Source: Burkholderiales bacterium (GTDB lineage Bacteria; Pseudomonadota; Gammaproteobacteria; Burkholderiales; SG8-39). Taken from it: a stretch of 64,000 bases of DNA. Under the pieces are notes generated by a model that saw nothing but the letters and a program-made list of their open reading frames with translations, was not told where the DNA came from and made no database searches. Position numbers and translations under genes: made by a program. The DNA lies in NCBI GenBank assembly GCA_036381055.1, contig DASVDO010000009.1, forward strand, positions 1,628-65,627, in the 5' to 3' direction. Position 1 is the first letter of the stretch; the number at the start of each line of letters is the position of its first letter. This document shows positions 1 through 64,000 of this stretch, in pieces.

Positions 1-1611
1 GTCAATTACGGCGCCAACAAGCCGCTGATGATGCTTTGCCAGCACGAGGAGACGGCGGTGCAGGTCGCGCACGGCTACGCCAAGGCGAGCGGCAGGCCGA
101 TGGTGGCGATCCTGCACAACCTGGTGGGCCTGCTGCACGCCAACATGGCGATCTACTACGCCTATGCCGACCGCGCGCCGGTGTTCATCGTCGGCGCGAC
201 CGGGCCGATGGACGAGACCAAGCGCCGGCCGCGCATCGACTGGATCCACACCGCGCAGGTGCAGGGCGAGGCGGTGCGCGCCTATACCAAATGGGACTAC
301 CAGCCGAGCGCGATCGGCGGCGTGCCGGAGGCGTTCGCGCGCGCCTATTCGGTGATGATGACCGAGCCGCGCGGGCCGATCTACATGTGCTACGACGCGT
401 GGCTGCAGGAGCAGCCGCTCGACCACCTCGTGCCGCTGCCGCCGGCGGGGGCGGCGAAGGTGCCGAGCCGATTGGGGCCGGATCCTCTTGCCCTTCAAGA
501 AGTTTCCAGTCTTTTGTTGAAGGCCGAAAGGCCGGTGATCATCGCCGAGTTCGTCGGCCGCGAGCCGGAGGGCTTCCATGCGCTGGTCGCGCTCGCCGAG
601 ACGCTCGGCGCGCCGGTCTACGACGTGAACAGCCGGCTCAATTTCCCGAGCCGGCATCCGCTCAACTTCAGCATGCAGAAGGACATATTCCGGGACGCGG
701 ACCTCGTGCTCACGCTCGACACGCGCGACTGGGAGCGCGCCACGACCGAGCTCGTCAGCACCACCCGCGAAGTGACCTCGCTCGTGCCGGCGGGGGCGAA
801 ATGGGTCGACATCGGCTTCGGCGACCTCGAGCTCTCGAGCTGGGCGATGGACTACCAGCGCCTCGCGCACGCCGACCTGCGCGTGCTGGCCGACACGACC
901 GTCGCCATCCCGGCTTTGACGCAGTTGATAAGGGGAAAAGTTCAGGCTGAAAAGCGCAATGCACATGTCAAAGCACTGACAGAGAAGAACGAAGCCACCC
1001 GCCGCAAGTGGGCCGAGCAGGCCAAGGCGCACTGGGACGAGAGCCCGATCACCCTGCCGCGGCTCGCTTCCGAGGTCTGGGAGGCGATCAAGGGCGAAGA
1101 CTGGGTGCTCACCGCCAACACGCTCGAGGAGTGGACGCGCAAGCTCTGGGACTTCGACAAGCCCTATCGCCATCCCGGCAAGTCGCTCGGCACCGCGACG
1201 CAGATCGGCATCTCGCTCGGCGTGGCGCTCGCGCACCGCGGCAGCGGCCGCCTGGTGGTCGACATCCAGCCCGACGGCGACCTGATGTTCGACGCCGGCG
1301 CGCTCTGGGTGGCGGCGAAGCATCGCATTCCGTTCCTCGTCGTCATGTACAACAACCGCGCCTACTACAACGACTGGGAGCACCAGATCCGCATGGCCAA
1401 GCTGCGCGGCACGCCGGTCGAGCGCGCCTACATCGGCATGGACATGTGCGACCCCGATCCGGACTTCGCCGGCCTCGCTCGCGCGATGGGCTGGTACGCC
1501 GAGGGGCCGATCGACAAGCCGGGCGACGTCGCCGGGGCGCTCGAGCGCGCCATCGCCAAGGTAAAAGCCGGCCAGCCGGCGCTGATCGACACGATTACGC
1601 AAAAACGATGA
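1..1611 (+). CDS. Thiamine-pyrophosphate-dependent enzyme (acetolactate synthase / benzoylformate decarboxylase superfamily), 5' end outside window
   Basis: Frame 1 is open from nt 1 (VNYGANKPLMMLCQHEETAVQVAHGYAKASG = TPP Pyr-domain HE..A..A.GYA motif). C-terminal PP-binding region PDGDLMF...VVMYNNRAYYN. Stop overlaps the next ATG (ATGA at 1608-1611). Confidence 0.85.
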   Translation, partial: VNYGANKPLMMLCQHEETAVQVAHGYAKASGRPMVAILHNLVGLLHANMAIYYAYADRAPVFIVGATGPMDETKRRPRIDWIHTAQVQGEAVRAYTKWDYQPSAIGGVPEAFARAYSVMMTEPRGPIYMCYDAWLQEQPLDHLVPLPPAGAAKVPSRLGPDPLALQEVSSLLLKAERPVIIAEFVGREPEGFHALVALAETLGAPVYDVNSRLNFPSRHPLNFSMQKDIFRDADLVLTLDTRDWERATTELVSTTREVTSLVPAGAKWVDIGFGDLELSSWAMDYQRLAHADLRVLADTTVAIPALTQLIRGKVQAEKRNAHVKALTEKNEATRRKWAEQAKAHWDESPITLPRLASEVWEAIKGEDWVLTANTLEEWTRKLWDFDKPYRHPGKSLGTATQIGISLGVALAHRGSGRLVVDIQPDGDLMFDAGALWVAAKHRIPFLVVMYNNRAYYNDWEHQIRMAKLRGTPVERAYIGMDMCDPDPDFAGLARAMGWYAEGPIDKPGDVAGALERAIAKVKAGQPALIDTITQKR

Positions 1612-2408
1612 GCGAGACCGTCGGAGTGATAGGCGCGGGCCGCATGGGCCTGCCGATCATCGGCCACCTGGCGAAGAAGGGCTTCCGCACCCTGGCGACC
1701 GATGTCGACGCGGCGAAGCGGGCCCCGGTGGAGGAAAAGCGGGCGGAGTGGTCGCCCAGCCTCGAGGCCCTGGCCGGGCAGGCCACGGTCATGCTGGTGT
1801 GCGTCGGCTTCGACCATGAGCTGCGCGAGCTTTTCAACCGGATGAAGCCGCAGAAGGGCGCGATCGTGGCGGTCCTCAGCACGGTGAATCCGCGCACGGT
1901 GCAGGCGCTCGCGAAGGAAGCCGAGGCGCGCGGCTTTCACCTCGTCGACTCGACGGTGTGCCGCGGCGGCCGCGCGGCGGACGAGGGGACGCTGCTGTCC
2001 TTCGTCGGTGGGCCGGCGGCCGTCGTCGCACGCCTGACGCCCGTGCTGCGCGCGTATTCCACCGACGTGGTGCACAGCGGCGAGGTCGGCTCGGCCCAGG
2101 TGGCGAAGGCGGCGAACAACCTGGTGCTCTGGGCCTGCCTGGTCGCCGACCACGAGGCGCTGGCGCTCGCCCGCCGCTACGGCGTCGACGTCGAGAAGCT
2201 GCGCCAGGCGCTCATGCTCTCGAGCGCCGCCAACGACGCGCTCGCCAAGTGGGGCACCCAGACCATGGCCTGGGCCGAGGACGACATGGCGATCGTCGCC
2301 GAGATGGCCGCGGAATGCGGCGTCGCCCTTCCCCAGGCGGGCGTGAACCGCGAGATCTGCCGTGCGTTAAAACCACGCCGCTACAAGCTGGACGAGTACG
2401 GACGCTGA
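1608..2408 (+). CDS. NAD(P)-dependent dehydrogenase, 3-hydroxyisobutyrate / 6-phosphogluconate dehydrogenase family
   Basis: N-terminal Rossmann motif VGVIGAGRMGLPIIGHL. 266 aa. ATGA coupling to the upstream gene. Confidence 0.85.
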   Translation: MSETVGVIGAGRMGLPIIGHLAKKGFRTLATDVDAAKRAPVEEKRAEWSPSLEALAGQATVMLVCVGFDHELRELFNRMKPQKGAIVAVLSTVNPRTVQALAKEAEARGFHLVDSTVCRGGRAADEGTLLSFVGGPAAVVARLTPVLRAYSTDVVHSGEVGSAQVAKAANNLVLWACLVADHEALALARRYGVDVEKLRQALMLSSAANDALAKWGTQTMAWAEDDMAIVAEMAAECGVALPQAGVNREICRALKPRRYKLDEYGR

Positions 2409-2534
2409 GGAACCTTGACAGCGATCGTCGCGCGCTAGTAGCGTTCGCGGCAGGTGTTCCGCTACAGAAGAAGGGGTTCCGTATGGCGGAACGGTAAGAA
2501 CAGTGGGTTCGCTCGAAAACCAGAGGAGGAAGTG

Positions 2535-3728
2535 ATGAAGAAGAATGCCATTGCCTTGGCCATTGGCGCGCTTTGCGTCGCGCCGGCGGCACAGGCGCAG
2601 GTCGTGTTCGGCAACGAAGCGATCGGCACGGTGCAGTTCTACGGCAAGCTGTATCCACAGGTGACTTCGGCGTCGACGAGCGGCGCCTCCGAAGCCGGTG
2701 ATAGCGCCGCGACGCTGCAAGACCCGGCGTCGTTCACCGGCGAAAACCCGCGTAGCCGGGTATCGGTCGATTCCAACAACTCGTACCTCGGCTTCCGCGG
2801 CGAGCGCAAGCTGGGCAGCACCGGCCTGAAGGGCATCTGGCAGATCGAGCAGGCGATCGAGATCGACACCGGTAACGAGGATGCCACGTTCTCCAACCGC
2901 AATTCGTTCCTCGGCCTCGCCGGCGGCTTCGGCACGGTGAAGCTCGGGCACATGGACACGATCTACAAGGAGTTCGGCGCCGTCGTCGGCATGTTCGGCA
3001 TCACCAGCGGCAACTGGATGTCGCCGAGCGAGGTGCTCTCGAAGATCCCGTACAACACCCGCGGCAGCTTCCACGTTCGCGCGGCGAACTCGATCCAGTA
3101 CCTGTCGCCGGAATTCGGCGGCGTGCAGTTCGGCGCGCAGTACAGCCCCGACGAGGAAAGAACCGACACCAGGGATCAGGAACTCTGGTCCTTCGGCGTG
3201 AAATACGAAGCCGGCCCGCTGTATGTCTCGCTGCAGCACGAGATCCACAAGGACGCGCTCGTCGCGGCTCGTGATACGCCGTTTGCTGGTGGAACCGACT
3301 CGAAAGACCAGGCTACCCGTCTGAGCGCGACCTACAAGCTCGGCAACCACAAGCTTGCGGCCGATATCGGGCAGCTGAAGTGGAGCGAGAGCGGCGGCGA
3401 CGTCGACGAGTACAAGCACATCACATGGGACGTCGGCGTGGAGTCGAAGTGGGGCGGGCCGTGGCGCACGTCGCTCCTTTACGTTCAGGCGCAGGAGGGC
3501 AGCTGCTCGCTGACCGCGGGCGGCGACTGCGACACTAATGGGCTGAAGGCGCAGATGGTGGCGCTCGGCGTTGCCTACGATCTCGACAAGCAGACGTTCC
3601 TGTACGGGGTCGTCGGCAAGCTGATCAACGGTACGTCGTCGGTCTACAACAACCTGCAGCCCGATGTCGACATCGCGCCCGGCACCGACATCACGCAGGT
3701 GTCGCTCGGCATGTCGTACCGGTTCTAA
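2535..3728 (+). CDS. Outer-membrane general porin (Burkholderiales-type Gram-negative porin)
   Basis: Signal peptide MKKNAIALAIGALCVAPAAQAQ. Alternating beta-strand pattern and the terminal ...GMSYRF aromatic residue. GGAGGA RBS 6 nt upstream of ATG 2535. Confidence 0.9.
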   Translation: MKKNAIALAIGALCVAPAAQAQVVFGNEAIGTVQFYGKLYPQVTSASTSGASEAGDSAATLQDPASFTGENPRSRVSVDSNNSYLGFRGERKLGSTGLKGIWQIEQAIEIDTGNEDATFSNRNSFLGLAGGFGTVKLGHMDTIYKEFGAVVGMFGITSGNWMSPSEVLSKIPYNTRGSFHVRAANSIQYLSPEFGGVQFGAQYSPDEERTDTRDQELWSFGVKYEAGPLYVSLQHEIHKDALVAARDTPFAGGTDSKDQATRLSATYKLGNHKLAADIGQLKWSESGGDVDEYKHITWDVGVESKWGGPWRTSLLYVQAQEGSCSLTAGGDCDTNGLKAQMVALGVAYDLDKQTFLYGVVGKLINGTSSVYNNLQPDVDIAPGTDITQVSLGMSYRF

Positions 3729-3750
3729 GATAGTTATAAGCTGTCCCGGC

Positions 3751-3782
3751 GAACGGGCGCTACGGCGCCCGTTCCCGTTTCT
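3751..3782 (+). terminator. Rho-independent terminator candidate after the porin gene
   Basis: Perfect 10-bp stem GAACGGGCGC / GCGCCCGTTC (3751-3760 / 3765-3774) with loop TACG, followed by CCGTTTCT. Confidence 0.6.
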
Positions 3783-3797
3783 GGAGGAGGATTGACC

Positions 3798-4853
3798 ATG
3801 CTCAGGACCCTTGTAATCGCTTCCCTGCTGGTGCCGGCCGCGGCGCTCGCGCAGGGCAAGCCCGGCCCGCACGCTCAGCTCTACCTGTACAAGGGCGCGG
3901 ACCGCGACCCGAAGGTGCTCGCCGCGGCGAAGAAGGAGGGCAAGGTGGTCGTGTACACCTCGCTCAACACCAAGGACTCGGTGCCGATCAGCGAGGCCTT
4001 CGAGAAGAAGTACGGCGTGAAGGTGGACCTGTGGCGCTCCTCGAGCGAGAAGGTGCTGCAGCGCGCGGTGACCGAGTTCCGCGCCGGGCGCTACGCGGTC
4101 GATGCCTTCGAGCTGAACGGCCCGGAGCTGGAGGCGATGTGGCGCGAGGGGCTGCTCGACAAGTTCTACACGCCGCAGGCGGCCAACATGCCGCCGGCCG
4201 CGTTCGCCCAGAACGGTGCCTACATTGCCGACCGCTTCAACTTCTTCACCATCGCCTACAACACCAACCTGGTGAAGCCGAACGACGTGCCGAAGTCCTA
4301 CCAGGACCTGCTCGACCCGAAATGGGTCGGCAAGATCGGCATCGAGGCGAGCGACACCGACTGGTTCGGCTCGATGGTGAAGGCGATGGGCGAGGAGAAG
4401 GGCATGGCGTTCTTCCGCAAGCTCGCCGACATGAAGCCGCAGATGCGCACCGGGCACACGCTGATGGCCGAGCTGGTCGCCTCGGGCGAGATCCCGCTCG
4501 CCGCGACCATCTACAACCACAACGCCGAGCGCCTGAAGGTGAAGGGCGCGCCCATCGAGTGGAAGGCGCTCGAGCCGACCTTCGGCCGGCCGAACGGCGT
4601 GTCGGTCGCCAAGCAGGCGGCGCACCCGAACGCGGCGCTGCTGTTCGTGGACTTCATGCTGTCGCTGGAGGGGCAGAAGCTGCTGCAGAAGAGGAACCGC
4701 GTCCCGGCGAGCAACAAGGTCGACTCCAAGCTGAACGACTTCAGCTACCGGATGATCGATCCGGTGGTGGTCATGGACGAGGCCGACAAGTGGGAGAAGC
4801 GCTGGTCGGAACTCTTTCTCAAAGGGCAGGCCATACGTAGGGAAAAGGACTAG
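3798..4853 (+). CDS. Periplasmic solute-binding protein (family-1 / Fe3+-type ABC SBP), no cognate permease or ATPase nearby
   Basis: Signal peptide MLRTLVIASLLVPAAALAQG. SBP-like sequence throughout. GGAGGAGG RBS ends 7 nt before ATG 3798 (an in-frame TTG at 3792 is an alternative start). Confidence 0.8.
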   Translation: MLRTLVIASLLVPAAALAQGKPGPHAQLYLYKGADRDPKVLAAAKKEGKVVVYTSLNTKDSVPISEAFEKKYGVKVDLWRSSSEKVLQRAVTEFRAGRYAVDAFELNGPELEAMWREGLLDKFYTPQAANMPPAAFAQNGAYIADRFNFFTIAYNTNLVKPNDVPKSYQDLLDPKWVGKIGIEASDTDWFGSMVKAMGEEKGMAFFRKLADMKPQMRTGHTLMAELVASGEIPLAATIYNHNAERLKVKGAPIEWKALEPTFGRPNGVSVAKQAAHPNAALLFVDFMLSLEGQKLLQKRNRVPASNKVDSKLNDFSYRMIDPVVVMDEADKWEKRWSELFLKGQAIRREKD

Positions 4854-4875
4854 CCATTGGGCAAGGAATCTCACC

Positions 4876-5433
4876 TTGGGTAAAGAATCCCACTACAGCA
4901 GCAAGAAGGACCGGGTCTTCGTCCGCGCCATCCAGGGCCAGTACAGCCTGAAGGACGAGCTGGCGCGGCTGCGCTCGCTGCCGCGCGTCATCAAGGGCCG
5001 CGACCTGACCTTCAACGACGGCCCGCAGTCCTTCTCCAAGCACTTCATCGAGCCGGTGGACGGGCTGGCGCAGACGCTGCACGTGCACCTCGAGGAGTAC
5101 GCGCCGGGCGGGCGGACGCAGAAGCACGGCCACGTCAACGAGGCCGCCTTCTACATCCTCGACGGCAAGGGCTACGAGGTGCACGACGGCGTGCGCTACG
5201 ATTGGAGCGCCGGCGACGTGGCGATCGTGCACATGAACTGCGTGCACCAGCACTTCAACGCCGACCCGGACAAGCCGGCGCGCGCGCTGGTGCTCAAGCC
5301 CAAGCCGCTCATCATGTTCATGAACATGCTGTTCCAGCAGAGCGTGATCCCGCGGCCCAAGGAGCCGGCGACGCCGGCCGGCGTGGGCTTCGAGCCGAGG
5401 AACCTGGAAGACAACTTCAACCACGACGAATGA
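4876..5433 (+). CDS. Monocupin protein (metal-binding cupin; paralog of 9213-9788)
   Basis: Canonical cupin motif 1 [20 protein letters not shown] (G-x5-HxH-x3-E-x6-G) and motif 2 [19 protein letters not shown] start with an AAGGA RBS. Roughly three-quarters identical by eye to the 9213 product. Confidence 0.85.
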   Translation: MGKESHYSSKKDRVFVRAIQGQYSLKDELARLRSLPRVIKGRDLTFNDGPQSFSKHFIEPVDGLAQTLHVHLEEYAPGGRTQKHGHVNEAAFYILDGKGYEVHDGVRYDWSAGDVAIVHMNCVHQHFNADPDKPARALVLKPKPLIMFMNMLFQQSVIPRPKEPATPAGVGFEPRNLEDNFNHDE

Positions 5434-6545
5434 AGAACGCGACCGTTTCGGAAGATTTCGCCAAAAAGTTCGCCACCGAGAAGGAGACGCCCTACACGCG
5501 CTGGGTGAAGGGCGAGGGGCTTGACCTCATCAGCTCCTTCTACGTGCCGAGCCTGCACACGGTCGAGCTCAAGCCCTGGGCGCGGCGCGGCGGGCGCGCC
5601 GTGTTCATGAACCACGACGCCTCGCGCACCTCGAACGACTGCTACGTGTGCGAGATCCCGCCCGGCAAGAGCCTCGCGCCGCAGCGCCAGCTGTTCGAGG
5701 AGATGATCTACGTGCTCGACGGGCGCGGCTCGACCGCGGTGTGGAACGACGCCGGCAAGCGCGTGCAGTTCGAGTGGAAGGCGGGCGCCATCTTCGCCAT
5801 CCCGCTCAACTGCTGGCACCAGCACTTCAACGGCTCGGGCGAGAAGCCGGCGCGCTACGTCGCGGTGACCAACGCGCCGGTGATCATCAACGCCTTCGGC
5901 GACCTCGACTTCGTGTTCAACACCAAGTACGACTTCAAGGACCGCTTCGACGGCGAGCCCGAGTACTTCGCCAACAAGGGCGAGCAGAAGGGGCTGCTGC
6001 TCGACACCAACTTCGTCGCCGACGCGATCAACCTGCCGCTGTTCGCCGCCAAGGAGCGCGGCGCGGGCGGCGGGCACACGCGCTTCTCGATGGCCAAGGG
6101 CTCGATGAACAGCCACATCTCGCAGTTCCCGGTCGGCACGTACAAGAAGGCGCACGCGCACGGGCCGGGCGCGCACGTGATCGTGCTCTCGGGCGAGGGC
6201 TTCAGCCTGATGTGGCCCGAGGGCGAGGAGCCGCAGCGCTTCGACTGGCGCGAGGGAACGATGATCGTGCCGCCCAACATGTGGTTCCACCAGCACTTCA
6301 ACACCGGCACCACGCCGGCGCGCTACCTCGCCTTCAAGGCCGAGGGCGTGGCGATCCGCAACGCGCAGGGCGTGCCCAAGGCGTGGATCTCCAGGCGCCT
6401 GGGCGGCGACCAGATCGACTACGCCGACGAGCGCCCCGAGATCCGCCGCTGGTTCTCCGAGGCGCTCGCCAAGCACGGCCTCAAGTCCGCGATGGACAAG
6501 GCCTACGCCGCCGAGGCGGCCGAGCTACCGCAAAAAGCCGCCTAA
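5430..6545 (+). CDS. Bicupin protein (gentisate-dioxygenase-like fold; paralog of 13958-15043)
   Basis: Two cupin domains, each ending in an HQHFN..PARY signature. Domain 1 motif is G-x5-QRQ-x3-E (His ligands replaced); domain 2 is GTYKKAHAHGPGAH. ATGA overlap with the upstream cupin. Confidence 0.85.
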   Translation: MKNATVSEDFAKKFATEKETPYTRWVKGEGLDLISSFYVPSLHTVELKPWARRGGRAVFMNHDASRTSNDCYVCEIPPGKSLAPQRQLFEEMIYVLDGRGSTAVWNDAGKRVQFEWKAGAIFAIPLNCWHQHFNGSGEKPARYVAVTNAPVIINAFGDLDFVFNTKYDFKDRFDGEPEYFANKGEQKGLLLDTNFVADAINLPLFAAKERGAGGGHTRFSMAKGSMNSHISQFPVGTYKKAHAHGPGAHVIVLSGEGFSLMWPEGEEPQRFDWREGTMIVPPNMWFHQHFNTGTTPARYLAFKAEGVAIRNAQGVPKAWISRRLGGDQIDYADERPEIRRWFSEALAKHGLKSAMDKAYAAEAAELPQKAA

Positions 6546-7237
6546 ATGGTGACAGTCACCAATTCCAATTGGTGACTGTCACCATTTTCCCGCGCAGCTA
6601 GGCGTTTCGGCCTGCCGCGCGGCTTGCGCGGCTCGCCCATGCGGTGGCCGCTGTGAGTCGCGCGTCGGATTTCGTCGATCATTTCCTGCTTGAGCGGCAC
6701 GTCGCACAGCGCTTGATACGCCGCCGCACGGCGCTCGTCTGTCGTGGCGATCGCCAGGTACGCGGGGTGCGGCCTTACGAACGTGCCGATATCGGCGCCG
6801 GTGTTCGCCGCATGGCTGGACCACCGGTATTGCGAGGGATGGCTCACCATCGCCGCGCGCACGGGATTGAGCTCGATGTATCGGTAGCAGGCCAGGGCGT
6901 ACTCCTCGGTCGTGACGATCCCGGAATGCGGCCGGCCTTCCCAGAGCGTCCCGGTACGACCCAACTTCGCGTTGATGCGCTTCGCGTGACGCTGCGCGAG
7001 GTGCTTCATCAGAAGCGCGCATCCGGTGTTCTCGCGGGGGGTGACCAGCAGATGCACATGGTTGGTCATCAGGCAATACGCATGGACGAGGCATTGGAAC
7101 CGCGCCGCGTAGGTCCCCAGCGCCACCAGGTAGTCGACATAGTCGGCTTCCTCGAAGAAGCAGTCGGCGCGGTCGTGTCCCCGCTGGATGACGTGGAGAG
7201 CGAAGTCCGGAATGACGAGGCGGGCAGTCCGCGGCAT
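6542..7237 (-). CDS. REP-associated tyrosine transposase (RAYT; IS200/IS605-like Y1 HUH transposase family)
   Basis: HUH motif in LMTNHVHLLVTP and catalytic-Tyr region ACYRYIELNPVRA. No TnpB partner. The last ~15 codons (ENGDSHQLELVTVTI) are encoded by the REP doublet itself. Confidence 0.85.
   Translation of the reverse strand: MPRTARLVIPDFALHVIQRGHDRADCFFEEADYVDYLVALGTYAARFQCLVHAYCLMTNHVHLLVTPRENTGCALLMKHLAQRHAKRINAKLGRTGTLWEGRPHSGIVTTEEYALACYRYIELNPVRAAMVSHPSQYRWSSHAANTGADIGTFVRPHPAYLAIATTDERRAAAYQALCDVPLKQEMIDEIRRATHSGHRMGEPRKPRGRPKRLAARENGDSHQLELVTVTI
6544..6587. repeat. REP doublet (REPIN-like): two inverted 21-nt REPs
   Basis: AAATGGTGACAGTCACCAATT (6544-6564), CC, AATTGGTGACTGTCACCATTT (6567-6587). 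The arms are perfect reverse complements. Confidence 0.9.
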
Positions 7238-7276
7238 AACACCTTAAACGGCGCATGCCGCGGATTGGTTGACGTT

Positions 7277-7324
7277 AAATGGTGACTGTCACCCATTCGG
7301 ATATATGGTGACTGTCACCATTTT
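7277..7324. repeat. Two direct REP copies on the 5' side of the RAYT gene
   Basis: AAATGGTGACTGTCACCC (7277-7294) and ATATGGTGACTGTCACCATTTT (7303-7324). The second abuts the TCA (= TGA) stop of the Rieske gene. Confidence 0.9.
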
Positions 7325-8607
7325 CAGACGGTGGCGTGGGCGGCGCCGGGCTCGGGGAGAAGGGCGTCCTCGGCGGCGGCGGGGAAGGGCGCGCTGCGCG
7401 GCAGGAGCACCGAGGCGGAACGCACGCGCGTGTGCGCGGGATCGACCCCCGGCGGCTGGATGCCCTTCATCACGCCCTCGGCCGCGGCGATCAGCCGGCG
7501 GCGCGCCATGATGATGCCCTTGTCGGTCGGCACGAGGTTCTCGCGCGTGCGGTCCTGGATCGGGCCCATCGACTCCTGCACCGACGCGTCCTGCATGGCG
7601 AAGCCCTCGACCCCGGAGAAGGTGCGGCCTTCCTTCTGCGCCTTGCGGTCGATCAGGTAGTCGTTGTCCTTGTTGGCCACCGGCCGGAACGTGCCCGGGA
7701 TGAGCGGCGTGTGGATGCCCTTGCCGGCCGCCATCGCCTCGCGCTCTTCCCTGGTGAGCGGGCGCGTCGCGTGGTGGTTGGTGCTCCACGCCCAGCAGTT
7801 CTCGTCGTCGATCGGCACCCAGCAGTGGCCGCCGATCGGATGGTCGCCGCGCGGCGGGATCAGGGTGAAGCTCGGCATCACGTACTGCGTGATGCGCCAG
7901 TAGTAGCGGTCCTGCTCGGCGTTGCGGCGCGCGCCGATGTAGAGCCCGCCCGGCGACTCGACCACCTCGAAGTGCGGCGCCAGGTCGCGCAGGTTGTACT
8001 CGTGGCTCTTGGTCGCCGCCTTGAACATCGGGTCGACCTTCATGGTGAAGCGGTGCAGGAACGAGACGTGGCTCGAGTCGATGCCGCCTTCCATCGCCTG
8101 CAGCCAGTTGCACTCCTGCCAGCGCTTGGAGACGAAGCGGTGCGACGCGGGCACCATCGCCCACTCGTGCTCGGGCAGCGGCGGCCGCTGCTCGGGCGGG
8201 CCCATGTAGGTCCACAGCACGCCGCCGCGCTCGACCAGCGGGTAGCTCTTCAGCCGCATCCGCTCGCACAGCCTCGGGTTGTCCGGCTCGGAGGGGATCT
8301 CGACGCACTGGCCGGTGACGTCGTATTTCCAGCCGTGGTAGGGGCAGCGCAGCCCGCTCTCTTCATTGCGCCCGAACCACAGCGACACGCCGCGGTGCGC
8401 GCAGAACTCGTCGATCAGGCCGAGCCGGTTCTGCGTGTCGCGGAAGGCGATCAGCTTCTCGCCGAGGATGCGCACCCGCACCGGCGGGCAGTCGGGCTCG
8501 GGCAGCTCCTCGGCGAGCAGCGCCGGCAGCCAGTAGCGGCGAAACATCTCGCCCATCGGCGTGCCGGGACCGGTCTGAGTGAGGAACTGGTTTTGCTCCG
8601 CTCTCAT
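7324..8607 (-). CDS. Rieske [2Fe-2S] non-heme-iron oxygenase, alpha subunit (phthalate-family, alpha-only type)
   Basis: Rieske motif CAHRGVSLWFGRNEESGLRCPYHGW and mononuclear-iron motif NWLQAMEGGIDSSHVSFLH. 427 aa. Confidence 0.9.
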   Translation of the reverse strand: MRAEQNQFLTQTGPGTPMGEMFRRYWLPALLAEELPEPDCPPVRVRILGEKLIAFRDTQNRLGLIDEFCAHRGVSLWFGRNEESGLRCPYHGWKYDVTGQCVEIPSEPDNPRLCERMRLKSYPLVERGGVLWTYMGPPEQRPPLPEHEWAMVPASHRFVSKRWQECNWLQAMEGGIDSSHVSFLHRFTMKVDPMFKAATKSHEYNLRDLAPHFEVVESPGGLYIGARRNAEQDRYYWRITQYVMPSFTLIPPRGDHPIGGHCWVPIDDENCWAWSTNHHATRPLTREEREAMAAGKGIHTPLIPGTFRPVANKDNDYLIDRKAQKEGRTFSGVEGFAMQDASVQESMGPIQDRTRENLVPTDKGIIMARRRLIAAAEGVMKGIQPPGVDPAHTRVRSASVLLPRSAPFPAAAEDALLPEPGAAHATV

Positions 8608-8688
8608 AACATTGTTCCGCTATAGCGAACGTCGTTCTTCCATACGAACGAGTTTAAAGCATCGGCGCTATACTGGCCGACTCCGGAG

Positions 8689-9219
8689 ATGAGCGTCTCG
8701 CGCAACGATCCATGTCCCTGCGGCAGCGGCCGGAAATACAAGAAATGCTGTGGCGCGGTACTCGCCCTGAAGCCCGAGCGGCGCGAGTGCGGCACCTGCA
8801 CCGCCTGCTGCGACGGCTGGGTGGTGGGCACGATCCGCGGCCACGAGATGAAGCCGGGCACGCCGTGCCACTTCCGCGGCGAGGGCTGCTGCACCATCTA
8901 CGCCGAGCGGCCGCAGGAACCGTGCCGCAGCTTCGTCTGCGGCTGGCTGGCGCCGGGCAGCCCGTTCCCGGAGGCGTTCCGCCCGGACCGGCTGGGGGTG
9001 ATGATCATCGGCACGCGCTGGCGCGGCCGGCCGGCGTACATCCTGCGCCACGCCGGGCGCGACCCGGACGAGCGGCTGCTAAGCTGGATGCGCGGCTTCA
9101 GCGTGCGCACCGGCGCGCCGTTCTTCTACGAGCAGGCGGGCGAGCGCTTCGGCTTCGGGCCGCGCGAGTTCCAGCACGAGATGCTGGCGCGGCTGCAATC
9201 GGGTGAGAGGCTATGGTGA
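8689..9219 (+). CDS. SEC-C motif protein fused to a YkgJ-type CxxCxxCC cysteine-cluster (Zn/Fe-chelating) domain
   Basis: N-terminal [16 protein letters not shown] (SEC-C). This is followed by [11 protein letters not shown] and [28 protein letters not shown]. Overlaps the next gene by 7 nt. Confidence 0.75.
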
Positions 9220-9788
9220 AGGACAAGACCGAATCGCACTACCACAGCAAGAAGGACCGCATCTTCGTGCGCGGCATCCAGGGCCAGTACAGCCTGAAGG
9301 ACGAGCTGAAGCGCCTGCGCTCGATGCCGCGCGTGCGCAAGGGCCGGGAGCTCAAGTTCGTCGACGGGCCGCAGGCCTACAGCCGGCACTACGTCGAGCC
9401 GAAGGACGGCATCTCGCAGATGTTCCACCTGCACCTGGAGGAGTACGCGCCGGGCGGCAGGAGCCAGAAGCACGGGCACGTCAACGAGGCCGCCTTCTAC
9501 ATTCTCGACGGCAAGGGCTACGAGATTCACGACGGCGTGCGCTACGACTGGCAGGCGGGCGACGTGGCGATCGTGCACAACAACTGCGTGCACCAGCACT
9601 TCAACGCGAGCCCCGACAAGCCGGCGCGCGCGCTGGTGATCAAGACCAAGCCGATGTACATGTTCATGAACATGCTCTTCCAGCAGCTCGTCGAGCCGCG
9701 GCCCACCGAGCCGGCGCCCGGCGCCGGGGGCTACCGCGTGCGCGAGGCGGAGAGCAACTACAACCATTCCGAGGAAGGAGACCGCTGA
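9213..9788 (+). CDS. Monocupin protein (paralog of 4876-5433)
   Basis: [20 protein letters not shown] and [27 protein letters not shown]. Confidence 0.85.
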
Positions 9789-10402
9789 TGGCCTGGGACG
9801 AATCGCGGGCGTGGAAGAAGGGCCGGAACCACCAGAAGCTCTACCAGGCGCTGCTCGACGACGCCGCCGGCGCGCCGGCGCGCAACGCCAAGCGCAGGAA
9901 GATCGTCCACCCCGAGGACATGCCCTGGGAAATGTCGCGCCAGGGGCTGCTCAAGCACCTGATCAACGAGGCCATGAACACGCGCATGGAGACGGTCGAC
10001 GCCTACATGCAGATCATCCCGCCGGGCAGCCGCTCCGGTAAGCACCGCCACCTCGCCGAGGAATGCCTGTACGTGCTGGAGGGCCGCGGCTACGACCTGC
10101 ACCAGGACTGCGACGTCGAGATCACCGACACCTACCACTGGAAGCCGCAGGACGAGATCAAGCGCTACGAATGGGAGGCGGGCGACGTGATCTACATCCC
10201 GCCCAACACCATCCACCAGCACTTCAACGCGAGCCCCGACAAGCCGGTGCGGCTGATCTCGGCGATCAATCGCATCTACAAGGCCTGCGGGCTGAACGAC
10301 CTCGAGCAGATCGAGGACGCGCCGGAGTACGACCCGAACGTGGTGCTCACCGCCGAGCTGGTCGAGCAGTACCTCAAGGCGAAGAGCAAGGTGCCGGCTT
10401 GA
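9788..10402 (+). CDS. Monocupin protein, second type
   Basis: GSRSGKHRHLAEECLYVLEG (HxH-x3-E) and [29 protein letters not shown] junction with the upstream cupin. Confidence 0.8.
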   Translation: MAWDESRAWKKGRNHQKLYQALLDDAAGAPARNAKRRKIVHPEDMPWEMSRQGLLKHLINEAMNTRMETVDAYMQIIPPGSRSGKHRHLAEECLYVLEGRGYDLHQDCDVEITDTYHWKPQDEIKRYEWEAGDVIYIPPNTIHQHFNASPDKPVRLISAINRIYKACGLNDLEQIEDAPEYDPNVVLTAELVEQYLKAKSKVPA

Positions 10403-11625
10403 GCAGCGTCGCGGCCGCGCCGGCCAAGCCGGCGCATCGCTGGCGCGAGCTGTGGCTGATCACCGTCGGCCACGGGCTCACGCACTGGTACCCGGCGACC
10501 TTCTACCTGCTGCTGCCGCTGATCGCGCACGAGCTCGGGCTGTCGTACAGCCAGATCGGCCTGATCATGACCTGCCAGTACGTCGCCTCGGCGATCGCCA
10601 ACGTGTCGGGCGGCATCCTGGTCGACACGGTGGGGCGCAAGGGCCTGCTGATGGCGGTGTCGCTTTTCTGGGTCGGCTTCCCGTACCTGCTGATCGGCTT
10701 CACGCACAGCTACGCGATGCTGCTCGTCTGCGTGGCGCTGGTCGGCACCGGCAACAGCCTGTGGCATCCGACGGCCATCCCGACGCTCGGCAGCCGCTAC
10801 CCCGAGCGCAAGGGGCTGGTGCTGTCGCTGCACGGCATGGGCGGCAACGTCGGCGACGCGGTCGCGCCGATCGTGGTCGGCGCCGCGCTCGCGGCGTTCT
10901 CGTGGCGCGAGGTGGTGGCGTTCAACGTCGCGCCGGGCCTGGTGGTCGCGGTGCTGATGTTCGTGTTCCTCGGCTCGCTGCGCCTGGGGCAGAAGAAGCA
11001 CGCCGCCGAGGGGCAGTCGCTCGCCGAGTACGTGCGGGGGCTGCGCAGGCTGTTCGCCGACCGCTCGCTGATCCTGCTCTCGACCGGCTCGTCGTTCCGC
11101 ACCATGACGCAGACCGCGCTGCTCACCTTCCTGCCGGTCTACCTGGCGAACGACATGGGCTACGGCCCGGCGCTGGTCGGCGCGTGCCTGTTCGCCGTGC
11201 AGGCGGCGGGCTTCGCCGCGGCGCCGGTCGCCGGGCACCTCTCCGACCGCATGGGGCGCAAGAACATCCTGATGGGCGCCATGGCCTCCAGCGCCGTGGT
11301 GCTGGTGGCGATGGGCGCGATCGGCGGCTCGCCGCTGTTCGTCGTGCTGGTCGCGGTGCTCGGCTTCTTCCTCTACGCCACCCGGCCGGTGATCCAGGCC
11401 TGGCTGCTCGACGCGACGCCGCGCAACCTGGGCGGCTCGAGCATCGGCGTGCTGTTCGGCGCGCAGGCGGTCGGCGCCTCGCTCGGGCCGCTGTTCGGCG
11501 GCATGGTGGCGGACCGCTGGGGGCTGCTCGCCACGTTCTACTTCCTCGCCTTCACGATCGTCATCGCCAACCTGCTGGTGTTCTGGATCCCGGCGGTCGG
11601 GTCGCGCGAGCGCGGCGCCGCTTGA
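10399..11625 (+). CDS. MFS transporter
   Basis: About 12 predicted hydrophobic helices; the GGILVDTVGRKG loop is the MFS signature between TM2 and TM3. TTG start in a TTGA overlap; start uncertain. Confidence 0.8.
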   Translation: MSSVAAAPAKPAHRWRELWLITVGHGLTHWYPATFYLLLPLIAHELGLSYSQIGLIMTCQYVASAIANVSGGILVDTVGRKGLLMAVSLFWVGFPYLLIGFTHSYAMLLVCVALVGTGNSLWHPTAIPTLGSRYPERKGLVLSLHGMGGNVGDAVAPIVVGAALAAFSWREVVAFNVAPGLVVAVLMFVFLGSLRLGQKKHAAEGQSLAEYVRGLRRLFADRSLILLSTGSSFRTMTQTALLTFLPVYLANDMGYGPALVGACLFAVQAAGFAAAPVAGHLSDRMGRKNILMGAMASSAVVLVAMGAIGGSPLFVVLVAVLGFFLYATRPVIQAWLLDATPRNLGGSSIGVLFGAQAVGASLGPLFGGMVADRWGLLATFYFLAFTIVIANLLVFWIPAVGSRERGAA

Positions 11626-12452
11626 GGCCGCTCGCCGTCCTGGCGCTCGCCCTGCCGCTCGCCGCGCAGGCGGCGGAGGTCACCGTGATCCGGCCGAGCG
11701 CCTTCATCGGCGCCGACGCCGTCTACCACATCGCGCTCGACGGCCGGCCGCTGCGCGACATCGAGACGCGCCAGCACGTGCGCTTCGACGTGCCCGACGG
11801 CCGGCACGTGCTCGCGGTGCGCTGCCCGAAGCCGATGAATCTCGAGTACGCCGAGACGCGCATCGAGGAGCAGCTCGGGCCGGCGCCGGCGTTCTTCGTC
11901 ATCGAGCCGAAGTTCGACTGCGTGACGCTCACGCGCATCGACGCGCGCGCGGCGGCGCCGCTGCTCGGCAACACCCGCCTGCGCACCGACACGTCGACCC
12001 GCTACGAGGCGGGCAAGGTGCGGCCGAGCGCCGCGCTCGAGACCGCCTCGCCGCCCGCGCCGGCGGCCGCCGACGGCGCCGCCTCGCCGGGCGCCGCCTC
12101 GCCGAGCGCCGCCTGGGTGGAGGCGTTCAACAGCCGCGACCCGGCGCGCATCGCCGCGCTCTACGACAGCCACGCGGTGCTGATCGGCGCCGACGCGGCG
12201 CGGCCGGCGGTGGGCCGGGCGGCGATCGCCGCGTATTACGCCGGCGTGGCCGGGCGGCCGATGGACCGCGTGGCGCTCGGCGAGCACCAGGTGCGCGTCT
12301 ACGGCGACTGGGCGATCGACAGCGGCCTGTGCAACTTCTTCGAGGTGCGCGACGGCAGGTCCTCGGTGAGCGCCGCGCGCTACACGCTCGTCTGGCGCAG
12401 GCGCGACCGGCGATGGCTGATCGTGGAGCACCACTCGTCGCGCGTTCCTTGA
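11622..12452 (+). CDS. Secreted two-domain protein: N-terminal beta-rich (DUF2846-like) domain plus C-terminal SgcJ/EcaC (NTF2/SnoaL-like, DUF4440) domain
   Basis: Signal peptide LRPLAVLALALPLAAQAAE, an Ala/Pro linker, and C-terminal WVEAFNSRDPARIAALYDSHAVL...WLIVEHHSS. TTG start in a TTGA overlap. Confidence 0.65.
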   Translation: MRPLAVLALALPLAAQAAEVTVIRPSAFIGADAVYHIALDGRPLRDIETRQHVRFDVPDGRHVLAVRCPKPMNLEYAETRIEEQLGPAPAFFVIEPKFDCVTLTRIDARAAAPLLGNTRLRTDTSTRYEAGKVRPSAALETASPPAPAAADGAASPGAASPSAAWVEAFNSRDPARIAALYDSHAVLIGADAARPAVGRAAIAAYYAGVAGRPMDRVALGEHQVRVYGDWAIDSGLCNFFEVRDGRSSVSAARYTLVWRRRDRRWLIVEHHSSRVP

Positions 12453-13945
12453 TCCGCTTCCACGAAGGCGACGAGCCGCACTTCCACGACTGGTCGCCCG
12501 AGGCGCGCGCCGCGGCGGCGCAGGCGATCTGGCAGGCCGAGAACGTCGAGCTGACCACGGTCGGCATCGACATCGGCAGCTCGACCTCGCACCTGATGTT
12601 CTCGCGCGTGCACCTGCAGAGGAAGACGCAGCTCCTGTCGAGCGAGTTCGCGGTCGTCGGCCGCGAGGTGCTGTGGCGCTCGCCGATCCTGTTCACCCCC
12701 TTCCTGCCCGACTTCACCATCGACGCCGGGCGGCTGGGCGCCTTCATCGACGGCGCGTACGCCGAGGCCGGGCTCGACCCGCAGCGCATCGACAGCGGCG
12801 CGGTGATCCTCACCGGCGAGGCGATCAAGCGGCGCAACGCGCAGGCGATCGCAGGGCTGTTCGCGGCGCAGGCCGGCAAGCTGGTCTGCGCCTCCGCGGG
12901 GCACCACATGGAGTGCGTGCTCGCCGCGCACGGCGCCGGGGCGACGGCGATCTCGCGCCGCACGCACCGCCCGGTGCTGAACGTCGACATCGGCGGCGGC
13001 ACCACCAAGCTCGCGCTGATCGAGAACGGCGAGATCCGCTCGACCTGCGCCATCGCCGTGGGCGGACGGCTGATCGTGCAGGACGCCGCCGGGCGCCTCA
13101 CCCGCCTCGAAGCGTCCGCGCTGCAAGCGGCGCGCAGCCTCGGCACGGAGCTGGCGCTGGGCCAGGCGCTCACCGCCCCGGCGAAAGACAAGCTCGTCGA
13201 CGTCCTGGCGGAGGCCGTCCTCGAGCTGATCCTGGGCAGGCCGCTCGGCGCGCTGGCGAGGGAGCTGCTGCTCACCGGGCCGCTCGAGCGCACCGTCGAG
13301 CCGCACCTCGTCACTTTCAGCGGCGGGGTGTCGGAGTACCTGTTCGGCCGCGAGGCGCGCGGCTTCGGCGACATCGCGCAGCCGCTCGCCGAGCGCATGC
13401 GCGCGGCGCTCGCGCCGACCGGCAGGCTGCTCGACCCGGGGCAGGGCATACGCGCCACGGTGATCGGCGCCTCGCAGTTCACCGTGCAGCTCTCGGGCAA
13501 GACGATCCACCTGTCGCGCGCCGCGCGGCTGCCGCTGCGCAACGTGCCCGTGGTGTTCCCGCCGCTCGAGCTGGAGCGCGCCTTCGACGCCGCCGGCGTG
13601 GCGCGCGCCATCGGCGCGGCGCTGGCCAGGCTCGAGCTGCCGGACGACCAGCCGGCAGCGGTCGGCATCCGCTGGCGCGGCGAGCCGTACTATGCGAGGC
13701 TGCGCGAGCTCGCCGCCGGCATCGCGCAGGCGGCGCGCCCCGGGGCGCCGCTGGTGGTGCTGGTCGACCGCGACGTCGGCCGGCTGCTCGGCCACATCCT
13801 GGAGCAGGAGCTGGGCGTGGCCGGCGTGATCGCGATCGACGGCGTACAGCTGCGCGAGCTGGACTATGTCGACATCGGCGAGCTGCTGCAGCCGAGCGAG
13901 GTGGTGCCGCTGGTGATCAAGTCGTTGCTGTTTCCACTGCATTGA
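12449..13945 (+). CDS. EutA-family ASKHA ATPase (homolog of the ethanolamine ammonia-lyase reactivating factor), without eutBC
   Basis: Co-linear with EutA: VGIDIGSSTSHLMFSR, DSGAVILTGEA, ASAGHHMECVLAAHGAGA, LNVDIGGGTTK, VTFSGGVSEY, IRATVIGASQFTVQLSG, LPLRNVPVV, C-terminal VVPLVIKSLLFP. Start is either TTG 12449 (TTGA overlap) or ATG 12413. Confidence 0.85.
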   Translation: MIRFHEGDEPHFHDWSPEARAAAAQAIWQAENVELTTVGIDIGSSTSHLMFSRVHLQRKTQLLSSEFAVVGREVLWRSPILFTPFLPDFTIDAGRLGAFIDGAYAEAGLDPQRIDSGAVILTGEAIKRRNAQAIAGLFAAQAGKLVCASAGHHMECVLAAHGAGATAISRRTHRPVLNVDIGGGTTKLALIENGEIRSTCAIAVGGRLIVQDAAGRLTRLEASALQAARSLGTELALGQALTAPAKDKLVDVLAEAVLELILGRPLGALARELLLTGPLERTVEPHLVTFSGGVSEYLFGREARGFGDIAQPLAERMRAALAPTGRLLDPGQGIRATVIGASQFTVQLSGKTIHLSRAARLPLRNVPVVFPPLELERAFDAAGVARAIGAALARLELPDDQPAAVGIRWRGEPYYARLRELAAGIAQAARPGAPLVVLVDRDVGRLLGHILEQELGVAGVIAIDGVQLRELDYVDIGELLQPSEVVPLVIKSLLFPLH

Positions 13946-13957
13946 GGAGATAGACCC

Positions 13958-15043
13958 ATGGACGCAGGCGTGGCGCCGCGCATCGGCGTGGATCCTTATC
14001 TCGACTGGCTGAAGAACGAGCGCATCCCGGTGGTCGAGGACTTCGGCGTGCACCTGCCCGAGGTCGAGACCCGGCCGTGGCCGCGCTACGGCGTCGGCGG
14101 CGCGGCGGTGCACCTCAAGGGGCGCGGCGACTTCGTGTCGATGTTCGTGCTCGACCTCGCGCCGGGCGCCGCGAGCGAGCCGCAGCGCCACCTGTACGAG
14201 GAGGTGATCTACGTGCTGTCGGGCCGCGGCAGCACCACCATCGAGGCCGCCGACGGGCGCCGGCACAGCTTCGAGTGGGGGCCGCGCAGCCTGTTCGCGA
14301 TCCCGCTCAACACCCGCTACCGGCACTTCAACGGCAGCGGCGCCGAGCGCGCGCGCCTCGCCGTCACCACCAACCTGCCGGCGGTGCTGAACATGTTCCA
14401 CAACGAGGCGTTCGTGTTCGACAACCCGTTCCGCTTCGACGAGCGCCTGGGCGAGGCGAAGCACTTCGCCGGCGAGGGCGACTTCACCCCGGTGCGCCCG
14501 GGGCAGCACATGTGGCAGACCAACTTCGTGCCCGACCTGGCGGCGATCGCGCTGAAGGGCTGGGACGAGCGCGGCAAGGGCTCGAAGAACATCATGTTCA
14601 TCCTCGCCGACGGCACGATGCACGCGCACATCTCGGAGATGCAGCCCGGCAGCTACAAGAAGGCGCACCGCCACGGGCCCGACTTCCACGTGATGTGCGT
14701 CACCGGGCACGGCTACTCGCTGCTCTGGTACGAGGGCGAGGCCGACTTCCGCCAGGTGCGCTGGAAGCACGGCACGGTGTTCGCGCCGCCCGACCGCATG
14801 TTCCACCAGCATTTCAACACCAGCGAGCGGCCGGCGCGCTACCTCGCCACCGCCTTCGGCAGCCTGCGCTACCCGTTCACGGAGGCCAAGCGGCGCGCCC
14901 TGCTGGGCGGCGGCGACGGGCAGGGCGCGGTGGCGGTGAGCGTGAAGCTGGGCGGCGACCAGATCGAGTTCGAGGACCAGTCGCCGCGCATCGAGGCGCT
15001 GTACCGCGAGGAGCTCGCGCGCGCGAAGAATGCGCCCGCCTGA
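13958..15043 (+). CDS. Bicupin protein (paralog of 5430-6545)
   Basis: Domain 1 is G-x5-QRH-x3-E ... YRHFNGSGAERARL. Domain 2 is GSYKKAHRHGPDFH ... MFHQHFNTSERPARYL. Confidence 0.85.
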   Translation: MDAGVAPRIGVDPYLDWLKNERIPVVEDFGVHLPEVETRPWPRYGVGGAAVHLKGRGDFVSMFVLDLAPGAASEPQRHLYEEVIYVLSGRGSTTIEAADGRRHSFEWGPRSLFAIPLNTRYRHFNGSGAERARLAVTTNLPAVLNMFHNEAFVFDNPFRFDERLGEAKHFAGEGDFTPVRPGQHMWQTNFVPDLAAIALKGWDERGKGSKNIMFILADGTMHAHISEMQPGSYKKAHRHGPDFHVMCVTGHGYSLLWYEGEADFRQVRWKHGTVFAPPDRMFHQHFNTSERPARYLATAFGSLRYPFTEAKRRALLGGGDGQGAVAVSVKLGGDQIEFEDQSPRIEALYREELARAKNAPA

Positions 15044-16208
15044 GGTCGCGGTCGTCGGCGCCGGCCCGGTCGGGCTGACGGTCGCGCTGTCGCTCGCGCG
15101 CCAGGGCGTGGCGGTGCGCGTGCTGGAGGCCGAGCCGGCGCTCACCGAGGACCACCGCGCCGGATCGTTCCATCCGCCGACCCTCGAGATGCTCGCGCCG
15201 TTCGGCGTCACCGAGGCGATGCACCGCATCGGCATCAAGGTGCCGCGCTGGCAGATCCGCGACCGGCGCCAGGGCGTGATCGTGGAATGGGACCTGGGCC
15301 TGATCGCCGACCTGACGCCCTATCCGTACCGCTTCCACCTGGAGCAGTTCAAGCTCACGCCGATCCTGCTCGACAAGCTGCGCGCCTTCCCGCACGCCTC
15401 GGTCGCCTTCTCGACCGAGCTGCTCGACGCCGTCCCGCACGACGATTCGCTGACGCTGAAGACGAGCGCCGGCACGCTGCGCGCGTCCTGGCTCGTCGGC
15501 TGCGACGGCGGCCGCAGCACCGTGCGCCGGCTGATCGGCACCGAGTTCGAGGGCTTCACCTGGCCGGAGCGCTTCGTCGTGATCAGCACGCCGCACGACT
15601 TCGCGGCGCACGGCTTCACCTCGAACGCCTACGTCGCCGATCCGCGGGAATGGGCGGCGGTGTTCCACATGCCTGGCCTGTGGCGCATGGCGTTCCCGGT
15701 GCACCCGCACGAGGACGAGGCGCAGGTGCTCGACGCCGAAGCGGTCGAAGCGCGCCTGCAGCGCTTCCTGCCGCGGCCGCACCGCTACGAGGTGCTGCAG
15801 AAGGGCATCTACCGCGTGCACCAGCGGGTGGCGAGGGACTGGCGCCGGGGGCGCATGCTGCTCGCGGGCGACGCGGCGCACCTCAACAACCCGCTCGGCG
15901 CCTTCGGCCTGAACGGCGGGCTGCACGACGCGGTGATGCTGGGCGAGTACCTCGGGCGGGTGTGCCGCGGCGAGGCCGGCGAGGACCTGCTCGACCTCTA
16001 CGTGCGCAAGCGCCGCGCCGCCAACATCGAGTTCGTGCAGACGCAGTCGATCGGCAACAAGCGCATGCTCGAGGAAGCCGATCCGCAGAAGCGCGAGAAG
16101 ACCTTCGCCGAGCTGCGCCGCATCGCCGCCGACCGCGAGGCGGCGCGCGATTTCCTGCTGCGCTCGTCGATGATCTGGAGCGTGCGCCGGGCGGCGCAGG
16201 TCGCCTGA
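15030..16208 (+). CDS. FAD-dependent aromatic-ring monooxygenase (PheA/TfdB/UbiH family)
   Basis: GxGxxG motif VAVVGAGPVGLTVAL, a DG motif region CDGGRSTVR, and GD motif LLAGDAAHLNNPLGAFGLNGG. 14-nt overlap with the bicupin gene. Confidence 0.9.
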   Translation: MRPPEVAVVGAGPVGLTVALSLARQGVAVRVLEAEPALTEDHRAGSFHPPTLEMLAPFGVTEAMHRIGIKVPRWQIRDRRQGVIVEWDLGLIADLTPYPYRFHLEQFKLTPILLDKLRAFPHASVAFSTELLDAVPHDDSLTLKTSAGTLRASWLVGCDGGRSTVRRLIGTEFEGFTWPERFVVISTPHDFAAHGFTSNAYVADPREWAAVFHMPGLWRMAFPVHPHEDEAQVLDAEAVEARLQRFLPRPHRYEVLQKGIYRVHQRVARDWRRGRMLLAGDAAHLNNPLGAFGLNGGLHDAVMLGEYLGRVCRGEAGEDLLDLYVRKRRAANIEFVQTQSIGNKRMLEEADPQKREKTFAELRRIAADREAARDFLLRSSMIWSVRRAAQVA

Positions 16209-16261
16209 GCGGGCACGCGGTTTGCGGCCGCCCGGCGGCAGACATTCACAGGAGAAAGCCG

Positions 16262-16549
16262 ATGAAACTCTGGAGCCTGGCGCTCGCCGCCGCCGCCGCG
16301 CTCGCCGCCGCCGGCTGCGACAACCCGCCGCAGCCGCCGGTCACCTCGCCGTCGTCCAGCCCCGCCTCCGGCGGCTCGAGCGCCGCGCCGCAGACCGGAC
16401 CGACGGGCGACGAGATCAAGCTGCCCGCCAACCCGGGCGGCACGCAAGGCAGCGCCGCGCTGCCCGACCCCGGCGACGCCAACGACCATTCCAACGCCCA
16501 GCACGACGCGCGCGACAAGGTCAACAACGGCCAGAGCAGCGACCGCTGA
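16262..16549 (+). CDS. Small Pro/Ser/Gly-rich lipoprotein
   Basis: Lipobox LAAAGC after the MKLWSLALAAAAA signal. AGGAGA RBS upstream. Low-complexity mature part. Confidence 0.55.
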   Translation: MKLWSLALAAAAALAAAGCDNPPQPPVTSPSSSPASGGSSAAPQTGPTGDEIKLPANPGGTQGSAALPDPGDANDHSNAQHDARDKVNNGQSSDR

Positions 16550-16572
16550 TTCGGGGTCAGGGTCGTGATTCA
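16547..16572. repeat. ATTCGGGG-family intergenic element (stop-to-stop)
   Basis: TGATTCGGGGTCAGGGTCGTGATTCA. The first 3 nt are the stop of the + gene and the last 3 nt are the stop of the - gene. 22 of 24 nt are identical to the 53471-53494 copy. Confidence 0.8.
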
Positions 16573-16938
16573 GCCGACGCTGATCGCGACCTTGTCGGGA
16601 TAGAACGCCAGGTACTCGCGGATGGCGGCCATCTCGTCGAAGGGCTGCTCGTAGCTCCACACGGCGTCGCGCGGGCCGCCCTTCAGCGAGAAGTAGGACG
16701 CGTCGCCCTTGAACGGGCAGTGCGTGCGGTGCGTCGAGCGCTCCAGGCGCTCCATGCGCACGTCCTTGCGCGGGAAGTAGTAGACCACCGGGTAGCTGCC
16801 TTCCTTCATCGCCAGCGCCTCGTCGGTCTCGGCGATCAGCTCGCCGCCGAAGCTCGCGCGCACGCGCTTTGCAGCGGGCGTCACGTCGATGCGGTGGTCG
16901 GGACGTTCCTTGAATCCGGGTGCGGGATTGCCGGCCAT
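16570..16938 (-). CDS. DUF427 domain protein
   Basis: 122 aa; YFPRKDV....THCPFKGDASYFSL....WSYE.P is the pattern typical of DUF427. GGAGG RBS. Confidence 0.75.
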   Translation of the reverse strand: MAGNPAPGFKERPDHRIDVTPAAKRVRASFGGELIAETDEALAMKEGSYPVVYYFPRKDVRMERLERSTHRTHCPFKGDASYFSLKGGPRDAVWSYEQPFDEMAAIREYLAFYPDKVAISVG

Positions 16939-16946
16939 GGTGCCTC

Positions 16947-17708
16947 CTAGATCATCGCCGAGCCGCCGTCGACCACCAGTGTCTGGCCGGTCATGAAGGC
17001 GGCGTCGTCGCTCGCGAGGAAGCTTACCGCGCCGACCAGGTCTTCGGGTGTCTCGTCGCGCGCGATGGCGCGCGTGGCGCGCGAGCGCTCGCCCGCTTTC
17101 AGGTGCGCTTCGTGCCTGACCACGTTCTCCGACAGGGTGAATCCCGGCGCCAGCGCGTTCACCGTGATGCCGTCGCCGCCCAGCTCGCGCGCCAGGCCGC
17201 GCGTCATGGCGATCACCGCGCCCTTGCTGGCGATGTAGTGCAGGAAACGCGGTACGCCCTTGAGCGGCGCGCCGGAGGCCAGGTTGATGATGCGGCCGTA
17301 GCCGCCGCGGCGCATGTGCGGCACGCAGGCGCGGCAGCACAGGAACACGCCCAGGGTGTTCACCTCCATCACGCGCCGCCATTCGTCGGGCGGGATGCGC
17401 TCGAACGGTCGCAGCTCGAGCGTGCTGAAGAGCGCCGCGTTGTTCACCAGGATGTCGATCCGGCCGAACGCCTTCACCGCCTGCGCCGCCATGCGCGCCA
17501 CCGCGCCCTCGTCGGCCACGTCGACCTCGACGCCGAGCGCCGGGGCGCCGGTCGCCTGCGCGATCTGCGCGGCGGCGACGTCGTAGCCGCGCAGGTCGGC
17601 GACGACCACCGAGGCGCCGTCCTCGGCGAGGCGCCGCGCGAGCGCCTTGCCGATGCCGCTGCCGGCGCCGGTGACGATCGCGCTCCTGCCCTGGAGCCGC
17701 CGGCTCAT
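16947..17708 (-). CDS. Short-chain dehydrogenase/reductase (SDR)
   Basis: TGAGSGIGKA cofactor motif, NNAA, and the catalytic YIASKGAV (YxxxK). Confidence 0.9.
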   Translation of the reverse strand: MSRRLQGRSAIVTGAGSGIGKALARRLAEDGASVVVADLRGYDVAAAQIAQATGAPALGVEVDVADEGAVARMAAQAVKAFGRIDILVNNAALFSTLELRPFERIPPDEWRRVMEVNTLGVFLCCRACVPHMRRGGYGRIINLASGAPLKGVPRFLHYIASKGAVIAMTRGLARELGGDGITVNALAPGFTLSENVVRHEAHLKAGERSRATRAIARDETPEDLVGAVSFLASDDAAFMTGQTLVVDGGSAMI

Positions 17709-19009
17709 CGCATCATCGAGTTGGGAAGCACCAGGGCGATCTGCGGGAAGGCGACCAGGATGCCGACGCAGACGATCATCGCCAGCCAGAACGGCATGAT
17801 GCCGGCGAAGATGCGGCCCATCGGCACGTCCTGCGCGACGCCCTTCACCACGAACACGTTGATGCCCACCGGCGGGCTGATCAGGCCCATCTCCAGCACG
17901 ATCGCCACGAAGATGCCGAACCACACCGGGTCGATGCCGAGCGCGATGATGATCGGGAAGACGATCGGCACGGTGAGCACCATCATGGCGAAGCCCTCGA
18001 GGAACATGCCGAGCACGAGGTAGGCGGCGAGCAGGATGGCGAGCACGCCGGCGGCGGAGAGCTCCAGGCCGGTCAGCACGCTCGCGAGGTCGCTGGGAAT
18101 GCGCGACAGCGCGAGGAACGGCGAGAAGATGTGCGCGCCGATCAGGATCAGGAACACCATCGCCGTGGTGCGCACGGTCTGCAGCAGCGCGTCGCGCAGC
18201 GCCGCGAAGCCGAGCCGGCGGCGCCACAGCGCGTGCGCCATGGTGAGCAGCGCGCCGACCGCGGCCGCCTCGTTCACCGTGAACACCCCGGCGTAGATGC
18301 CGCCGATGGTGATCAGCACGACGGCGACGAAAGGCGCCGCGCCGGCGAGCGCCGCGAAGCGGGCGCGCAGCGCGAGGCGCTCGCCGGGCGGCCCGTACTG
18401 CGGCCGCCAGGCGCACAGCAGCACGACCGTCGCCACGAACAACGCCGTCAGCAGCAGCCCGGGCAGCACGCCGGCGAGGAACAGCCGGCCGATCGACTCC
18501 TCGGTGAGCAGCGCGTAGACCACCAGCACCGTCGAGGGCGGGATGAGGATGCCGAGCGTGCCGCCCGCGGCGATCACGCCGGTGGCGAGCCGCGTGTCGT
18601 AGCGGTAGCGCTCCATCTCCGGCAGCGATACCCGGCCCATGGTCACCGCCGAGGCGACGGAGGAGCCCGAGAGCGCGGCGAAGCCGGCGCAGGCGAGCAC
18701 GGTCGCCGAGGCGAGCCCGCCGCGCCGGTGGCCGATCCAGGCGTAGGCGGCGGCGTAGAGGTCCTTGCCCATGCCCGACACCGCGGCGAAGTTGCCCATC
18801 AGCACGAACAGCGGGATCACCGCGAACGCCTGCACCGCGGCGTGGGAGTACGGGAACGCGCCGAGGCTGTGCAGCGCGGCCTGCGGCGAGTTGAGCAGCG
18901 CCACGCCGGCCGCGCCGACCAGCGACATGGCGATGCCGATCGGCATGCGCAGGAAGAGCAGCACCAGCAGCGCCGCCATGCCGGCCAGGCCGACCAGCGT
19001 CGGGCTCAC
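17705..19009 (-). CDS. TRAP transporter large permease (DctM family)
   Basis: 434 aa and highly hydrophobic, with DctM-like blocks (GGLASATVLACAGFAALSGSSVA, GTLGILIPPS). GTG start in a GTGA overlap with dctQ. Confidence 0.85.
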   Translation of the reverse strand: MSPTLVGLAGMAALLVLLFLRMPIGIAMSLVGAAGVALLNSPQAALHSLGAFPYSHAAVQAFAVIPLFVLMGNFAAVSGMGKDLYAAAYAWIGHRRGGLASATVLACAGFAALSGSSVASAVTMGRVSLPEMERYRYDTRLATGVIAAGGTLGILIPPSTVLVVYALLTEESIGRLFLAGVLPGLLLTALFVATVVLLCAWRPQYGPPGERLALRARFAALAGAAPFVAVVLITIGGIYAGVFTVNEAAAVGALLTMAHALWRRRLGFAALRDALLQTVRTTAMVFLILIGAHIFSPFLALSRIPSDLASVLTGLELSAAGVLAILLAAYLVLGMFLEGFAMMVLTVPIVFPIIIALGIDPVWFGIFVAIVLEMGLISPPVGINVFVVKGVAQDVPMGRIFAGIMPFWLAMIVCVGILVAFPQIALVLPNSMMR

Positions 19010-19458
19010 CGCCGCCGCCAGGCCTCGCGCACCAGCACCAGCGCGAACAGCGCCATGCTCGCCGCGGTGAGCAGCTCGAACGGCCAGGTCTCGATGCGCA
19101 GCATGTTGGTCGCCTCGCCGCGGTCGCGCGAGCCGAGCGCGAACAGCGCCGCCTGCCACGCCATCAGCGCGAGCAGCGCCGCGCCGGCGAGATTCACCAG
19201 CGGGCCGGTCCAGCGCAGCGCCGGCCGCTCGAGCAGCTCGCCGAGCACGTCCACCGAGACGTGGCCGCCGGTGGCGGCGCAGTAGGGCAGGCCGAGGAAC
19301 ACGATGAGCGCCATCGCGAGCTCGGTCATCTCGTAGGCGCCGAGGAACGGCAGGCGCAGCACGTAGCGCATCAGCACGTCGAACGCCACGAGGCCCATCA
19401 GGCCCAAAAGCACCGCGCCCCCGCACAGGGCGAGGGCGCGCAGCAGGCGGTCGAACAC
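19006..19458 (-). CDS. TRAP transporter small permease (DctQ family)
   Basis: 150 aa with 4 predicted TM helices, positioned between the DctP and DctM genes. Confidence 0.85.
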   Translation of the reverse strand: MFDRLLRALALCGGAVLLGLMGLVAFDVLMRYVLRLPFLGAYEMTELAMALIVFLGLPYCAATGGHVSVDVLGELLERPALRWTGPLVNLAGAALLALMAWQAALFALGSRDRGEATNMLRIETWPFELLTAASMALFALVLVREAWRRR

Positions 19459-19459
19459 G

Positions 19460-20446
19460 CTAGCCCGAGTAGCCGGCCTTCTTCAGCATCTCGCGCGCGG
19501 GTATGCCCTTCGCCTCGGACTCGCGCACCCACTCGTCGACGATCGGGCGCAGCACCTTGGCGATGCGCTGCTGCTCCGCCTTCGACAGGGTGACGAGGTC
19601 GGCCTTGCCGCGGACGCTGTTCACGGCCTGCTCGGCGCGCTTGATGTAGACCTCGGTCGCCTTGAGCGAGAGCTGCCGGCCGGACAGCCGGTCGATCGCC
19701 GCGCGGGCCTGCGGCGGCAGGCTGTCGTACTTCTGCCGGTTCATGGCGATCAGGAACGCCGAGCGGCCGAAGATCGGCCCCGAGATGGTGAAGCCGTGCG
19801 CCACCTCGCCCAGCTTGAAGTCGAGGATGGTGGTGAACGGCACCATGGCGCCGTCCATCGTGCCGCGCTCCAGGCCCGGGTACACCTGCGTGATCGGCGC
19901 GGCGATCGGCACCGCGCCCATCGCCTCGATCTGCTTCGCCTGCTGCGCCGAGGGCGCGCGGATGCGCTGGCCCTTGAGGTCGTCGAGCGAGCGGTACGCC
20001 TTGTGGCGCGACATCAGGCCGGCGTCCTCGGCGCCCCAGAGGGCGATCACCTTGGTTCCCTTGTACTCGGGCAGCAGATACGGATCGAGCACGTCCCACA
20101 TCATGTGGGTGGCCGCGATGCCGTCCTCCTTGAGTCCCGGCAGCTCGATCATCTGCGTGCGCGGGAAGGCGGACGAGGTGTAGCCGGGCAGCGTGAAGCA
20201 CAGGTCGACCACGCCGTCGGCCGTCTGGCGGAAAAGCTCGGGCGGCTTGCCGCCGAGCTGCATCGAGGGATAGAGCGTCACCTTCACCTTGCCGCCGGTG
20301 GCCTTCGCCACCTGGTCGGCCCAGGGCACGATGATCTCGCGGTAGATGATGTGCACCGGCGGCACGAACGTGGAAAGGCGCAGCTCCTGCGCACCGGCGC
20401 CGCTCGCGGCGAGCGCGAGCAGGGCCGCACCGGCCAGACGTTTCAT
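19460..20446 (-). CDS. TRAP transporter substrate-binding protein (DctP family)
   Basis: Signal peptide MKRLAGAALLALAASGAGAQ. DctP-like sequence. GGAGGAGGA RBS. Confidence 0.85.
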   Translation of the reverse strand: MKRLAGAALLALAASGAGAQELRLSTFVPPVHIIYREIIVPWADQVAKATGGKVKVTLYPSMQLGGKPPELFRQTADGVVDLCFTLPGYTSSAFPRTQMIELPGLKEDGIAATHMMWDVLDPYLLPEYKGTKVIALWGAEDAGLMSRHKAYRSLDDLKGQRIRAPSAQQAKQIEAMGAVPIAAPITQVYPGLERGTMDGAMVPFTTILDFKLGEVAHGFTISGPIFGRSAFLIAMNRQKYDSLPPQARAAIDRLSGRQLSLKATEVYIKRAEQAVNSVRGKADLVTLSKAEQQRIAKVLRPIVDEWVRESEAKGIPAREMLKKAGYSG

Positions 20447-20468
20447 GGGTCGTCCTCCTCCTAGAGGT

Positions 20469-21365
20469 TTACGGCGCGATTGTAGCGACAACGTCCTGGT
20501 ACACAACCGGCCGGCCGAGCAGGCCGATGTCCGCCGCGAAGCGGTTCATGGCGTCCAGGGCGATCCGGGCGATGCCGTGCTGGTAGTAGGGGGCGTCGCG
20601 GCGGATCAGCTCGGCGATCAGCTCGGCCTCGGCCGGCGGGAAGAGCCGCCGGCCGATCTCGGTGGCGCGCTGCGGGTCTTCCTTCAGCGCCGCCTGCGCC
20701 TGCCGCACCGCCTCGACCGCCGCGCGGGCGAGCTCGGGGCGCTCGCGCAGCGTGCGATCGGTGCAGGCGAGCGCCGGGAAGGTATAGCCCTTCACCTCCG
20801 GCGGCGCATCGCGCCGCGCGTCGAGCACCACCGTGCCGACGCCCCGGCGCGCGGCGATCTCGGCGCCCATGCCGTTCGCCCAGAAGCCGTCGATCCGGCC
20901 TTCCTCGAGCGCCTTCGCCGCCATCAGGCCGAACGACGCCTTTTCGCCGGCGGCGCCCGGCACCGGCCCGATCTTCACGTCGCGCTCGGGGTCGATGCCG
21001 GCGCGCCTGAGCATCTGCCGCAGGCCGTCGACCGGGCCGGGCGCCGCGCCGATGCGCAGGGCGCGCACCACGGAGATGTCGCCGCGCTTCGGCTTCAGGT
21101 CGGCGCGCACGACGAGGAACCAGTACATGCGCTGCGCGAGCGCGCACAGCAGCTTCGCGCCTTGCCAGTCCGGGAACGCGTAAAGCACCGCGTGCGCCGC
21201 GCCGCCGACGAAGTCGATCCTGCCCTCGCGCAGCTCCTCGTAGGTCTTGGTGACGGGATAGATCAGCTCGACCGTCGCGCCGGGAAGGAAGCCGAGCTCG
21301 ACCGCCGCGATCGCCGGGAAGTACGACGGCGAGACGAGATCCGGGATCGCCACGCGGATGGCCAT
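20469..21365 (-). CDS. NMT1/THI5-like (NitT/TauT-type SBP fold) protein without a signal peptide
   Basis: 298 aa; IDFVGGAAH / GFWANGMGAE blocks typical of NMT1-like SBP-fold proteins. No N-terminal hydrophobic leader. Confidence 0.6.
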   Translation of the reverse strand: MAIRVAIPDLVSPSYFPAIAAVELGFLPGATVELIYPVTKTYEELREGRIDFVGGAAHAVLYAFPDWQGAKLLCALAQRMYWFLVVRADLKPKRGDISVVRALRIGAAPGPVDGLRQMLRRAGIDPERDVKIGPVPGAAGEKASFGLMAAKALEEGRIDGFWANGMGAEIAARRGVGTVVLDARRDAPPEVKGYTFPALACTDRTLRERPELARAAVEAVRQAQAALKEDPQRATEIGRRLFPPAEAELIAELIRRDAPYYQHGIARIALDAMNRFAADIGLLGRPVVYQDVVATIAP

Positions 21366-21374
21366 GAGCGGCTC

Positions 21375-21382
21375 AGTATAAT
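21375..21382. promoter_or_regulatory. Shared AT-rich -10 region (AGTATAAT) in a 29-bp divergent intergenic gap
   Basis: TATAAT (21377-21382) lies 12 nt before ATG 21395. On the other strand TATACT (21380-21375) lies 9 nt before ATG 21365. Neither gene has an RBS. Confidence 0.35.
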
Positions 21383-21394
21383 CGCCGCTTCCCC

Positions 21395-22561
21395 ATGCAA
21401 GCGCGAAACATCGTGGTCGTCGGCGCGGGACCGGTCGGCACCGTCGCCGCGCTCGCCTGCGCGCGCGCCGGCCACCGGGTGACGCTGCTCGAAGCGGAGC
21501 AGCGCATCGACGACAGCCCGCGCGCCTCGACCACGCAGCCGCCGACGCTGGAGATCCTGGCCGAGCTCGGCCTGATCGACGAGTACATCGCGCAGGGGCT
21601 CGTCGCGCGCACCTTCCAGTTCTGGGACCGGCCGACGCTCACGCTGGTCGCCGAGTTCGACTTCGAGCGGCTGCGCGGCAGGACCGCGTTCCCGTTCGTG
21701 GTGCAGACCGAGCAGCACAAGCTCGCGCGCATGGGGCTCGAGCGCCTGCGGCGGATGGACAACGCGACGGTGCGGCTCGGCGCGCGCGTCACGGCGCTTT
21801 CGCAGAGCGCGTCGTCCGTGAGCGTTTCGGTCGGCGAGGACCGGTACGAGGCCGACTACGTGATCGCCTGCGACGGCGGGCGCAGCACGGTGCGCAAGTG
21901 CCTGGACATCGAGTTCGAGGGCTTCACCTGGCCCGAGCGCTTCCTCGTCATCACCACGGCGTTCGACTTCGCGGCCGCGCTCGGCTGCTGCCTGCGCAAC
22001 TACATGGCGGGGCCCGACGAATGGACCAATCTCTTCAAGGTCGCGGGCGACGACCTGAAGGGCCGCTGGCGCGCGGTGTTCAACACGCGCGAGGACGAGA
22101 GCGACGAGGAGGCGCTGTCGGAGGCGTCGGTGCGCGCGCGGCTCAGCCGCATCCACGTCCCCGAGAGCGAGCGGCGCGCGCTGCACCTCAACCTGTACAA
22201 GGTGCACCAGCGGGTGGCGCAGCGCTTTCGCGTCGGGCGCGTCTTCCTGTGCGGCGACGCGGCGCACGTCAACAACCCGATCGGCGGCCTCGGCCTCAAC
22301 TCCGGCATCCACGAGGCCTGGCATCTCGCGCGCCTGCTCTCCAGCGATAACGCCGACCTCGACGAATACGAGCGCGTGCGCCGGCCGCTCAACATCGAAT
22401 ACGTGCAGCAGCAGACCATCGCCAACAAGCGGCGCCTCGAAGAGCGCGATCCCGTCCGGCGCGCCGAGCGCTTCGCCGAGTTGCGCGCCATGGCCGACGA
22501 CCCGAAGCGGCACGTCGCGTTCCTCATGCGCGCCTCCCTCCTCGAGACCTGGAAAGGCTGA
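21395..22561 (+). CDS. FAD-dependent aromatic-ring monooxygenase (paralog of 15030-16208)
   Basis: IVVVGAGPVGTVAAL, CDGGRSTVR, LCGDAAHVNNPIGGLGLNSG. Co-linear with the 15030 product. Confidence 0.9.
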   Translation: MQARNIVVVGAGPVGTVAALACARAGHRVTLLEAEQRIDDSPRASTTQPPTLEILAELGLIDEYIAQGLVARTFQFWDRPTLTLVAEFDFERLRGRTAFPFVVQTEQHKLARMGLERLRRMDNATVRLGARVTALSQSASSVSVSVGEDRYEADYVIACDGGRSTVRKCLDIEFEGFTWPERFLVITTAFDFAAALGCCLRNYMAGPDEWTNLFKVAGDDLKGRWRAVFNTREDESDEEALSEASVRARLSRIHVPESERRALHLNLYKVHQRVAQRFRVGRVFLCGDAAHVNNPIGGLGLNSGIHEAWHLARLLSSDNADLDEYERVRRPLNIEYVQQQTIANKRRLEERDPVRRAERFAELRAMADDPKRHVAFLMRASLLETWKG

Positions 22562-22668
22562 CCCAAAAACAGGGACAGACCACGTTTTCTCCTTTTTAAA
22601 CTCCTTTTTAAAAAACGTGGTCCGTCCCTGGTTTAGGGTGAAAAAGGTGGTCTGTCCCTGGTTTAGGG
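22562..22668. repeat. Convergent spacer built entirely of three copies of a ~27-nt element (CCCWAAAMCAGGGACRGACCACSTTTT) plus a 12-nt tandem duplication
   Basis: Copy A is 22562-22588 (+). Copies B (22611-22638) and C (22641-22668) are in inverted orientation. CTCCTTTTTAAA is repeated at 22589-22600 and 22601-22612. Confidence 0.85.
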
Positions 22669-23163
22669 CTAGCCGGGTTTGACGCCGGGCGGGGGAGGAG
22701 GCGGGGCGGGTTGGCGAACGGCGCGGCGCGGGGTGTAGCGGCTCGCCGCCATCGGAATCTGGTGGCCCTTGGCGTACATGCACTGCTGGTAGCCGAAGTC
22801 GTAGCGCTGCTGCAGCGAGTAGGCGGAGGCTCGCGCGGTGCCGGTGCCGGCGAGCGCGCCGGTCGCCAGCCCGACGCCGGCGCCGATGCCCGCGCCGGTG
22901 TTGCCGCCCATCAGGCCGCCGGCGGCCGCGCCGACCGCCGTGCCGACGACGGCGCTCTTCACGCCGGCGTCGACCGAGGCCTGCTGCGCCGTCGTGCCGC
23001 CGACCTGAGCGGAAGCGAATTGGCGGCACTCGTAGTCGTCGAAGCGGAACTCGTCGAAGCTCTTCGTCGAGCCGGGAAGCACCATCACCGACGGCCCGGA
23101 CGGCGGCGGCGTCGCGCATCCGGCGGCCAGGACGAGGCCGAAGGGAACGAGCAGCCGCTTCAT
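22669..23163 (-). CDS. Glycine-zipper outer-membrane lipoprotein (17-kDa-antigen-like)
   Basis: Lipobox LAAGC. Gly-zipper region GTAVGAAAGGLMGGNTGAGIGAGVGLATGALAGTG. ATGA overlap with the upstream gene. Confidence 0.8.
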   Translation of the reverse strand: MKRLLVPFGLVLAAGCATPPPSGPSVMVLPGSTKSFDEFRFDDYECRQFASAQVGGTTAQQASVDAGVKSAVVGTAVGAAAGGLMGGNTGAGIGAGVGLATGALAGTGTARASAYSLQQRYDFGYQQCMYAKGHQIPMAASRYTPRRAVRQPAPPPPPPGVKPG

Positions 23164-23528
23164 TGCGCCGGCGGCGGCGCGGGCGGCACGGCCTTCCAGC
23201 CGCCCGGGCATTCCTTGACGTAGGGGTAATAGCCGCGGCTCTGCTCGCAGTAGTACCAGTAGCCCTGCGACTGCGCCTGCGCGTCGCCGCGCTCTACGTA
23301 CACCGGCGGCGCGGCCGGCGGAGCGACCACCACCGGGGCATAGTAGTAAGGCGGCGGGTAGTACCACGCCGGACCCCAGAACGGGCTCCAATGCGGGCCG
23401 AGGTGCAGGCCGATGCCGAAATGGACACGGCCGTGCCGGTGCCGCCCGTGAGCGAAGGCCGGCAGCGCGGCGCCCAGCGCTGCCACGGCGAGAACCAGAC
23501 CGGCGACCCACTTCGACGGCTTGTTCAT
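23160..23528 (-). CDS. Secreted Tyr/Pro-rich protein of unknown function
   Basis: Signal peptide MNKPSKWVAGLVLAVAALGAALPAFA. C-terminal GYWYYCEQSRGYYPYVKECPGGW motif. Confidence 0.65.
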   Translation of the reverse strand: MNKPSKWVAGLVLAVAALGAALPAFAHGRHRHGRVHFGIGLHLGPHWSPFWGPAWYYPPPYYYAPVVVAPPAAPPVYVERGDAQAQSQGYWYYCEQSRGYYPYVKECPGGWKAVPPAPPPAQ

Positions 23529-23580
23529 GGGCTCAGGTTACGCGCCCATGGCCGCCGAAGGGGTGACCAGTTGTTACGAA

Positions 23581-24234
23581 TTATTTCGGCTGCTCGGTGA
23601 TGCGCAGGTAGGGCTTGGGCGCCTTCCAGCCCTTCGGGAACAGCTTCTTCGCCTCGTCGTCGCTCACCGAGCCGGAGATGATCACGTCCTCGCCCTGCTT
23701 CCAGTTGGCCGGGGTCGACACCTTGTGCTTGGCGGTGAGCTGGATCGAGTCGAGCGCGCGCAGGATCTCGTCGAAGTTGCGCCCGGTGGTCATCGGATAG
23801 AAGAGCATCAGCTTGATCTTCTTGTCGGGGCCGATGATGAACACCGTGCGCACGGTCTGGTTGTCGGCCGGGGTGCGCTTGCCCGGCTGCGCCTCGGCCG
23901 GCAGCATGTCGTACAGCTTGGAGATCTTCAGCTCGGGGTCGCCGATCAGCGGGTAGTTGACCGCCGCGCCCTGCGTCTCCTGGATGTCCTTCGCCCAGTT
24001 CTTGTGGTCGCTCACCGGATCGACCGACAGGCCGATGATCTTGGTGTTGCGCTTGTCGAACTCACCCTTGATCCTCGCCATGTAGCCCAGCTCGGTGGTG
24101 CACACCGGGGTGAAGTCCTTCGGGTGCGAGAACAGGACCGCGTACTTGTCGCCGATCCACTGGTGGAAGTCGATCGGCCCTTCGGTCGTCTCGGCCTGGA
24201 AATTGGGGGCGGTGTCGCCGATGCGCAGTGTCAT
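23581..24234 (-). CDS. Peroxiredoxin (1-Cys / Prx6-type)
   Basis: The SHPKDFTPVCTTELG peroxidatic-Cys motif. 217 aa with the C-terminal extension typical of Prx6. Confidence 0.9.
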   Translation of the reverse strand: MTLRIGDTAPNFQAETTEGPIDFHQWIGDKYAVLFSHPKDFTPVCTTELGYMARIKGEFDKRNTKIIGLSVDPVSDHKNWAKDIQETQGAAVNYPLIGDPELKISKLYDMLPAEAQPGKRTPADNQTVRTVFIIGPDKKIKLMLFYPMTTGRNFDEILRALDSIQLTAKHKVSTPANWKQGEDVIISGSVSDDEAKKLFPKGWKAPKPYLRITEQPK

Positions 24235-24329
24235 GTGCTGAACCTCCTTGGTAAGGGCCCGGATTGTAGTCCCGCCCGCTCACCCCGGCGAGCCCGAAAT
24301 CTCCATAACTTCCGGGTATTTGTATAGAA

Positions 24330-24366
24330 TTCGAACCGTGGTTCAAACTTTGAACCGGCGTTCGAA
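24330..24366. promoter_or_regulatory. Nested 37-bp palindrome, candidate TetR operator
   Basis: TTCGAAC-cgt-GGTTCAAA-c-TTTGAACC-ggc-GTTCGAA, symmetric about nt 24348. Directly downstream of an AT-rich TATAGAAT stretch, and it overlaps the putative tetR start. Confidence 0.5.
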
Positions 24367-24955
24367 CGGCAGCTCGGAGCGCGCCCGCCAGCGCAGCGAG
24401 GCGCGCCGGCTCGACATCCTGCGCGCCGCCGCGCGCGTGTTCCGCCGCCGCGGCATCGCCGCCGCCGGCATGCGCGAGATCGCCGAGGAGGCCGGCCTCT
24501 CGCCCGGCAACCTGTACTACTACTTCGACAGCAAGGACCAGCTCCTGGTGTTCTGCCAGGAGCGCACGCTCGAGCGCCTGCTCGCGGCGCTCGACGCGGC
24601 GCGCGCCACGACGCCGTCCTGCGCCGGGCAGCTGCGCGCCGTGCTGCGCGCCCACGTGCACGCGCTGCTCGACGAGATGGAAGGCGCTACCGCGCACCTC
24701 GAGCTCGACTCGCTGCCCGAGGCGCTGCGCGCGCCGATGATCGCCAAGCGCGACCGCTACGAGCGCGCGCTGCGCTCGCTGGTCGCGCAGGGCGTGGCGC
24801 GCGGCGAGTTCGCGCCGTGCGACGCGGCGCTGGTGACGCGCGCCATGCTGGGCGCGGTGAACTGGACGGCGCGCTGGTTCCGGCCCGACGGCGCGCAAAG
24901 CGCCGCCGAGGTGGCCGACACCGTCTCCGCATACTTGGTGAAAGGACTGCAATGA
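24338..24955 (+). CDS. TetR/AcrR-family transcriptional regulator
   Basis: HTH region RLDILRAAARVFRRRGIAAAGMREIAEEAGLSPGNLYYYF. Start is GTG 24338 or TTG 24350 (uncertain). ATGA overlap with the next gene. Confidence 0.85.
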   Translation: MVQTLNRRSNGSSERARQRSEARRLDILRAAARVFRRRGIAAAGMREIAEEAGLSPGNLYYYFDSKDQLLVFCQERTLERLLAALDAARATTPSCAGQLRAVLRAHVHALLDEMEGATAHLELDSLPEALRAPMIAKRDRYERALRSLVAQGVARGEFAPCDAALVTRAMLGAVNWTARWFRPDGAQSAAEVADTVSAYLVKGLQ

Positions 24956-25434
24956 AGCGCGTGCCGCTGACGCTGCAGGTAAACGGCGAGGAGCACACCA
25001 TCTCCTTCGCGCCCTACAAGACGCTGCTGGAAGTGCTGCGCGAGGACCTCGGCCTCACCGGCACCAAGCACGGCTGCGAGCTCGGCGAGTGCGGCGCCTG
25101 CGCGGTGCTGGTCGACGGCAAGCCGCAGCTCTCGTGCCTGACGCTCGCGCTCGAGTGCGAGGGCCGCTCCGTCGAGACCATCGAAGGCGTGGCGCGCGGC
25201 CCCGAGCTGCATCCGCTGCAGGCGGCGTTCGCGGAGTTCGGCGGCTCGCAGTGCGGCTACTGCACGCCCGGGGTGATCATGACCGCCAAGGCGCTGCTCG
25301 ACCGCAACCCCAGCCCGACGCGCCAGGAGATCAAGGAAGCGACCTCGGGCAACCTGTGCCGCTGCACCGGCTACCAGCAGATCGTCGACGCGATCGAGGA
25401 CGCGGCGGCGAAGCTGCGCGCGGAGGCGCGATGA
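24952..25434 (+). CDS. [2Fe-2S]x2 small subunit of a xanthine-dehydrogenase-family molybdenum hydroxylase (HcrC/CoxS-like)
   Basis: [11 protein letters not shown] (plant-type cluster) and CGYCTPG...CRCTGY (second cluster). 160 aa. Confidence 0.9.
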
Positions 25435-27866
25435 GCAAGCGCTTCGACATCGTAGGCAAGCCGCGCCGGCGCGTCGACGGCCGCGCCAAGGTGACCGGGC
25501 AGCTTCGCTACGCCGACGACCTCTCCATGCCGCGCATGCTGCACGCGAAGCTCTTGAGGTCTCCGCATCCCCACGCCGTGATCGAGCAGATCGATACCGA
25601 CAAGGCGAAGGCGCATCCCGGCGTGCACCTCGTCCTCACCGGCGCCGATTTCCCGGTGCCGTTCGGCATCATGCCGGTGTCGGTGGACGAATATCCGCTC
25701 GCGCGCGAGCGCGTGCGCTACGTCGGCGACCCGGTCGCGGCGGTGATCGCGCGCGACGAGCAGACCGCCGTGGCGGCGCTCGACCTGATCGAGGTGAAGT
25801 ACCGGGTGCTGAAGCCGATCGAGAGCGCCGAGCACGGGCTCGCCAATCCCGAGCCGAGGATCCACGACTACGGCGAGCAGGGCAACATCCATCGCAACCA
25901 GTCCTACGAGTTCGGCGACGTCGCCGAGGCGCTCGCGAAGTCCGATTACGTCTTCGAGGATCTCTTCTACTACGAAGGCAACACGCACCTGCCGATGGAG
26001 CAGCAGGCCTCGCTCGCCTTCGTCGACCCGGAAGGCAAGCTGCAGATCTGCTCCAGCACGCAGAACCCGCACTACCTGCACCGCCAGCTCGCGCGCGTGC
26101 TGCGCGTCCCCGAGTCGCAGATCCGCGTCGTCGCGACGCCCAACGGCGGCGGCTTCGGCGGCAAGTGCGACCCGGGCGGCCACGAGTTCGTGGTGTGCAA
26201 GGCGGCGCTCGTGCTCGGCCGGCCGGTGAAGATCGGCCTGACGCGCGAGGAGGTGTTCTACGTGCACCGCGGCCGCCACCCGGTGCTGATGAAGATGAAG
26301 ACCGGGGTGACGAAGGACGGCAAGCTCACCGGCATGCACCTGCAGACGCTGCTCGACGGCGGCGGCTACGGCTCGCACGGCCCGGCGAGCACCTTCTACA
26401 CCGGCGTGCTGACGCCGGTCACGTACCACTATCCGCGCTTCAAGTTCGAGGCCTGCCGCGTCTTCACCAACAAGCCGGCGTGCGGCCCGAAGCGCGGCCA
26501 CGGCACGCCGCAGCCGCGCTTCGGCCAGGAGGTGCAGCTCGACAAGATCGCCGAGAAGCTCGGCATCGACCCCGCCGAGCTGCGGCTGAAGAATCTGACC
26601 AGGGAAAATTCCTTGACCGCGAGCTGGCTGAAGATCGGCTCGAACGGCCTCGCCGAGTGCATCGAGAAGGTGACCGCGATGTCGGGCTGGAAGGAGCGCC
26701 GCGGCAAGCTCGGCAAGGGGCGCGGCCTCGGTCTCGCGTGCAGCACGTACATGTGCGGCGCCGGCGTCGCCATCTACTGGAACAAGATGCCGCACTCGGG
26801 CGTGCAGATCCTGCTCGACCGCTCGGGCGCGGTGATCGTCTACTGCGGCGCCACCGAGCTCGGCCAGGGCTCCGACGACGTGCTCGCCGCCCTGGTCGCC
26901 GAGGCGCTCGGCGTGGAGACCGGCGCGGTGCGCCTGGTGACCGGCGACACCGGCATCACGCCGGTGGACCTCGGCTCGTACTCGAGCCGCGTCACGATCA
27001 TGGCCGGCAACGCCGCGCTGCAGGCGGCGGAACGCCTGCGCGCCGCGATCGCGTCGGCGGTCGCCGAGACCCTGGGAACGCTGCCCGACCGCGTGGTGTT
27101 CTCGCAGGGCCGAGTATTCGCCGCGGACAATTCCGGGCCGGGCATGAGCTTCGTCGAGGCCGTGCAGGCGGCGGAAGCGCGGCTCGGCACGCTCTCGGCG
27201 GTCGGCTCCTACTCCCCGCCCAGGCCGCCCGGCAGGTACAAGGGCGCCGGGGTGGGACCGTCGCCCGCCTACAGCTTCACCGCCTGCGTGGTGCAGGCCG
27301 AGGTCGACGAGCGCACCGGCTGGATCCACGTGCCCAGGGTCTGGATCGTCCACGACATCGGCCGCGCGCTCAATCCGACGCTCGCGCGCGGGCAGGTGAT
27401 CGGCGGCGTGTACATGGGCCTGGGCGAGGCGCTGATGGAGGAGCAGTCGTTCCGCCGCCTGCCGGAGAAGCTCTCCGGCGCGCTGGTGCACCGCGCGCCC
27501 TCGATGCTCGATTACAAGAGCCTCACGTCGCTCGACATGCCGGAGGTCGAGGTGGCGTTCGTCGAGGAGCCGGATCCGAACTGCCCGTACGACGCCAAGG
27601 AAGTCGGCCAGGGGCCGCTCCTGCCGGTGATACCGGCGCTGGCGAACGCGGTGTACGACGCGGTGGGCGTGCGCATCGACGAAGTGCCGATCACGCCCGA
27701 CAAGGTGCTGAGGGCTCTGGAGAGGAAGGCGAAGGGAGAGCCGGCGCGCGTCGGCCCGGAGCGTTTCCCCGCGGTGCCGTACCCGAAAGCCATGTTCGTG
27801 CTGCCGCCCTGGGAAGGCGGCGACGGCAACGAAAGCAAGCGCGATGCTGCGGCTGCCGTGGTTTGA
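25431..27866 (+). CDS. Molybdopterin-binding large subunit of a molybdenum hydroxylase (4-hydroxybenzoyl-CoA reductase alpha-like)
   Basis: 811 aa with aldehyde oxidase/XDH hammerhead and MoCo-binding blocks (GGGFGGK, GQGSDDVLAALVAE, GSYSSRVT, KEVGQGPLLP). ATGA overlap with the small subunit. Confidence 0.85.
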   Translation: MSKRFDIVGKPRRRVDGRAKVTGQLRYADDLSMPRMLHAKLLRSPHPHAVIEQIDTDKAKAHPGVHLVLTGADFPVPFGIMPVSVDEYPLARERVRYVGDPVAAVIARDEQTAVAALDLIEVKYRVLKPIESAEHGLANPEPRIHDYGEQGNIHRNQSYEFGDVAEALAKSDYVFEDLFYYEGNTHLPMEQQASLAFVDPEGKLQICSSTQNPHYLHRQLARVLRVPESQIRVVATPNGGGFGGKCDPGGHEFVVCKAALVLGRPVKIGLTREEVFYVHRGRHPVLMKMKTGVTKDGKLTGMHLQTLLDGGGYGSHGPASTFYTGVLTPVTYHYPRFKFEACRVFTNKPACGPKRGHGTPQPRFGQEVQLDKIAEKLGIDPAELRLKNLTRENSLTASWLKIGSNGLAECIEKVTAMSGWKERRGKLGKGRGLGLACSTYMCGAGVAIYWNKMPHSGVQILLDRSGAVIVYCGATELGQGSDDVLAALVAEALGVETGAVRLVTGDTGITPVDLGSYSSRVTIMAGNAALQAAERLRAAIASAVAETLGTLPDRVVFSQGRVFAADNSGPGMSFVEAVQAAEARLGTLSAVGSYSPPRPPGRYKGAGVGPSPAYSFTACVVQAEVDERTGWIHVPRVWIVHDIGRALNPTLARGQVIGGVYMGLGEALMEEQSFRRLPEKLSGALVHRAPSMLDYKSLTSLDMPEVEVAFVEEPDPNCPYDAKEVGQGPLLPVIPALANAVYDAVGVRIDEVPITPDKVLRALERKAKGEPARVGPERFPAVPYPKAMFVLPPWEGGDGNESKRDAAAAVV

Positions 27867-28842
27867 CTACCGCGCGCCGCGCTCGCTCGCCGAGGCGGCG
27901 CGCATCCTCGCGGGCGAGGGGCCGGCGGCGATGCCGATCGCCGGCGGCACCGACCTGCTGCCCAACATGAAGCGCCGCCACCAGACGCCGAAAGTGCTGG
28001 TCTCGCTCGGCCGGATCGAGGAGCTCAGGCGCTCGAACGGCAGCTTCGGCGCCGCTCTGACGCTCGCCGAGGTGGCGCGGAGCGAGCGCGCGCCGGCGGC
28101 GCTGCGCCAGGCGGCGGCGCAGGTCGCGACGCCGCACCTGCGCAACATGGGCACGCTCGGCGGCAACCTGTGCCTCGACACGCGCTGCACCTATTACAAC
28201 CAGACCTACGAGTGGCGCAAGGCGATCGGCTTCTGCCTCAAGAAGGACGGCCAGACGTGCTGGGTGGCGACCGCGAGCAAGCGCTGCGTGGCGGTCTCTT
28301 CCAGCGACACCGCGCCGGCGCTCATCGCCCTGAACGCCTCGGTGAGGCTGGTGAGCGCGAGCGGCGAGCGCGAGCTGCCGGTGGAGGCGCTGTACCGGAA
28401 CGACGGCATCGACTACCTGGCGCGCCGCCCCGACGAGATTCTCGCCGAGGTGAAAGTGCCCCAGGGGTGGCGAAGCGCGTACTGGAAGCTGCGGCGCCGC
28501 GGCGCCTTCGACTTCCCGGTGCTCGGCGTCGCGGTGGCGGTGCGCTTCGACGGCGACGTCGTGCGCGAGGCGCGCATCGCGCTCGGCGCGGTCGCCTCCC
28601 GGCCGTTCCTGGTGGAGAAGGCGGGCGAGCTCCTGGTGGGTCAAAGGCTGACCGACGAGGCGATCCGGCAGGCCGCCGAGCGGGTGGCGAACCGCGCCAA
28701 GCCGATGGACAACACCGACATGGACCTGTACTGGCGCAAGGAAGTGGCCGACGACTTCGCCGCCTACGCGCTGCGCGAGGTGCGCGGCGACGACATGCGC
28801 GAAACCCGCCAGCGCATCAATCGGTTTACAGTAGAGCGTTGA
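27844..28842 (+). CDS. FAD-binding medium subunit carrying a Cys-rich insertion (HcrB-type, putative extra [4Fe-4S])
   Basis: FAD motif PIAGGTDLLP. Insertion GGNLCLDTRCTYYNQTYEWRKAIGFCLKKDGQTCWVATASKRCV with Cys115-x15-Cys131-x7-Cys139-x8-Cys148. Confidence 0.8.
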   Translation: MLRLPWFDYRAPRSLAEAARILAGEGPAAMPIAGGTDLLPNMKRRHQTPKVLVSLGRIEELRRSNGSFGAALTLAEVARSERAPAALRQAAAQVATPHLRNMGTLGGNLCLDTRCTYYNQTYEWRKAIGFCLKKDGQTCWVATASKRCVAVSSSDTAPALIALNASVRLVSASGERELPVEALYRNDGIDYLARRPDEILAEVKVPQGWRSAYWKLRRRGAFDFPVLGVAVAVRFDGDVVREARIALGAVASRPFLVEKAGELLVGQRLTDEAIRQAAERVANRAKPMDNTDMDLYWRKEVADDFAAYALREVRGDDMRETRQRINRFTVER

Positions 28843-29918
28843 TGCGAAAGGCGCGCTTCTGGCTGACGTTCCTGGTGCTCGCCGCGGCGCTGGCGGCCGG
28901 GGGCTGGTATTCCCGCAATCTTCCCGACAAGGACGCCGCGGCGGCCACCGCGCCGACGCTGCGCGACGCGGTCGCGGTCGAGGCGGCGCGCGTCGTGGTC
29001 GACACCGTGGTGCACGACCTGCGCGCGGTCGGCACGCTGGCGCCGAACGAGGCGGTGGCGGTGGCGCCGGAGATCGCCGGGCGCGTCGAGCGCATCGCCT
29101 TCCGCGAAGGCCAGGCGGTCGAGGCGGGCGCGGTGCTGGTCGAGCTCGACGCCTCGATCCTGCGCGCCGAGCTCGCCAAGGCGCGCTCCGACCTCGCGCT
29201 CGCGCGCGCCAACCACGAGCGCGCCTCGGCGCTCGCGCAGCGCGGCCTCGCCACGCAGCGCTCGCTCGACGAGGCGCGCGCCGCCCTGCAGGCGGCGCAG
29301 GCGGGCTATCAGCTGGCGCAGGCGCGCCTCGAGAAGGCGACCATCCGCGCGCCGCTCGCCGGCGTGGTCGGCCTGCGCACGGTGAGCGTCGGCGCCTACG
29401 TGACGCCCGGCCAGCGCATCGTCGAGCTGTCCGACATCGACCCGCTGAAGGTCGAGTTCCGCGTGCCGGAGCTGGCGCTGTCCGAGCTGCGCCGCGGCCA
29501 GGCGATCCGCGTCACGGTCGACGCGCTGCCCGGGCGCACCTTTCACGGCGAGATCGACGCGATCGACCCGGTGGTCGACGTGTCGGGGCGCGCCATCCGG
29601 CTGCGCGCGCGCATCGCCAACCCGAAAGGCGAGCTCGCGCCCGGCCTGTTCGCCCGGGTGCAGATCGAGCTCGAGCGGCGCGAGAACGCGCTGCTCGTGC
29701 CGGAAGCGGCGATCTTCGCCGAGGGCACGAAGCGCTACGTCTACCGGGTGGTCGACGGCCGCGCGCTGCGCACGCCGGTCGAGCTGGGGCTGCGCCGCCC
29801 CGGCGAGGTCGAGGTGCTGAAGGGCCTCGCGCGCGGCGACGTGGTGGTGACCGCCGGCCAGCAGCAGGTCCACGACGGCGCGCGCGTCGACGTGGTGAAC
29901 TCGCCCGCCGCCGGCTGA
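28842..29918 (+). CDS. RND efflux membrane-fusion (periplasmic adaptor) protein
   Basis: N-terminal membrane anchor, coiled-coil hairpin (LAKARSDLALARANHERA...LQAAQAGYQLAQARL), and IRAPLAGVVG lipoyl-like motif. TGATG junction. Confidence 0.9.
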   Translation: MRKARFWLTFLVLAAALAAGGWYSRNLPDKDAAAATAPTLRDAVAVEAARVVVDTVVHDLRAVGTLAPNEAVAVAPEIAGRVERIAFREGQAVEAGAVLVELDASILRAELAKARSDLALARANHERASALAQRGLATQRSLDEARAALQAAQAGYQLAQARLEKATIRAPLAGVVGLRTVSVGAYVTPGQRIVELSDIDPLKVEFRVPELALSELRRGQAIRVTVDALPGRTFHGEIDAIDPVVDVSGRAIRLRARIANPKGELAPGLFARVQIELERRENALLVPEAAIFAEGTKRYVYRVVDGRALRTPVELGLRRPGEVEVLKGLARGDVVVTAGQQQVHDGARVDVVNSPAAG

Positions 29919-29919
29919 G

Positions 29920-32900
29920 ATGAACTTCTTCGAGTTCTTCATCCGCCGCCGGGTGTTCTCGACGGTGACCAGCCTGCTGATCGTGCTGGTCGGCCTGGTG
30001 TCGTACTCGCGGCTCACCGTGCGCGAGTACCCGAACATCGACGAGCCGATCGTCTCGGCGCGCACCGAGTACCTCGGCGCGAGCGCCGAGATCATCGAGT
30101 CGCAGGTCACCCAGGTGCTCGAGGCGTCGATCGCCGGCATCGAGGGCATCGAGACGCTCACCTCGTCGAGCGAGCCCGAGGAGAGCCGCATCACGGTGCG
30201 CTTCCGCCTCGACACCGACCCCGACGTGGCGGCGAGCGACGTGCGCGACCGCGTGGCGCGGGTGCGCAAGCGCCTGCCCGAGGAGATCGAGGAGCCGGTG
30301 ATCGCCAAGGTCGAGGCCGACGCGCAGTCGATCATCTACATCGCCTTCACCAGCGACCGGCACCGCCCGGCGGAGATCTCCGACTACGCCGACCGCTACG
30401 TGCGCGACCGGCTGCAGAATCTGCCCGGCGTCGCCGAGGTGCGCATCTTCGGCGAGCGCCGCTACTCGATGCGCATCTGGCTCGACCGCACGCGCCTCGC
30501 CGCCTACCAGCTCACGGTGCAGGACGTCGAGGACGCGCTGCGCCAGCAGAACGTCGAGGTGCCCTCGGGGCGCATCGAGAGCGTGGCGCGCGAGTTCACG
30601 GTGCTCTCGCGCACCGGCCTCACCACGCCCGAGCAGTTCCGGCGCATCGTGCTGAAGAACGCCAACGGCTTCCCGGTGCGCCTGGGCGACGTCGCCGAGG
30701 TCGAGATCGGCCCGCAGGACGAGCGGCGCATCACGCGCTTCAACGGCGAGAACGCGGTGATCCTCGGCATCGTCAAGCAGGCGACCGCCAACCCGCTCGA
30801 CGTGTCGAAGGCGATGCGCGAGGTGATGCCCGAGCTGGTGCGCGACCTGCCGACCGGCATGAACGCGCAGATCGCCTACGACAAGTCGATCTTCATCGAC
30901 CGCTCGGTGCAGGCGGTGTACACGACCATCGCCGAGGCGGTGGCGCTGGTGGTGCTGGTGATCTTCTTCTTCCTGCGCACCGTGCGCGCGAGCGTGATCC
31001 CGCTGGTGACCATCCCGGTGTCGCTGATCGGCGCGTTCGCGCTGATGGACCTGTTCGGCTTCTCGATCAACACCCTGACGCTGCTCTCGATGGTGCTGGC
31101 GATCGGCCTGGTGGTGGACGACGCGATCGTCGTGCTGGAGAACGTGCACCGGCACATCGAGGAGGGCATGGCGCCGATGCGCGCCGCGATGCGCGGCATC
31201 GGCGAGATCTCGAGCGCGGTGATCGCCATGACGCTCACCCTCGCCGCGGTGTACGCGCCGGTGGCGTTCGCGCCGGGGCGCACCGGCCGCCTGTTCGCCG
31301 AGTTCGCGCTGACCCTCGCCGGCGCGGTGCTGGTGTCGGGCTTCGTCGCGCTGACCCTCACGCCGATGATGTGCTCGCGCCTGATGCGCGGCCACGAGAC
31401 GCACGGCCGGCTGTACAACTTCCTCGAGTCCGGCATCCAGGCGCTGAACCGCGGCTACCGGCGGCTGCTCAACGCGACGCTCGACATGCGCTGGCTGGTG
31501 CTCGGCCTGGCGCTCGCGGTGGCGGCGCTGGGCGCGGTGCTGTTCCACACCCTCAAGTCGGAGCTGGCGCCGGTCGAGGACCGCGGCGTGCTGTTCACCG
31601 CCGGCAACGCGCCGGAAGGCTCGACCGTCGACTTCACCGCGCGCTACGCCGAGCGCTTCGAGGAGATGCTGTCGCAGATCCCCGAGGTGGCGCACTACTT
31701 CGTGATCGTCGGCTCGCGCGCGGTGACCGAGCTGATCTCGTTCTCGCAGCTCACCCCCTGGGAGGAGCGCAGCCGCACGCAGATGGAGATCGTGCAGGAG
31801 CTGCAGCCCAAGCTCAGGCGCATCACCGGCGTGCGCGCCTTCGCCAACAACCCCGGCTCGTTCGGCCAGAGCGCGCGCGCCAAGCCCGTCGAGTTCGTGG
31901 TGCAGACCGCCGAGAGCTACGCCAAGCTGCAGCAGTACGTCGACCAGCTGATGGCCGAAGCGGCGCGCTACCCGGGCCTGATCAACCTCGACAGCGACCT
32001 GCGGCTCAACAAGCCGCAGGTCGAGGTGCTGGTCGACCGCGAGCGCGTCGCCGACACCGGCGCCGGCGTGCTGACGGTGGGCCGCACCCTCGAGACGCTG
32101 CTCGGCGGGCGCCAGGTGACGCGCTTCAACCAGAACGGCGAGCAGTACGACGTGATCGTGCAGGTGGCGCCGCACGCGCGCCGCACCCCCGGCGACCTCG
32201 ACCAGATCTACGTGCGCGGCCGCGACGGCGCGATGCTGCCGCTCGCCAACCTGGTGACGGTGCGCGAAACCGTGGCGCCGAAGGAGCTGAACCGCTTCAA
32301 CCAGTTCCGCTCGGCGACCATCACCGCCAGCATCGCGCCGGGCTACTCGCTCGGCGAGGCGCTCGACTACCTGGAGGCGGCCGCCGAGCGCGTGCTGCCG
32401 CCCTCGGTGCGCTTCGACTATTCCGGCGAGTCGCGCGAGTTCCGCGAGACCGGGCGCAGCGTGCTGTTCATCTTCCTGCTGGCGCTCGGCTTCATCTTCC
32501 TCGTGCTCGCCGCGCAGTTCGAGAGCTTCGTCGACCCGCTGATCATCATGCTCACGGTGCCGCTGTCCATGACCGGCGCGCTCGCCGCGCTGCACCTCAC
32601 GGGCGGCACGCTCAACATCTACAGCCAGATCGGCCTGGTGACCCTGATCGGCCTGATCAGCAAGCACGGCATCCTGATCGTGCAGTTCGCCAACCGGCTG
32701 CAGGACGAGGGCCGGCCGCTGCGCGCCGCGGTGCTCGAGGCGGCGGCGCTGCGCCTGCGGCCCATCCTCATGACCACCGGCGCGATGGTCGCGGGCGCCG
32801 TGCCGCTCGCCGTCGCCGTGGGCGCCGGCGCCGAGAGCCGCCAGGAGATCGGCTGGGTGATCGTCGGCGGCATGACCTTCGGCACGGTGCTGACGCTGTT

Positions 32901-33009
32901 CGTCGTGCCGACCGCCTACACGCTGCTCGCGCGCGACCGGCGCGCGGCGAGCGCCACGCCCGCGGCGGCGAGCGAAAGCGCGGTGAAGCAGTACAGCGAA
33001 GCGCGGTAG
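29920..33009 (+). CDS. RND efflux transporter, inner-membrane permease (AcrB/HAE1-like)
   Basis: 1029 aa. MNFFEFFIRRRVFSTV N-terminus and a 12-TM architecture with two large periplasmic loops. Confidence 0.9.
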   Translation: MNFFEFFIRRRVFSTVTSLLIVLVGLVSYSRLTVREYPNIDEPIVSARTEYLGASAEIIESQVTQVLEASIAGIEGIETLTSSSEPEESRITVRFRLDTDPDVAASDVRDRVARVRKRLPEEIEEPVIAKVEADAQSIIYIAFTSDRHRPAEISDYADRYVRDRLQNLPGVAEVRIFGERRYSMRIWLDRTRLAAYQLTVQDVEDALRQQNVEVPSGRIESVAREFTVLSRTGLTTPEQFRRIVLKNANGFPVRLGDVAEVEIGPQDERRITRFNGENAVILGIVKQATANPLDVSKAMREVMPELVRDLPTGMNAQIAYDKSIFIDRSVQAVYTTIAEAVALVVLVIFFFLRTVRASVIPLVTIPVSLIGAFALMDLFGFSINTLTLLSMVLAIGLVVDDAIVVLENVHRHIEEGMAPMRAAMRGIGEISSAVIAMTLTLAAVYAPVAFAPGRTGRLFAEFALTLAGAVLVSGFVALTLTPMMCSRLMRGHETHGRLYNFLESGIQALNRGYRRLLNATLDMRWLVLGLALAVAALGAVLFHTLKSELAPVEDRGVLFTAGNAPEGSTVDFTARYAERFEEMLSQIPEVAHYFVIVGSRAVTELISFSQLTPWEERSRTQMEIVQELQPKLRRITGVRAFANNPGSFGQSARAKPVEFVVQTAESYAKLQQYVDQLMAEAARYPGLINLDSDLRLNKPQVEVLVDRERVADTGAGVLTVGRTLETLLGGRQVTRFNQNGEQYDVIVQVAPHARRTPGDLDQIYVRGRDGAMLPLANLVTVRETVAPKELNRFNQFRSATITASIAPGYSLGEALDYLEAAAERVLPPSVRFDYSGESREFRETGRSVLFIFLLALGFIFLVLAAQFESFVDPLIIMLTVPLSMTGALAALHLTGGTLNIYSQIGLVTLIGLISKHGILIVQFANRLQDEGRPLRAAVLEAAALRLRPILMTTGAMVAGAVPLAVAVGAGAESRQEIGWVIVGGMTFGTVLTLFVVPTAYTLLARDRRAASATPAAASESAVKQYSEAR

Positions 33010-34163
33010 TCGCCGGTCGCGTCGCGCAGCAGCCCCGAGAAGAGCGGCCCCGCGGCCTGCGCCAGCACCTGCGCCGACAGCGCGATGCCGCGGATCGCGC
33101 CGAAGTTGGCGCGCCCGAAGTAGTCCGCCCACGCCACCGGCAGCAGCGTCAGCATGCCGCCCAGGCCGAAGCCGAACACGCCGCCGGCGACGAAGCCGTC
33201 GGCCGCGGTGGCGATGCGCGTCATGAGGAACGCGCCGGCGGCGAGCAGCGCACCGATCAGCGAGAGCACGACGCGCAGCGGCAGGCGGCGCGCCAGGGCG
33301 CTGCCGCCCAGCGTGCCGGCGCCCGACATCAGCGAGAAGAAGCCGACCACGCTCGCCGCGGTCGCCGCGCCGACGCCGCGCTCCACGAGGTGCGCCGCCT
33401 GGTGCAGGCTCACCCCCGCCTGCACCGGGTAGACCAGCACCGTGTAGGCGAGCAGCAGCCAGAAGGCGGGCGTGCGCATCGCCTGGGCGCGCGAGAACGA
33501 GGGCTCTTCGAGCTTGCGCTCCGAAGCGCTCCCGGCCGCGGCCGGGCGGCCGTCGGGCGCCAGGCCCATGTCCTCCGGCCGGCGCGCGACGAACAGCCAT
33601 GCCGGCAGGAAGCCGACCACGAACGTGAGCACGCCGATCGCGATCCAGCCGCCGCGCCAGCCGCCGTGGCCGATGGCGAGCTGCGCGACGAGCGGCAGCG
33701 CCACCAGTCCGCCCATCTGCGCCAGCGTGGCGAGCGAGGCGGCGAGCGCGCGGCGCTCGACGAACCAGTTGTTGAGCGCGCCGTAGATGCCGAGGTCGAA
33801 CGGCCCCGCCCAGTTCATGCGCGCGAAGCAGAACAGCAGGTAGAAGACGAGCAGCGACGGGGTGAACGACAAAAGGATAAGCGCCACGCCGTTCAGCGCC
33901 ACGGCGAGGCAGAGCACCAGGCGCGAGCCGTGCCGGTCGAGCAGCGGGCCGATCAGGGGCGAGACGACGGCGGCGAGCACGCCGCCGAGCGACACCGCGC
34001 CCGAGAGCGCGGCGCGCGACCAGCCGAACTCGCGTGTCAGCGGCTCGACGAACACCGACAGGGTCGCCACCGCCGAGCCCTGGCGCGCGAACCCGGCGCA
34101 GCAGAGCGCGGCGAGGACGACCCAGCCGTAATAGAAAGGCAGCCGCGCCGCGAGCGCTCGCAC
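32916..34163 (-). CDS. MFS transporter
   Basis: 415 aa, 12 hydrophobic segments, PLIGPLLDRHGSR MFS loop motif. The 3' end overlaps the RND gene's 3' end by 94 nt. Confidence 0.8.
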   Translation of the reverse strand: MRALAARLPFYYGWVVLAALCCAGFARQGSAVATLSVFVEPLTREFGWSRAALSGAVSLGGVLAAVVSPLIGPLLDRHGSRLVLCLAVALNGVALILLSFTPSLLVFYLLFCFARMNWAGPFDLGIYGALNNWFVERRALAASLATLAQMGGLVALPLVAQLAIGHGGWRGGWIAIGVLTFVVGFLPAWLFVARRPEDMGLAPDGRPAAAGSASERKLEEPSFSRAQAMRTPAFWLLLAYTVLVYPVQAGVSLHQAAHLVERGVGAATAASVVGFFSLMSGAGTLGGSALARRLPLRVVLSLIGALLAAGAFLMTRIATAADGFVAGGVFGFGLGGMLTLLPVAWADYFGRANFGAIRGIALSAQVLAQAAGPLFSGLLRDATGDYRASLYCFTALSLAAAGVALAARRSRASSV

Positions 34164-34176
34164 CCCGGCATTCTAG

Positions 34177-34197
34177 AAAAATGGTGACAGTCACCGG
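34177..34197. repeat. Solitary REP copy (same family as the RAYT-flanking REPs)
   Basis: AAAAATGGTGACAGTCACCGG in the divergent gap between the MFS gene (start 34163) and the iorA-like gene (start 34258). Confidence 0.85.
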
Positions 34198-34257
34198 TTT
34201 CGCGATTGAAATTTCCTTCTCCTCGATTACAGTAGGCGCTTCAACGAGGAGAGCGGA

Positions 34258-34722
34258 ATGATCAAGCTGGTCGTGAATGGGCGCTCGCGCCAGGTGGACG
34301 TCGAGCCCGAGATGCCGCTGCTGTGGGTGCTGCGCGACGTGCTCGACGTCAAGGGTCCGAAGTTCGGCTGCGGCATCGCGCAATGCGGCGCCTGCACCGT
34401 GCACGTCAACGACGAGCCGGTGCGCTCGTGCTCCTTTCCGGTGTCGGCGGCGGCGGGCAAGCGCGTCGTCACCCTCGAGGGGCTGGCGAAGCGCGGCAAG
34501 CTGCACCCGGTGCAGCAGGCGTGGATCGACCACCAGGTGCCGCAGTGCGGCTACTGCCAGGGCGGGCAGATCATGGCCGCGGTGGCGCTGCTGCGCAGGA
34601 TCCCCAACCCGACCGACCAGGACATCGACGAGGCGATGACCAACATCTGCCGCTGCGGCACCTATGCGCGCATCCGGCCGGCGATCCATGCCGCCGCCAA
34701 GGCGGCGAAGGCGAAGGCCTAG
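34258..34722 (+). CDS. [2Fe-2S]-binding small subunit, isoquinoline 1-oxidoreductase alpha (IorA)-like
   Basis: [11 protein letters not shown] and CGYCQGG...CRCGTY cluster motifs. 154 aa. GAGGAGA RBS. Confidence 0.9.
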
Positions 34723-34731
34723 GAGGCTGCC

Positions 34732-36867
34732 ATGACGACGCGACGCGAGTTCCTGAAGATTTCCGCGACGGTCGGCGGCGGCCTGGCCGTCGGCTTCCAC
34801 GTGCCGTTCGCCGCGGCGCAGAAGCAGGTGCTGTCGCCCGAGATCAACGCCTGGGTGCTGGTGCGCCCGGACGACCGGGTGATCATCCGCTACGCGCGCT
34901 CCGAGATGGGCCAGGGCAGCATGACCTCGGCGGCGCAGCTCGTCGCCGAGGAGCTGGGCTGCGACTGGAAGAAGGTGCGCGTGGAGTACGTCGACACCAA
35001 CGCGCAGGTGCGCCGCAAGCGCATCTGGGGCGACATGGCCTCGGTGGGCAGCCGCACCATCCGCAACTCGCAGCAATACCTGCGCAAGGCGGGCGCGCAG
35101 GCGCGCGAGATGCTGGTGGCGGCCGCCGCGCAGCAGTGGAAGGTCGACCCGGCGCGCTGCAAGGTCGAGAACGGCGTGATCAGCGGCCCCGGCAAGCGCA
35201 GGACCACCTTCGGCGGCGTGGCCGCGGCGGCGGCGAAGCTCGCGCCGCCCGAGGACGTGAAGCTCAAGGATCCGAAGGACTGGACGATCGCCGGCAAGTC
35301 GATCGCGCGCGTCGACATCCCGGACATCGTGCGCGGGCGCATCCGCTACGGCATCGACGCGCAGCTCCCGGGCATGCGGTACGCCGCGGTGGCCCAGTGC
35401 CCGGTGTTCGGCGGGACGGTGAAATCGGTGGACGAATCGAAGATCGCCGGGCGCCGCGGCGTCGTCAAGGTGCTGAAGTTCGACGACTACGTCGCGGTGG
35501 TGGCCGACAACTGGTGGCGCGCCAAGGAGGCGCTCAAGGCGCTGCCGATCGCGTGGGACGTCGGCGCGAACGGCTCGGTGACGAGCGAGTCGATCAAGGC
35601 GTTCCTGCGCGCCGGGCTGGACGCGCAGAGCGACGTGGTGGTCGCCAAGCAGTCGGGCGACGTCGACGCGGCGTTCAAGGACGCGAAAGTGATCGAGGCG
35701 GAGTACTACACGCCCTTCCTCGCGCACTGCACGATGGAGCCGCAGGGCTGCACCGCGCTCATCAAGGGCGGGCGGGTCGACATCTGGACCTCGACCCAGA
35801 ACGCCGAGGCCTCGCACGCCGCGGCGGCGGCGACCGCCGGGGTGCCGCTGGAGAACGTCTACGTGCACCGCTCGCAGCTCGGCGGCGGCTTCGGCCGGCG
35901 CGGCGGTGCGCAGGACTTCGTGCGCCAGGGCGTGCAGATCGCGAAAGCGATGGAAGGCACGCCGGTGAAGACCCTCTGGACCCGCGAGGAGGACATGCAG
36001 CACGACTTCTACCGCCCGGTGAGCCTGGTGCGCTTCCGCGCCGCGCTCGGGCCGGACGGCAGGCCGGCGGCATGGCATTCGCGGGTCGCCGCGCCGTCGA
36101 TCATCGCCACGCTGCTCAAGCTGCCGCTCAGGCAGGGCTTCGATCCGCAGGCCATGGCGGCGATCGCCGACCAGCCCTACGAGATTCCCAACGTGCGCAT
36201 GGAGTACGCGCAGCGCAACCCGCACGTGCCGGTCGGCTTCTGGCGCACGGTGGGCCATTCGCAGAACCCGTACATGCGCGAGTCGTTCCTCGACGAGCTG
36301 GCGCACGCCGCGGGCAAGGACCCGTACGAGTACCGGCTGGCGCTGCTGCCCGAGGACTCGCGCGAGCGCAGGATCCTGCAGGCGACCGCCCGGCACGCCG
36401 GCTGGGGCAAGGCGCTGCCCAGGGGCGTGCACCGCGGCGTCGCGGTCACCGAGGCCTACGGCAGCTACACCGCGGCGGTGTGCGAGCTCTCGGTGAACGA
36501 GAAGAACCAGGTAAGCATCCGGCGGCTGGTGCTCGGCATCGATCCCGGCCACGTGGTCAACCCGGACAACATCCTCGCGCAGATGCAGGGCAGCGCGGTG
36601 TACATGCTGAGCGCGCTCTTCTGGGGCGACATCACCATCAAGGACGGGCGCGTCGAGCAGTCGAACTTCCACGACTACCGGGTGCTGCGGCTCGCCGAGA
36701 TGCCCAAGGTCGAGATGGTGCTCGCGCCGAGCGGCGGCTTCTGGGGCGGCATCGGCGAGCCCGGCCAGGCGTCGATCGCGCCCGCGGTGTGCAACGCGAT
36801 CTTCGAGGCGACCGGCCGGCGGGTGCGCTCGCTGCCGCTCGCCAAGGAGGGCTTCGAGCTGGCGTGA
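34732..36867 (+). CDS. Molybdopterin-dependent oxidoreductase large subunit, IorB-like, Tat-exported
   Basis: Twin-arginine signal MTTRREFLKISATVGGGLAVGF...AAAQ. 711 aa with IorB-type architecture (no separate FAD subunit). Confidence 0.85.
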   Translation: MTTRREFLKISATVGGGLAVGFHVPFAAAQKQVLSPEINAWVLVRPDDRVIIRYARSEMGQGSMTSAAQLVAEELGCDWKKVRVEYVDTNAQVRRKRIWGDMASVGSRTIRNSQQYLRKAGAQAREMLVAAAAQQWKVDPARCKVENGVISGPGKRRTTFGGVAAAAAKLAPPEDVKLKDPKDWTIAGKSIARVDIPDIVRGRIRYGIDAQLPGMRYAAVAQCPVFGGTVKSVDESKIAGRRGVVKVLKFDDYVAVVADNWWRAKEALKALPIAWDVGANGSVTSESIKAFLRAGLDAQSDVVVAKQSGDVDAAFKDAKVIEAEYYTPFLAHCTMEPQGCTALIKGGRVDIWTSTQNAEASHAAAAATAGVPLENVYVHRSQLGGGFGRRGGAQDFVRQGVQIAKAMEGTPVKTLWTREEDMQHDFYRPVSLVRFRAALGPDGRPAAWHSRVAAPSIIATLLKLPLRQGFDPQAMAAIADQPYEIPNVRMEYAQRNPHVPVGFWRTVGHSQNPYMRESFLDELAHAAGKDPYEYRLALLPEDSRERRILQATARHAGWGKALPRGVHRGVAVTEAYGSYTAAVCELSVNEKNQVSIRRLVLGIDPGHVVNPDNILAQMQGSAVYMLSALFWGDITIKDGRVEQSNFHDYRVLRLAEMPKVEMVLAPSGGFWGGIGEPGQASIAPAVCNAIFEATGRRVRSLPLAKEGFELA

Positions 36868-37244
36868 AGCGGCGCGGCTTTCTCGCGTTTCTCGGGTTTC
36901 TCCCGTTCGCCGCGCGCTCGGCGCCCCGGAAGGGAAGGGTCAAGCTCGAGCTCCCCGTGCTCGCCGACAACGGCAACTCGGTGGCGATGAAGGTCAGCGT
37001 CGAGAGCCCGATGACCGAGGCCGATCACGTGAAGCTGATCCGCCTGATCTCCGAGCGCAACCCCGAGCGGCAGATGGCGGTGTTCCACCTCGGGCCGCGC
37101 GCCGGCGCGGCCGAGATCAGCTCGCGCGTGCGGCTCGCCGGCAGCCAGACCGTCACCGCGATCGCCGAGATGTCCGACGGCTCGCAGTGGATGGATACGG
37201 CGCGCGTGCAGGTCACGCTGTCGGCCTGCGTGGACGAGACCTGA
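36864..37244 (+). CDS. SoxY-like carrier protein with a variant C-terminal arm (…VTLSACVDET instead of …GGCGG)
   Basis: Tat-like leader KRRGFLAFLGFL. Co-linear with SoxY (LPVLADNGNSV..V.V, NPERQMAVFHLGP, RVRLAGSQTVTAIAEMSDGS, VQVTLSAC). GTGA overlap with the iorB-like gene. Confidence 0.8.
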   Translation: MKRRGFLAFLGFLPFAARSAPRKGRVKLELPVLADNGNSVAMKVSVESPMTEADHVKLIRLISERNPERQMAVFHLGPRAGAAEISSRVRLAGSQTVTAIAEMSDGSQWMDTARVQVTLSACVDET

Positions 37245-37561
37245 TGGCGGCGCGCATCCGCCTGCCGAAGCCGGCGAAGCGCGGCGAGGTGATCCGCGTG
37301 CGCCTGCTGATCCAGCACCCGATGGAGACCGGCTATCGGCTCGACGCGAGCGGCCGCAAGGTGCCGAAGAACGCGATCCGCTCGCTCGTCTGCCGCTACA
37401 GCGGCGTCGAGGTGTTCCGCGCCGAGCTGTCGCCCGGCATCGCCGCCAACCCGTTCCTCGAGTTCCCGACGATCGCCACCGAGAGCGGCGAGCTCGAGTT
37501 CACCTGGGTCGACGACGCCGGCGTGCAGGGACGCGCCGTCGAGCCGATCACGGTCGCGTAA
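37244..37561 (+). CDS. SoxZ-like protein
   Basis: Co-linear with SoxZ: RVRLLIQHPMETGYRLDASGRKVP, NPFLEF, GELEFTWVDDAG. TGATG junction with the SoxY-like gene. Confidence 0.85.
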   Translation: MAARIRLPKPAKRGEVIRVRLLIQHPMETGYRLDASGRKVPKNAIRSLVCRYSGVEVFRAELSPGIAANPFLEFPTIATESGELEFTWVDDAGVQGRAVEPITVA

Positions 37562-37563
37562 CC

Positions 37564-37597
37564 GAATTCGGGTTTACATCACCCCGTCCCCGAATTC
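37564..37597. repeat. ATTCGGGG-family hairpin between convergent genes
   Basis: GAATTCGGG (37564-37572) / CCCGAATTC (37589-37597) with a 16-nt loop. The stop of the - strand gene (TCA 37596-37598) sits in the right arm. A degenerate second unit TTCGGGCTCCGTTCCCGA follows. Confidence 0.75.
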
Positions 37598-38675
37598 AGT
37601 TCGGGCTCCGTTCCCGAGCTTCGTCCGCCTGCCGCGTCTCGAGGGCGAAGTCGATGAGCGCGATGGCGAGGGCGAGGACGAGCGGGCCGAGGAAGATGCC
37701 GATCGGGCCGAAGGCGGCGACGCCGCCCAGCACGCCGATGAACACGGTGAGCGTGCTCACCGGCGCACGCCCCGAGACGAGCCAGGGGCGCAGGAAGTTG
37801 TCGATCGTCACCACGAAGCCGCCCCACAGCGCGAGGCCGAGCGCGGCGTAGTAGCGGCCCTGCACGGCGAGCACGATCACCGCCGGCACCCAGACCACCG
37901 GCGTGCCGGCCATCGGCACCAGCGCGAACAGCGCCGCCAGCACGCCGAACACGATCGGCGAGGGCAGGCCCGCCACCGCGAAGCCGATGGCGATCAGCAC
38001 GCCCTGCACCAGCGCGGTGACGCCGGTGCCGTAGACCATGGCGCGCAGCACCGAGGCGAGGTGGCCGAACAGGCGCGCCCGCTCCTCGCGCGACATCGGC
38101 ACCAGCTCGCGCAGCGCGGCGAACATCGCACGGCCGTCGCGGATGGCGAAGAACAGGATGAACAGCATCAGCAGGAAGCCGATCACCGTGCCCAGCGCGC
38201 CGAGGAAGGCCTTCTGCCCGAGCGAGGCGAGCGAGCCGAGGATGGTGCGCGCCACCTGCACCGCCCAGGTCTGCACCTGCGCGAGCGAGACGCCCGCGCT
38301 CTCGTCGAGCCAGGCGAGCACGGTGCCGAGCACCGGAACGTCCGCGAGGTCGGCGGCGCTCGGCGCGCGATGCTCGGCGGCGAACTGCTGCGCGTAGCGC
38401 AGGAGGTCCGCGACCTGCGCGGCGAACGCCGCGCCGAGCGCGGCCATCGGGCCGACCAGCACGACCAGCGTGAAGGCGGTGAGCAGGCCGGCCGAGGCGG
38501 TCGGCCGGCCGCTGCGGCGCACGATCCAGGCGTGCGTCGGATGCAGCAGGAAAGCGATGAAGAACGCCCAGGCGATCGGCGCGAAGAAAGGCGCGAGCAC
38601 CAGGTAGAGCAGGTAGGCGACCGCGAGCAGCGCGAGCAGCGCGAAGGTGCGCGCGTAGAACTGGGTGTCGGTCAC
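37596..38675 (-). CDS. AI-2E family transporter (PerM/YhhT-like permease)
   Basis: 359 aa, multi-TM, with conserved block FALVPMAGTPVVWVP...IDNFLRP. GTG start in a GTGA overlap. Confidence 0.85.
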   Translation of the reverse strand: MTDTQFYARTFALLALLAVAYLLYLVLAPFFAPIAWAFFIAFLLHPTHAWIVRRSGRPTASAGLLTAFTLVVLVGPMAALGAAFAAQVADLLRYAQQFAAEHRAPSAADLADVPVLGTVLAWLDESAGVSLAQVQTWAVQVARTILGSLASLGQKAFLGALGTVIGFLLMLFILFFAIRDGRAMFAALRELVPMSREERARLFGHLASVLRAMVYGTGVTALVQGVLIAIGFAVAGLPSPIVFGVLAALFALVPMAGTPVVWVPAVIVLAVQGRYYAALGLALWGGFVVTIDNFLRPWLVSGRAPVSTLTVFIGVLGGVAAFGPIGIFLGPLVLALAIALIDFALETRQADEARERSPN

Positions 38676-39493
38676 AGGCGCGCCATCTCGGCCGCCGGCA
38701 GGCGCAGCCGCGCCGCCGCGACGTTCTCCTCGAGGTGCCTGGGATCGCTCGTTCCCGGAATCGGCAGCATGGCGGGCGACTTGGTGAGCAGCCAGGCGAG
38801 CGCCACCTGCGCGGGCGTCGCCTGCATCTTCTTCGCCAGCGCCTTGACCCGGGAGGATCTCAGGGCCGCTCCGGCGCCGAGCGGGTACCAGGGCAGGAAG
38901 GCGATGCCGAGGCGCTCGCAGGCCCGGAGCACGTCCTCCGAGGAGCGGTTCTCCAGGTTGTACTCGTTCTGCACCGACACCACCGGCACGATCCGCCTCG
39001 CCTCCTCGAGCTGCGCCACGTCCACGTTCGAGACGCCGACGTGGCGGATTTTGCCTGCGCGGCGCAGCTCGGCAAGGGCGCCCACCGATTCGGCGAACGG
39101 CACCGTCGGGTCGGGGGCATGGAGCTGGTACAGGTCGATGCGCTCCAGGCGCAGCCGCTTGAGGCTGCCCTCCACCGCGCGGCGCAGGTGCTCGGGCCGG
39201 CCGTCCTCGTCCCAGCGCGAGGGCTTCGGGCGCAGCAGCCCGCCCTTGGTGGCGATGACGAGGTCGGAAGGATAGGGGTAGAGCGCCTCGGCGATCAGCT
39301 CCTCGTCGACGTACGGGCCGTACGAGTCGGCGGTGTCGAAGAAGTTGCAGCCCAGGTCGTAGGCGCGGCGCAGCACGCGCAGCGCCTGGCCGCGGTCCTT
39401 GGGCGGGCCCCAGACGCTCGGCCCGCAGACGCGCATCGCGCCGAAGCCCAGGCGGCGCACCGTCAGGTCACCAACGTTGATGTTCAGAGGCAA
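38672..39493 (-). CDS. Aldo/keto reductase
   Basis: LGFGAMR, FFDTADSYG, DLYQLHAPD, IRHVGVSN and IPGTS motifs. Confidence 0.9.
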   Translation of the reverse strand: MPLNINVGDLTVRRLGFGAMRVCGPSVWGPPKDRGQALRVLRRAYDLGCNFFDTADSYGPYVDEELIAEALYPYPSDLVIATKGGLLRPKPSRWDEDGRPEHLRRAVEGSLKRLRLERIDLYQLHAPDPTVPFAESVGALAELRRAGKIRHVGVSNVDVAQLEEARRIVPVVSVQNEYNLENRSSEDVLRACERLGIAFLPWYPLGAGAALRSSRVKALAKKMQATPAQVALAWLLTKSPAMLPIPGTSDPRHLEENVAAARLRLPAAEMARL

Positions 39494-40325
39494 GCTCCGT
39501 CAGCATGCCGGCCAGGCCGAGCGTCACGGCGGCCATGCGCTCGTAGTCCAGCTTCTCCGGCGTATCGCTCGCGCGATGATAGTGCGGGTAGCGGTTGTAG
39601 GCGGTGTCGGTCACCATCAGCGCCGGGTAGCCGTGGCGGCGGAACGACCAGTGGTCCGAGCGCGTGATGCCCGGCACGAAGGCGGGCGCGGCGAGCGACT
39701 CGCACGGGAAATCGCTGTGGCGGCGGAACAGGCGGTGCGCCCGCTTCACCAGGCGGCGCGCGCCGAAGTCGCCGACGAAGGCGATGAAGTTCGCCCGGTC
39801 CGGGTAGAACCAGCCGAGCAGCGGCGGATAGCGCTGGCTGCCCGGCTCGTCGCTGTAGCAGCCGAGCATCTCGAGCGAGAACATCGCCGCGATGCGCTCG
39901 CCCCGCTCGCGGGCGCGCCGCGCGTAGACGAAGCTGCCCATCTCCTCGCCGTGCGAGTAGGGCAGCTCCTCGTTGGCGAAGGCGACGAAGCGGATCTCCT
40001 GCTGGCGCAGGATGCCCGCCAGCTCGATCAGCGCGGCGACGCCCGAGGCGTTGTCGTCGGCGCCGGGCGAGCCGGGTACGGTGTCGTAGTGCGCGCCGAC
40101 CACGATCGCGCCTTCGCCCGCCTCGATGTTGTGCACCGTGCGGCCGGCGCTCGGGTAGCCCTGGCGGCGCGCGCGCGGGCCGAGCGCGGCCTCGATGTAG
40201 CGCGCCGGCGTCTCGAGGTCGGTGTTGCGCTCGCGCGCGGCGAGCGCCTCGACGTGGGCGCGCAGCCGCCGCGCCAGCGCGCCGCGCAGCTCGGCGTCAG
40301 GCGAGGGCTTGGTCGAGCTCGGCAA
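39468..40325 (-). CDS. M28-family zinc metallopeptidase
   Basis: GAHYDTVPGSPGADDNASGVAALIE (Zn ligands), NEE, and a DHWSF region. TTG start (uncertain). No obvious signal peptide. Confidence 0.7.
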   Translation of the reverse strand: MPSSTKPSPDAELRGALARRLRAHVEALAARERNTDLETPARYIEAALGPRARRQGYPSAGRTVHNIEAGEGAIVVGAHYDTVPGSPGADDNASGVAALIELAGILRQQEIRFVAFANEELPYSHGEEMGSFVYARRARERGERIAAMFSLEMLGCYSDEPGSQRYPPLLGWFYPDRANFIAFVGDFGARRLVKRAHRLFRRHSDFPCESLAAPAFVPGITRSDHWSFRRHGYPALMVTDTAYNRYPHYHRASDTPEKLDYERMAAVTLGLAGMLTELASEHQRW

Positions 40326-41454
40326 TCAGGTCCTCGACATCCTCGATGCCCACCGAGAGCCGGATCAGCCCGTCGCCGATGCCCAGGCCGGCGCGCACGT
40401 CCTCGGGCAGCGACGCGTGCGTCATGATCGCCGGATGCTCGACCAGGCTCTCGACGCCGCCCAGGCTCTCGGCGAGCGTGAACAGCCGGCAGCGCTCGAG
40501 GAAGCGCCGCGCCGCGGGCAGGCCGCCTTTCAGCACCGCGCTCACCATGCCGCCGTAGCGGCGGTTCATCTGCTGCGCCGCGAGGAGATGCTGCGGGTGG
40601 CTGGCGAGGCCGGGATAGATCACGCGCTCGACGTTGCGATGCGTCTGCAGCCACGCCGCGACGTGCATCGCGTTGCCGCAGTGGCGCTCCATGCGCAGCG
40701 CGAGCGTCTTGATGCCGCGCAGGGTGAGGAAGGCGTCGAACGGGCTCGGCACCGCACCCACGGCATTCTGCAGGAAGCGCAATTGCTCGCTCAACGGGCC
40801 CTCTTCCCTGACGACGACCGCGCCGCCGATCACGTCCGAGTGGCCGTTCAGGTACTTGGTGGTCGAATGCACGACCAGGTCGAAGCCGTGCTCGAGCGGC
40901 CGCTGGATCCAGGGCGAGGCGAAGGTGTTGTCGCAGACGCAAACGAGGTTTTTGCGCTTCGCGATCCCGGCGATCGCGGCGAGGTCGACGATCTTGAGCA
41001 GCGGGTTGGTCGGCGTCTCGACCCACACCATGCGCGTCTCGGGCCGGATCGCCCGCTCGAGGTTCCGCGGGTCGGTGAGGTCGACGAAGCTCGCCTTCAG
41101 GCCGGCCGAGCGCTTGCGCACCCGCTCGAGGATCCGGTAGGTGCCGCCGTACAGGTCGTGCATGCACACGACGTGCGCGCCGCTCTCCAGCGTCTCGAGC
41201 ACCGTGGCGATCGCCGCCATGCCGGAAGCGAAGGCGAACGCGCGCGCGCCGCCCTCCAGCGCCGCGAGGCAGGCTTCCAGCGCGTCGCGCGTCGGGTTGC
41301 GCGTGCGCGCGTAGTCGTAGCCGCGGTGCTCGCCCGGGCTCGACTGCGCGTAGGTCGAGCTGGCGTAGATCGGCGTCATCACCGCGCCGGTGCGCGGATC
41401 GGGCGCCTGTCCGGCGTGCACCGCCCGGGTGTCGAACTTCATCGGTCTTGCCAT
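40297..41454 (-). CDS. PLP-dependent Cys/Met-metabolism enzyme (cystathionine gamma-lyase / gamma-synthase family)
   Basis: FDTRAVHAGQ N-terminus and HSTTKYLNGHSD (PLP-Lys). ~385 aa. Alternative start ATG 41442 in an ATGA overlap with the upstream stop. Confidence 0.9.
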   Translation of the reverse strand: MARPMKFDTRAVHAGQAPDPRTGAVMTPIYASSTYAQSSPGEHRGYDYARTRNPTRDALEACLAALEGGARAFAFASGMAAIATVLETLESGAHVVCMHDLYGGTYRILERVRKRSAGLKASFVDLTDPRNLERAIRPETRMVWVETPTNPLLKIVDLAAIAGIAKRKNLVCVCDNTFASPWIQRPLEHGFDLVVHSTTKYLNGHSDVIGGAVVVREEGPLSEQLRFLQNAVGAVPSPFDAFLTLRGIKTLALRMERHCGNAMHVAAWLQTHRNVERVIYPGLASHPQHLLAAQQMNRRYGGMVSAVLKGGLPAARRFLERCRLFTLAESLGGVESLVEHPAIMTHASLPEDVRAGLGIGDGLIRLSVGIEDVEDLIAELDQALA

Positions 41455-42803
41455 CGGCGTCTCAGCCAGTTGAGAAGGTCGATGCGCGTGATCAGGCCGA
41501 GGAACTCGTCGCCGTCGACCACGATCGCCACCATGCCGCGCTTGAAGATGTCCATCAGCTCGTCGAGCGGGGCGCCCGGCGGCACGGTGACCAGCTGGCG
41601 CGTCATCGCCTCGGTCACCGGCTCGGCGAAATGCTCCGGATTGTCGTACACCTCGGCGAGAATGTCCTCCTCGTCGACGATGCCGACGATGCGGCCCTGC
41701 GCGAGCACCGGGAGCTGCGACACGTCGTAGAGTTTCATGCGCTGGTAGGCGGCGAGCACCGGCTCGGTCGCGTCCACCGTCGCCACCGAGCGCTCGGCGT
41801 AGGGGCGGCTGATCAGGTCGCGCAGGTCGCCCCGGCGCGGCCGCTCGAGCAGCCCCTGGTCCTGCATCCAGAAGTCGTTGTAGACCTTGGAAAGATACTT
41901 GTTGCCGCTGTCGCAGGCGAAGGTCACCACGCGCTTCGCCGCGCCGCTTTCCCGGCAGTAGCGCAGCGCCGCGGCGAGCAGCGTGCCGGTGGAGGTGCCG
42001 GCGAGGATGCCTTCGGCGCGCAGCAGCTCCCGGCAGGCGAGCAGCGACTCGCGGTCCGGGATGCTGTAGGCCTTCTTCACGCGCGACAGGTCGCAGACCG
42101 GCGGCACGAAGTCCTCGCCGATGCCTTCGACGAGCCAGCTCCCGACCTGCTCGGGCTTGCGTCCGGTGCGCACCAGCGGCGCGAGCACCGAGCCCTCGGG
42201 ATCGGCGAGCACCATCTCGCAATCCGGCGCGACGCGCGCGAAGAAGCGCGACAGGCCGGTCAGCGTGCCGCCGGTGCCGACGCCGCACACCACCGCGTCG
42301 ACGCGGCCCTGCATCTGCTCCCAGATCTCGGGCCCGGTGGTGCGCTCGTGCGCGAGCGGGTTCGCCTCGTTGGCGAACTGGTTCACGTAGAAGGCGCCCG
42401 GCGTGGCGGCGGCGATCGCCGCCGCGCGGTCCTGGTAGTAGTCGGGGTGGCCCTTGGTGACGTCGGAGCGCGTGAGCAGCACCTCGGCGCCGAGCGCCTT
42501 CAGGTGGAAGATCTTCTCCTGGCTCATCTTGTCCGGGACGACGATCAGCACGCGATAGCCCTTCTGCCCGGCGACCAGCGCGAGGCCGAGCCCGGTGTTG
42601 CCGGCGGTCGCTTCCACCAGCAGCCCGCCCGGCGCGAGGCGCCCGTCGCGCTCGGCGGCCTCGATCATCGCGAGCGCGATGCGGTCCTTGATCGAGCCGC
42701 CGGGGTTCTGGCTTTCCAGCTTCAGGAACAGGCGCGAGCGGCCGGTGTCGAGCCGCGTGACCTCGACGAGCGGCGTGCGGCCGACGAGGTCGAGGATGCT
42801 CAG
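41439..42803 (-). CDS. Cystathionine beta-synthase-type PLP enzyme with a C-terminal CBS-domain pair; apparently a non-canonical (CTG) start
   Basis: GRTPLV...ESQNPGGSIKDR (PLP-Lys) and TAGNTGLGLA, then two CBS domains. No ATG/GTG/TTG lies upstream of the PLP lysine in frame. CTG 42803-42801 overlaps the upstream stop (CTGA). Confidence 0.75.
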   Translation of the reverse strand: MSILDLVGRTPLVEVTRLDTGRSRLFLKLESQNPGGSIKDRIALAMIEAAERDGRLAPGGLLVEATAGNTGLGLALVAGQKGYRVLIVVPDKMSQEKIFHLKALGAEVLLTRSDVTKGHPDYYQDRAAAIAAATPGAFYVNQFANEANPLAHERTTGPEIWEQMQGRVDAVVCGVGTGGTLTGLSRFFARVAPDCEMVLADPEGSVLAPLVRTGRKPEQVGSWLVEGIGEDFVPPVCDLSRVKKAYSIPDRESLLACRELLRAEGILAGTSTGTLLAAALRYCRESGAAKRVVTFACDSGNKYLSKVYNDFWMQDQGLLERPRRGDLRDLISRPYAERSVATVDATEPVLAAYQRMKLYDVSQLPVLAQGRIVGIVDEEDILAEVYDNPEHFAEPVTEAMTRQLVTVPPGAPLDELMDIFKRGMVAIVVDGDEFLGLITRIDLLNWLRRRWQDR

Positions 42804-44491
42804 CCGGCCGCCGCCTTGCGCTTCAGCGCCGCCTCTCGGATGTCGGTCAGGGTCACCCGGGTGGTGATCGCCTCGCGGTCCATGCGCAGGTCGATCACCG
42901 AGAGCTTGCCCGAGCGCGTCGCGGCTTCCAGCGCCGGAACGAAGTCCTCGGTGCGCTCCACGCGGGCGCCGAACCCGCCGTGCGCCTCGGCGATGCGCAC
43001 GTAGTCGGGGTTCACCAGGTCCGTGCCCGAGACCCGGCCGGGATAGCTGATCTCCTGCCAGGCGCGGATCGAGCCGAGCATGCCGTTGTTGAAGACGATG
43101 ATGACCGGCGTCGCGCCGCAGGCGGCCGCGGTGGCGATCTCGTTGCCGGTCATGCCGAAGCCGCCGTCGCCCACCAGGCCGACCGCCATGCGCCCGGGCT
43201 GGACGATCTTCGCCATCACCGCGGCGGGCACGCTGTAGCCCATCGCTCCTGAGACCGGCGCGAGAAAGCGGCGGTTCCCGCCGAGGCGCAGGAAGCGCTG
43301 CACCCAGCCGGTGTAGTGGCCGGCGTCGGAGGTCAGGATCGCGTCGGCCGGCAGGCGCCGGTCGAGCTCGGCCATGCAGCGGCCGAGGTCGACCGCGCCC
43401 TTGGGCGACTTCGACGCGTCGAGGTTCTGCTCGTACTGCCGGCGCGCCTCGGCCACCTGGGCGGCGCGCTTCGCCGCCGCGGCGCCGGGCTTCTGCGCGT
43501 TCGCCGCCTCGACGAACAGCTCCAGGTCGGACTCGATCGCGAGCAACGGGTGGAACACGCGGCCGAAGTCGTGCGCGTAAGGCAGCACGTGGATCAGCTT
43601 CTGGCGCGGCACCGGCGCGTCGAGCAGCGTGTAGCCCTGCGTGGCGTGCTCGCCGAGCCGCGTGCCGACCGCGAGTACCACGTCGGATTCCTTGACGCGC
43701 TTCACCAGCTCCGGCGCCGCCGCCGGCCCCATCTCGCCGGCGAAGTTCGGATGGTCGTGGTCGAAGGCGTCCAGGCGGCGGAAGCCGCAGCACACCGGCA
43801 GGCCGTTCGCCGCGGCGAAATCCTGCAGCGCCTTGCGCGCCGCCGGGCGCCATACGCCGCCGACGTAGAGGATCGGCCGCTCCGCCTTGTCGAGGATCGC
43901 CTGCATCTCGCGCAGGCGCTGCGGATCGGGCGCGCGCCGGCGCGGCTCGAGCACCGGCAGGTCGCCGGCGCTCGAGCGCTCGGCGAGCATGTCCTCGGGC
44001 ATGACCAGCGCGACCGGGCCGGGGCGCCCCTCCCGCGCCACGCGGAAGGCCTGCGCCATGTAGTAGGGCAGGTCCGCGGTGCGCTCGATCTGCACCGCCC
44101 ACTTGGTCATCGGCTCGAGCATGCGCACCAGGTCGAGCTCCTGGAACGAGCCGCGCCCGGCGAAGTTGCGCCGGATCTGGCCGGCGATCACCACCATCGG
44201 CGTGCCGTCCTGGTGCGCGGTGTGGATGGCGATCGAGGCGTTGCACGCGCCCGGGCTGCGCGCGACGAGGCAGATGCCCGGCTTGCCGGTCAGCTTGGCG
44301 TAGGACTCCGCCATGTAGGCGGCGCCGCCTTCCTGGCGGGCGGCGACCAGGCGGATCTCGCGCGAGGCGTCGACCAGCGCGTCGAGGATGTCCAGGTAGC
44401 TCTCGCCGGGCACGCAGAACACGTGCTCGACGCCATGGTTGCGGAAAGCATCGACGACGATCCTGCCGCCGCTGCGTTCGGGACGGTTCAC
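42800..44491 (-). CDS. Thiamine-pyrophosphate-dependent enzyme (acetolactate-synthase-like)
   Basis: VFCVPGESYLDILDAL...QEGGAAYMAESYAK (Pyr domain) and GDGGFGMTGNEIATAA...VFNNGMLG (PP motif). GTG start with a GGAGGAG RBS. Confidence 0.85.
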   Translation of the reverse strand: MNRPERSGGRIVVDAFRNHGVEHVFCVPGESYLDILDALVDASREIRLVAARQEGGAAYMAESYAKLTGKPGICLVARSPGACNASIAIHTAHQDGTPMVVIAGQIRRNFAGRGSFQELDLVRMLEPMTKWAVQIERTADLPYYMAQAFRVAREGRPGPVALVMPEDMLAERSSAGDLPVLEPRRRAPDPQRLREMQAILDKAERPILYVGGVWRPAARKALQDFAAANGLPVCCGFRRLDAFDHDHPNFAGEMGPAAAPELVKRVKESDVVLAVGTRLGEHATQGYTLLDAPVPRQKLIHVLPYAHDFGRVFHPLLAIESDLELFVEAANAQKPGAAAAKRAAQVAEARRQYEQNLDASKSPKGAVDLGRCMAELDRRLPADAILTSDAGHYTGWVQRFLRLGGNRRFLAPVSGAMGYSVPAAVMAKIVQPGRMAVGLVGDGGFGMTGNEIATAAACGATPVIIVFNNGMLGSIRAWQEISYPGRVSGTDLVNPDYVRIAEAHGGFGARVERTEDFVPALEAATRSGKLSVIDLRMDREAITTRVTLTDIREAALKRKAAAG

Positions 44492-44558
44492 GATAGGCTC
44501 CTCCTGTTCCGGCCGAGTATGCCTTTGTGCTAGCCTGCCCGCAAAGGAGGAGGAGACC

Positions 44559-45584
44559 ATGAGACTTTCACTGCTGCCGCCGTTCCCGGCTGCCGCGGCG
44601 CTCGCCGCGGCGATCATCCTGGCGCCGCAGGCCGCCCCGGCCGCGGAGCTCAACGCAAGGCTCGGGTCGCTCGATCCGACCACCACCGCCAAGCACCGCG
44701 GGCTGGTCAAGGCCGCCGAGCTGGTGAAGCAGCGCACGCAGGGACGGGTGGAGATCCAGGTCTTCCCCTCGTCTCAGCTCGGCAACGCGCGCGAGATGAC
44801 CGAGGCGGTGCAGCTCGGCGGGCTGGAGGCGGTCATCAACCCGGCCTCGTTCCTGGGCGGCTTCAACCCGGCGGTGTCGATCTTCGACGTGCCCTACATC
44901 TTCCCCACCGACCGCGAGGTGTCGCGCAAGCTGCGCGAAGGGCCGTTCGGCCAGGCGGTGCTCGACACCTTCCGCAAGCGCGGCTTCGAGCCGATCGCCC
45001 TCTGGGACGGCGGCCGCAAGCAGCTCACCTCGAACAAGCCGCTGTCCTCGATCGCCGACCTCAAGGGGCAGCGCTTCCGCGTCATGGACTCGAAGATCCT
45101 GATCCAGCAGTTCGGCGCGGTGGGCGCCTCGGCGATCGTGATCCCGTTCGGCGAGCTCTACACCGCGCTGCAGAACGGCGTGGTGGACGCCGAGGAGAAC
45201 CCGCTCGACATCATCGAGAAGATGAAGTTCTTCGAGGTGCAGAAGAACCTGCTGGTGACCGACCACGGCGCGATCGTCGAGGTGATCCTGTTCAACCCGG
45301 CGTGGATGAAGAAGCTCTCCGCCGGCGACCGCGCGATCGTGCGCGCCGCCTTCCGCGAGGTGGCGCCGCAGGTCTCGAAGGAGAAGGCGGCCGACGCGGC
45401 GCGCTCGCTCGAGTTCTTCCGCAAGCGCGGCCTCAACGTGCGGGTCGCCGACGAGGCCGAGCGCGCCAAGCTGCGCGCCATGGTCTACCCGAAGGCGCGC
45501 GACGCCTACGTCGCGCAGGCGGGCGCCGAGGGCAGGGCGCTCGTCGAGCTCTACGAGAAGCAGATGAAGGCGCTGAATCGCTGA
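44559..45584 (+). CDS. TRAP transporter substrate-binding protein (DctP family)
   Basis: Signal peptide; DctP blocks (SQLGNAREMTEAVQLGGLE, GVVDAEENPL). AGGAGGAGGAG RBS. Confidence 0.85.
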   Translation: MRLSLLPPFPAAAALAAAIILAPQAAPAAELNARLGSLDPTTTAKHRGLVKAAELVKQRTQGRVEIQVFPSSQLGNAREMTEAVQLGGLEAVINPASFLGGFNPAVSIFDVPYIFPTDREVSRKLREGPFGQAVLDTFRKRGFEPIALWDGGRKQLTSNKPLSSIADLKGQRFRVMDSKILIQQFGAVGASAIVIPFGELYTALQNGVVDAEENPLDIIEKMKFFEVQKNLLVTDHGAIVEVILFNPAWMKKLSAGDRAIVRAAFREVAPQVSKEKAADAARSLEFFRKRGLNVRVADEAERAKLRAMVYPKARDAYVAQAGAEGRALVELYEKQMKALNR

Positions 45585-46114
45585 AGCGCGGCATCGATCG
45601 CCTGGTTGACGCGCTGGGGCTGGCCGAGCGCTGCGCGGCCGGCGGCCTGCTGCTCGTCATGACCGCGCTGTACGCGGCCAACGTGCTGGTGCGCACGTTC
45701 GCGCCCGCGTACGCGGCCGAGATCGCCTGGATCGACGAGGCGACGCGCTACATGATGATCTGGGTGGTGTTCCTCGCCACCGGCATCACGCTCGAGATCG
45801 GCCGGCACGTGTCGGTCGACCTGGCGCGCGGCCTGCTGTCGCCGGCGCAGGCGCGCGCGCTGTTCGCGCTGATCGACGTGGTCGGCGCGCTGTTCTGCGC
45901 CGCCGGCGCCGTGGTCGCGGTGCGCCTCGCCTGGCTGGTGCGCGAGAGCGGCCAGATCAGCCCGACGCTCGGCGTGCCCGCCTACGTGCTCTACGTGGCG
46001 CCGGCGTACGGCCTGGCGTCGATGGCGCTGCGCTTCCTGCTGCGGCTCGCGGGCCTGCGCGACGCGCGGCGCCGCCCGGTGAAGGCGGCCTGGCTGGAGA
46101 GCGAGGGCGCGTGA
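45581..46114 (+). CDS. TRAP transporter small permease (DctQ family); apparently a CTG start
   Basis: 4-TM DctQ-like product. The first in-frame canonical codon that would preserve TM1 is absent; CTG 45581 overlaps the dctP stop (CTGA). ATG 45659 would truncate TM1. Confidence 0.7.
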   Translation: MKRGIDRLVDALGLAERCAAGGLLLVMTALYAANVLVRTFAPAYAAEIAWIDEATRYMMIWVVFLATGITLEIGRHVSVDLARGLLSPAQARALFALIDVVGALFCAAGAVVAVRLAWLVRESGQISPTLGVPAYVLYVAPAYGLASMALRFLLRLAGLRDARRRPVKAAWLESEGA

Positions 46115-47397
46115 TCTGGCTGATCGTCCTGGTCGCCGCGGCGATGCTGTTCCTCGGCTTCGAGCTGTTCCTCGTCCTGGCGGTGCCGGTCTACCTGATC
46201 AAGGCGTCGTTCTACGACCGGCTGCCCGACGTGATGCTGATGCAGAAGATGATCGCCGGCATCAACCACAGCCTGCTGCTCGCCATCCCGTTCTTCGTCT
46301 TCGCCGGCGAGCTGATGGCGGGCGGGCGCATCGCGCGGCTGCTCAGCCGCTCTACCGAGGCCTGCTTCCGCGGCGTGCGCGGCGGCTCGGGCCACGCCAC
46401 CATCACCGCCTGCATGGCGTTCGGCTCGGTGTCGGGGTCGGCGCCGGCGACCGTGGCGGCGCTGGGGCGCCTGATGCACCCGCGGCTCATCGAGGCGGGC
46501 TTCAGCGACCGCTTCAGCCTCGGCCTGATCGTCTCGGCGGCCGAGACGGCGCTGCTCGTCCCGCCCAGCATCTCGCTGATCATCTACGGCTGGCTGACCG
46601 GCACGTCGATCAGCCGGCTGTTCGCCGCGGGGCTGGCGGTCGGCATCGTGCTCGGCGCGGCGTTCTCGGCGCTGGTGCTCTACGAGGTGCTGCGCACGGG
46701 CATCGCCCAGCGAAGCGAGCGCCGCGCGGCCGCGGCGGAGGCGATGCGCGGCAGCGCCTGGGCGCTCGGCATGCCGGTGCTCATCCTGGGCGGCATCTAT
46801 TCCGGCGTGTTCACGGCCACCGAGGCCGCCGCGGTGAGCGTGCTCTACGCCGCCTTCGTCGAGACCGTCGTGTTCCGCAGCCTCGGCCTGCGCGGCCTGG
46901 TGCACGTCGCGCAGCGCAGCGCCATCCTCACGGCGATCATCTTCATGATGCTCGGCGCCGGCAGCATGCTCGCCTACTTCGTCACCATCGCGCATTTTCC
47001 CGACGCCGTCCTGCAGTTCATGGAGCGCATCCACGCCGGGCCGGTGCTGTTCCTGCTGGTGGTGAACGTCGCCTTCCTGATCGCCGGCATGTTCATCGAC
47101 CCCGGCGCGGCGCAGCTCGTGCTGGTGCCGGCGCTCTTCCCGGTGGCGACCTCCTTCGGCATCGACCCGGTGCACTTCGGCATGGTGATCGGCGTGAACG
47201 TGTGCATCGCCATGATCACGCCGCCCTTCGGGCTGGACATCTTCGTCGCCGCCTCGGCGCTCAACAAGAAGGTGGCCGACGTCACCCGCGGCGTCGGCCC
47301 GTTCGTGGTGGTGAACCTGATCGTGCTGCTCGTCGTGACCTACGTCCCCGGGGTCGCTACCGCCTTCCCGAACCTGCTCTTCGGCGCGCAGCCCTAG
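46111..47397 (+). CDS. TRAP transporter large permease (DctM family)
   Basis: 428 aa, DctM-like throughout. GTG start in a GTGA overlap. Confidence 0.85.
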   Translation: MIWLIVLVAAAMLFLGFELFLVLAVPVYLIKASFYDRLPDVMLMQKMIAGINHSLLLAIPFFVFAGELMAGGRIARLLSRSTEACFRGVRGGSGHATITACMAFGSVSGSAPATVAALGRLMHPRLIEAGFSDRFSLGLIVSAAETALLVPPSISLIIYGWLTGTSISRLFAAGLAVGIVLGAAFSALVLYEVLRTGIAQRSERRAAAAEAMRGSAWALGMPVLILGGIYSGVFTATEAAAVSVLYAAFVETVVFRSLGLRGLVHVAQRSAILTAIIFMMLGAGSMLAYFVTIAHFPDAVLQFMERIHAGPVLFLLVVNVAFLIAGMFIDPGAAQLVLVPALFPVATSFGIDPVHFGMVIGVNVCIAMITPPFGLDIFVAASALNKKVADVTRGVGPFVVVNLIVLLVVTYVPGVATAFPNLLFGAQP

Positions 47398-47496
47398 GGC
47401 GGGGCCGCTGCCCCTGGGCGGTGGGAGTCGTCCCATTTTCCGCGGTGCGGCACTTGTGGTTTACTTCCCATCTGCGGCAGCGCAAGATTTTTGCCC

Positions 47497-48900
47497 ATGC
47501 AGCCCGCCGCCGGATCGCTCCTCGGCAGCATCTCCGACTTCTGCCGCCGCACCGGCATGGCCGAGTCGACGTTCGGCCGGCGCGCGGTGAACGACGGCAA
47601 GTTCGTCGCCCGGCTGCGCGACGGCGCCCGGGTCACCCCCGAGACGCTGGAGCGGGTCAACCAGTTCATGGTCAGGCACGGCGCGCCCGCCGTGGGGGAG
47701 TCGCCGCCCGAGCTGATGCCGCTCATCCGCGCCACCGCGGTGCCGCCTCCGGTGGGAGTGACGAAGGAAAAAGCGGATCCCGAAAGGAATTTCCGCTTCT
47801 TCGACAACCGGCAGAAGTACCTGCTGTTCGTCAACACCTGCAGCGAGAAGGACGTGATCGCGCGCCGGGTGGGGCTGGAGCTCGGGCAGATCCATCCGCG
47901 GCCGCCCGCGGTGCGGCTGTTCGACGCCGGCATGGGCGACGGCACGGTGCTCGCGCGCGTGATGCGCGAGATGCACCGGCGCTTCCCGACGGTGCCCTTC
48001 TACATCGTCGGCAAGGAGATCAGCCTCGAGGACGTGCGGCTCAGCCTGCGCAAGATGGCCGACCGCTTCTTCGAGCACCCGGCGACGGTGCTGGTGGTGA
48101 CCAACATGTACTACAGCGAGGCGCCGTGGCTGCAGCCGCGCGCGGTGGAGGCGGCGACCTCGCTGGTGTGGCACGAGATGGCGCTCTCGGGCAGCACCTC
48201 GCACGACTTCAGCGAGCAGATCGCCGCGCTCGAGCCCTTCCTCGCCAGGAACTGGCAGGCGCGCCACAGCCCGAAGACCGGCAACCCGATCTACGAGCAC
48301 CCGACGGCGCTGGTCCTGTACCGCGAGGACTACCGCTTCCTGCTGGAGAACGTGATCCCCAGGCGCGGCGACGGCCGCGCCGAGTACGACATGGTGATCG
48401 CCTCGCAGCCCTACCGGCTGCGCGCGCCGCTGGAATTCAAGGCGCAGAAGGTGATCGCGCCGCTGGTGCGCGCGCTCGGCAGGGGCGGGCGGCTGCTCGG
48501 CATCCATTCCTACGGCCACGACCCGGGCCTGGAGATCGTGCAGCGCGTCTGGCCGGGCGAGAACCCGTTCCTGCACAGCCGGCACGACATCGTGCGCGCG
48601 GTGAAGGCCGAGCTCGGCCGCGACGCGCGACGCTACAACTTCAACGCCTACGCCGACGCGCGCGCGCTGTTCCGCTACGACATGCACACGCTGCCCACGG
48701 AGATCTCGTCGAGCATCGGCACCTCGACGCTGTTCGCCGCGTGGAACGCCGCGATCTACGTCGCGCAGATCGACGACGTGCGCCTGGGCGAGGCGCTGCG
48801 CGGCAGCCGCTACCTCGACGCGACGCGCGAGGTCCTGCAGAAGCACGGCAGCCTCTGGTTCCAGGACGAGTCCTATGTCGTCTCTCGCAAGCGAGACTGA
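47497..48900 (+). CDS. Hypothetical protein with a class-I SAM-methyltransferase-like core and a small N-terminal HTH-like domain
   Basis: Motif-I-like VRLFDAGMGDGTVLARV and a later LVRALGRGGRLLGIHS. Start is ATG 47497 or TTG 47491. No family recognised with certainty. Confidence 0.5.
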   Translation: MQPAAGSLLGSISDFCRRTGMAESTFGRRAVNDGKFVARLRDGARVTPETLERVNQFMVRHGAPAVGESPPELMPLIRATAVPPPVGVTKEKADPERNFRFFDNRQKYLLFVNTCSEKDVIARRVGLELGQIHPRPPAVRLFDAGMGDGTVLARVMREMHRRFPTVPFYIVGKEISLEDVRLSLRKMADRFFEHPATVLVVTNMYYSEAPWLQPRAVEAATSLVWHEMALSGSTSHDFSEQIAALEPFLARNWQARHSPKTGNPIYEHPTALVLYREDYRFLLENVIPRRGDGRAEYDMVIASQPYRLRAPLEFKAQKVIAPLVRALGRGGRLLGIHSYGHDPGLEIVQRVWPGENPFLHSRHDIVRAVKAELGRDARRYNFNAYADARALFRYDMHTLPTEISSSIGTSTLFAAWNAAIYVAQIDDVRLGEALRGSRYLDATREVLQKHGSLWFQDESYVVSRKRD

Positions 48901-49732
48901 AGCCCTCGCCTCGGGCATCTCGGAGCTGCTCGCCGCGGGCTCGCTCGAGATCTCGCCGCGCGAGCTGCACCAGGCCGGCGAGGTGGCCGCGCTGCGGCCC
49001 GCCGGCACCTGCGTCTACATCCCCTCGCTGCCCGGGCTGCCGCTCTCGCGCACGCTGGAGGCGGTCGCCGCGATCCGCGCCGCCGGGCTCGACCCGGTGC
49101 CGCACGTCTCGGCGCGCCGCATCCTCGACCGCGACGAGTTCCGCGAGTTCCTGAAGCAGGCCTCGGCGGCGCACGGCGTGCACCGCGTGCTGCTGCTCGG
49201 CGGCGACGAACCGCAGCCGAAGGGCCCGTACCGCGACAGCCTGCAGATCCTCGAGGAAGGGCTGCTCGTCGAGTGCGGCATCCGCGAGATCGGCATCGCC
49301 GGCTACCCGGAAGGCCATCCGCGCATCGCGCGCCAGGCGCTCGAGCAGGCGATGCAGCGCAAGCGCGATCTGGCGCGCGAGCAGTCGATCGGCGTCTACG
49401 TGCTCACCCAGTTCTCCTTCTCGCCGCCGCGCGTGGTCGAGTACTGCGCGCTGCTCGCGCGCGCGCATCCCGGGCTGCCGGTGTACGTCGGCATCGCCGG
49501 CCCGACCGATCCGGCGGCGCTCGCGCGCTATGCGCAGCGCTGCGGCGTGAGCGTCTCGCTGCGCGCGCTGCGCCGCCTGGGCAGCGGCATCGCGCAGCTC
49601 GTCGCCAACACCGATCCGCGCGACCAGCTCGCCGCGGTGGCGCGCACCAACCTCGGCAACGTGGTCGGCGTGCACCTCTACAGCTTCGGCGGCGCGGTCA
49701 GGACCGCCGCCTGGATGCGCGCGCTGATCTGA
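48875..49732 (+). CDS. Methylenetetrahydrofolate-reductase-family (MetF-like) protein
   Basis: TIM-barrel MTHFR-like blocks (LLLGGD, IGIAGYPEGHP, YVLTQFSF, GIAGP). 26-nt overlap with the upstream gene. Confidence 0.6.
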   Translation: MSSLASETEALASGISELLAAGSLEISPRELHQAGEVAALRPAGTCVYIPSLPGLPLSRTLEAVAAIRAAGLDPVPHVSARRILDRDEFREFLKQASAAHGVHRVLLLGGDEPQPKGPYRDSLQILEEGLLVECGIREIGIAGYPEGHPRIARQALEQAMQRKRDLAREQSIGVYVLTQFSFSPPRVVEYCALLARAHPGLPVYVGIAGPTDPAALARYAQRCGVSVSLRALRRLGSGIAQLVANTDPRDQLAAVARTNLGNVVGVHLYSFGGAVRTAAWMRALI

Positions 49733-49824
49733 GGCAGAAAGCCTGGGCGCTCACCGGTGGTACCACGCTTCTCGGCACTCTCGCTCTCGGAAGCCTCGGC
49801 GAATGGCTGGGCACCACCGCCGCG

Positions 49825-50505
49825 TCATGGACGTACCGCGGGGGCTTCGACCGGCAGGCCGCGGCCGCGCCAGGCGAGATAGGCCGCGAGGTCGGCGAGC
49901 AGGGGATCGCCGTACGGCGGCATCTCGGCGTGGATGCCGGAGAAGCAGGCGCGCAGCCGCCGCTCGAGCGACCCTAGCGTCTGCCAGCGCAGGCGGTAGG
50001 TCGGATAGCCGTTCGGCTGCCCTTCGCTGATCGTCTCGCCGCCGATGCGCTTGCCGGCGTTCGCGTCGTGGCAGTTGGCGCAGGCGAGGTTCATCTGCCC
50101 GCGGCGGCGGAAGTATTCGCTCCTGCCGCGCTCGACCTCCGCGGCGGACAGGTGCCGGCCGATCGGCAGGCCGCGCGACTGGTAGGCGACGTAGGCGGAG
50201 AGCGAAAGCAGCTCGTCGGACTCCCAGGCGAAGGGCTCGCGATGGCGCAGCATCGCGTCCAGCGTGATCACCTTGCCCGAGGCGACGCGTGGATAGCGCG
50301 GGGCGACGCCTTTCATCGACTCGTGGCAGGAGCGGCAGCGCTCGGCGAAGAGCTTCTCGCCGGCGTCGACCCACAGCATGCCCGGGTTCTCGACGTCGCT
50401 TTGCTGCATGCGGCGGATCTCCGGGCTCGCATACTCGAGCCCCGAGCGCTGTGCTGCTGCGCCGGCGCAGACGAGGAGGAGGAGGAGCGAAACGAGCGGC
50501 CTCAC
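49825..50505 (-). CDS. soxA: Sulfur-oxidation c-type cytochrome SoxA (dihaem type)
   Basis: Signal peptide; CRSCH and CANCH haem motifs; GYPTYRLRWQTLGSLERRLRACF (SoxA Cys-ligand region). GTGA overlap with soxX. Confidence 0.8.
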   Translation of the reverse strand: MRPLVSLLLLLVCAGAAAQRSGLEYASPEIRRMQQSDVENPGMLWVDAGEKLFAERCRSCHESMKGVAPRYPRVASGKVITLDAMLRHREPFAWESDELLSLSAYVAYQSRGLPIGRHLSAAEVERGRSEYFRRRGQMNLACANCHDANAGKRIGGETISEGQPNGYPTYRLRWQTLGSLERRLRACFSGIHAEMPPYGDPLLADLAAYLAWRGRGLPVEAPAVRP

Positions 50506-50861
50506 TTCAGCGTGAGGAGAAAGGCCACGACGTCGTCGATCTGCGCGTCGCTGAGAAGCGGCTTGCCGCGGTATTGCTCCGCCACCTGGTGCAGGCCCTC
50601 GGTGCGCCCGTAGGGCGGCATGACCGTGTCCGGGTTGAAGCGCGAGGCGTCGACGATGCGCGCCTCCATTTCCGCGGCAGAGAGCCGGCTCGCCACGCCG
50701 GCGAGCGAAGGGCCGAGGTCGCCCGCGGGCCCGGCGGCGCCCGGGATGGCATGGCACAGGATGCAGCCGGCCTCGGCGCGCGCCGTTGCGATCGCCCTGC
50801 CTCGCTCCGCGTCGCCGGCCCAGGCGGCGACGGGCAGGAGGAGGAGGGCGAGCAGCTTCAT
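50502..50861 (-). CDS. soxX: Sulfur-oxidation c-type cytochrome SoxX
   Basis: Signal peptide; [10 protein letters not shown]...[13 protein letters not shown]...[10 protein letters not shown] is the pattern typical of SoxX. 119 aa. Confidence 0.8.
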
Positions 50862-51610
50862 CCCCGGCCGATGAACGGCATCTTGGTGGCCATGATGGTC
50901 ATGAACTGCACGTTCGCGTCGAGCGGCAGGTTGGCCATGTAGAGCACCGCGGTGCCGACGTGCTTCACGTCCATGCGCGGCTCGACCATGGTCTGGCCGT
51001 TCGCCTGCAGCACGCCCTTGGTCATGCGCTCGGTCATCTCGGTGGCGGCGTTGCCGATGTCGATCTGGCCGCAGGCGATGTCGTACTTGCGGCAGTCGAG
51101 CGAGATCGACTTGGTGAGGCCGGTCACCGCGTGCTTGGTCGCGGTGTAGGCGACGGTGTTCGGCCGGGGCGCGTGCGCCGAGATCGAGCCGTTGTTGATG
51201 ATGCGGCCGCCGCGCGGCTCCTGCGCCTTCATGATCCTGATCGCCTCCTGCGAGCACATGAACATCGCCGTGAGGTTGAGGTCGACCACCGCGCGCCAGG
51301 TCTCGAGCGGCAGGTCCTCGAGCGGCACCGCGGGCGCGCCCATGCCGGCGTTGTTGAACAGCACGTCGAGCCGGCCCCATTCGCTCTTCACCTTGGCGAA
51401 GACCTCTTTCACGAACTCGGGCCGGGTGATGTCGCCGGGGAGCACCAGCGTGCGCTCCTTCGCGCCCGCGGCGGCGGCGGTCTTCTCCAGCTCTTCCTTG
51501 CGCCGCGCGACCAGCGCGACGTGATAGCCGTCGCCGGCGAGGGCGAGCGCGGCGGCGCGGCCGATGCCGGCGCTCGCGCCGGTGACCAGGGCGACTCTCT
51601 TCTGCGTCAT
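50858..51610 (-). CDS. Short-chain dehydrogenase/reductase (SDR)
   Basis: [14 protein letters not shown], and YTATKHAV (YxxxK). Stop overlaps the soxX ATG (ATGA). Confidence 0.9.
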
Positions 51611-51652
51611 AGCGTTTTCTCCACGGTTTGCAGGGTATGTTAACGGCCGGCG

Positions 51653-52273
51653 ATGCCCTTCTGCCTCTTCGTTTCGTGCGACTCGGGCGACCCGGCCGCG
51701 GCCCGCCGCGCGCTCTCCGGCGCGCGCGCCGCCGAGCGGCTGCTCGTCCATGCCCCGGCGGCGGCGCGCGACCCGTTCCTGGGCGGCGGCGACCGCGCGC
51801 CGGCGCTCGTCGTGCAGGCGTACTTCGCCGGCCTGGACGAGCTGCAGGCGGCGCTCCCGGCGCTGCAGGAGAGCCTGCCCCTGCCGGCGAGCTGCGAGGC
51901 GATGGCGGTGCGCCGCTTCGCGGTGCCGCAGCCCGGCGCCGGCGGCTGCTCGTATCTCGTTCGCTATGCCGGGCCGGCGGACGATCCGGCGGCCTGGCAT
52001 GCGCACTACCTGGAGCACCACGCGCCGCTGATGGCCGCTCTGCCCGGCATCCGCGAGCTGGAGGTGTACCTGCCGCTCGACTGGGACGCGCCGGCGGGGC
52101 CGTGGCGGGCGGTGCGCTCGCTGCAGCGAAACAAGGTGGCGTTCGACGGCCCGGGCGCGCTCGAGGCCGCGCTCGCCTCCCCGGTGCGTGCGAAGATGCG
52201 CGCCGATTTCGCCGCCTTTCCGGCCTACCGCGGAGAGGTCAGCCACTTGCCGATGCTATCGTTCGAGCCATGA
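51653..52273 (+). CDS. EthD-like (dimeric alpha/beta-barrel) tandem-domain protein
   Basis: Second half [37 protein letters not shown]...NKVAFD resembles the EthD family. Weaker first half. Confidence 0.5.
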
Positions 52274-53472
52274 GCAAAGAGATGAAGCTCCTCGCGCAGC
52301 ACACCCTGAACGGCTACGGCGGCATGGGCGAAGGCATGTCGCTGCAGGTGAAAAACGGCCGGCGGATCCTGTGGCTCGCGCACGAGAGCGCGCCGAAGAA
52401 CTTCACCGCGGTCGACGTCACCGAGCCGCGCAAGCCGAAGGTGATCGTGCAGACCGACCTGCCGCACGACAAGATGCGCTCCAACTCGCTGGAGTGCTCC
52501 GGCGACCTGATGGCGGTCGCCTACCAGGTGTCGACGCCCGGCCTGAAGCCCGCGGGCTTCGAGCTGTTCGACATCAGCGACCCGGAGAAGCCGCGCTCGG
52601 TGTCGTTCTTCGACGCCTCCGGCCCGCACTCGCGCGGCTGCCACCAGCTCTGGTTCGTCGACGGCGAGACGGTGCACATGTCGTGCGGCGACCCGGACCT
52701 CGTGCCGCGCGACCCGAAGGACGACCAGGTCTACCGCATCGTCGACGTGCGCAACCCTTCGAAGCCGACCGCGCTCGGGCGCTGGCACCTGCCGGGCACC
52801 ATGCAAGGCGACAGCGCGCCGCCGCCGCAGCGCCTGCCGGCGCGGTTCGACGCCGGGTTCCGCGCGCACAACACCAACGTCTATCCGCAGCGCCCCGACC
52901 GCTGCTACCTCGGCTACATCGACGGCGGCATCATGATCCTCGACATCTCGGACAAGGCGCATCCGACGCTGGTGTCGCGCTGGACCAACTCGCCGCCCTA
53001 CAACGGCTTCAACCACACGGTGCTGCCGCTGTTCGACCGCGGGCTGCTGCTGGTCACCGACGAGTGCGTGCAGAAGGACGGCGCCGACTGGCCGAAGCTG
53101 GTGTGGCTGATCGACGCGCGCGACGAGAGGAACCTGGTGAGCATCGGCACGCTGCCGGTGAGCGGCGTCAAGCCGATGCTCCGGCGCGGCGGCCGCTGCG
53201 GCGCGCACAACCTGCACGAGAACCCGCCGGCGAAGGGCGTCTGGCGCTCCGAGGACATCGTGCTCGGCACCTTCTTCAACGCCGGCGTGCGCGCCTACGA
53301 CATCCGCGACCCGCTCGAGCCCAGGGAAATCGCCGCCTTCGTGCCCCCCGCGCCCGAAGGCTCGCCGGTCGGCGCGCCGCAGATCAACGACGTGCTGGTC
53401 GACGACCGCGGCGTCGTGTTCGCGGTCGACCGCCACACCGGCGGCCTGTACGCGCTCGAGCTCTCGCTTTAA
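52270..53472 (+). CDS. LVIVD-repeat beta-propeller protein
   Basis: Four h-h-D-h-S/R-D/N-P-x-x-P repeats (FELFDISDPEKP, YRIVDVRNPSKP, IMILDISDKAHP, VRAYDIRDPLEP). ATGA overlap with the upstream gene. Confidence 0.75.
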   Translation: MSKEMKLLAQHTLNGYGGMGEGMSLQVKNGRRILWLAHESAPKNFTAVDVTEPRKPKVIVQTDLPHDKMRSNSLECSGDLMAVAYQVSTPGLKPAGFELFDISDPEKPRSVSFFDASGPHSRGCHQLWFVDGETVHMSCGDPDLVPRDPKDDQVYRIVDVRNPSKPTALGRWHLPGTMQGDSAPPPQRLPARFDAGFRAHNTNVYPQRPDRCYLGYIDGGIMILDISDKAHPTLVSRWTNSPPYNGFNHTVLPLFDRGLLLVTDECVQKDGADWPKLVWLIDARDERNLVSIGTLPVSGVKPMLRRGGRCGAHNLHENPPAKGVWRSEDIVLGTFFNAGVRAYDIRDPLEPREIAAFVPPAPEGSPVGAPQINDVLVDDRGVVFAVDRHTGGLYALELSL

Positions 53473-53494
53473 TTCGGGGTCAGGGTCGTAATTC
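53470..53494. repeat. ATTCGGGG-family element (near-identical to 16547-16572)
   Basis: TAATTCGGGGTCAGGGTCGTAATTC. The first 3 nt are the stop codon of the LVIVD gene. Confidence 0.8.
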
Positions 53495-53576
53495 TCCGCG
53501 CGCCCGCGCCCGGCGCGGCGCCATTGACCGATAAATTCCGGGCGCCGAGAATCGACCGGTCAACGGAGGTATCGCG

Positions 53577-53948
53577 ATGAAGCCCAAGCAACACCTCGAA
53601 TTCGTCAAGGTCGACATGAACAGCGGCTGGGAGCGGCCGCCCGGCTATCCGCCCGGCTTCTACCAGAAGATCCTCGCTTCCGACCTCGACGAGCAGGCGA
53701 AGCGCGGCAGCCGCACGCGGCTGCTGAAGATCGAGCCGGGCGCGTACTCCACCGAGCCGTTCGTGCACGACCACTGGGAGGAGGTGTACGTGGTGGAAGG
53801 CGACCTGATCGTCGGCAACGACGCGCAGGGGCGCGGCGGCGAGCAGTGCTTCGCCGCCACCTACGCCTGCCGGCCGCCCGGCGTGAAGCACGGGCCGTTC
53901 ACCACGAAGGGCGGCTGCATCCTGTACGAGATCCACTACTATGCTTAG
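53577..53948 (+). CDS. Small cupin-domain protein
   Basis: 123 aa; FVHDHWEEVYVVEGDL (HxH..E) and PPGVKHGPF. GGAGG RBS. Confidence 0.75.
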   Translation: MKPKQHLEFVKVDMNSGWERPPGYPPGFYQKILASDLDEQAKRGSRTRLLKIEPGAYSTEPFVHDHWEEVYVVEGDLIVGNDAQGRGGEQCFAATYACRPPGVKHGPFTTKGGCILYEIHYYA

Positions 53949-55422
53949 GACCGGCGCCGAGCACCTGGAGCGGCTGCGCGACGGGCGCGTGGTCTACATC
54001 GGCGCCGAGCGCGTCGACGACGTGACCGCGCACCCCGCGTTCCGCAACGCGGCGCGCTCGATCGCCGCGATCTACGACATGAAGCGCGCCGACCCGGAGC
54101 TCGCCTACAGCGAGGGCGGCGAGCGCTACAGCAATTATTTCCTCAGGGCGAAAACCAAAGAGGACCTCGCCCGGCGCACCGCGCTGCACCGCGCGATCGC
54201 GACGATGAGCCACGGCCTGCTCGGCCGCTCGCCCGACCACGTGGCGAGCTTCGTCACCGGCATGGCGATGAATCCGGCGGCGTTCGGCAAGTACGCCGAG
54301 CACATCGTGCGCTACTACGAGCACATGCGCCGCAACGACGTCTACGCGGCCTACGCCGTGGTGCCGCCGCAGGCGGCGCGCAACCCGGAGTTCTACGTCA
54401 AGCAGAACCTGCCGGTGCCGACGCTGCGCGTGGTGCGCGAGGACGACGACGGCCTGGTGATCTCCGGGATGAAGATGCTCGCCACCGGCGCGGTGTTCGC
54501 CGACGAGATCTGGATCGGCAACCTGATCCCGCTCGCGCCCAACCAGCTCCCCGAGTCGGTGACCTGCGCCGTGCCGGTCAACGCGCCCGGCCTCACGCTC
54601 TGGTCGCGCAAGGCCTTCGAGCGCGAGGCGACGAGCGAGTTCGACAGCCCGCTCGCCTGGCGCTTCGACGAGACCGACTCGATGGTGATGTGCGACAGCG
54701 TCAAGGTGCCCTGGGAGCGCGTGTTCGTGCACATGGACGCGGTGCTCGCGCGCGACATCTACATCAAGACGCCCGGCCACTGCTACGGCAACCACCAGTC
54801 GAACGTGCGCTTCCACGCCAAGATGCAGCTGATCGTCGGCCTGGCGAGCCGCATCGCGCAGGCCTCCGGGGCGCACGAGATTCCCGCCGTCAAGGAGGTG
54901 CTGGGACGCTTCGCGGCGCTCGAGGCGACGCTCGGCGGCATGATCGCCGGGCAGATCCAGGACGCCGAGGACTGGCCGGAGGGCTGGAAGACCTTCAACC
55001 GCCGCTACATGTACGCGGCGCTCAACTGGTGCACCGAGAGCCACTCGTCGATCATCGAGGCGCTGCGCGAGCTGTGCGGCGGCGGCGTGTTCCAGATGCC
55101 CGCCGACGTGAGCGTGATGCACGACGCCAGGCTGCGCGCGCAGTTCGAGCAGTACTGGCAGACGCCGCAGCTTCCGGCGCTCGAGCGCATGAAGCTCTAC
55201 AAGCTCGCCTGGGACCTGATCGGCTCGGAGTTCGCCGGCCGGCACCTGCAGTACGAGAAATTCTACGCCGGCGCCTCGTTCATCATCCGCAACCACAACT
55301 TCCGCGAGGCGCCCTGGGCGCACTTCCACAAGGTGGTCGCCGACGCCATGGCCGGCTACGACGTACCCGAAAAACAGGGACAGACCACGTTTTCCCGCAC
55401 GGCAGCGACGGTCGGCAAATGA
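53941..55422 (+). CDS. 4-hydroxyphenylacetate 3-monooxygenase oxygenase-component family (HpaB-like, two-component flavin monooxygenase)
   Basis: GAEHLERLRDGRVVYIGAERVDDVTAHPAFRN N-terminus and HpaB-like length. The C-terminal 19 codons run through a copy of the 24-nt repeat (55370-55393). Confidence 0.8.
   Translation: MLRTGAEHLERLRDGRVVYIGAERVDDVTAHPAFRNAARSIAAIYDMKRADPELAYSEGGERYSNYFLRAKTKEDLARRTALHRAIATMSHGLLGRSPDHVASFVTGMAMNPAAFGKYAEHIVRYYEHMRRNDVYAAYAVVPPQAARNPEFYVKQNLPVPTLRVVREDDDGLVISGMKMLATGAVFADEIWIGNLIPLAPNQLPESVTCAVPVNAPGLTLWSRKAFEREATSEFDSPLAWRFDETDSMVMCDSVKVPWERVFVHMDAVLARDIYIKTPGHCYGNHQSNVRFHAKMQLIVGLASRIAQASGAHEIPAVKEVLGRFAALEATLGGMIAGQIQDAEDWPEGWKTFNRRYMYAALNWCTESHSSIIEALRELCGGGVFQMPADVSVMHDARLRAQFEQYWQTPQLPALERMKLYKLAWDLIGSEFAGRHLQYEKFYAGASFIIRNHNFREAPWAHFHKVVADAMAGYDVPEKQGQTTFSRTAATVGK
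55366..55393 (+). repeat. Fourth copy of the CAGGGACAGACCACGTTTT element, embedded in the 3' end of the HpaB-like ORF
   Basis: AAAAACAGGGACAGACCACGTTTT (55370-55393) is 24/24 identical to 22565-22588. Confidence 0.85.
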
Positions 55423-56030
55423 CGCAGGTGAACGCGCTGGTGATCGCCGGCTGGACCGGGCGCGACGAGGCGGCGCTGAGGAAGCACATCCGCGAGCTGG
55501 AAGCGCTGGGCGTCAAGCCGCCGAAGACGACGCCGATCTTCTATCGCGTCGCCGCCGCGCTTTTCACCCACGCTTCCGCGATCCAGGTGTCGGGACCCGA
55601 CACGAGCGGCGAGGTGGAGTTCGTCCTGTTGCAGGGCGAAGACGGCCTGCGCGTCGCCGTCGGCTCGGACCATACCGACCGCAAGGCCGAGACCGTGGGC
55701 GTCACGCTTTCCAAGCAGCTCTGCGCGAAGCCGGTGTCGAGCGAGTCGTGGCGCTACGACGAGGTGAAGCCGCACTGGGAGAAGCTGGTGCTGCGCTCCT
55801 GGGCCGACGGCGAGCTCTACCAGGAAGGCAGCGTCGCCGCGATGCGCTCTCCGGAAGACCTGCTCGCGCGCCATCCGCTGCAGCCCGGCTGGGCGATGTT
55901 CGGCGGCACGCTCGCCGCGAAGGGCGGCATTCGCCCGGCGAAGGTGTTCCGCATGGAGCTCGAGGACCCGGTGCGAAAGCGCAGGCTCTCGCACGAGTAC
56001 CGCATCGAGGCGCTGCCGGTCGAGGGCTGA
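55419..56030 (+). CDS. DUF2848-like protein
   Basis: 203 aa; AGWTGRD...H..EL..LGV..P...P.FY pattern. ATGA overlap with the HpaB-like gene. Confidence 0.6.
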   Translation: MTQVNALVIAGWTGRDEAALRKHIRELEALGVKPPKTTPIFYRVAAALFTHASAIQVSGPDTSGEVEFVLLQGEDGLRVAVGSDHTDRKAETVGVTLSKQLCAKPVSSESWRYDEVKPHWEKLVLRSWADGELYQEGSVAAMRSPEDLLARHPLQPGWAMFGGTLAAKGGIRPAKVFRMELEDPVRKRRLSHEYRIEALPVEG

Positions 56031-56446
56031 TGGATTTCGAGAAGCTGGTCGCGGCGGCGGGCGACGCCATCGTCGTCGCCGACCCGCAGGGCAGGATCCT
56101 CGTGTGGAACCCGGCGGCGGAGCGCCTCTTCGGCTTCACGGCCGACGAGGCGCTCGGCCGCTCGCTCGACCTCATCATTCCGGAGCGCTTCCGCCAGCGG
56201 CACTGGGAGGGCTACGAGAAGGTGATGCGCTCCGGCGAGACGCGCTACGGCGACCAGGTGCTGCGCGTGCCGGCGCTGCGCAAGGACGGGCGGCCACTCT
56301 CGATCGCCTTCACCGTGGCGCTGCTCAAGGACGCGAACGGGCGCGTCGAGTCGATCGCCGCGATTGTGCGCGACGACACGGAGCGCTGGAACGAGGAGCG
56401 TAACCTTAAGAAACGGCTGGCCGAGCTGGAAGGCCGGACGAAGTAG
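56030..56446 (+). CDS. Stand-alone PAS-domain protein
   Basis: 138 aa; DAIVVADPQGRILVWNPAAERLFGFTADEALGRSLDLIIP...RKDGRPLSIAFTV is a typical PAS fold pattern. TGATG junction. Confidence 0.8.
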   Translation: MDFEKLVAAAGDAIVVADPQGRILVWNPAAERLFGFTADEALGRSLDLIIPERFRQRHWEGYEKVMRSGETRYGDQVLRVPALRKDGRPLSIAFTVALLKDANGRVESIAAIVRDDTERWNEERNLKKRLAELEGRTK

Positions 56447-56508
56447 CGGCAATCCAAATTTGAAAATGGGGCGGGCAGCCGGGGAGCTGCACATCACAAG
56501 GGAGAACT

Positions 56509-56876
56509 ATGCTTGGAAGGGCGGCAATGGCGGCGACCTGGGTCGTCGCGCTGGCAAGCGGTTGTGCTACGTCTATCGCAACGAAACCCTGGGCGCGGCG
56601 ATCAAGATGCCGGTGGCCCTCGACGGCAAGCTGGTGGGCGACACTGCGGCGAAAACCGACCTCCTGCTCGAGGTCGATCCCGGCCCGCATACCGTGGTGT
56701 CCAAGACCGAGAACGGCTCGGCGGTCACGGTGAATGCCGTGGCCGGCCGCAACTACTTCCTCTGGCAGGAAGTGAAGCTGGGACTGATATCGGCACGCTC
56801 GAACCTGCAGGAAGTGGACGAGGCGACAGGCAGGGCCGGCGTGGCGGAGTGCAGGTTGATCCAGCCGCCGAGCTGA
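56509..56876 (+). pseudogene. DUF2846-like lipoprotein gene with an apparent frameshift just after the lipobox
   Basis: ATG 56509 (GGGAGA RBS) encodes MLGRAAMAATWVVALASGC (lipobox) in one frame. The DUF2846-like body (CYVYRNETLGAAIKMPVALDGKLVGD...ECRLI, to stop 56874-56876) is in the frame displaced by one nucleotide. The frames switch around 56560-56575. Confidence 0.55.
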
Positions 56877-56898
56877 TTCGGGCTCCGTCCCCGAATCA
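56874..56898. repeat. ATTCGGGG-family perfect hairpin spanning stop codon to stop codon (possible bidirectional terminator)
   Basis: TGATTCGGG-ctccgtc-CCCGAATCA. TGA is the stop of the + gene and TCA is the stop of the - gene. Confidence 0.8.
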
Positions 56899-57753
56899 GC
56901 GCTTCATCACGAGGACGAGGGCGACGAGGACGAGCGCGGCGCCGGCGAGCATGGTAAGGGTCACCGTCTCGCCGAGGAACAGCCAGCCCCACAGGATGCC
57001 GAGCGCCGGCACGGTCAGGCCGACGGTGAGCGTGCGCGTCGGGCCGATGTCGCGCACCAGGGTGAAGAAGGGCACGTAGGCGACCCCGGAGCAGAGCAGC
57101 CCGAGCGCGACCAGCGCGACGGTCGCCTCGGCGCTCCAGAGCTCGGGCGAAGGCAGGCCCGCCCAGGCGGGCGAGAGGATCAGCGCCGAGAAGGCGACCG
57201 AGCCGCTGGCGAGCCCGAGGGAGGAGACGCGCCCGGTGCGCTGGCGGATCACCACGCCGGCCCAGCCCCAGAAGAACGCGCCCGCCATGCCGGCGAGCGC
57301 GGCGAGCACGGTCAGCGGCGTGACCTCGATCGGCCCGAGCCGCACCATCAGCGCCACGCCGGCGATGCCCAGCAGGAAGCCGGCGACGCGCGGCGCGCCG
57401 AGCCGCTCGCCGAGCACCGGCGCGGCGATGATGCCGCTCCAGAGCGGCACCATGCCGTTCAACACCGCCAGGTAGCCCGCCGGCAGCACGCTCGCCGCCC
57501 AGGCAAAGCAGACGAACGGCAGCACGTTGTTCACCAGGCTGACCACGAGGTGGTCGCGCCAGTGCGCGCCCAGGCCGATCGCCTGGCGCGCCACGTACAC
57601 CGTCCACGGCACGAGGAACAGCGCCGAGAAGAGCGAGCGCGACTCGGCGACGATGGCGGTGCCGAACAGCGGCACCGCCAGGCGCATCAGGATGTACTGC
57701 ATCGACCAGAGGGTGGCGAGCAGCAGCCACCGCCCGGCGTCGTATGCGCGCAC
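56896..57753 (-). CDS. EamA/DMT-family transporter
   Basis: 285 aa, 10 hydrophobic segments, two EamA-like halves. Confidence 0.85.
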   Translation of the reverse strand: MRAYDAGRWLLLATLWSMQYILMRLAVPLFGTAIVAESRSLFSALFLVPWTVYVARQAIGLGAHWRDHLVVSLVNNVLPFVCFAWAASVLPAGYLAVLNGMVPLWSGIIAAPVLGERLGAPRVAGFLLGIAGVALMVRLGPIEVTPLTVLAALAGMAGAFFWGWAGVVIRQRTGRVSSLGLASGSVAFSALILSPAWAGLPSPELWSAEATVALVALGLLCSGVAYVPFFTLVRDIGPTRTLTVGLTVPALGILWGWLFLGETVTLTMLAGAALVLVALVLVMKR

Positions 57754-57756
57754 TTC

Positions 57757-58740
<984 letters not shown>

Positions 58741-58751
58741 GGCTTGTCCTC

Positions 58752-60113
58752 CTAGAACAGATCGAAGTATTCGCGGTGCTCCCAGTCGCTCACCTCGAGT
58801 TCGAAGCGGGCGATCTCGGCCTGCTTGATCCGGCAGTAATAGTCGACGAACGCCTCTCCGAGGCCCTCGCGCAGCACGCGGTCCTCGCGCAGCGCGGCGA
58901 GCGCCTCGCCGAGCGTGCGCGGCAGCGGCTCGGCCTTCGCCTCGTAGGGCGCGTCCGCCGAGGGCGAAAGCGGCAGCCGGCGCTCCAGGCCGTCCTGCCC
59001 GGCGTGGATCTGCGAGGCGAAATAGAGGTACGGGTTCGCCGCCGGCTCGCCGATGCGGTTCTCGATGCGCGTGCCGGGGCTGCCCGGCGCGCCGATCACG
59101 CGCAGCAGCGCGCCGCGGTTCTCCTTGCCCCAGACGATGCGGTCGGGCGCGAGCGAGTAGGGGCGGTAGCGCTTGTAGCCGTTCAGGGTCGGCGCGGCGA
59201 GGGCGCAGCAGCCGCGCGCATGCGCGAGCAGCCCGGCGAGCCAGTGCTTTCCGATTTCGGAAAGATCCTCGCTTGCCGAGACGAACGCGTTCTTGCCGTT
59301 CCGGGAAAGCGATTGGTGAAGGTGCCAGCCGCTCGACATGACGTTGGGCAGCTTCGGCCGGCACATGAACGTCGCGTGGTAGCCGTGGCGCCGCGCCACC
59401 TGCTTGACCGCGCTGCGCAGCAGCACCATCGCGTCGGCCGCCGCGAGGCCGCCGAGCGGCGCGAGCGTCAGCTCGAGCTGGCTCGGGCCGAACTCGATCT
59501 CGAACGAGCGCAGCGGGAGCTGCAGCGCGTCCAGGTTCTTCCTCAGCACCTCGACGACCGGCTCGAGCTGGTCGTAGCGCTGCTCGGTGAGGTACTGGTA
59601 GCCGGTGGTGAGCAGCTCGACCTCCGGCGGGCTGCCCGGCTGGCCGGCGTCGGCGGGCGAGAGCTTCGCGTCGACGATGCGGAAGACGTGGAACTCGACC
59701 TCCAGCCCGGCGACGAACTCGCCGTCGAGCTTCTCCAGCGCGCGGCGCAGCACCGCGCGCGAGTCGTAGGGCAGCGGCCGCCCGTCCTGCAGGCGCAGGT
59801 CGCACAGCACCCAGCCGGTGTCGGCCGCCCACGGCAGCACCCGGAAGGTCGACGGGTCCGGGATCATCAGCACGTCGGCGGCGCCCTGCAGCTCGGGCAT
59901 GCCGACGCCGCCGCCCGGCGTGAACGCCGGGAAGACGGTGCGGTGCGAGGTATCCTTGAGCAGCAGCGTGCTGGTGACGGTGACGCCGCGCTCCAGCGCG
60001 CCCTTCACCTCGGCCGCGGCGAGCGTCTTGCCGCGCAGCACGCCGTGCTGGTCGGCGAAGGAGAAGCGCACGGTCTTCAGCCGCCGTGCTTCGATTTCCG
60101 AGAGCAGGCTCAC
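58752..60113 (-). CDS. Glutamine-synthetase-family enzyme (GS-like / gamma-glutamyl-amine ligase type)
   Basis: 453 aa with a GS catalytic-domain pattern ([52 protein letters not shown]). GTGA overlap with the Rieske gene. Confidence 0.85.
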
Positions 60114-61414
60114 GCCGACCAGGCTGCCTGGCTGCGGCGCTTCGCGTCGGCCTCTTTCCAGTAGTCGTCCATGCGCGGCGTCGGGCCGATGCCGTCGATG
60201 GCGGGCGGACCTTTCAGCTCGGTGGCCTTCTCCGCGTCGAGCACCATGAGCGGCTTCTCGCCTTTCTCGTTGCGGTTGATCGCGTCGACGAGCAGGCGCC
60301 GGTAGAGCACGATGCCCTTGTCGGTCGTGCCGAGGTGCTCGCGCGTGCGGTCGGCGATGCGGCCCTGAGACTCGCAGGCCCACTGGTCGTGGATGTTGAT
60401 GTCGAAGCCCATGCCGGTGAAGGTCTTCGTCGCCTGCTCGGCCGGGTCGAAACCCCACGAATTGCCGCGATTGAAAATCGGCTTGTAGTCGGGCGCCGGG
60501 TAGGTCTTCAGGCGCTGGTTGCGCATCGTCTCCTTGTCCACCTTGGCGCCGAAGCTGGTGAAGATCGCGTACCAGTAGCAGCCGTAGTCGTCGACCGGGA
60601 CGTGCCATTGCGAGATGGTCATCTCGGCGTTCATCGGGATGACGAACGCCTGCGGGAAGATCACGTTGGTGACGCGGATGTGCGTGTGCGCGTCGCTGAT
60701 GCGGCGCAGCGTCTGCAGCCGCATGCCGTAGTCGGTGCGCTCGACACGGATCTCCGGCCGGTCGAGCTCGCGCAGCACCTTGCTGATCGGCATGTCGCTG
60801 TCGGAAGGCGTGCCGCGGAACTGCCTTCCGTAGCTGGCCGACGGATCCTCGTCCTCGAAGAACTTGTGCAGCCACGAGGCATGCGCGGGATCGATGCCGA
60901 CCTCCAGCGCCTGCAGCCAGTTGCAGTCCCAGTAGCCCTTGAAGGCGAAAGTGTACTCCGGCGGCGCGACGAAGGCGTCGAAGTGCGGGAACGCCGGCGC
61001 CTCGCCTTCGCCGAGGTAGGCGAACAGGATGCCGCTCCTCTCTTGCACCGGGTAGGCGCGCAGGCGCACGTGCTCGCACAGCCGGCTGCCCTCGGGCTCG
61101 GCCGGCGTCTCGAGGCATCTGCCGTCCGTGCCGAACAGCCAGCCGTGGAACGAGCAGCGCAGCCCGCCGTTTTCCAGGCGGCCGTAGGCGAGGTCGGCGC
61201 CGCGATGCGCGCAGTGGCGCTCGACCAGGCCGTAGCGCCCGTCCTGCCTGAAGAGGACGAGATCCTCGCCGAGGAGCCGGACCGCCTTGACCGGCCGCGG
61301 GCCGGTCATCTCGTCCACCAGCGCCACCGGCTGCCAGTAGCGGCGCAGCAGCTTGCCGCACGGCGTGTCGGGCCCGACGCGAGTCATCAGCTCGTTTTGC
61401 GCGGCGGCGATCAT
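60110..61414 (-). CDS. Rieske [2Fe-2S] non-heme-iron oxygenase alpha subunit (paralog of 7324-8607)
   Basis: [25 protein letters not shown] and [19 protein letters not shown]. Confidence 0.9.
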
Positions 61415-61435
61415 GGGATCAAAAAGTATAACCGC

Positions 61436-62458
61436 CTAGCGGCCCTCGGCCAGCGCGCGGCGCATCGAGGCGAAGCGCTTGCGGTACTGCGCCGGCGTGA
61501 GGCCGACGCTGCGGCGAAAGAGGCGGCTGAAGAAGCCCGCGTCCTCGTAGCCGACTTCCTCGGCGATCGCCTCGATCGGGCGGCTGGAGGTCTCGAGCAT
61601 GTGCTTCGCCTCCTCCAGGCGCAGCGTGTGCACGTACTCGATCGGCGACAGCCCGGTCGCCTGCTTGAAGCGGCGGTTGAACGAGCGCTCGGCGAGGCCG
61701 GAGAGCCGCACCATGGCGGCGACCGGCGCGCTCTCGCGGTAATGCTCGGCGATCCATTCCTGGCAGCGGCCGACGATCGCGTCCTGCGCCTGCCGGGTGC
61801 GCGCGAGCCGCGCGAAGGGCTGCTGGCCGATGTGATGCCAGTCGATGAGCGAGATGCGCGCCACCTGCATCGCCGCCTCGACGCCGCAGGTGCGCGCGAC
61901 GAGATAGAGCGCGAGGTCGAGCCAGCTCGTGCCGCCGCCCGCCATCACGAGGCGCTGGCCTTCGCCGGAGACCACCAGCGCGGCGTTCGGCCTGACCTTG
62001 ACTCGCGGATGCCGGCGCGCCAGCACGTCGCAGTACGCCCAGTGCGTCGTCGCCTCGTGGCCGTCGAGGAGGCCCGCCTCGGCGAGCAGGATCGCGCCCG
62101 AGCAGGCGGTGGCGAGCGTCGCGCCCGCCTCGTAGCAGCGCCGCAGCCAGGCGATCTCGGCCTCGAAGCGGCCTTCCAGCGGCTCGCCCGGCGGCACCGC
62201 GAGCTCGGGCACGCAGACGAGGTCGGGCCGCGGCCATTGCTCGAGGCCCGCCTGCGGCGTGATGCGCACGTCGTTCGCGGCGACGAAGCCTTCGCGCCGC
62301 GACGAGACGACGACCGGCTGCACGAGCTGCGGCCCGGGCTTGCCTTCGACGATCAGGCCCCAGTCCCTGCCGGCCGACATGAACAGGTCGTACATCCCGT
62401 AGACCACCGAGGCGGTGGTCTCCGGCATGGCGAGGATGGCGGCGCTGACCGCTGGCAT
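61436..62458 (-). CDS. GlxA-family transcriptional regulator (DJ-1/PfpI-like domain plus AraC-type HTH)
   Basis: N-terminal amidotransferase-like domain (ATACSGAILLAEAGLLDG) and C-terminal AraC HTH (IEAIAEEVGYEDAGFFSRLFRRSVGLTPAQYR). Confidence 0.85.
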   Translation of the reverse strand: MPAVSAAILAMPETTASVVYGMYDLFMSAGRDWGLIVEGKPGPQLVQPVVVSSRREGFVAANDVRITPQAGLEQWPRPDLVCVPELAVPPGEPLEGRFEAEIAWLRRCYEAGATLATACSGAILLAEAGLLDGHEATTHWAYCDVLARRHPRVKVRPNAALVVSGEGQRLVMAGGGTSWLDLALYLVARTCGVEAAMQVARISLIDWHHIGQQPFARLARTRQAQDAIVGRCQEWIAEHYRESAPVAAMVRLSGLAERSFNRRFKQATGLSPIEYVHTLRLEEAKHMLETSSRPIEAIAEEVGYEDAGFFSRLFRRSVGLTPAQYRKRFASMRRALAEGR

Positions 62459-62553
62459 GGCCGATTCGTCGGGTTCCTTGCCGGAACGGCTTTGGCGGCG
62501 AGAGCGGCCGCGGCATACCGTCCGGGCTTCGATTTTCCACGGAGCGAATCGCG

Positions 62554-63519
62554 ATGAGCAAATACCGCAAGCGCCTGCCGCAGCTCGCAGGGAAGCTTTT
62601 CATGAGCGACGGCGGGCTGGAGACCACCCTCATATTCCACCAGGGCATCGACCTGCCCGAGGGCGCCGCCTTCCATCTCCTGCGCAACGAGGAGGGCACC
62701 GCCGTGCTGCGCCGCTACTACGACCTGTACGCCGGCATCGCGCGCGAGCAGCGCATGGGCTTCGTGCTGGAGAGCCCGACCTGGCGCGCCAACCCGGACT
62801 GGGCGGCCAAGGTGGGCTACGACGCGCGCTCGCTCGCCGACGCCAACCGCCGCGCGATCGGCCTGATGCTGGAGGTGCGCGCGGCCTGGGAGAGGCGCGA
62901 GGTGCCGTTCGTGGTGAGCGGCAACATCGGGCCGCGCGGCGACGGCTACTTCCCCGACCGGCGCATGAGCGCCGCCGAGGCCAAGTCCTACCACGGGGCG
63001 CAGATCGACACCTTCGCGGCGACCGACGCCGACATGGTGTCGGCGTTCACGCTGAACTACCCCGAGGAGGCGATCGGCGTCGCGGCCGCCGCCAGGGAGA
63101 ACGCCATCCCGGTATGCATCTCGTTCACCGTCGAGACCGACGGCCGCCTGCCTTCGGGCGACACGCTCGCGGAGGCGATCCGGCGCGTCGACGACGCCAC
63201 CGCCGGCTATCCCGCGTACTACATGATCAACTGCGCGCACCCGGTGCACTTCGGGCCGGTGCTCGAGCGCGGCGGCGACTGGCTGGCGAGGCTCCAGGGC
63301 CTGCGCGCCAACTCGTCGAAGAAGAGCCATGCCGAGCTCGACAACTCGCCCGAGCTCGACACCGGCGACCCCGAGGAGCTCGGCGAGGAGTACGTGGCGC
63401 TGCGCGCCCTGCTGCCGTCGCTCGCGGTGGTCGGCGGCTGCTGCGGCACCGACCATCGCCACGTGCGCTCGATCTGCCGGCACCTCGCCGGCGATTACGC
63501 GGCGGCGCTCTCCCGGTAG
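62554..63519 (+). CDS. Homocysteine S-methyltransferase-family protein
   Basis: Pfam-02574-like pattern: DGGLETTL, INCAHP and GGCCGT (Zn-binding Cys residues). Confidence 0.8.
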   Translation: MSKYRKRLPQLAGKLFMSDGGLETTLIFHQGIDLPEGAAFHLLRNEEGTAVLRRYYDLYAGIAREQRMGFVLESPTWRANPDWAAKVGYDARSLADANRRAIGLMLEVRAAWERREVPFVVSGNIGPRGDGYFPDRRMSAAEAKSYHGAQIDTFAATDADMVSAFTLNYPEEAIGVAAAARENAIPVCISFTVETDGRLPSGDTLAEAIRRVDDATAGYPAYYMINCAHPVHFGPVLERGGDWLARLQGLRANSSKKSHAELDNSPELDTGDPEELGEEYVALRALLPSLAVVGGCCGTDHRHVRSICRHLAGDYAAALSR

Positions 63520-64000
63520 AGGCCGAGCGCGCGCATCGCCGGCAGGTCGTCGAAGGAGAAGAGCACCGCCTCCTCGCGCGAGGAGGCGTTGCCGTGGCGG
63601 TGCGGCGCCCACGAGGGCAGGGCGAAGATGTCCTTCTCCCGCCACTCGAAGCGCTGCCCCGAGATCTCCGACCAGCCGCGTCCCTTCGCCACCTGGTAGA
63701 TGGCGCTCCCGGTGTGGCGATGCGCGCGCGTCGCCTCGCCCGGGCGAAGGAGCTGCAGCCGCGCGCCGATCGTCGGCATCACCGGCCCGCCGGTGAGCGG
63801 GTTGGCGTACTCGAGCAGCTTGCCGTCGTACGGCGAATCCTCGCCTTCGCTTTTCAGCTTTTCGTACCACTCGGCCCACGGGTAGTGGAACACCGGGGAA
63901 TACGGTTTCGACCAGTTCTTCTTCTCGATTTTTCCCGGAAGGGGTTCCTGTACGACGCGGGGATGCACTTCGTAGAAGTTGGCGTCGAGCGAGTTCATGA
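63495..64000 (-). CDS. Gentisate-1,2-dioxygenase-like bicupin, C-terminal part only (5' end outside window)
   Basis: GEATRAHRHTGSAIYQVAKGRG ... FALPSWAPHRHGN is the second cupin of GDO-like enzymes. The ORF reaches the window edge. 25-nt convergent overlap with the methyltransferase gene. Confidence 0.7.
   Translation of the reverse strand, partial: MNSLDANFYEVHPRVVQEPLPGKIEKKNWSKPYSPVFHYPWAEWYEKLKSEGEDSPYDGKLLEYANPLTGGPVMPTIGARLQLLRPGEATRAHRHTGSAIYQVAKGRGWSEISGQRFEWREKDIFALPSWAPHRHGNASSREEAVLFSFDDLPAMRALGLYRESAAA

Follow-up and report, generated by a model that had tools for sequence, protein, structure and literature searches.

What do eight genes that lie end to end between positions 8689 and 16208, and that bring three cupins together with a EutA-family ATPase, encode: one multi-component system, or a smaller conserved unit in variable company? 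All eight open reading frames were recovered on the plus strand of the window, as we call the whole 64-kb stretch of DNA analysed (Table 1). The junctions listed by the first-pass annotation were also found: a 7-nt overlap between g1 and g2 (9213-9219), TGATG between g2 and g3 (9786-9790), TTGA at 10399-10402 (g3/g4), 11622-11625 (g4/g5) and 12449-12452 (g5/g6), a 12-nt gap between g6 and g7 (13946-13957) and a 14-nt overlap between g7 and g8 (15030-15043). The TTG starts of g4, g5 and g6 were an assumption of that annotation, and for g6 the ATG at 12413 is at least as likely as the TTG at 12449. With the ATG start, g6 overlaps g5 by 40 nt. The gene in the syntenic contig L090 is called in the same way, and there the 4-nt overlap of g4 recurs as well. 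Whichever start g6 uses, neighbouring genes overlap or stand at most 12 nt apart throughout, as claimed, and inside the cluster terminator-like and promoter-like sites did not exceed chance expectation. Packing this tight is ordinary for catabolic operons. Profile-HMM annotation likewise returned the domains that had been proposed for the eight products.

Table 1. Genes of the cluster and two upstream paralogues, in window coordinates.
Feature	Coordinates	Strand	Product and remarks
g1	8689..9219	+	SEC-C motif protein with Cys-rich CxxCxxCC region; accessory, lineage-specific
g2	9213..9788	+	monocupin, 191 aa, HxH..E..H; Cupin_2
g3	9788..10402	+	monocupin, 204 aa, HxH..E..H; Cupin_2, Auxin_BP and Cupin_7 matches
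g4	10399..11625	+	MFS transporter, TTG start assumed; MFS_1 E=1.6e-52
g5	11622..12452	+	predicted exported protein; DUF4440/SgcJ NTF2-like domain
g6	12413 (ATG) or 12449 (TTG)..13945	+	EutA-family ASKHA ATPase; core part 1
g7	13958..15043	+	bicupin, 361 aa; core part 2, proposed client enzyme
g8	15030..16208	+	group-A FAD monooxygenase; FAD_binding_3 E=6e-60
Paralogous monocupin, 185 aa	4876..5433	+	76% identical to g2
Paralogous bicupin, 371 aa	5430..6545	+	41% identical to g7

Conservation of the cluster and of the g6-g7 pair

The suggested link between EutA-family genes and HQHFN-type cupins was strongly borne out by a survey of gene neighbourhoods. Of 80 genome loci collected around the ATPase, 61 have a bicupin gene directly beside the ATPase gene and on the same strand; in seven others a bicupin lies no more than 10 kb away, six are truncated by the end of the contig, and the last six contain no bicupin. 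Reciprocally, of 80 metagenome loci collected around the bicupin, 63 have the ATPase adjoining it, and only five have sequence on both sides yet lack an ATPase (a bicupin orthologue without adjacent ATPase is also found in L100). Adjacency is kept whichever gene comes first: the bicupin precedes the ATPase in 32 loci and follows it in 29. The loci belong to Beta-, Alpha- and Gammaproteobacteria, Chloroflexota and Gemmatimonas. In some of them a single ATPase is accompanied by two to four adjacent bicupin copies, and in L031 by five in the space of 8 kb, which fits a shared accessory factor. No gene fusion was present among the 150 best family representatives, and no report of a EutA-like/bicupin association was found in the searchable literature. 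The g6-g7 pair, present in hundreds of bacterial genomes without a B12 enzyme close by, is a conserved and apparently undescribed core. Within the window itself, the paralogous 371-aa bicupin, which overlaps the stop of the preceding monocupin by ATGA, has no adjacent EutA-like gene.

The remaining genes behave differently. Within 10 kb of the ATPase, the 80 ATPase-anchored loci contain the g2+g3 pair in only five cases, a g1 homologue in three, and g5 and g8 in one. The g3 homologue always adjoins a g2 homologue (L009, L022, L025, L067, L083, L090, L095-L098 and L171), and in L095-L098 the two occur without EutA-like and bicupin genes, so this pair travels independently of the ATPase. The g1 product scores above the gathering threshold for SEC-C (PF02810, residues 5-22, E=1e-10, 41.7 bits vs a cut-off of 20.4), and a Pfam search up to E<=10 gave nothing else; assignment to the YkgJ/UPF0153 CxxCxxCC domain (PF03692) was rejected, with no match even at that threshold. 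In g5, a signal peptide, read by eye directly from the sequence, is followed by a region without family match and by the NTF2-like domain (residues 163-275, E=3e-14; TIGR02246 at 43.9 bits, over its cut-off), and identity in relatives is only 41-67% where the cupins are 90-95% identical. The FAD monooxygenase g8 is a variable member of the cluster: it comes after a peptidase M24 gene in L090, is absent in L091, and in L095 the opposite strand bears a different FAD gene.

These data bear on the first-pass proposal that translational coupling holds all eight products in fixed proportions within one integrated system, in which g2, g3 and g7 would form a hetero-oligomeric cupin oxygenase, g6 its reactivase and g1 a Zn/Fe-binding factor, together with a flavin hydroxylase and a transporter. 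The tight junctions speak for it, as do the entire gene order kept in L009 and L090, the g2+g3 pair lying no more than 10 kb from EutA-like/bicupin genes in L022, L025, L067, L083 and L171, and the g1 homologue at similar range in L035 and L036. However, L095-L097 retain g1-g5 and M24 (77-92% identity, with the NTF2-like protein at only 41-42%) and lack both g6 and g7, which speaks against stoichiometric co-production, and most EutA-like/bicupin pairs stand without the other six genes. The M24 gene that follows g7 in L009, L090 and L091 is in turn missing from the window, and g1 homologues elsewhere adjoin genes for a CobW-family GTPase and xanthine-dehydrogenase-type proteins where cupins are absent. 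Furthermore, g4 sits in the membrane as a transporter and a signal peptide is predicted for g5; neither can therefore pair in fixed proportion with cytoplasmic cupins. We therefore consider a single eight-part system very unlikely. The cluster is a mosaic whose conserved core is the g6-g7 pair, and it is the bicupin g7, rather than the two monocupins, that partners the EutA-like protein.

Features of the EutA-like ATPase and the bicupin

EutA is the reactivase of the adenosylcobalamin-dependent ethanolamine ammonia-lyase EutBC. The g6 product is a full-length match to the EutA family PF06277 (E=1.6e-112, 377.3 bits vs a cut-off of 27), with residues 34-495 aligned to positions 2-474 of the 475 in the model, and shares 36% identity with E. 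coli EutA. In each of the four NCBIfam EutA equivalog models (NF007991-NF007994) its score falls short of the cut-off, with 295 of the 598 bits required at best and 279/769, 230/799 and 192/952 for the others. With E. coli K-12 queries, tblastn detected no EutB or EutC homologue in the window or within 10 kb in 88 related loci, and the corresponding Pfam families are missing from every gene table, in agreement with the description of g6 as an orphan without eutBC.

The phosphate-1, phosphate-2 and adenosine motifs that mark the ASKHA superfamily are conserved in g6. D41-x-G-S-S-T (here D41-I-G-S-S-T-S), D180-x-G-G-G-T-T (D180-I-G-G-G-T-T-K) and G292-G293 of the adenosine motif are invariant in alignments A1 and A3, and so are three histidines of the N-terminal tail, H5, H11 and H13 (numbered from the TTG start). 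The first 33 residues fall outside all EutA models and outside E. coli EutA. The tail motif H-[DEG]-x(2-7)-H-x-H is present in 81 of 89 EutA-like reading frames; of the 138 distant relatives that could be aligned, 71 carry either this motif or a tail rich in His, in some cases poly-His/Asp, and 67 have no His-rich tail. The AF2 model (mean pLDDT 80.5) resembles generic ASKHA folds only, with Foldseek matches to Ppx/GppA, HgdC, PilM, MreB and EutJ, and its low confidence in the tail is consistent with flexibility. A few loci without bicupin have other neighbours. In L066, L073, L084 and L085 the ATPase gene is followed after 3-10 nt by a gene for a NicO-type Ni/Co permease (E=5e-11), and in L063 it is preceded, at a distance of 68 nt, by one for a LigB-type extradiol dioxygenase.

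The g7 product contains two Cupin_2 stretches, that is, two cupin barrels in one chain, and its AF2 model accordingly has two beta-barrel halves (mean pLDDT 82.8). In the C-terminal barrel, H237, H239, H244, H283 and H285 form a metal-binding motif that is invariant in 39 sequences; the N-terminal site is degenerate (Q76, H78 and E82, with H123 variable). Foldseek gave probability 1.0 to MncA, OxdC, vicilins and GDO, all of them generic bicupins with TM <=0.5 and identity <=19%, and among solved bicupins even the closest share just 14-19% identity with g7. The best PDB sequence match, to 3bu7 (E=7e-6), is local. Three specific assignments were tried and rejected: MabB (NF049978; 27 bits vs a cut-off of 650), gentisate 1,2-dioxygenase of the TIGR02272 type (no match), and, for monocupin plus bicupin, a PnpCD/HapCD hydroquinone dioxygenase, PnpD being absent from PDB profile matches at E<=1 and from the top 50 Foldseek matches.

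Proposed role of the pair and competing readings

Recurrent neighbours of the pair are TctC and MFS carboxylate transporters, UbiD (VdcC-like) and PhtC-like decarboxylases, LigXa-type Rieske oxygenases with PDR-type reductases, and GFO-family dehydrogenases, a context that points to the breakdown of hydroxy-aromatic acids. A dedicated chaperone or reactivase role, as first suggested, is the best-supported reading of g6. In our version, to which we give about an even chance, g6 would draw on ATP to load or reactivate the metal centre of a cupin enzyme from hydroxy-aromatic acid catabolism. The functional unit would be the two-gene module g6-g7. The bicupin would be a metal-dependent enzyme acting through the invariant His cluster of its C-terminal barrel, most likely a ring-cleaving dioxygenase and less likely a decarboxylase, probably on a hydroxylated aromatic acid. 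As its dedicated accessory, g6 would presumably contact g7 physically; by binding and hydrolysing ATP it would load, exchange or restore the metal, the flexible H-x5-H-x-H tail working together with the ATP cycle on the metal centre, much as EutA rids ethanolamine ammonia-lyase of damaged cobalamin. The invariant ATPase motifs and the five invariant histidines of g7 count in favour of this proposal, and the His tail together with NicO adjacency points to metal handling by g6. Counting against it are the lack of gene fusions, the bicupin orthologues with no ATPase beside them, the six ATPase loci devoid of a bicupin and the 67 distant relatives whose tail is not His-rich. In the window, the pair would sit inside a lineage-specific catabolic operon, whose SEC-C protein, two monocupins, MFS transporter, exported NTF2-like protein and FAD monooxygenase may supply other pathway steps and transport as non-obligate partners.

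A catalytic role for g6 is possible, as ASKHA proteins include true kinases. It could be an ATP-dependent enzyme (a kinase, a ligase or a component of an ATP-dependent carboxylase or decarboxylase) acting on the small-molecule substrate of the bicupin and not on the bicupin itself; the superfamily holds many kinases and the hydantoinase/acetone-carboxylase-type ATPases, to which weak cross-matches were seen, the ATP-binding motifs are invariant, and UbiD and other decarboxylases are frequent neighbours. We judge this unlikely because the only PF06277 member characterised to our knowledge is a protein reactivase, because the His-rich tail and NicO adjacency suggest metal handling, and because a single ATPase accompanies up to five diverged bicupin paralogues and in L063 the LigB dioxygenase takes the bicupin's place. 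One ATPase for several presumed paralogous clients would also suit an Hsp70-like folding or assembly chaperone of bicupin oligomers with no part in metal handling, and the g6 fold does resemble DnaK, MreB and EutJ; yet the conserved His motif, the poly-His tails and the adjacent NicO permease speak against it, and the alternative neighbours (LigB, UbiD, Rieske) are all metal- or cofactor-dependent enzymes, which makes it quite improbable. Finally, the full-length PF06277 match and the identity to E. coli EutA could indicate an ordinary B12-enzyme reactivase whose cobalamin enzyme is encoded elsewhere, its adjacency to cupins being incidental. This is scarcely credible given that about 90% of the informative loci, spread over several phyla, show the reciprocal adjacency to a bicupin, and given the absence of EutB and EutC described above and the sub-threshold equivalog scores.

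Comparison with known systems

On the side of the enzyme, g7 is closest in kind to the gentisate 1,2-dioxygenase-type bicupins (3bu7; TIGR02272; MabB, NF049978), with which it shares a length of about 360 aa, a His-based metal site in one barrel and an aromatic-acid catabolic context. However, the match to 3bu7 covers about 70 residues (Foldseek TM 0.46, 18% identity), and unlike in those enzymes the His-rich site of g7, HxHx4H...HxH, is in the C-terminal barrel and is accompanied by a conserved C-terminal GG(D/N)QIE(Y/F)ED.

Dedicated accessories of metalloenzymes are known from other pathways. XylT-type [2Fe-2S] ferredoxins reactivate catechol 2,3-dioxygenase by reduction, without ATP; they resemble the role proposed for g6 in being co-encoded with a ring-cleavage metalloenzyme and in restoring activity after inactivation of the metal centre, but their fold is unrelated and they serve vicinal-oxygen-chelate dioxygenases, whereas here an ASKHA ATPase would serve a cupin. 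Metalloenzyme operons with a dedicated activator and a NicO-type permease are exemplified by Co-nitrile hydratase, encoded with its activator and NhlF, and by the COG0523/CobW GTPase metallochaperones. They likewise combine an enzyme with a nucleotide-dependent activator bearing a His-rich segment and sometimes a NicO permease, and g1 homologues adjoin CobW. Those metallochaperones are G3E P-loop GTPases, in contrast to the actin/Hsp70-fold ATPase g6, and we know of no ASKHA metallochaperone.

Functional analogues of EutA include DdrAB/PduGH, the diol dehydratase reactivase, and GlmL. The reactivation of EutBC by EutA is cited in PMC12487888. The PF06277 family and the ASKHA ATP motifs are common to EutA and g6, both are encoded beside the enzyme that they presumably service, and the logic that we propose for g6, ATP-driven release or exchange of a damaged cofactor, would be the same. 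In contrast to EutA, g6 is partnered by a bicupin with no B12 enzyme nearby, and it alone carries the additional H-x5-H-x-H tail.

Adjacency of the EutA-like ATPase and bicupin genes

The first-pass annotation had proposed a neighbourhood survey of EutA-like and cupin genes. This survey showed that the EutA-cupin partnership is real and placed it on the bicupin g7, and it gave no support to an eight-gene machine. An alignment of EutA-like proteins, used as the query against one genome per species, gave at least 600 matches, as did the second collection scan; at least 543 of the genome matches listed were confirmed relatives. Eighty ATPase-anchored loci were taken for study and searched by tblastn with the window proteins. 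A g7-type bicupin gene was directly adjacent to the ATPase gene and on the same strand in 61 of the 80, was within 10 kb and not adjacent in seven, and was not seen in six where the contig end was near nor in another six with complete flanks. Among the 61 adjacent cases the bicupin was upstream of the ATPase in 32 and downstream in 29, and it was present as one (47 loci), two (8), three (4) or four copies (2). In the opposite direction, 80 metagenome loci were examined with the bicupin as anchor; the ATPase gene was adjacent in 63, nearby in one and absent with sequence on both sides in five, the other 11 loci being cut off on one side. Together the two sets (L009-L088 and L101-L180) provide more than 120 adjacent pairs. 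Additionally, E. coli K-12 EutB and EutC gave no tblastn match in the window or in 88 loci, and no gene fusion appeared in the best 150 family representatives, none of which is longer than 610 aa. Where a long ORF runs across the two genes, as in L071 and others, it is an artefact of high GC content, lies in another frame and is not a fusion.

The 80 loci belong to Beta-, Alpha- and Gammaproteobacteria, Chloroflexota, Gemmatimonas and a "Deltaproteobacteria" MAG. Among the cultured carriers of the pair are Aromatoleum toluclasticum (ATCC 700605), Pigmentiphaga soli (JCM 17666), Marinobacter species such as M. manganoxydans MnI7-9, and Terripilifer ovatus; the pair is also found in Phyllobacterium zundukense and on Phyllobacterium and Sinorhizobium megaplasmids; the plasmid collection returned only four matches, with sparse annotation. 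In L031 a stretch of 8 kb contains five bicupin genes. In this locus (2500-11500), as in L038 and L043, a single EutA-like gene is preceded by four or five g7-type bicupin paralogues (49-59% identity to g7), all oriented alike; an ADH_Zn gene and a gene weakly matching PF14518 (iron-containing redox enzyme) are often present as well. In L099 (5222-7011), a g7 orthologue with 73% identity has upstream of it an EutA-like gene that the gene call splits into two ORFs (408 and 188 aa), either because of a frameshift, and then possibly a pseudogene, or through an assembly error.

Make-up of the eight-gene cluster

The cluster consists of eight co-directional ORFs with exactly the junctions that the first-pass annotation had listed, and profile searches agreed with every domain that it had called for g1-g8 (see table). 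The signal peptide of g5 is our own reading of the sequence and not the output of a predictor. Three starts had been assumed to be TTG codons; for g6, TTG at 12449 is no more plausible than ATG at 12413, which creates a 40-nt overlap, just as the gene is called in L090, a syntenic contig. With either g6 start, all junctions are overlaps or gaps of at most 12 nt, and no terminator-like or promoter-like sites beyond chance were found inside the cluster. The G+C content of the window is about 70%, and the relatives nearest to it are uncultured Burkholderiales, with 57-95% protein identity in L009.

Features of the window
Feature	Coordinates	Strand	Content
Upstream monocupin	4876-5433		185 aa; 76% identical to g2
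Upstream bicupin	5430-6545		371 aa; 41% identical to g7
RAYT	6542-7237	-	IS200-like Y1 transposase (RAYT type)
g1	8689-9219	+	SEC-C motif, Cys-rich region
g2	9213-9788	+	Cupin_2 monocupin
g3	9788-10402	+	Cupin_2 monocupin
g4	10399-11625	+	MFS_1 transporter
g5	11622-12452	+	Predicted signal peptide (read from sequence), DUF4440/SgcJ NTF2-like domain
g6	12449-13945	+	EutA family, PF06277, E=1.6e-112
g7	13958-15043	+	Bicupin
g8	15030-16208	+	FAD_binding_3 monooxygenase
Downstream catabolic genes	16570-28842		DUF427, SDR, TRAP (DctM, DctP), peroxiredoxin
NMT1-like gene	20469-21365	-	
Second FAD monooxygenase	21395-22561		40% identical to g8
Three-part xanthine-dehydrogenase-type enzyme	24817-28842		
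Small cupin ORF	63495-63998	-	~167 aa, at the window edge; 26-38% identical to the cluster cupins

From the translational coupling of these genes, one stoichiometric eight-part complex had been inferred. Comparison with related loci does not support it, since the full gene order is kept in near relatives only. In L009 and L090 all eight genes keep their order, except that a peptidase M24 gene, missing from the window, separates g7 from g8, and in L091 M24 follows g7 and the FAD gene is absent. L095, L096 and L097 share the upstream region of the window (SBP, 185-aa cupin, 371-aa bicupin, RAYT and Rieske genes) and then carry SEC-C, cupin, cupin, MFS, NTF2 and M24 genes with 77-92% identity to the window, NTF2 excepted (41-42%), g5 evolving much faster than the cupins. 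In these three loci no EutA-like or bicupin gene was found between NTF2 and M24, and the g6 and g7 pair is thus a cassette, either there or not there within an otherwise conserved operon. Among the 80 EutA-anchored loci, the g2+g3 pair occurred within 10 kb in five, a g1 homologue in three, and g5 and g8 homologues in one. Furthermore, g4 is a membrane protein, g5 is predicted to be exported and g1 has homologues that occur without cupins, which argues against a single eight-part complex. The eight-gene cluster is a lineage-specific mosaic.

The g1 homologues in question (71-73% identical; L092 8001-9552, L093 and L094) lie between a divergent MFS gene and Fer2 and MoCoBD (xanthine-dehydrogenase-type) genes, and a CobW/COG0523 GTPase gene comes immediately after in two of them, L092 and L093. 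Because CobW and Fer2/molybdopterin genes adjoin these homologues, gene context hints at a metal-related accessory role for g1. Assignment of g1 to YkgJ/CxxCxxCC (PF03692) was ruled out, as there was no HMM match even at E<=10.

Several other features of the region were observed. The M24 gene of L009, L090 and L091 (~393 aa; a weak match to the ectoine hydrolase DoeA) directly follows g7 with the same 14-nt overlap (L090 11073-12290). In this part of the window (15030-15060) the g8 start codon is exactly at the position of the M24 start in L090, and from roughly codon 6 onwards the body of g8 can be aligned to the FAD gene of L090, which suggests that a clean deletion fused the M24 start to the FAD gene in the window. 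The second cupin set, upstream of the cluster, is preceded by the gene of a solute-binding protein and lacks an adjacent EutA-like gene; its bicupin start overlaps the monocupin stop as ATGA, and in L022 and L025 its homologues are arranged as a g2-g3-bicupin triplet. The RAYT gene is flanked on both sides by paired palindromic REP-like repeats of ~21 nt, AAATGGTGACAGTCACCAATT (6543-6588 and 7276-7324); in L090 and L095 a RAYT gene occupies the same intergenic position on the opposite strand, with 59-61% identity to that of the window, the flanking genes being 88-95% identical.

The ATPase and bicupin proteins

The g6 protein belongs to PF06277, yet it falls below all four NCBIfam EutA equivalog cut-offs. 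It is 36% identical to E. coli EutA over the full length, and at least 150 clusters (50% identity) outscore E. coli EutA against it. Its ASKHA ATP motifs (D41-x-G-S-S-T, D180-x-G-G-G-T-T and G292-G293) are invariant in two alignments, A1 and A3. Residues 1-33 lie outside every EutA model, E. coli EutA beginning directly at the phosphate-1 strand. In this N-terminal extension H5, H11 and H13 are also invariant in A1 and A3, and the motif H-[DEG]-x(2-7)-H-x-H was found in 81 of the 89 EutA-like ORFs of the loci, standing straight after the start codon in dozens of alphaproteobacterial genes (e.g. MHELGFDHGHM). From the best 150 representatives (50% clustering), 138 could be anchored; 46 of these have the motif, and a further 25 have tails with at least three His, some of them poly-His/Asp. 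In addition, L022 (a Sulfuritalea MAG) and L025 (Aromatoleum toluclasticum) each carry three EutA-family paralogues within ~20 kb, the distant ones (41-49% identical) having poly-His/Asp N-termini such as FDHHHDDGEIADHDHDHF.

In g7, five residues of the C-terminal barrel (H237, H239, H244, H283 and H285) are invariant and a C-terminal GG(D/N)QIE motif is conserved; the N-terminal site is degenerate. No curated family claims g7, and it did not pass the gentisate dioxygenase tests. The source names of its homologues in public records are generic, and the one annotated example (Phyllobacterium) is labelled "hypothetical protein"; some bicupins may carry the NCBI name "ethanolamine ammonia lyase-activating protein". 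A two-subunit hydroquinone dioxygenase of the PnpCD/HapCD type, made of monocupin and bicupin, was considered and rejected, as neither sequence nor fold matched.

The AF2 models had mean pLDDT values of 80.5 for g6, with a low-confidence tail, and 82.8 for g7. By phmmer against the PDB no solved structure was found for g6, and sequence matches of g7 were local only. Foldseek matched the g6 model to generic ASKHA folds only (Ppx/GppA, HgdC, PilM, MreB, EutJ) with low TM; the nearest solved structures to g7 were MncA, oxalate decarboxylase, vicilins and gentisate dioxygenase (TM <=0.5, 14-19% identity). Since both models matched generic superfamilies at low TM, structure gave no functional assignment.

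Catabolic setting and possible role of the pair

Recurrent neighbours were counted in 85 clustered loci (L001-L088 minus three duplicates). The most frequent were TctC binding proteins (30 loci), NMT1-like proteins (29), MFS transporters (24), UbiD decarboxylases (23; best NCBIfam match VdcC) and class II aldolase-like proteins (19; best match 3,4-dihydroxyphthalate decarboxylase, below cut-off), together with GFO-family dehydrogenases, aldehyde dehydrogenases and MarR/IclR/LysR regulators; LigXa-type Rieske oxygenases (10) and PDR-type reductases (7) were also found. The window adds a LigXa-type Rieske oxygenase, two FAD monooxygenases, an NMT1-like gene, TRAP genes and a xanthine-dehydrogenase-type enzyme, and its downstream catabolic region is largely syntenic with L090 and L091. 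Judged from gene neighbourhoods, the setting of the pair appears to be hydroxy-aromatic (di)carboxylate catabolism, because of the recurrent transporter, decarboxylase and oxygenase genes.

Loci that lack the bicupin are instructive. In L066, L073, L084 and L085, which have no bicupin, a gene for a NicO-type Ni/Co permease (E=5e-11) with a long His-rich loop lies 3-10 nt downstream of the ATPase gene (L066 11501-12229, L073 6777-7511); with L064 included, the distance is 3-150 nt. The gene set of these NicO loci is UbiD, EutA-like, NicO, OCD and NMT1-like, without bicupin, and three of them have another residue in place of the third His in the N-terminal motif. In L063 (8968-12880; a Natronospirillum MAG), also without bicupin, a LigB-type extradiol dioxygenase gene lies 68 nt upstream of the EutA-like gene, two RraA-like genes follow it and Rieske and GFO genes are beside.

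The reading best supported by all these data is that g6 would use ATP to mature or reactivate the metal centre of the bicupin g7, because of the reciprocal adjacency, the several bicupins per ATPase, the branch-specific His-rich tail, the metal-handling or metal-dependent neighbours and the known reactivase role of the family. The bicupin is most probably a ring-cleaving dioxygenase; here we infer the g6-g7 interaction, the metal and the substrate. To our knowledge, no role of EutA is known other than reactivating one cobalamin enzyme, and full-text searches of the literature gave no description of the EutA-cupin link. What is new here would be a reactivase-family ATPase with a new client class, and a widespread one: the survey indicates that a large, phylogenetically broad EutA branch is dedicated to another client, namely an uncharacterised bicupin. 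We advance only tentatively, and with more doubt than confidence, the wider proposal that the EutA family is unspecific to B12 enzymes, and that this large branch would be a new class of ATP-driven metallochaperone or reactivase with an actin/Hsp70 fold, loading or restoring the metal centres of non-haem cupin (occasionally LigB-type) enzymes in aromatic catabolism via its N-terminal His tail, in some loci beside a NicO-type permease gene. If the ATPase does service a cupin metal centre, it would be the first example of an actin fold in a metallochaperone or reactivase, and would newly explain how ring-cleavage enzymes stay active when they are oxygen-sensitive or mis-metallated. This also offers a specific explanation of why such bicupins may lack activity if expressed alone, and would correct the misleading automatic name "ethanolamine utilization protein EutA" in hundreds of genomes.

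Unlike EutA, the ethanolamine ammonia-lyase reactivase, g6 scores below the equivalog thresholds and is not accompanied by eutBC. The proposed module has a counterpart in metalloenzyme operons where an activator occurs together with a NicO-type permease. EutA is described as reactivating EutBC in PMC12487888. The g6-g7 module would work likewise to EutA/EutBC and DdrAB, in which a dedicated ATPase frees the enzyme of a damaged cofactor.

Follow-up and report, generated by a model that had tools for sequence, protein, structure and literature searches.

The gene at positions 12449-13945 (forward strand) of the window, i.e., the whole 64-kb stretch of DNA analyzed here, encodes an ATPase of 498 amino acids whose clade is a large, hitherto undescribed subfamily of EutA-family (ASKHA-fold) ATPases, separate from the EutA of eut operons. 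On the basis of its conserved adjacency to a histidine-rich bicupin, rather than to any B12 enzyme, this bicupin-linked ATPase probably services the metal center of the bicupin, an inference for which there is as yet no biochemistry.

The ATPase and its relationship to eut-operon EutA

The Pfam EutA profile (PF06277) matches residues 34-495 of the ATPase over profile positions 2-474 of 475 (E 1.6e-112, 377 bits), and E. coli EutA aligns with it over 481 residues at 36% identity (E 1.5e-69). Since the profiles of other ASKHA families (FtsA, MreB, Hydantoinase_A and Ppx-GppA) return only local matches in the Pfam scan, the likeness to EutA exceeds what the generic ASKHA fold would confer. The first-pass annotation had posited collinearity with EutA over the whole length and had named confinement of the similarity to the generic fold as grounds for refutation; the full-length match bears out the former and removes the latter. 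All three motifs that it quoted are also present, namely the phosphate-1 motif VGIDIGSSTSH (residues 38-48; 12560-12592, forward strand), in which D41 is universal and H48 is clade-specific, being Gln in eut-type sequences; the phosphate-2 motif LNVDIGGGTTK (residues 177-187; 12977-13009, forward strand), with the universal D180, G182-G184 and T185; and the C-terminal motif VVPLVIKSLLFP at residues 485-496. The positions invariant in the alignment are D41, D180, G182-184, T185, G292-293 and E155. Phosphate-1 (DxG), phosphate-2 (DxGGGT) and adenosine motifs, along with a two-lobed actin-like fold, fulfill the criteria for the ASKHA superfamily, and the EutA-specific C-terminal α/β domain is retained, such that the protein is collinear with EutA from end to end. 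The AF2 model (pLDDT 82) retrieves in Foldseek searches only ASKHA folds (Ppx/GppA exopolyphosphatases, PilM, HgdC and MreB), and no EutA structure was found in the PDB by sequence search. The reading frame opens with a TTG at 12449, which shares the tetranucleotide TTGA with the TGA stop of the upstream gene; the public gene call has the same length of 498 amino acids.

Several lines of evidence set the ATPase apart from the eut-operon EutAs. It fails to reach the cut-off of any of the four NCBIfam EutA equivalogs, NF007991-NF007994 (at best 295 bits where 598 are required, and otherwise 279 against 769, 230 against 799 and 192 against 952), and is only 34-36% identical to EutAs encoded beside eutBC. 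An NJ tree built from 235 sequences recovers the four eut-operon EutAs as a monophyletic group distinct from all others, the ATPase being included among the latter, with the reservation that this tree has just four eut-type sequences and lacks bootstrap values. Further, the residues conserved in the eut-type proteins as C201, C297, C343 and H344 (window numbering) are A, Y, Q and F in the ATPase; position by position, these replacements are shared by between 100 and 103 of the 103 clade members, and the role of the residues is not established. The clade has instead C147 and H152 beside the universal E155, in the segment VCASAGHHME (12887-12916, forward strand); both are present in 100% of the 103 clade members and in none of the four eut-type sequences, which have Val and Pro at these positions. 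Thus, the expectation of the first-pass annotation that the sequence would belong to a clade apart from eut-operon EutA is met. Among ~800 EutA-family clusters (50% identity, E <= 1e-30), the top 150 are all closer to the window ATPase than E. coli EutA is, which suggests that the non-B12 side may account for a large share of the EutA family. There are also EutA-family lineages with neither partner, i.e., without eutBC and without the bicupin, represented in Asgard archaea and Desulfobacterales; these, like the histidine motif and the second bicupin paralog described below, had gone unseen in the first-pass annotation.

Searches for the cognate ethanolamine system were negative within the window. 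The best hit of tblastn searches with E. coli EutB, C, L, K, H, E, G, Q, T, P, M, N, S and D against the 64 kb had an E-value of 0.17, EutJ gave only the expected local ASKHA match on the ATPase gene itself, and Pfam scans of the ~50 ORFs spanning the window yielded no eut, BMC or cobalamin family, in keeping with the earlier statement that eut, shell and cobalamin genes are absent from it. Likewise, eutB or eutC occurs within 6-8 kb at none of the bicupin-linked loci, whereas three Clostridiales loci with a true EutA (L037, L038 and L040) have eutBC within 5 kb. The proposed lack of eutBC in the vicinity of clade members therefore holds; in the source genome the search was limited to the 64 kb, taken from a contig of about 133 kb, and eutBC elsewhere in that genome is not excluded.

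The bicupin partner and the histidine-rich tail

The partner, at 13958-15043 (forward strand), begins 12 nt past the ATPase stop and is an uncharacterized protein of 361 amino acids with two Cupin_2 stretches, which the AF2 model (pLDDT 84) renders as two β-barrels. Foldseek matches this model to generic bicupins, the structure of MncA among them. As the matches of both models are to generic ASKHA or generic bicupin folds only, no function can be transferred from solved structures. The C-terminal cupin contains the metal motifs H237-R-H239-GPDF-H244 and H283-Q-H285-F-N287 (14666-14818, forward strand), with H224 just upstream; H237, H239, H283 and H285 are kept in 106-108 of 109 partner bicupins (>97%), and the motifs align to the HxH and HxHxN metal motifs of the gentisate dioxygenase 3bu7. 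The bicupin fold with a three-histidine metal motif (H237, H239 and H285) meets the criterion for the gentisate dioxygenase type. Over the full length, the likeness to characterized GDO, SDO and MabB is not significant: phmmer matches a gentisate dioxygenase with an E-value of 5e-5 over 75 residues only, the NCBIfam MabB model scores 27 bits against a cut-off of 650, and the TM-score is about 0.46. The orthologs have no specific annotation and are found in aromatic-acid catabolic clusters. The possibility of an EutQ-like cupin was rejected, E. coli EutQ matching nothing in the window.

The association of the two genes is reciprocal and widely distributed. A bicupin lies within 300 bp of the ATPase in 93 of 127 copies and within 3 kb in 11 more, and, in the reverse direction, an ATPase lies within 400 bp of the bicupin at 72 of 77 bicupin loci, thereby substantiating the suggestion that the clade would have conserved cupin neighbors. 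The pairing is found in at least 7 phyla, the gene order of the pair flips between loci, and some loci have two or three pairs. Moreover, the pairwise distances of ATPase and bicupin are correlated (r = 0.71, against a maximum of 0.27 in 500 permutations). At seven clade loci (L024, L059, L063, L065, L069, L091 and L123) a bicupin is missing from the surrounding 6-8 kb even when an HMM search is included, and at two bicupin loci (L127 and L191) the ATPase is missing from the surrounding 4 kb; these partnerless loci remain exceptions without explanation. No fusion of ATPase and bicupin was found, and the 10 longest representatives carry the EutA domain alone; a long ORF at L025 that covers both genes was not trusted as a fusion because it comes from a frameshifted long-read MAG. 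A literature search recovered nothing on the pairing or on EutA-like proteins, and a broad query combining EutA with aromatics was too unspecific. The pair is known in the cultured strains Pigmentiphaga soli JCM 17666 and Phyllobacterium trifolii CECT 7015; with only two genes involved and cultured strains available, the question is directly testable.

In the window the pair is embedded in a tightly packed string of genes. Upstream, at 11622-12452 (forward strand), is a DUF4440/SnoaL (NTF2-like) protein, the N-terminus of which resembles a signal peptide (MRPLAVLALALPLAAQA|AE); its stop overlaps the ATPase start, such that the ATPase indeed sits between a presumably secreted NTF2-like protein and a bicupin, as first described; this upstream neighbor is conserved in the closest relative only. 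The genes flanking the pair overlap it, and the downstream FAD-dependent aromatic hydroxylase (FAD_binding_3, MhpA-like; 15030-16208, forward strand) can be assigned to the same operon on account of its 14-nt overlap with the bicupin stop; it also follows the pair at L004 and L005. An MFS transporter recognized by Pfam (10399-11625, forward strand) belongs to the same gene string, and there are no terminator-like sites between 11.6 and 16.2 kb of the window. Farther upstream are two monocupins (9213-9788 and 9788-10402, forward strand), which are occasional companions of the pair at other loci, and a LigXa-type Rieske oxygenase (7324-8607, reverse strand), a recurrent neighbor seen at 16 loci. 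Sequence comparison additionally identified a second cupin module without an ATPase of its own at 4876-6545 (forward strand), comprising a monocupin 76% identical to that at 9213-9788 and a bicupin paralog 40% identical to the partner. Across loci, the neighbors of the pair are aromatic-acid catabolic enzymes (UbiD-type and class II aldolase-type decarboxylases, and hydroxylases), and genes for metal transport or storage do not recur consistently beside it. A recurrent ABC transporter considered as a metal transporter is PotA/PhnS-like and ambiguous, and was not counted as evidence.

The N-terminal extension of the ATPase is a feature of the clade not seen in eut-operon EutA. Ahead of a helix at residues 17-31, it displays an H-x5-H-x-H motif (H5, H11 and H13 of HEGDEPHFH, residues 5-13; 12461-12487, forward strand), which is present in 90 of 101 clade members as against 0 of 1016 control windows and is invariant across 61 aligned close homologs; several clade members have long His/Asp tails. 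The low pLDDT at residues 1-6 accords with a tail predicted to be flexible. At the level of independent representatives (50% identity), the motif or a His-rich tail is present in only 50 of 122. Further, a subclade with a 'GGRIFF' N-terminus lacks the histidines yet retains the bicupin linkage, indicating that the tail is not universally required. The idea that the tail forms one metal site with C147 and H152 was rejected, there being no co-variation among the 122 representatives (26/24 vs 35/37, Fisher p = 0.85).

Functional interpretation and competing explanations

True EutA uses ATP to pry dead, tightly bound cobalamin from its enzyme, and EAL is reportedly reactivated by it via ATP-dependent cobalamin exchange. 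By this precedent, the mode of the ATPase is probably like that of EutA, i.e., ATP-driven work on the tightly bound cofactor of a partner. The explanation preferred here, held only tentatively and as an inference without biochemistry, is that the ATPase uses ATP to mature or reactivate the bicupin metal center, loading or exchanging the metal. Under this proposal the subfamily would have given up ethanolamine ammonia-lyase to become the dedicated partner of the adjacent bicupin metalloenzyme. By analogy with EutA, binding and hydrolysis of ATP would open the bicupin client so that a metal ion could be loaded or exchanged, with Fe(II) the most plausible metal for a three-histidine site of the gentisate dioxygenase type, and the flexible His-rich tail might hold the metal or hand it over. 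Once activated, the bicupin would probably cleave aromatic rings, or carry out a related oxygenase reaction, alongside the FAD hydroxylase encoded downstream, as part of an operon for the catabolism of aromatic acids. Cupins can reportedly trap the wrong metal on folding. In favor of this explanation are the reciprocal pairing, the retention of the ATP motifs, the loss of the eut-type residues, the three-histidine tail and the histidine constellation of the bicupin, all of which are observed. Against it, interaction, metal binding and ATPase activity all lack biochemical or structural support, and the metal and substrate of the bicupin are undetermined; the explanation is additionally weakened by the His-free linked subclade, the presence of a His motif or tail in only 50 of the 122 representatives, the absence of co-variation with C147/H152, the P-loop rather than ASKHA fold of the known NTP-dependent metallochaperones, the want of a consistent metal-transport or metal-storage neighbor and the lack of fusions. 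The more far-reaching claim that the clade represents the first ASKHA-fold, ATP-driven insertase or exchanger of a metal center, its client being no B12 enzyme but a cupin oxygenase with a mononuclear metal site, must be considered doubtful. As for the notion in the first-pass annotation of an EutA paralog acting on a non-B12 client, comparative genomics supports it, while the terms "client" and "cofactor exchange" continue to be inferred from linkage, the histidine motif and family precedent.

The same linkage evidence could also be read as a strict reactivase without metal delivery, in which ATP would drive a conformational rescue of bicupin inactivated in turnover and the tail would serve only to dock at the active site; such a rescue might expel oxidized Fe(III), an inhibitor or a dead-end product, or might assist folding or oligomer assembly. 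This is the nearest analogy to the release of damaged cofactor by EutA and DdrAB, and Fe(II) ring-cleavage dioxygenases are oxidatively inactivated and have dedicated rescue proteins such as the XylT-type ferredoxins; the bicupin-linked members without a His tail are also compatible with it. However, the ATPase has no redox cofactor motif, with C147 its sole invariant Cys, and sequence alone cannot separate such a reactivase from the maturation factor favored above; we consider it fairly improbable. The single invariant Cys also makes a bridging [4Fe-4S] cluster of the HgdC type unlikely, and ATP-driven electron transfer, which weak BcrAD_BadFG matches of some homologs and the HgdC match in Foldseek had suggested, was set aside.

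Alternatively, the ATPase might itself be a catalytic enzyme that phosphorylates, adenylates or carboxylates a small-molecule intermediate and thereby activates it, the bicupin performing the coupled next step, possibly within a two-subunit enzyme. ATP-dependent activation of small molecules is the province of ASKHA kinases and hydantoinase/oxoprolinase-type enzymes, and the weak local matches to Hydantoinase_A and Ppx-GppA, the exopolyphosphatases recovered by Foldseek and the catabolism of aromatic acids by neighboring decarboxylases (UbiD-type and class II aldolase-type) and hydroxylases are all in line with such an activity; operonic pairing and co-divergence would be just as compatible with two subunits of a single enzyme. 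This has to be set against the collinearity with EutA including its C-terminal domain, the sole characterized member of the family acting on a protein, and against a flexible His-rich tail that is typical of metal handling and not of kinases; moreover, no enzyme combining ASKHA and cupin components is known to us, and none was found in the literature. It is regarded as unlikely. The ATPase could finally be an ordinary EutA whose ethanolamine ammonia-lyase is encoded in another part of the genome, with an incidental cupin adjacency, as the full-length Pfam match, the naming of homologs as "ethanolamine utilization protein EutA" and the coverage of only 64 kb would allow. This position is disfavored, and indeed hardly credible, in light of the failure against four of four NCBIfam cut-offs, the placement outside the eut group with replacement of the eut-type residues, the reciprocal bicupin linkage across phyla, and the absence of eutBC from the linked loci as opposed to its presence within 5 kb at true EutA loci.

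Implications and comparison with known systems

Automated pipelines label thousands of such proteins "ethanolamine utilization protein EutA", a name that is almost certainly wrong for the bicupin-linked clade and that could cause ethanolamine or B12 metabolism to be wrongly predicted for bacteria of soil and groundwater. If the ATPase does mature or rescue a cupin metal center, the reactivase concept would reach beyond cobalamin, metallochaperones would gain a new fold, and there would be an explanation for the presence of the correct metal in the His-rich bicupins of aromatic-compound degradation. An insertase, if that reading is true, would mean that the B12-reactivase mechanism of prying open and swapping the cofactor has found a second use with simple metal ions, and that some cupin enzymes need help to obtain or retain the right metal.

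EutA (PF06277; NF007991-NF007994) is the closest known system, being alike in family, full-length collinearity, identity (36% to the E. coli protein), ASKHA motifs and C-terminal domain; it differs in having C201/C297/C343/H344, where the window ATPase has a bicupin partner, an N-terminal three-histidine tail and the invariant H48/C147/H152. The diol/glycerol dehydratase reactivases DdrAB/PduGH and the glutamate mutase accessory protein GlmL/MutL are similarly dedicated, operon-encoded ASKHA-type ATPases that service the cofactor of one enzyme. The similarity of the window ATPase to PduG (TIGR04491) is marginal (E 0.09), and, unlike DdrAB/PduGH, it is a single polypeptide without a β subunit; to our knowledge, the clients of all these systems are B12 enzymes. 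On the side of the partner, the closest relatives are the gentisate, salicylate and 5-aminosalicylate 1,2-dioxygenases, three-histidine Fe(II) bicupins with which it shares the fold, the HxH...HxHxN pattern and the aromatic-acid setting; in contrast to the gentisate dioxygenase type, its complete His site belongs to the C-terminal rather than the N-terminal domain, and we know of no GDO that requires an ATPase partner. The XylT-type ferredoxins are comparable as co-encoded, dedicated rescue factors for an oxygen-sensitive Fe(II) catechol 2,3-dioxygenase, but they are small [2Fe-2S] electron donors that use no ATP and are unrelated to the ATPase in fold and sequence.

The metallochaperone-type NTPases HypB, UreG, CooC and CobW/COG0523 offer a further parallel, in that each is a nucleotide-hydrolyzing accessory protein with a His-rich tail beside a metalloenzyme. 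The ATPase fulfills this criterion by its histidine motif (90/101) and by the location of its gene beside a putative client metalloenzyme, in the absence of data on metal binding or transfer. It fails the criterion of fold, since these proteins have the P-loop (SIMIBI) fold and the ATPase is of the ASKHA fold; hence, the resemblance is one of functional analogy only. All NTP-dependent metallochaperones known to us are P-loop NTPases and none has the ASKHA fold. Lastly, many clade members begin with MH(D/E), reminiscent of the N-terminal MHE of HypA, which, like UreE and SlyD, is a His-rich metal helper.

Relationship of the ATPase to eut-operon EutA

The 498-residue EutA-family ATPase (12449-13945, + strand) is encoded in a window of ~70% G+C, with Burkholderiales MAGs as the nearest relatives. 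Its TTG start shares a TTGA with the TGA stop of the upstream gene and a public gene call on the same contig (P0001) is identical in length; an alternative in-frame ATG at 12413 leaves the other results unaffected. The protein is a member of both the Pfam EutA family and the ASKHA superfamily. Residues 34-495 match positions 2-474 of the 475 in the EutA profile (PF06277, E 1.6e-112), other ASKHA families match solely around the phosphate-2 loop, and E. coli EutA is 36% identical over 481 aligned residues. The full-length co-linearity with EutA claimed in the first-pass annotation is thus borne out, and the three motifs on which it drew lie at residues 38-48, 177-187 and 485-496.

The ATP motifs and a set of ~50 positions are invariant family-wide, including in the clade of bicupin-linked proteins to which the ATPase belongs, indicating conservation of the ATPase machinery and of the overall architecture. 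However, none of the four NCBIfam EutA equivalogs is met (best 295 bits against a 598-bit cut-off), and while the eut-operon EutAs (E. coli EutA and those of the fetched homologous loci L037, L038 and L040) have C201, C297, C343 and H344 (window protein numbering) in common, 103 clade members carry A, Y, Q and F at these positions. Hence, the core is kept and the eut-type residues are specifically lost. The latter have no known role but may mark a site in true EutA that is specific to cobalamin or to EAL. Conversely, H48, C147 and H152 are invariant in the 103 members, the latter two being next to the universal E155. A neighbor-joining tree built from 235 members of the family places the four eut-operon EutAs in a group outside all others, supporting a clade separate from eut-operon EutA as suspected earlier, albeit with thin sampling of the eut type (only these four sequences) and no bootstrap. 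Further, three Clostridiales true-EutA loci have eutB, eutC, eutL and eutH within 5 kb and lack the bicupin; the EutAs encoded there share 34-35% identity with the ATPase.

Searching 1.84 billion representatives clustered at 50% identity recovered 803 EutA-family clusters with E <= 1e-30. Of these, the top 150 score 301-515 bits, all above E. coli EutA against the window (233 bits), implying a large non-eut portion of the family. A lineage scan seeded by the representatives nearest the eut group uncovered another lineage, present in Asgard archaea, Desulfobacterales and Binatia (L204-L241, L243, L244, L250, L259, L263), at whose loci neither a bicupin nor eutBC lies nearby and no neighbor is universally conserved; at least three types of gene context thus exist within the family. 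Tandem double copies occur in this lineage at L231, L234 and L250.

Gene context and pairing with a bicupin

The reported absence of eut, microcompartment and cobalamin genes was confirmed for the 64 kb covered of the ~133-kb contig: tblastn with E. coli EutB/C/L/K/H/E/G/Q/T/P/M/N/S/D gave at best E 0.17, EutJ yielded the single expected local ASKHA match on the ATPase gene itself, and Pfam scans of ~50 ORFs along the window found none. The flanks are likewise as first described, with a signal peptide-bearing DUF4440/SnoaL (NTF2-like) protein upstream (11622-12452, +) and a 361-residue bicupin downstream (13958-15043, +). Together with an MFS transporter at the start (10399-11625, +) and an FAD-dependent aromatic hydroxylase after the bicupin (15030-16208, +), these form a gene string in which stops and starts overlap or almost abut, without terminator-like sites between 11.6 and 16.2 kb. 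Two successive TTGA overlaps, each with a TTG start, join the MFS, DUF4440 and ATPase genes, suggesting translational coupling along the operon.

Upstream of the string lie two monocupins (9213-10402), a SEC-C protein and a divergently transcribed LigXa-type Rieske oxygenase (7324-8607, -); downstream, DUF427, SDR and TRAP transporter genes occupy the opposite strand. The neighborhood is an aromatic-compound catabolic one, and aromatic-compound oxygenases are abundant across the whole window, among them a second LigXa-type enzyme (60110-61435, -) and an HpaB-type 4-hydroxyphenylacetate 3-hydroxylase (53887-55422, +). Two molybdenum hydroxylase sets of the xanthine/CO dehydrogenase family, one with [2Fe-2S], MoCo and FAD subunits (24952-28842, +), the other with [2Fe-2S] and MoCo subunits (34210-37244, +) ending in a SoxY-like gene (36864-37244, +), have a TetR regulator and an RND efflux pump between and around them. 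Additionally, 3' of a TRAP transporter (DctP 44400-45584, DctQM 45610-47397) lies a 500-residue ORF with strong coding signal (47398-48900, +) and no Pfam match at E <= 1e-5, its end overlapped by a weakly MTHFR-like gene (48875-49732, +). A second cupin module (4876-6545, +), directly adjoined by an IS200-like Y1 transposase gene (6542-7243, -), comprises a monocupin 76% identical to that at 9213-9788 and a bicupin sharing 40% identity with the partner bicupin, and has no ATPase of its own; both bicupins may be served by a single ATPase, or the module may be a recent duplication or insertion.

A conserved cupin neighbor, raised in the first-pass annotation as a possibility, is evident across loci fetched by the ATPase protein (42) and by a family alignment (80) and searched with the window neighbors. 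A bicupin lies within 300 bp in 93 of 127 ATPase copies and within 3 kb in 11 more; another 11 copies are at contig edges. It was not found for the remaining 12, which include three true eut operons and L025, where a frameshifted bicupin had escaped the length filter. In the reverse search, the ATPase lies within 400 bp of the bicupin in 72 of 77 loci and within 2 kb in one more. Loci with the pair come from Beta-, Alpha- and Gammaproteobacteria, Eremiobacterota, Actinomycetota, Chloroflexota (including SAR202 and Dehalococcoidia), Desulfobacterota-type lineages, Binatia and Syntrophales, with gene order reversed in some loci, two or three pairs in L013, L030 and L122, and two bicupins in L014. 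No other neighbor approaches this conservation, the recurrent ones being transporters, a class II aldolase-type protein resembling 3,4-dihydroxyphthalate decarboxylase (20 loci), Rieske oxygenases (16) and UbiD-family decarboxylases (12). The pairing is thus reciprocal, phylogenetically broad and obligate-looking. Pairwise distances of the two proteins correlate (r = 0.71; maximum of 500 permutations 0.27), which fits co-inheritance and possibly co-evolution.

Clade ATPases with no bicupin within 6-8 kb were seen at L024, L059, L063, L065, L069, L091 and L123, and bicupins with no ATPase within 4 kb at L127 and L191.

The N-terminal extension and the predicted bicupin site

The most striking difference from true EutA, which has no N-terminal extension, is one of 30-40 residues in the clade, bearing an H-x5-H-x-H motif with acidic flanks, usually straight after the initiator Met (e.g., MHDLEFEHLH, MHELDFEHEH). 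The window version reads (M)IRF-HEGDEPHFH-DW (H5, H11, H13). Of the 101 clade members whose upstream sequence is long enough, 90 have the motif, or 95 with spacing allowed to vary by one, as against none of 1016 control windows drawn from these proteins; it is invariant in a 61-sequence alignment of close homologs. Several members (L029, L013, L097) instead carry long His/Asp tails at either end. More broadly, either the motif or an N-terminus rich in His is present in 50 of 122 usable representatives, and a His-less subclade with a 'GGRIFF' N-terminus is bicupin-linked all the same, its bicupins being ~30% identical to that of the window. The unpaired L063, L065 and L123 lack the third His. 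The tail does not co-vary with the C147/H152 site. In an AF2 model of the ATPase (pLDDT 82), residues 1-6 are of low confidence and are followed by a helix at 17-31.

Databases name the partner just 'cupin domain-containing' or 'hypothetical'; no NCBIfam model reaches cut-off, and weak matches are to 5-aminosalicylate and gentisate 1,2-dioxygenases. AF2 models it as a bicupin with two barrels (pLDDT 84), and the Foldseek matches are to generic bicupins at TM ~0.47 (oxalate decarboxylase, MncA, vicilins, gentisate/salicylate dioxygenases, quercetinase). Across 109 partner bicupins, E106, D193, H224, H237, H239, H283, Q284, H285 and N287 are 94-100% conserved, with H222 and H244 conserved in the crown group, beyond which the N-terminal cupin set Q76/H78/E82/H123 is degenerate. 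This pattern points to a metal site that is likely in the C-terminal cupin. From the alignment and general knowledge of cupins it is predicted to be of the HxH...H type, as seen in 3-His Fe(II) dioxygenases.

A possible role in bicupin maturation

We hold with high confidence that ATPase and bicupin are functional partners in something other than B12 metabolism. We lean modestly toward the ATPase acting in some way as a chaperone or reactivase, in which case it would be dedicated to maturing or reactivating the bicupin. Most plausibly, ATP-driven conformational work would load or exchange the active-site metal, with the His tail as a putative metal-handling or docking element. This metal-exchange version, proposed by analogy with EutA, which reportedly exchanges cobalamin in an ATP-dependent manner (Mori et al. 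2004), is tentative and held with less than even confidence; it is an inference with no biochemistry behind it. It is weakened by the His-less bicupin-linked members, the missing co-variation of tail and C147/H152, the absence of ATPase-bicupin fusions among the ten longest representatives, and the lack of precedent, as we know of no ASKHA metallochaperone.

One alternative is a reactivase that ejects an oxidized metal or dead-end ligand, or aids assembly, without delivering metal, which we consider quite unlikely. It is somewhat unlikely that the ATPase instead catalyzes an ATP-dependent step on a small molecule, coupled with the bicupin. That it is a bona fide EutA serving an EAL elsewhere in the genome is very improbable: it fails as an EAL-reactivating factor by score cut-off, gene context, clade and signature residues.

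We found no description in the literature of EutA paralogs with cupin partners, and the clade is systematically mis-named. On the metal-exchange reading, this compact and testable two-gene system could broaden the range of cofactor-exchange chaperones from cobalamin to simple metal centers. The ATPase probably works like a reactivase, but on a different class of client.

Follow-up and report, generated by a model that had tools for sequence, protein, structure and literature searches.

The window, a stretch of 64,000 nucleotides from a Burkholderiales bacterium of the GTDB lineage SG8-39, contains iorA, iorB, a SoxY homolog (SoxY') and a SoxZ homolog (SoxZ') as a single, tightly coupled operon in which stop and start codons overlap (Table 1). 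This row of genes had been recognised in an earlier note on the DNA, and all four are present on the plus strand where it had placed them. The overlap between iorB and soxY' is four bases long (GTGA, the GTG start of soxY' with the TGA of iorB), and that between soxY' and soxZ' is one base (TGATG, the ATG of soxZ' with the TGA of soxY'). These overlaps are consistent with co-translation of the four products. An independent metagenome contig has the identical gene order. The 94-bp gap between a divergent MFS gene and iorA contains a candidate promoter, a consensus match only, found as one site where shuffled sequences gave an expectation of 0.1.

Table 1. Features of the iorAB-soxY'Z' operon and of the soxXA genes in the window.
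Feature	Position	Strand	Description
candidate sigma-70-like promoter, 5' of iorA	34206-34233	+	TTGAAA, 16 nt spacer, TACAGT
iorA	34258-34722	+	154 aa; Pfam Fer2_2 103 bits, Fer2 30 bits
iorB	34732-36867	+	711 aa; Pfam MoCoBD_1 134 bits, MoCoBD_2 109 bits; N-terminus MTTRREFLK
soxY-like carrier (soxY')	36864-37244	+	126 aa; Pfam SoxY (PF13501) 100.4 bits, cutoff 28.4
soxZ-like partner (soxZ')	37244-37561	+	Pfam SoxZ (PF08770) 89.9 bits, cutoff 25
soxA	49825-50505	-	two CxxCH and a conserved Cys in LRACFSG; TIGR04484 156 bits, cutoff 110
soxX	50502-50861	-	mono-haem cytochrome c, CILCH; TIGR04485 73.7 bits, cutoff 61

Both four-Cys [2Fe-2S] motifs are legible in the translation of IorA, whose top NCBIfam matches are gamma and small subunits of xanthine-oxidase-family enzymes, all under the equivalog cutoffs. 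IorB begins with a twin-arginine (Tat) signal, MTTRREFLK, and its MoCoBD domains are in the permuted order of IorB. Its best solved relative is the large subunit of a Gluconobacter membrane aldehyde dehydrogenase (8GY3_C), which aligns over the full length with an E value of 1e-72. No signal peptide was found in IorA, and because of this IorA is probably exported by piggy-back on IorB. RR-x-F, Gln61 (MGQG) and Glu676 (GEP) are invariant in the 11 ior-linked IorB orthologs. These residues include the catalytic Glu and the Gln that binds Mo=O, so IorB is expected to be an active enzyme. The permuted MoCoBD domains, the Glu and Gln residues and the two [2Fe-2S] motifs place the enzyme in the IorAB subtype of the xanthine oxidase family. 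No FAD_binding_5 gene was found in the operon. The window also encodes, at 24967-28842, a distinct CoxSLM-type enzyme that does have an FAD subunit.

SoxY' has a Tat-type leader, KRRGFL, and the C-terminus VTLSACVDET. Its sole cysteine, Cys122, is invariant in sequence set A1 and aligns with the carrier Cys of SoxY from Paracoccus pantotrophus (...VQVTLSAC in SoxY', ...VKVTIGGC in 2OX5_Y), as the earlier note had proposed for the arm cysteine. The AlphaFold model of SoxY' is a predicted all-beta sandwich, in which the last strand ends at residue 118 and residues 119-126 form an unstructured tail holding Cys122; the top PDB fold matches of the model are the SoxY chains of 2OX5, 2OXG and 4UWQ. 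By its score, its Ig-like beta-sandwich and its single C-terminal arm Cys, SoxY' belongs to the SoxY superfamily (PF13501). It falls outside the true SoxY family, with 86.7 bits against the cutoff of 125 for TIGR04488 and with the arm SACVDET and no GGCGG. The best NCBIfam match is TIGR04487 ('SoxY-related AACIE arm protein'), so that the AACIE-like arm subfamily mentioned in the earlier note does exist. SoxY' reaches 154.2 bits with this model, below the 172-bit cutoff, and matches model positions 38-146 only, because its short N-terminus lacks the first approximately 37 positions; full-length relatives pass the cutoff (208 bits for L049 and 178 bits for L031). SACVD fits the AACIE-type pattern (small-small-Cys-aliphatic-acidic), and SoxY' groups with AACIE, AACVE and AACTE proteins in a tree of SoxY-like proteins. 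SoxZ', encoded next to soxY', scores 84.7 bits with the NCBIfam model SoxZ_true (TIGR04490, cutoff 76) and matches 2OX5_Z with an E value of 4e-23, which identifies it as a SoxZ.

The arm is shared widely. TLSAC[VLIM]D followed by 1-5 residues is the C-terminal end of all 120 best database homologs of SoxY', which come from independent assemblies. In ior-linked carriers the arm Cys is retained in 116 of 116, while its flanks vary (SACVD, AACIE, AACTE and TGCG). The earlier note had considered a frameshift or sequencing artefact of a normal GGCGG terminus. Such an artefact, be it a frameshift or an assembly error in a SoxY that lies beside iorAB by accident, is excluded, because the 120 homologs share the arm, the independent contig repeats the gene order and iorAB and the carrier are linked in more than 100 species-level genomes; no points in its favour were found.

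When loci were surveyed starting from SoxY, iorAB was found just upstream in 51 of the 53 assessable loci with an xAC[VILM][D/E] arm and in none of the six with an SAC[Y/W]D arm (Fisher exact p = 6e-7 for arm class against iorAB presence). The SAC[Y/W]D arms never occur with iorAB, and therefore the pairing is specific to certain arm types. Starting from IorB, a SoxY-like gene was found downstream at 44 of 55 assessable loci. The variant-arm SoxY is thus a regular neighbour of iorAB, and the objection that variant SoxYZ might mostly occur without iorAB fails, because the two are linked whichever of them the survey starts from. The pairing greatly exceeds what chance would give, and it occurs in Alpha-, Beta- and some Gammaproteobacteria from soil and freshwater. 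iorAB and the variant SoxYZ are a real, conserved unit, on which no publication was found in the literature. Residues specific to linked IorBs were not found, with only two weakly discriminating alignment columns in a comparison that included only 10 unlinked sequences.

In most relatives soxX and soxA lie within the same operon. The earlier view of a four-gene system was right about the genes and their coupling, but it was too narrow for these relatives. In the window, soxXA is located 12.3 kb from the operon in an SDR-soxX-soxA unit, where soxX overlaps the upstream SDR gene (ATGA) and the GTG start of soxA overlaps the stop codon of soxX. SoxX is a candidate subunit of the loading enzyme for the carrier, with SoxA as its partner, and this SoxXA may serve SoxY'Z'. 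The window SoxXA is orthologous to that of an SDR-linked soxX-Y''-Z''-A cluster (L005) and not to the in-operon SoxXA of the relatives.

No cytochrome c subunit gene adjoins the Mo subunit gene in the operon, where soxY' and soxZ' come after iorB. Members of the IorB clade that are unlinked to SoxY likewise have no adjacent CxxCH protein. The statement that cytochrome c is absent here holds for the operon itself but not for the window, which has soxX and soxA on its minus strand at 49825-50861. IorAB-type enzymes as a rule depend on cytochrome c as their acceptor, and the closest relative of solved structure has one among its three subunits. IorAB might then be a conventional periplasmic dehydrogenase of aldehydes or N-heterocycles that passes electrons to SoxX/SoxA or to a small cytochrome c, with SoxXA-SoxY'Z', with or without flavocytochrome c sulfide dehydrogenase (FCSD), handling sulfide or thiosulfate independently and sharing only cytochromes or regulation. 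The missing cytochrome c gene beside unlinked clade members agrees with this, and soxXYZA clusters of the SAC[Y/W]D type exist without iorAB, which shows that SoxXAYZ can occur as a set of its own. We nevertheless consider such a composite operon unlikely. In the window lineage and at the xGCG-arm loci (L094, L095, L099, L102 and L159), the operon couples iorAB to soxYZ and to no cytochrome gene, which makes the carrier, and not the cytochromes, the invariant partner of IorAB. iorB is also joined directly to soxY' by overlapping stop and start codons. In terms of the established Sox model, we know of no complete reaction cycle for a standalone SoxXAYZ that lacks SoxB.

The conserved families in 160 neighbourhoods were IorA/B, SoxX/Y/Z/A, FCSD, a small cytochrome c and a two-component system. 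Alphaproteobacteria add to the operon a cytochrome c and the FCSD flavoprotein (Pfam FCSD_central, 170 bits), which is the commonest extra gene (65 loci). Every other conserved neighbour has sulfur-oxidation character, and no catabolic, transporter or aldehyde-related genes were conserved in the 160 neighbourhoods. Neither was a SoxB- or SoxCD-like family, which leaves the Mo enzyme as the only candidate for the processing enzyme. That the pairing recurs in over a hundred species and is mostly accompanied by SoxXA suggests a branch of sulfur oxidation on a carrier protein that has not been described before. We tentatively favour a periplasmic, Sox-derived, carrier-dependent module in which IorAB would replace SoxCD and/or SoxB and oxidise carrier-bound sulfur. 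The co-variation of arm class with the partner enzyme speaks for this sulfur-oxidation reading. Its central step, that a xanthine-oxidase-family Mo enzyme takes sulfur tethered to the SoxY' arm as its substrate, is somewhat more doubtful.

In such a module, IorB carrying IorA and SoxY' carrying SoxZ' would be exported by the Tat pathway. SoxXA would load the arm Cys of SoxY' with sulfur by oxidative S-S coupling, and the co-encoded FCSD of Alphaproteobacteria would do so as well. The arm would then present its sulfane sulfur at the Mo centre of IorB for oxygenation in two-electron steps, possibly giving a labile S-sulfinate or a sulfonate that might be released as sulfite or sulfate without SoxB. 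Electrons would reach c-type cytochromes by way of the two [2Fe-2S] clusters in IorA. Regeneration of the carrier without SoxB is speculative. What the sequences show is the set of genes, their translational coupling, the conserved linkage, the retained arm Cys and Mo-site residues and the sulfur-oxidation character of the other conserved neighbours; we infer that the enzyme acts on the carrier, which species is bound to it and what is formed. A distinct role for the SoxY paralog would fit Bradyrhizobium diazoefficiens, where thiosulfate oxidation needs soxY1 only and not the second soxY, according to the passage of PMC5748708 that cites Masuda 2010. If the sulfur-oxidation reading is true, this enzyme would be the first sulfur-oxidising, carrier-protein-dependent member of the xanthine oxidase family, in a SoxB/SoxCD-independent Sox branch that is widespread among the Alpha- and Betaproteobacteria of soil and freshwater, Bradyrhizobium and Mesorhizobium among them.

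Several findings count against sulfur oxidation. Approximately 20% of IorB-clade loci have no SoxY-like neighbour, and the window operon and some other iorAB-soxYZ pairs have no in-operon SoxXA. The window SoxXA, moreover, has its orthologs in the SDR-linked cluster and not in the operons of the relatives. The active-site signature of IorB is that of an ordinary hydroxylase. The chemistry of the xanthine oxidase family is sp2 C-H hydroxylation, and we know of no member that acts on sulfur or on a protein-tethered substrate. IorB would stay within the known chemistry of the family, in keeping with the conserved catalytic Glu and Gln, if IorAB carried out its usual C-H hydroxylation on an organic compound tethered to the arm Cys. 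This compound might be a thiol-bearing heterocycle or a small thiol, attached through a mixed disulfide that SoxXA makes, or else an aldehyde attached as a thiohemiacetal. The S-S bond formation of SoxXA could in principle take other thiolates. A tethered organic substrate for IorAB is, to our knowledge, also without precedent. The dispensability of the second Bradyrhizobium soxY for thiosulfate oxidation, as given in the same passage of PMC5748708, agrees with an organic cargo, and divergent SoxY proteins have been speculated to serve organosulfur or carbon metabolism (PMC11237559). FCSD, the commonest extra gene, is however an inorganic sulfide dehydrogenase, and transporters, lyases and regulators for organic substrates were not conserved in the neighbourhood survey. 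We regard an organic cargo as improbable.

Xanthine-oxidase-family enzymes depend on a cyanolysable Mo=S, which they readily lose, and the periplasm is taken here to be without a cysteine desulfurase or an XdhC system. SoxY'Z' might thus carry a persulfide, derived from sulfide by FCSD or from thiosulfate by SoxXA, that installs or restores the terminal Mo=S of exported IorB, while the substrate of IorAB would be an unrelated aldehyde or heterocycle. Maturation factors are often the last genes of such operons. No XdhC/PaoD-like gene is conserved beside these iorAB genes, and the database holds a precedent in the SoxYZ-like carriers beside periplasmic quinoprotein dehydrogenases (TIGR04557), which have been discussed as a 'relay' for enzyme upkeep (PMC12997753). 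Two cytochromes, a flavocytochrome and a two-protein carrier are however a heavy apparatus for the repair of one enzyme, and the periplasmic relatives PaoABC and the membrane aldehyde dehydrogenase 8GY3 do without it. An independent catabolic role would lead one to expect substrate-related genes near iorAB, but none is conserved there, and the thiosulfonate adduct made by SoxXA would be no obvious sulfane donor without SoxB. Such cofactor maintenance seems to us distinctly unlikely.

Like the canonical system of Paracoccus pantotrophus and relatives (SoxXA, SoxYZ, SoxB and SoxCD), the system of IorAB with SoxY'Z' has a SoxY/SoxZ heterodimer-type carrier with a single C-terminal arm Cys, matching 2OX5 in sequence and predicted fold, a Tat-type leader on SoxY, SoxX and SoxA homologs above the NCBIfam cutoffs, a molybdenum enzyme in the cluster and, in the alphaproteobacterial versions, an FCSD/SoxF-like flavoprotein. 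It differs in the arm, (S/A)AC(V/I/L/M/T)(D/E) instead of GGCGG, and in its Mo enzyme, which is a member of the xanthine oxidase family, with 2x[2Fe-2S] and presumably the MCD cofactor, and not of the sulfite oxidase family. SoxXA is encoded in the window, but neither SoxB nor SoxCD is linked in the 160 neighbourhoods. The Bradyrhizobium paralog also differs from canonical SoxY in not being required for thiosulfate oxidation, in the account of PMC5748708 cited above.

The operon resembles isoquinoline 1-oxidoreductase IorAB and the three-subunit membrane aldehyde dehydrogenases (8GY3) in its genes for a small [2Fe-2S] and a permuted large Mo subunit, the Tat signal on the latter and the lack of an FAD subunit. 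Unlike them, it has SoxYZ-like carriers as its third and fourth genes in place of an adjoining cytochrome c gene, and its neighbours are sulfur-oxidation genes, with nothing pointing to an aldehyde or N-heterocycle substrate. The quinoprotein-associated carrier TIGR04557 shares the genetic tie of a SoxYZ-type carrier to a non-Sox periplasmic dehydrogenase, but it is a fused SoxY-SoxZ protein found with PQQ enzymes, a rhodanese and a SoxH-like hydrolase. In the window the two are separate proteins, and SoxY' and SoxZ' score 59.7 and 43.7 bits with this model, against a cutoff of 140. TIGR04487, a catalogued NCBI family without an assigned function, shares a clade of the SoxY-like tree with SoxY', although the window arm is SACVD and not AACIE. 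Orthologs in Mesorhizobium and Bradyrhizobium carry the NCBI name 'AACIE arm protein', and those of Bradyrhizobium are ior-linked carriers.

Carrier-protein-bound inorganic chemistry in the periplasm has its textbook case in the Sox pathway, whose enzyme set (SoxXA, SoxB and SoxCD) is commonly taken as essentially complete. Judging from gene content, the new element here is a Sox-type carrier system whose predicted molybdenum partner comes from a different enzyme family. The iorA, iorB, soxY' and soxZ' genes of the window lie head to tail in DNA of 70% G+C. A GTGA overlap joins iorB to soxY' and a TGATG overlap joins soxY' to soxZ'. The next gene downstream of soxZ', for an AI-2E-family transporter, is convergent, so that the operon has exactly four genes. 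IorA has Fer2 and Fer2_2 domains, as in small subunits of xanthine-oxidase-family enzymes. In IorB the domains MoCoBD_1 and MoCoBD_2 follow the permuted order of IorB proteins; it also has a Tat motif (RR-x-F-L-K) and an intact catalytic Glu and Gln. Among solved structures, 8GY3_C, the large subunit of the membrane aldehyde dehydrogenase of Gluconobacter, is most closely related to it (E 1e-72 over the full length). No equivalog model was reached in the NCBIfam search of IorAB, and the substrate therefore cannot be assigned by homology. The window also encodes a second, unrelated xanthine-oxidase-family enzyme of CoxSLM type (24967-28842, + strand) with three subunits (small Fe-S, large Mo and FAD); its genes are syntenic with the ior operon in the homologous loci L001, L005, L010, L011 and L161.

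Features of the ior-sox operon and of the soxXA gene cluster in the window
Feature	Position	Strand	Remark
promoter-like site	34206-34233		gap between iorA and divergent MFS transporter gene
iorA	34258-34722	+	154 aa
iorB	34732-36867	+	711 aa
soxY' (soxY-like)	36864-37244	+	126 aa, GTG start
soxZ' (soxZ-like)	37244-37561	+	105 aa
soxA	49825-50505	-	NCBI SoxA model
soxX	50502-50861	-	NCBI SoxX model
SDR gene	~50858-51610	-	upstream of soxX

SoxY' and SoxZ' match the Pfam families SoxY (100 bits) and SoxZ (90 bits), and SoxZ' passes the NCBI SoxZ model. SoxY' scores 87 bits with the model for true SoxY with the GGCGG arm and so falls short of its cutoff of 125. The top model for SoxY' is TIGR04487, 'SoxY-related AACIE arm protein', with 154 bits (cutoff 172). 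This bears out the statement in the earlier note that such a subfamily had been catalogued; the family is on record without an assigned function. The match covers only model positions 38-146 because the N-terminus of the window protein is short. After the signal peptide and ahead of the first strand, approximately 20-35 residues present in other members of 139-160 aa are missing from SoxY' (window 36864-36960) and from its closest relatives, all of 126-134 aa, and this accounts for the score below the cutoff. Full-length relatives pass TIGR04487, and those from Mesorhizobium and Bradyrhizobium carry its name at NCBI. At the C-terminus, VKVTIGGC of Paracoccus SoxY (2OX5_Y) aligns with VQVTLSAC of SoxY', so the carrier Cys is retained, as had been noted from the sequence. 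The AlphaFold model of SoxY' (mean pLDDT 77) predicts a beta-sandwich with SACVDET as a disordered tail after the last strand, which ends at residue 118, and SoxY chains are its best fold matches in the PDB. The ending TLSAC[VLIM]D plus 1-5 residues was found in 120 of the 120 best database homologs, so that the arm characterises the family and does not come from a sequencing error. A frameshift or artefact of a normal GGCGG terminus, a pitfall named at the outset, is ruled out by these homologs together with an independent metagenome contig that reproduces the gene order of the window (with Pfam labels).

Two reciprocal surveys were made in a collection with one genome per species. In the SoxY-first survey (L001-L080), 60 loci were assessed, each with 5.5 kb or more upstream. 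An iorA-iorB pair lay upstream on the same strand in 51 of 53 loci with the arm xAC[V/I/L/M][D/E], in 0 of 6 with SAC[Y/W]D and in 0 of 1 with SACGE (arm class against iorAB, Fisher exact test, p = 6e-7). The IorB-first survey (L081-L160) was an arbitrary sample of matches with at least 48% identity to the window IorB. Among the matches listed, 55 loci had at least 5 kb downstream; a SoxY-like gene followed iorB in 44 of them, and soxX and/or soxA were also present in 39. The linked loci of this survey include many Bradyrhizobium (arm AACTEE), Methylobacterium, Microvirga, Bosea, Limnohabitans and Duganella. Among the matches listed in both surveys, the arm Cys was present in 116 of 116 ior-linked carriers. 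Both surveys rule out chance adjacency, and the pairing of IorAB with a variant SoxYZ, proposed earlier from a single stretch of DNA, was recovered from either side. One large class of SoxY paralogs is tied to an IorAB-type molybdenum enzyme in well over a hundred species-representative genomes. The pairing is real, widespread and experimentally tractable; the mechanism is a proposal.

A neighbour-joining tree with Paracoccus SoxY as root places the ior-linked carriers in one large clade and in a group that branches early and has short xGCG arms (L094, L095, L099, L102 and L159), with the unlinked SAC[Y/W]D carriers between the two. The loci of the early-branching group (e.g. L094, 9185-9960) have iorA-iorB-soxY-soxZ operons with short xGCG(T), SSCG or SACGD arms, and neither soxX nor soxA was found near these operons. 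The exceptions to linkage are two loci, L027 and L032 (Methylobacterium crusticola), with the aliphatic arms AACID and AACVE. Both have soxX-Y-Z-A, with FCSD too in L027, and no iorAB was found within 10 kb; iorAB might lie elsewhere in these genomes. A betaproteobacterial SoxY subgroup has aromatic arms, SACYD or SACWD (L019, L020, L021, L023, L026, L028, L029, L031, L039 and L056). Its loci are free-standing soxX-Y-Z-A sets amid housekeeping genes (aroE, mtgA, 2-oxoacid:ferredoxin oxidoreductase), and no partner enzyme (iorAB, SoxB or other) was found within 10 kb.

The four-gene unit described in the earlier note holds for the window, but in most relatives the operon is longer. The betaproteobacterial sister arrangement is iorA-iorB-soxX-soxY'-soxZ'-soxA. 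In alphaproteobacteria, e.g. Mesorhizobium temperatum (L049), it is iorA-iorB-cytochrome c-FCSD flavoprotein-soxX-soxY'-soxZ'-soxA, the FCSD assignment being based on Pfam FCSD_central (170 bits) and FCSD-flav_bind (87 bits). This version often has a divergent two-component system (~25 loci). The SoxX and SoxA of relatives pass the NCBI models. When ORFs from 160 loci were clustered all against all, no SoxB, SoxCD, XdhC/PaoD-like protein, rhodanese or transporter emerged as a further conserved partner; the other families were the two-component system, TctC/Bug and MFS genes confined to particular lineages, and an SDR beside soxX. Members of the IorB clade without SoxYZ are bare two-gene units, and no cytochrome c gene adjoins them. 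A composite operon, in which electron transfer or co-regulation is the sole tie between IorAB and the Sox genes, seems unlikely, since the invariant partner of IorAB is the carrier and not the cytochromes. A gene for a TctC/Bug-family periplasmic binding protein (~1.1 kb) lies between soxY' and soxZ' in L016 (10403-11428; same contig as L082) and L158, and homologs are divergent beside iorA in L001, L005, L009-L011 and L161. Since Burkholderiales abound in Bug genes, these placements may carry little weight. In L012 (297-5138), L017 (2906-7752), L072 (2908-7275) and L127 the sox genes are preceded by iorB genes in tandem duplicate, the paralogs being 50-59% identical.

The remark that a cytochrome c is absent was correct for the four-gene operon but not for the window, in which SoxX and SoxA are encoded at 49825-50861 (- strand). 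The genes SDR-soxX-soxA (49825-51610) are translationally coupled through the stop/start overlaps ATGA and GTGA. The window SoxXA most resembles the SoxXA encoded by the SDR-soxX-soxY''-soxZ''-soxA cluster of L005 (18092-20377), where a second carrier pair, with the arm AACTDGG in SoxY'', lies between soxX and soxA. This pair has been lost in the window, L001, L003 and a metagenome contig. SoxY'Z' is the sole SoxYZ within the 64-kb window, and it is therefore plausible, by inference, that the window SoxXA loads SoxY'. Cystathionine gamma-lyase-like and cystathionine beta-synthase-like genes (~40297-44246, - strand) lie between the ior-soxY'Z' operon and soxXA. Their products are possible H2S producers; the placement is common to L001, L005 and L011 and may be lineage synteny only.

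A Tat-type molybdenum enzyme with intact Glu and Gln, a Tat-type carrier with an invariant Cys, tight translational coupling and sulfur-oxidation proteins as the sole conserved companions lead us to infer a Sox-derived module, in which IorAB would oxidise carrier-bound sulfane sulfur in place of SoxCD and perhaps SoxB. We hold this as plausible, if somewhat short of probable. IorB and SoxY' would both be exported via Tat, and the arm Cys would be loaded with sulfur by SoxXA and/or FCSD. IorAB would then act at the position of SoxCD (and perhaps SoxB) in the canonical pathway, and electrons would leave through the [2Fe-2S] clusters to c-type cytochromes. One chemically coherent version, which is speculation, has two oxygenations yielding an S-sulfinate that dissociates as sulfite, and this could explain the absence of SoxB. 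We know of no xanthine-oxidase-family enzyme that acts on sulfur or on a protein-bound substrate, which counts against the model. No sequence signature appears to set linked IorBs apart from unlinked ones, which also counts against it: only K182 and E642 separated them, weakly (10 unlinked sequences). The comparison looked also for conserved Cys possibly exchanging with the carrier arm, and linked and unlinked IorBs alike conserve Cys77, Cys143 and Cys223. A tethered organic or organosulfur substrate on the arm would keep IorB within the C-H chemistry of its family, but the gene context gives no support and we consider it quite improbable. Alternatively, SoxY'Z' might relay persulfide in the periplasm for installing or repairing the Mo=S ligand of IorB, echoing a likewise uncharacterised SoxYZ-like 'relay' associated with quinoproteins. 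This would be an expensive solution for one enzyme and would leave IorAB without any conserved substrate-related neighbour, and it is rather unlikely; such a relay would likewise be new.

If IorAB acts on the carrier, the known chemistry of the xanthine oxidase family would come to include sulfur and protein-bound substrates, sulfide or sulfane could be oxidised by a route independent of SoxB and SoxCD, and a function could be given to the second sox locus of agriculturally important rhizobia. In full-text searches of an incomplete literature collection, no paper turned up that connects IorAB-type enzymes with SoxYZ. Large surveys mention 'paralogous' SoxY/Z/A/X copies outside sox clusters without explanation (PMC13500833), and a recent SoxY family survey filtered out sequences without the GGC motif (PMC11237559). 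Genetically tractable hosts such as Bradyrhizobium diazoefficiens and Mesorhizobium offer direct access to the question. The sole experimental data that the literature search turned up come from B. diazoefficiens. In thiosulfate oxidation by this species, soxY1 is essential and the second soxY is not, according to the statement in PMC5748708 that cites Masuda 2010; as far as that statement goes, this fits a distinct role of the paralog. L153 and other Bradyrhizobium loci suggest that soxY2 is the ior-linked gene.
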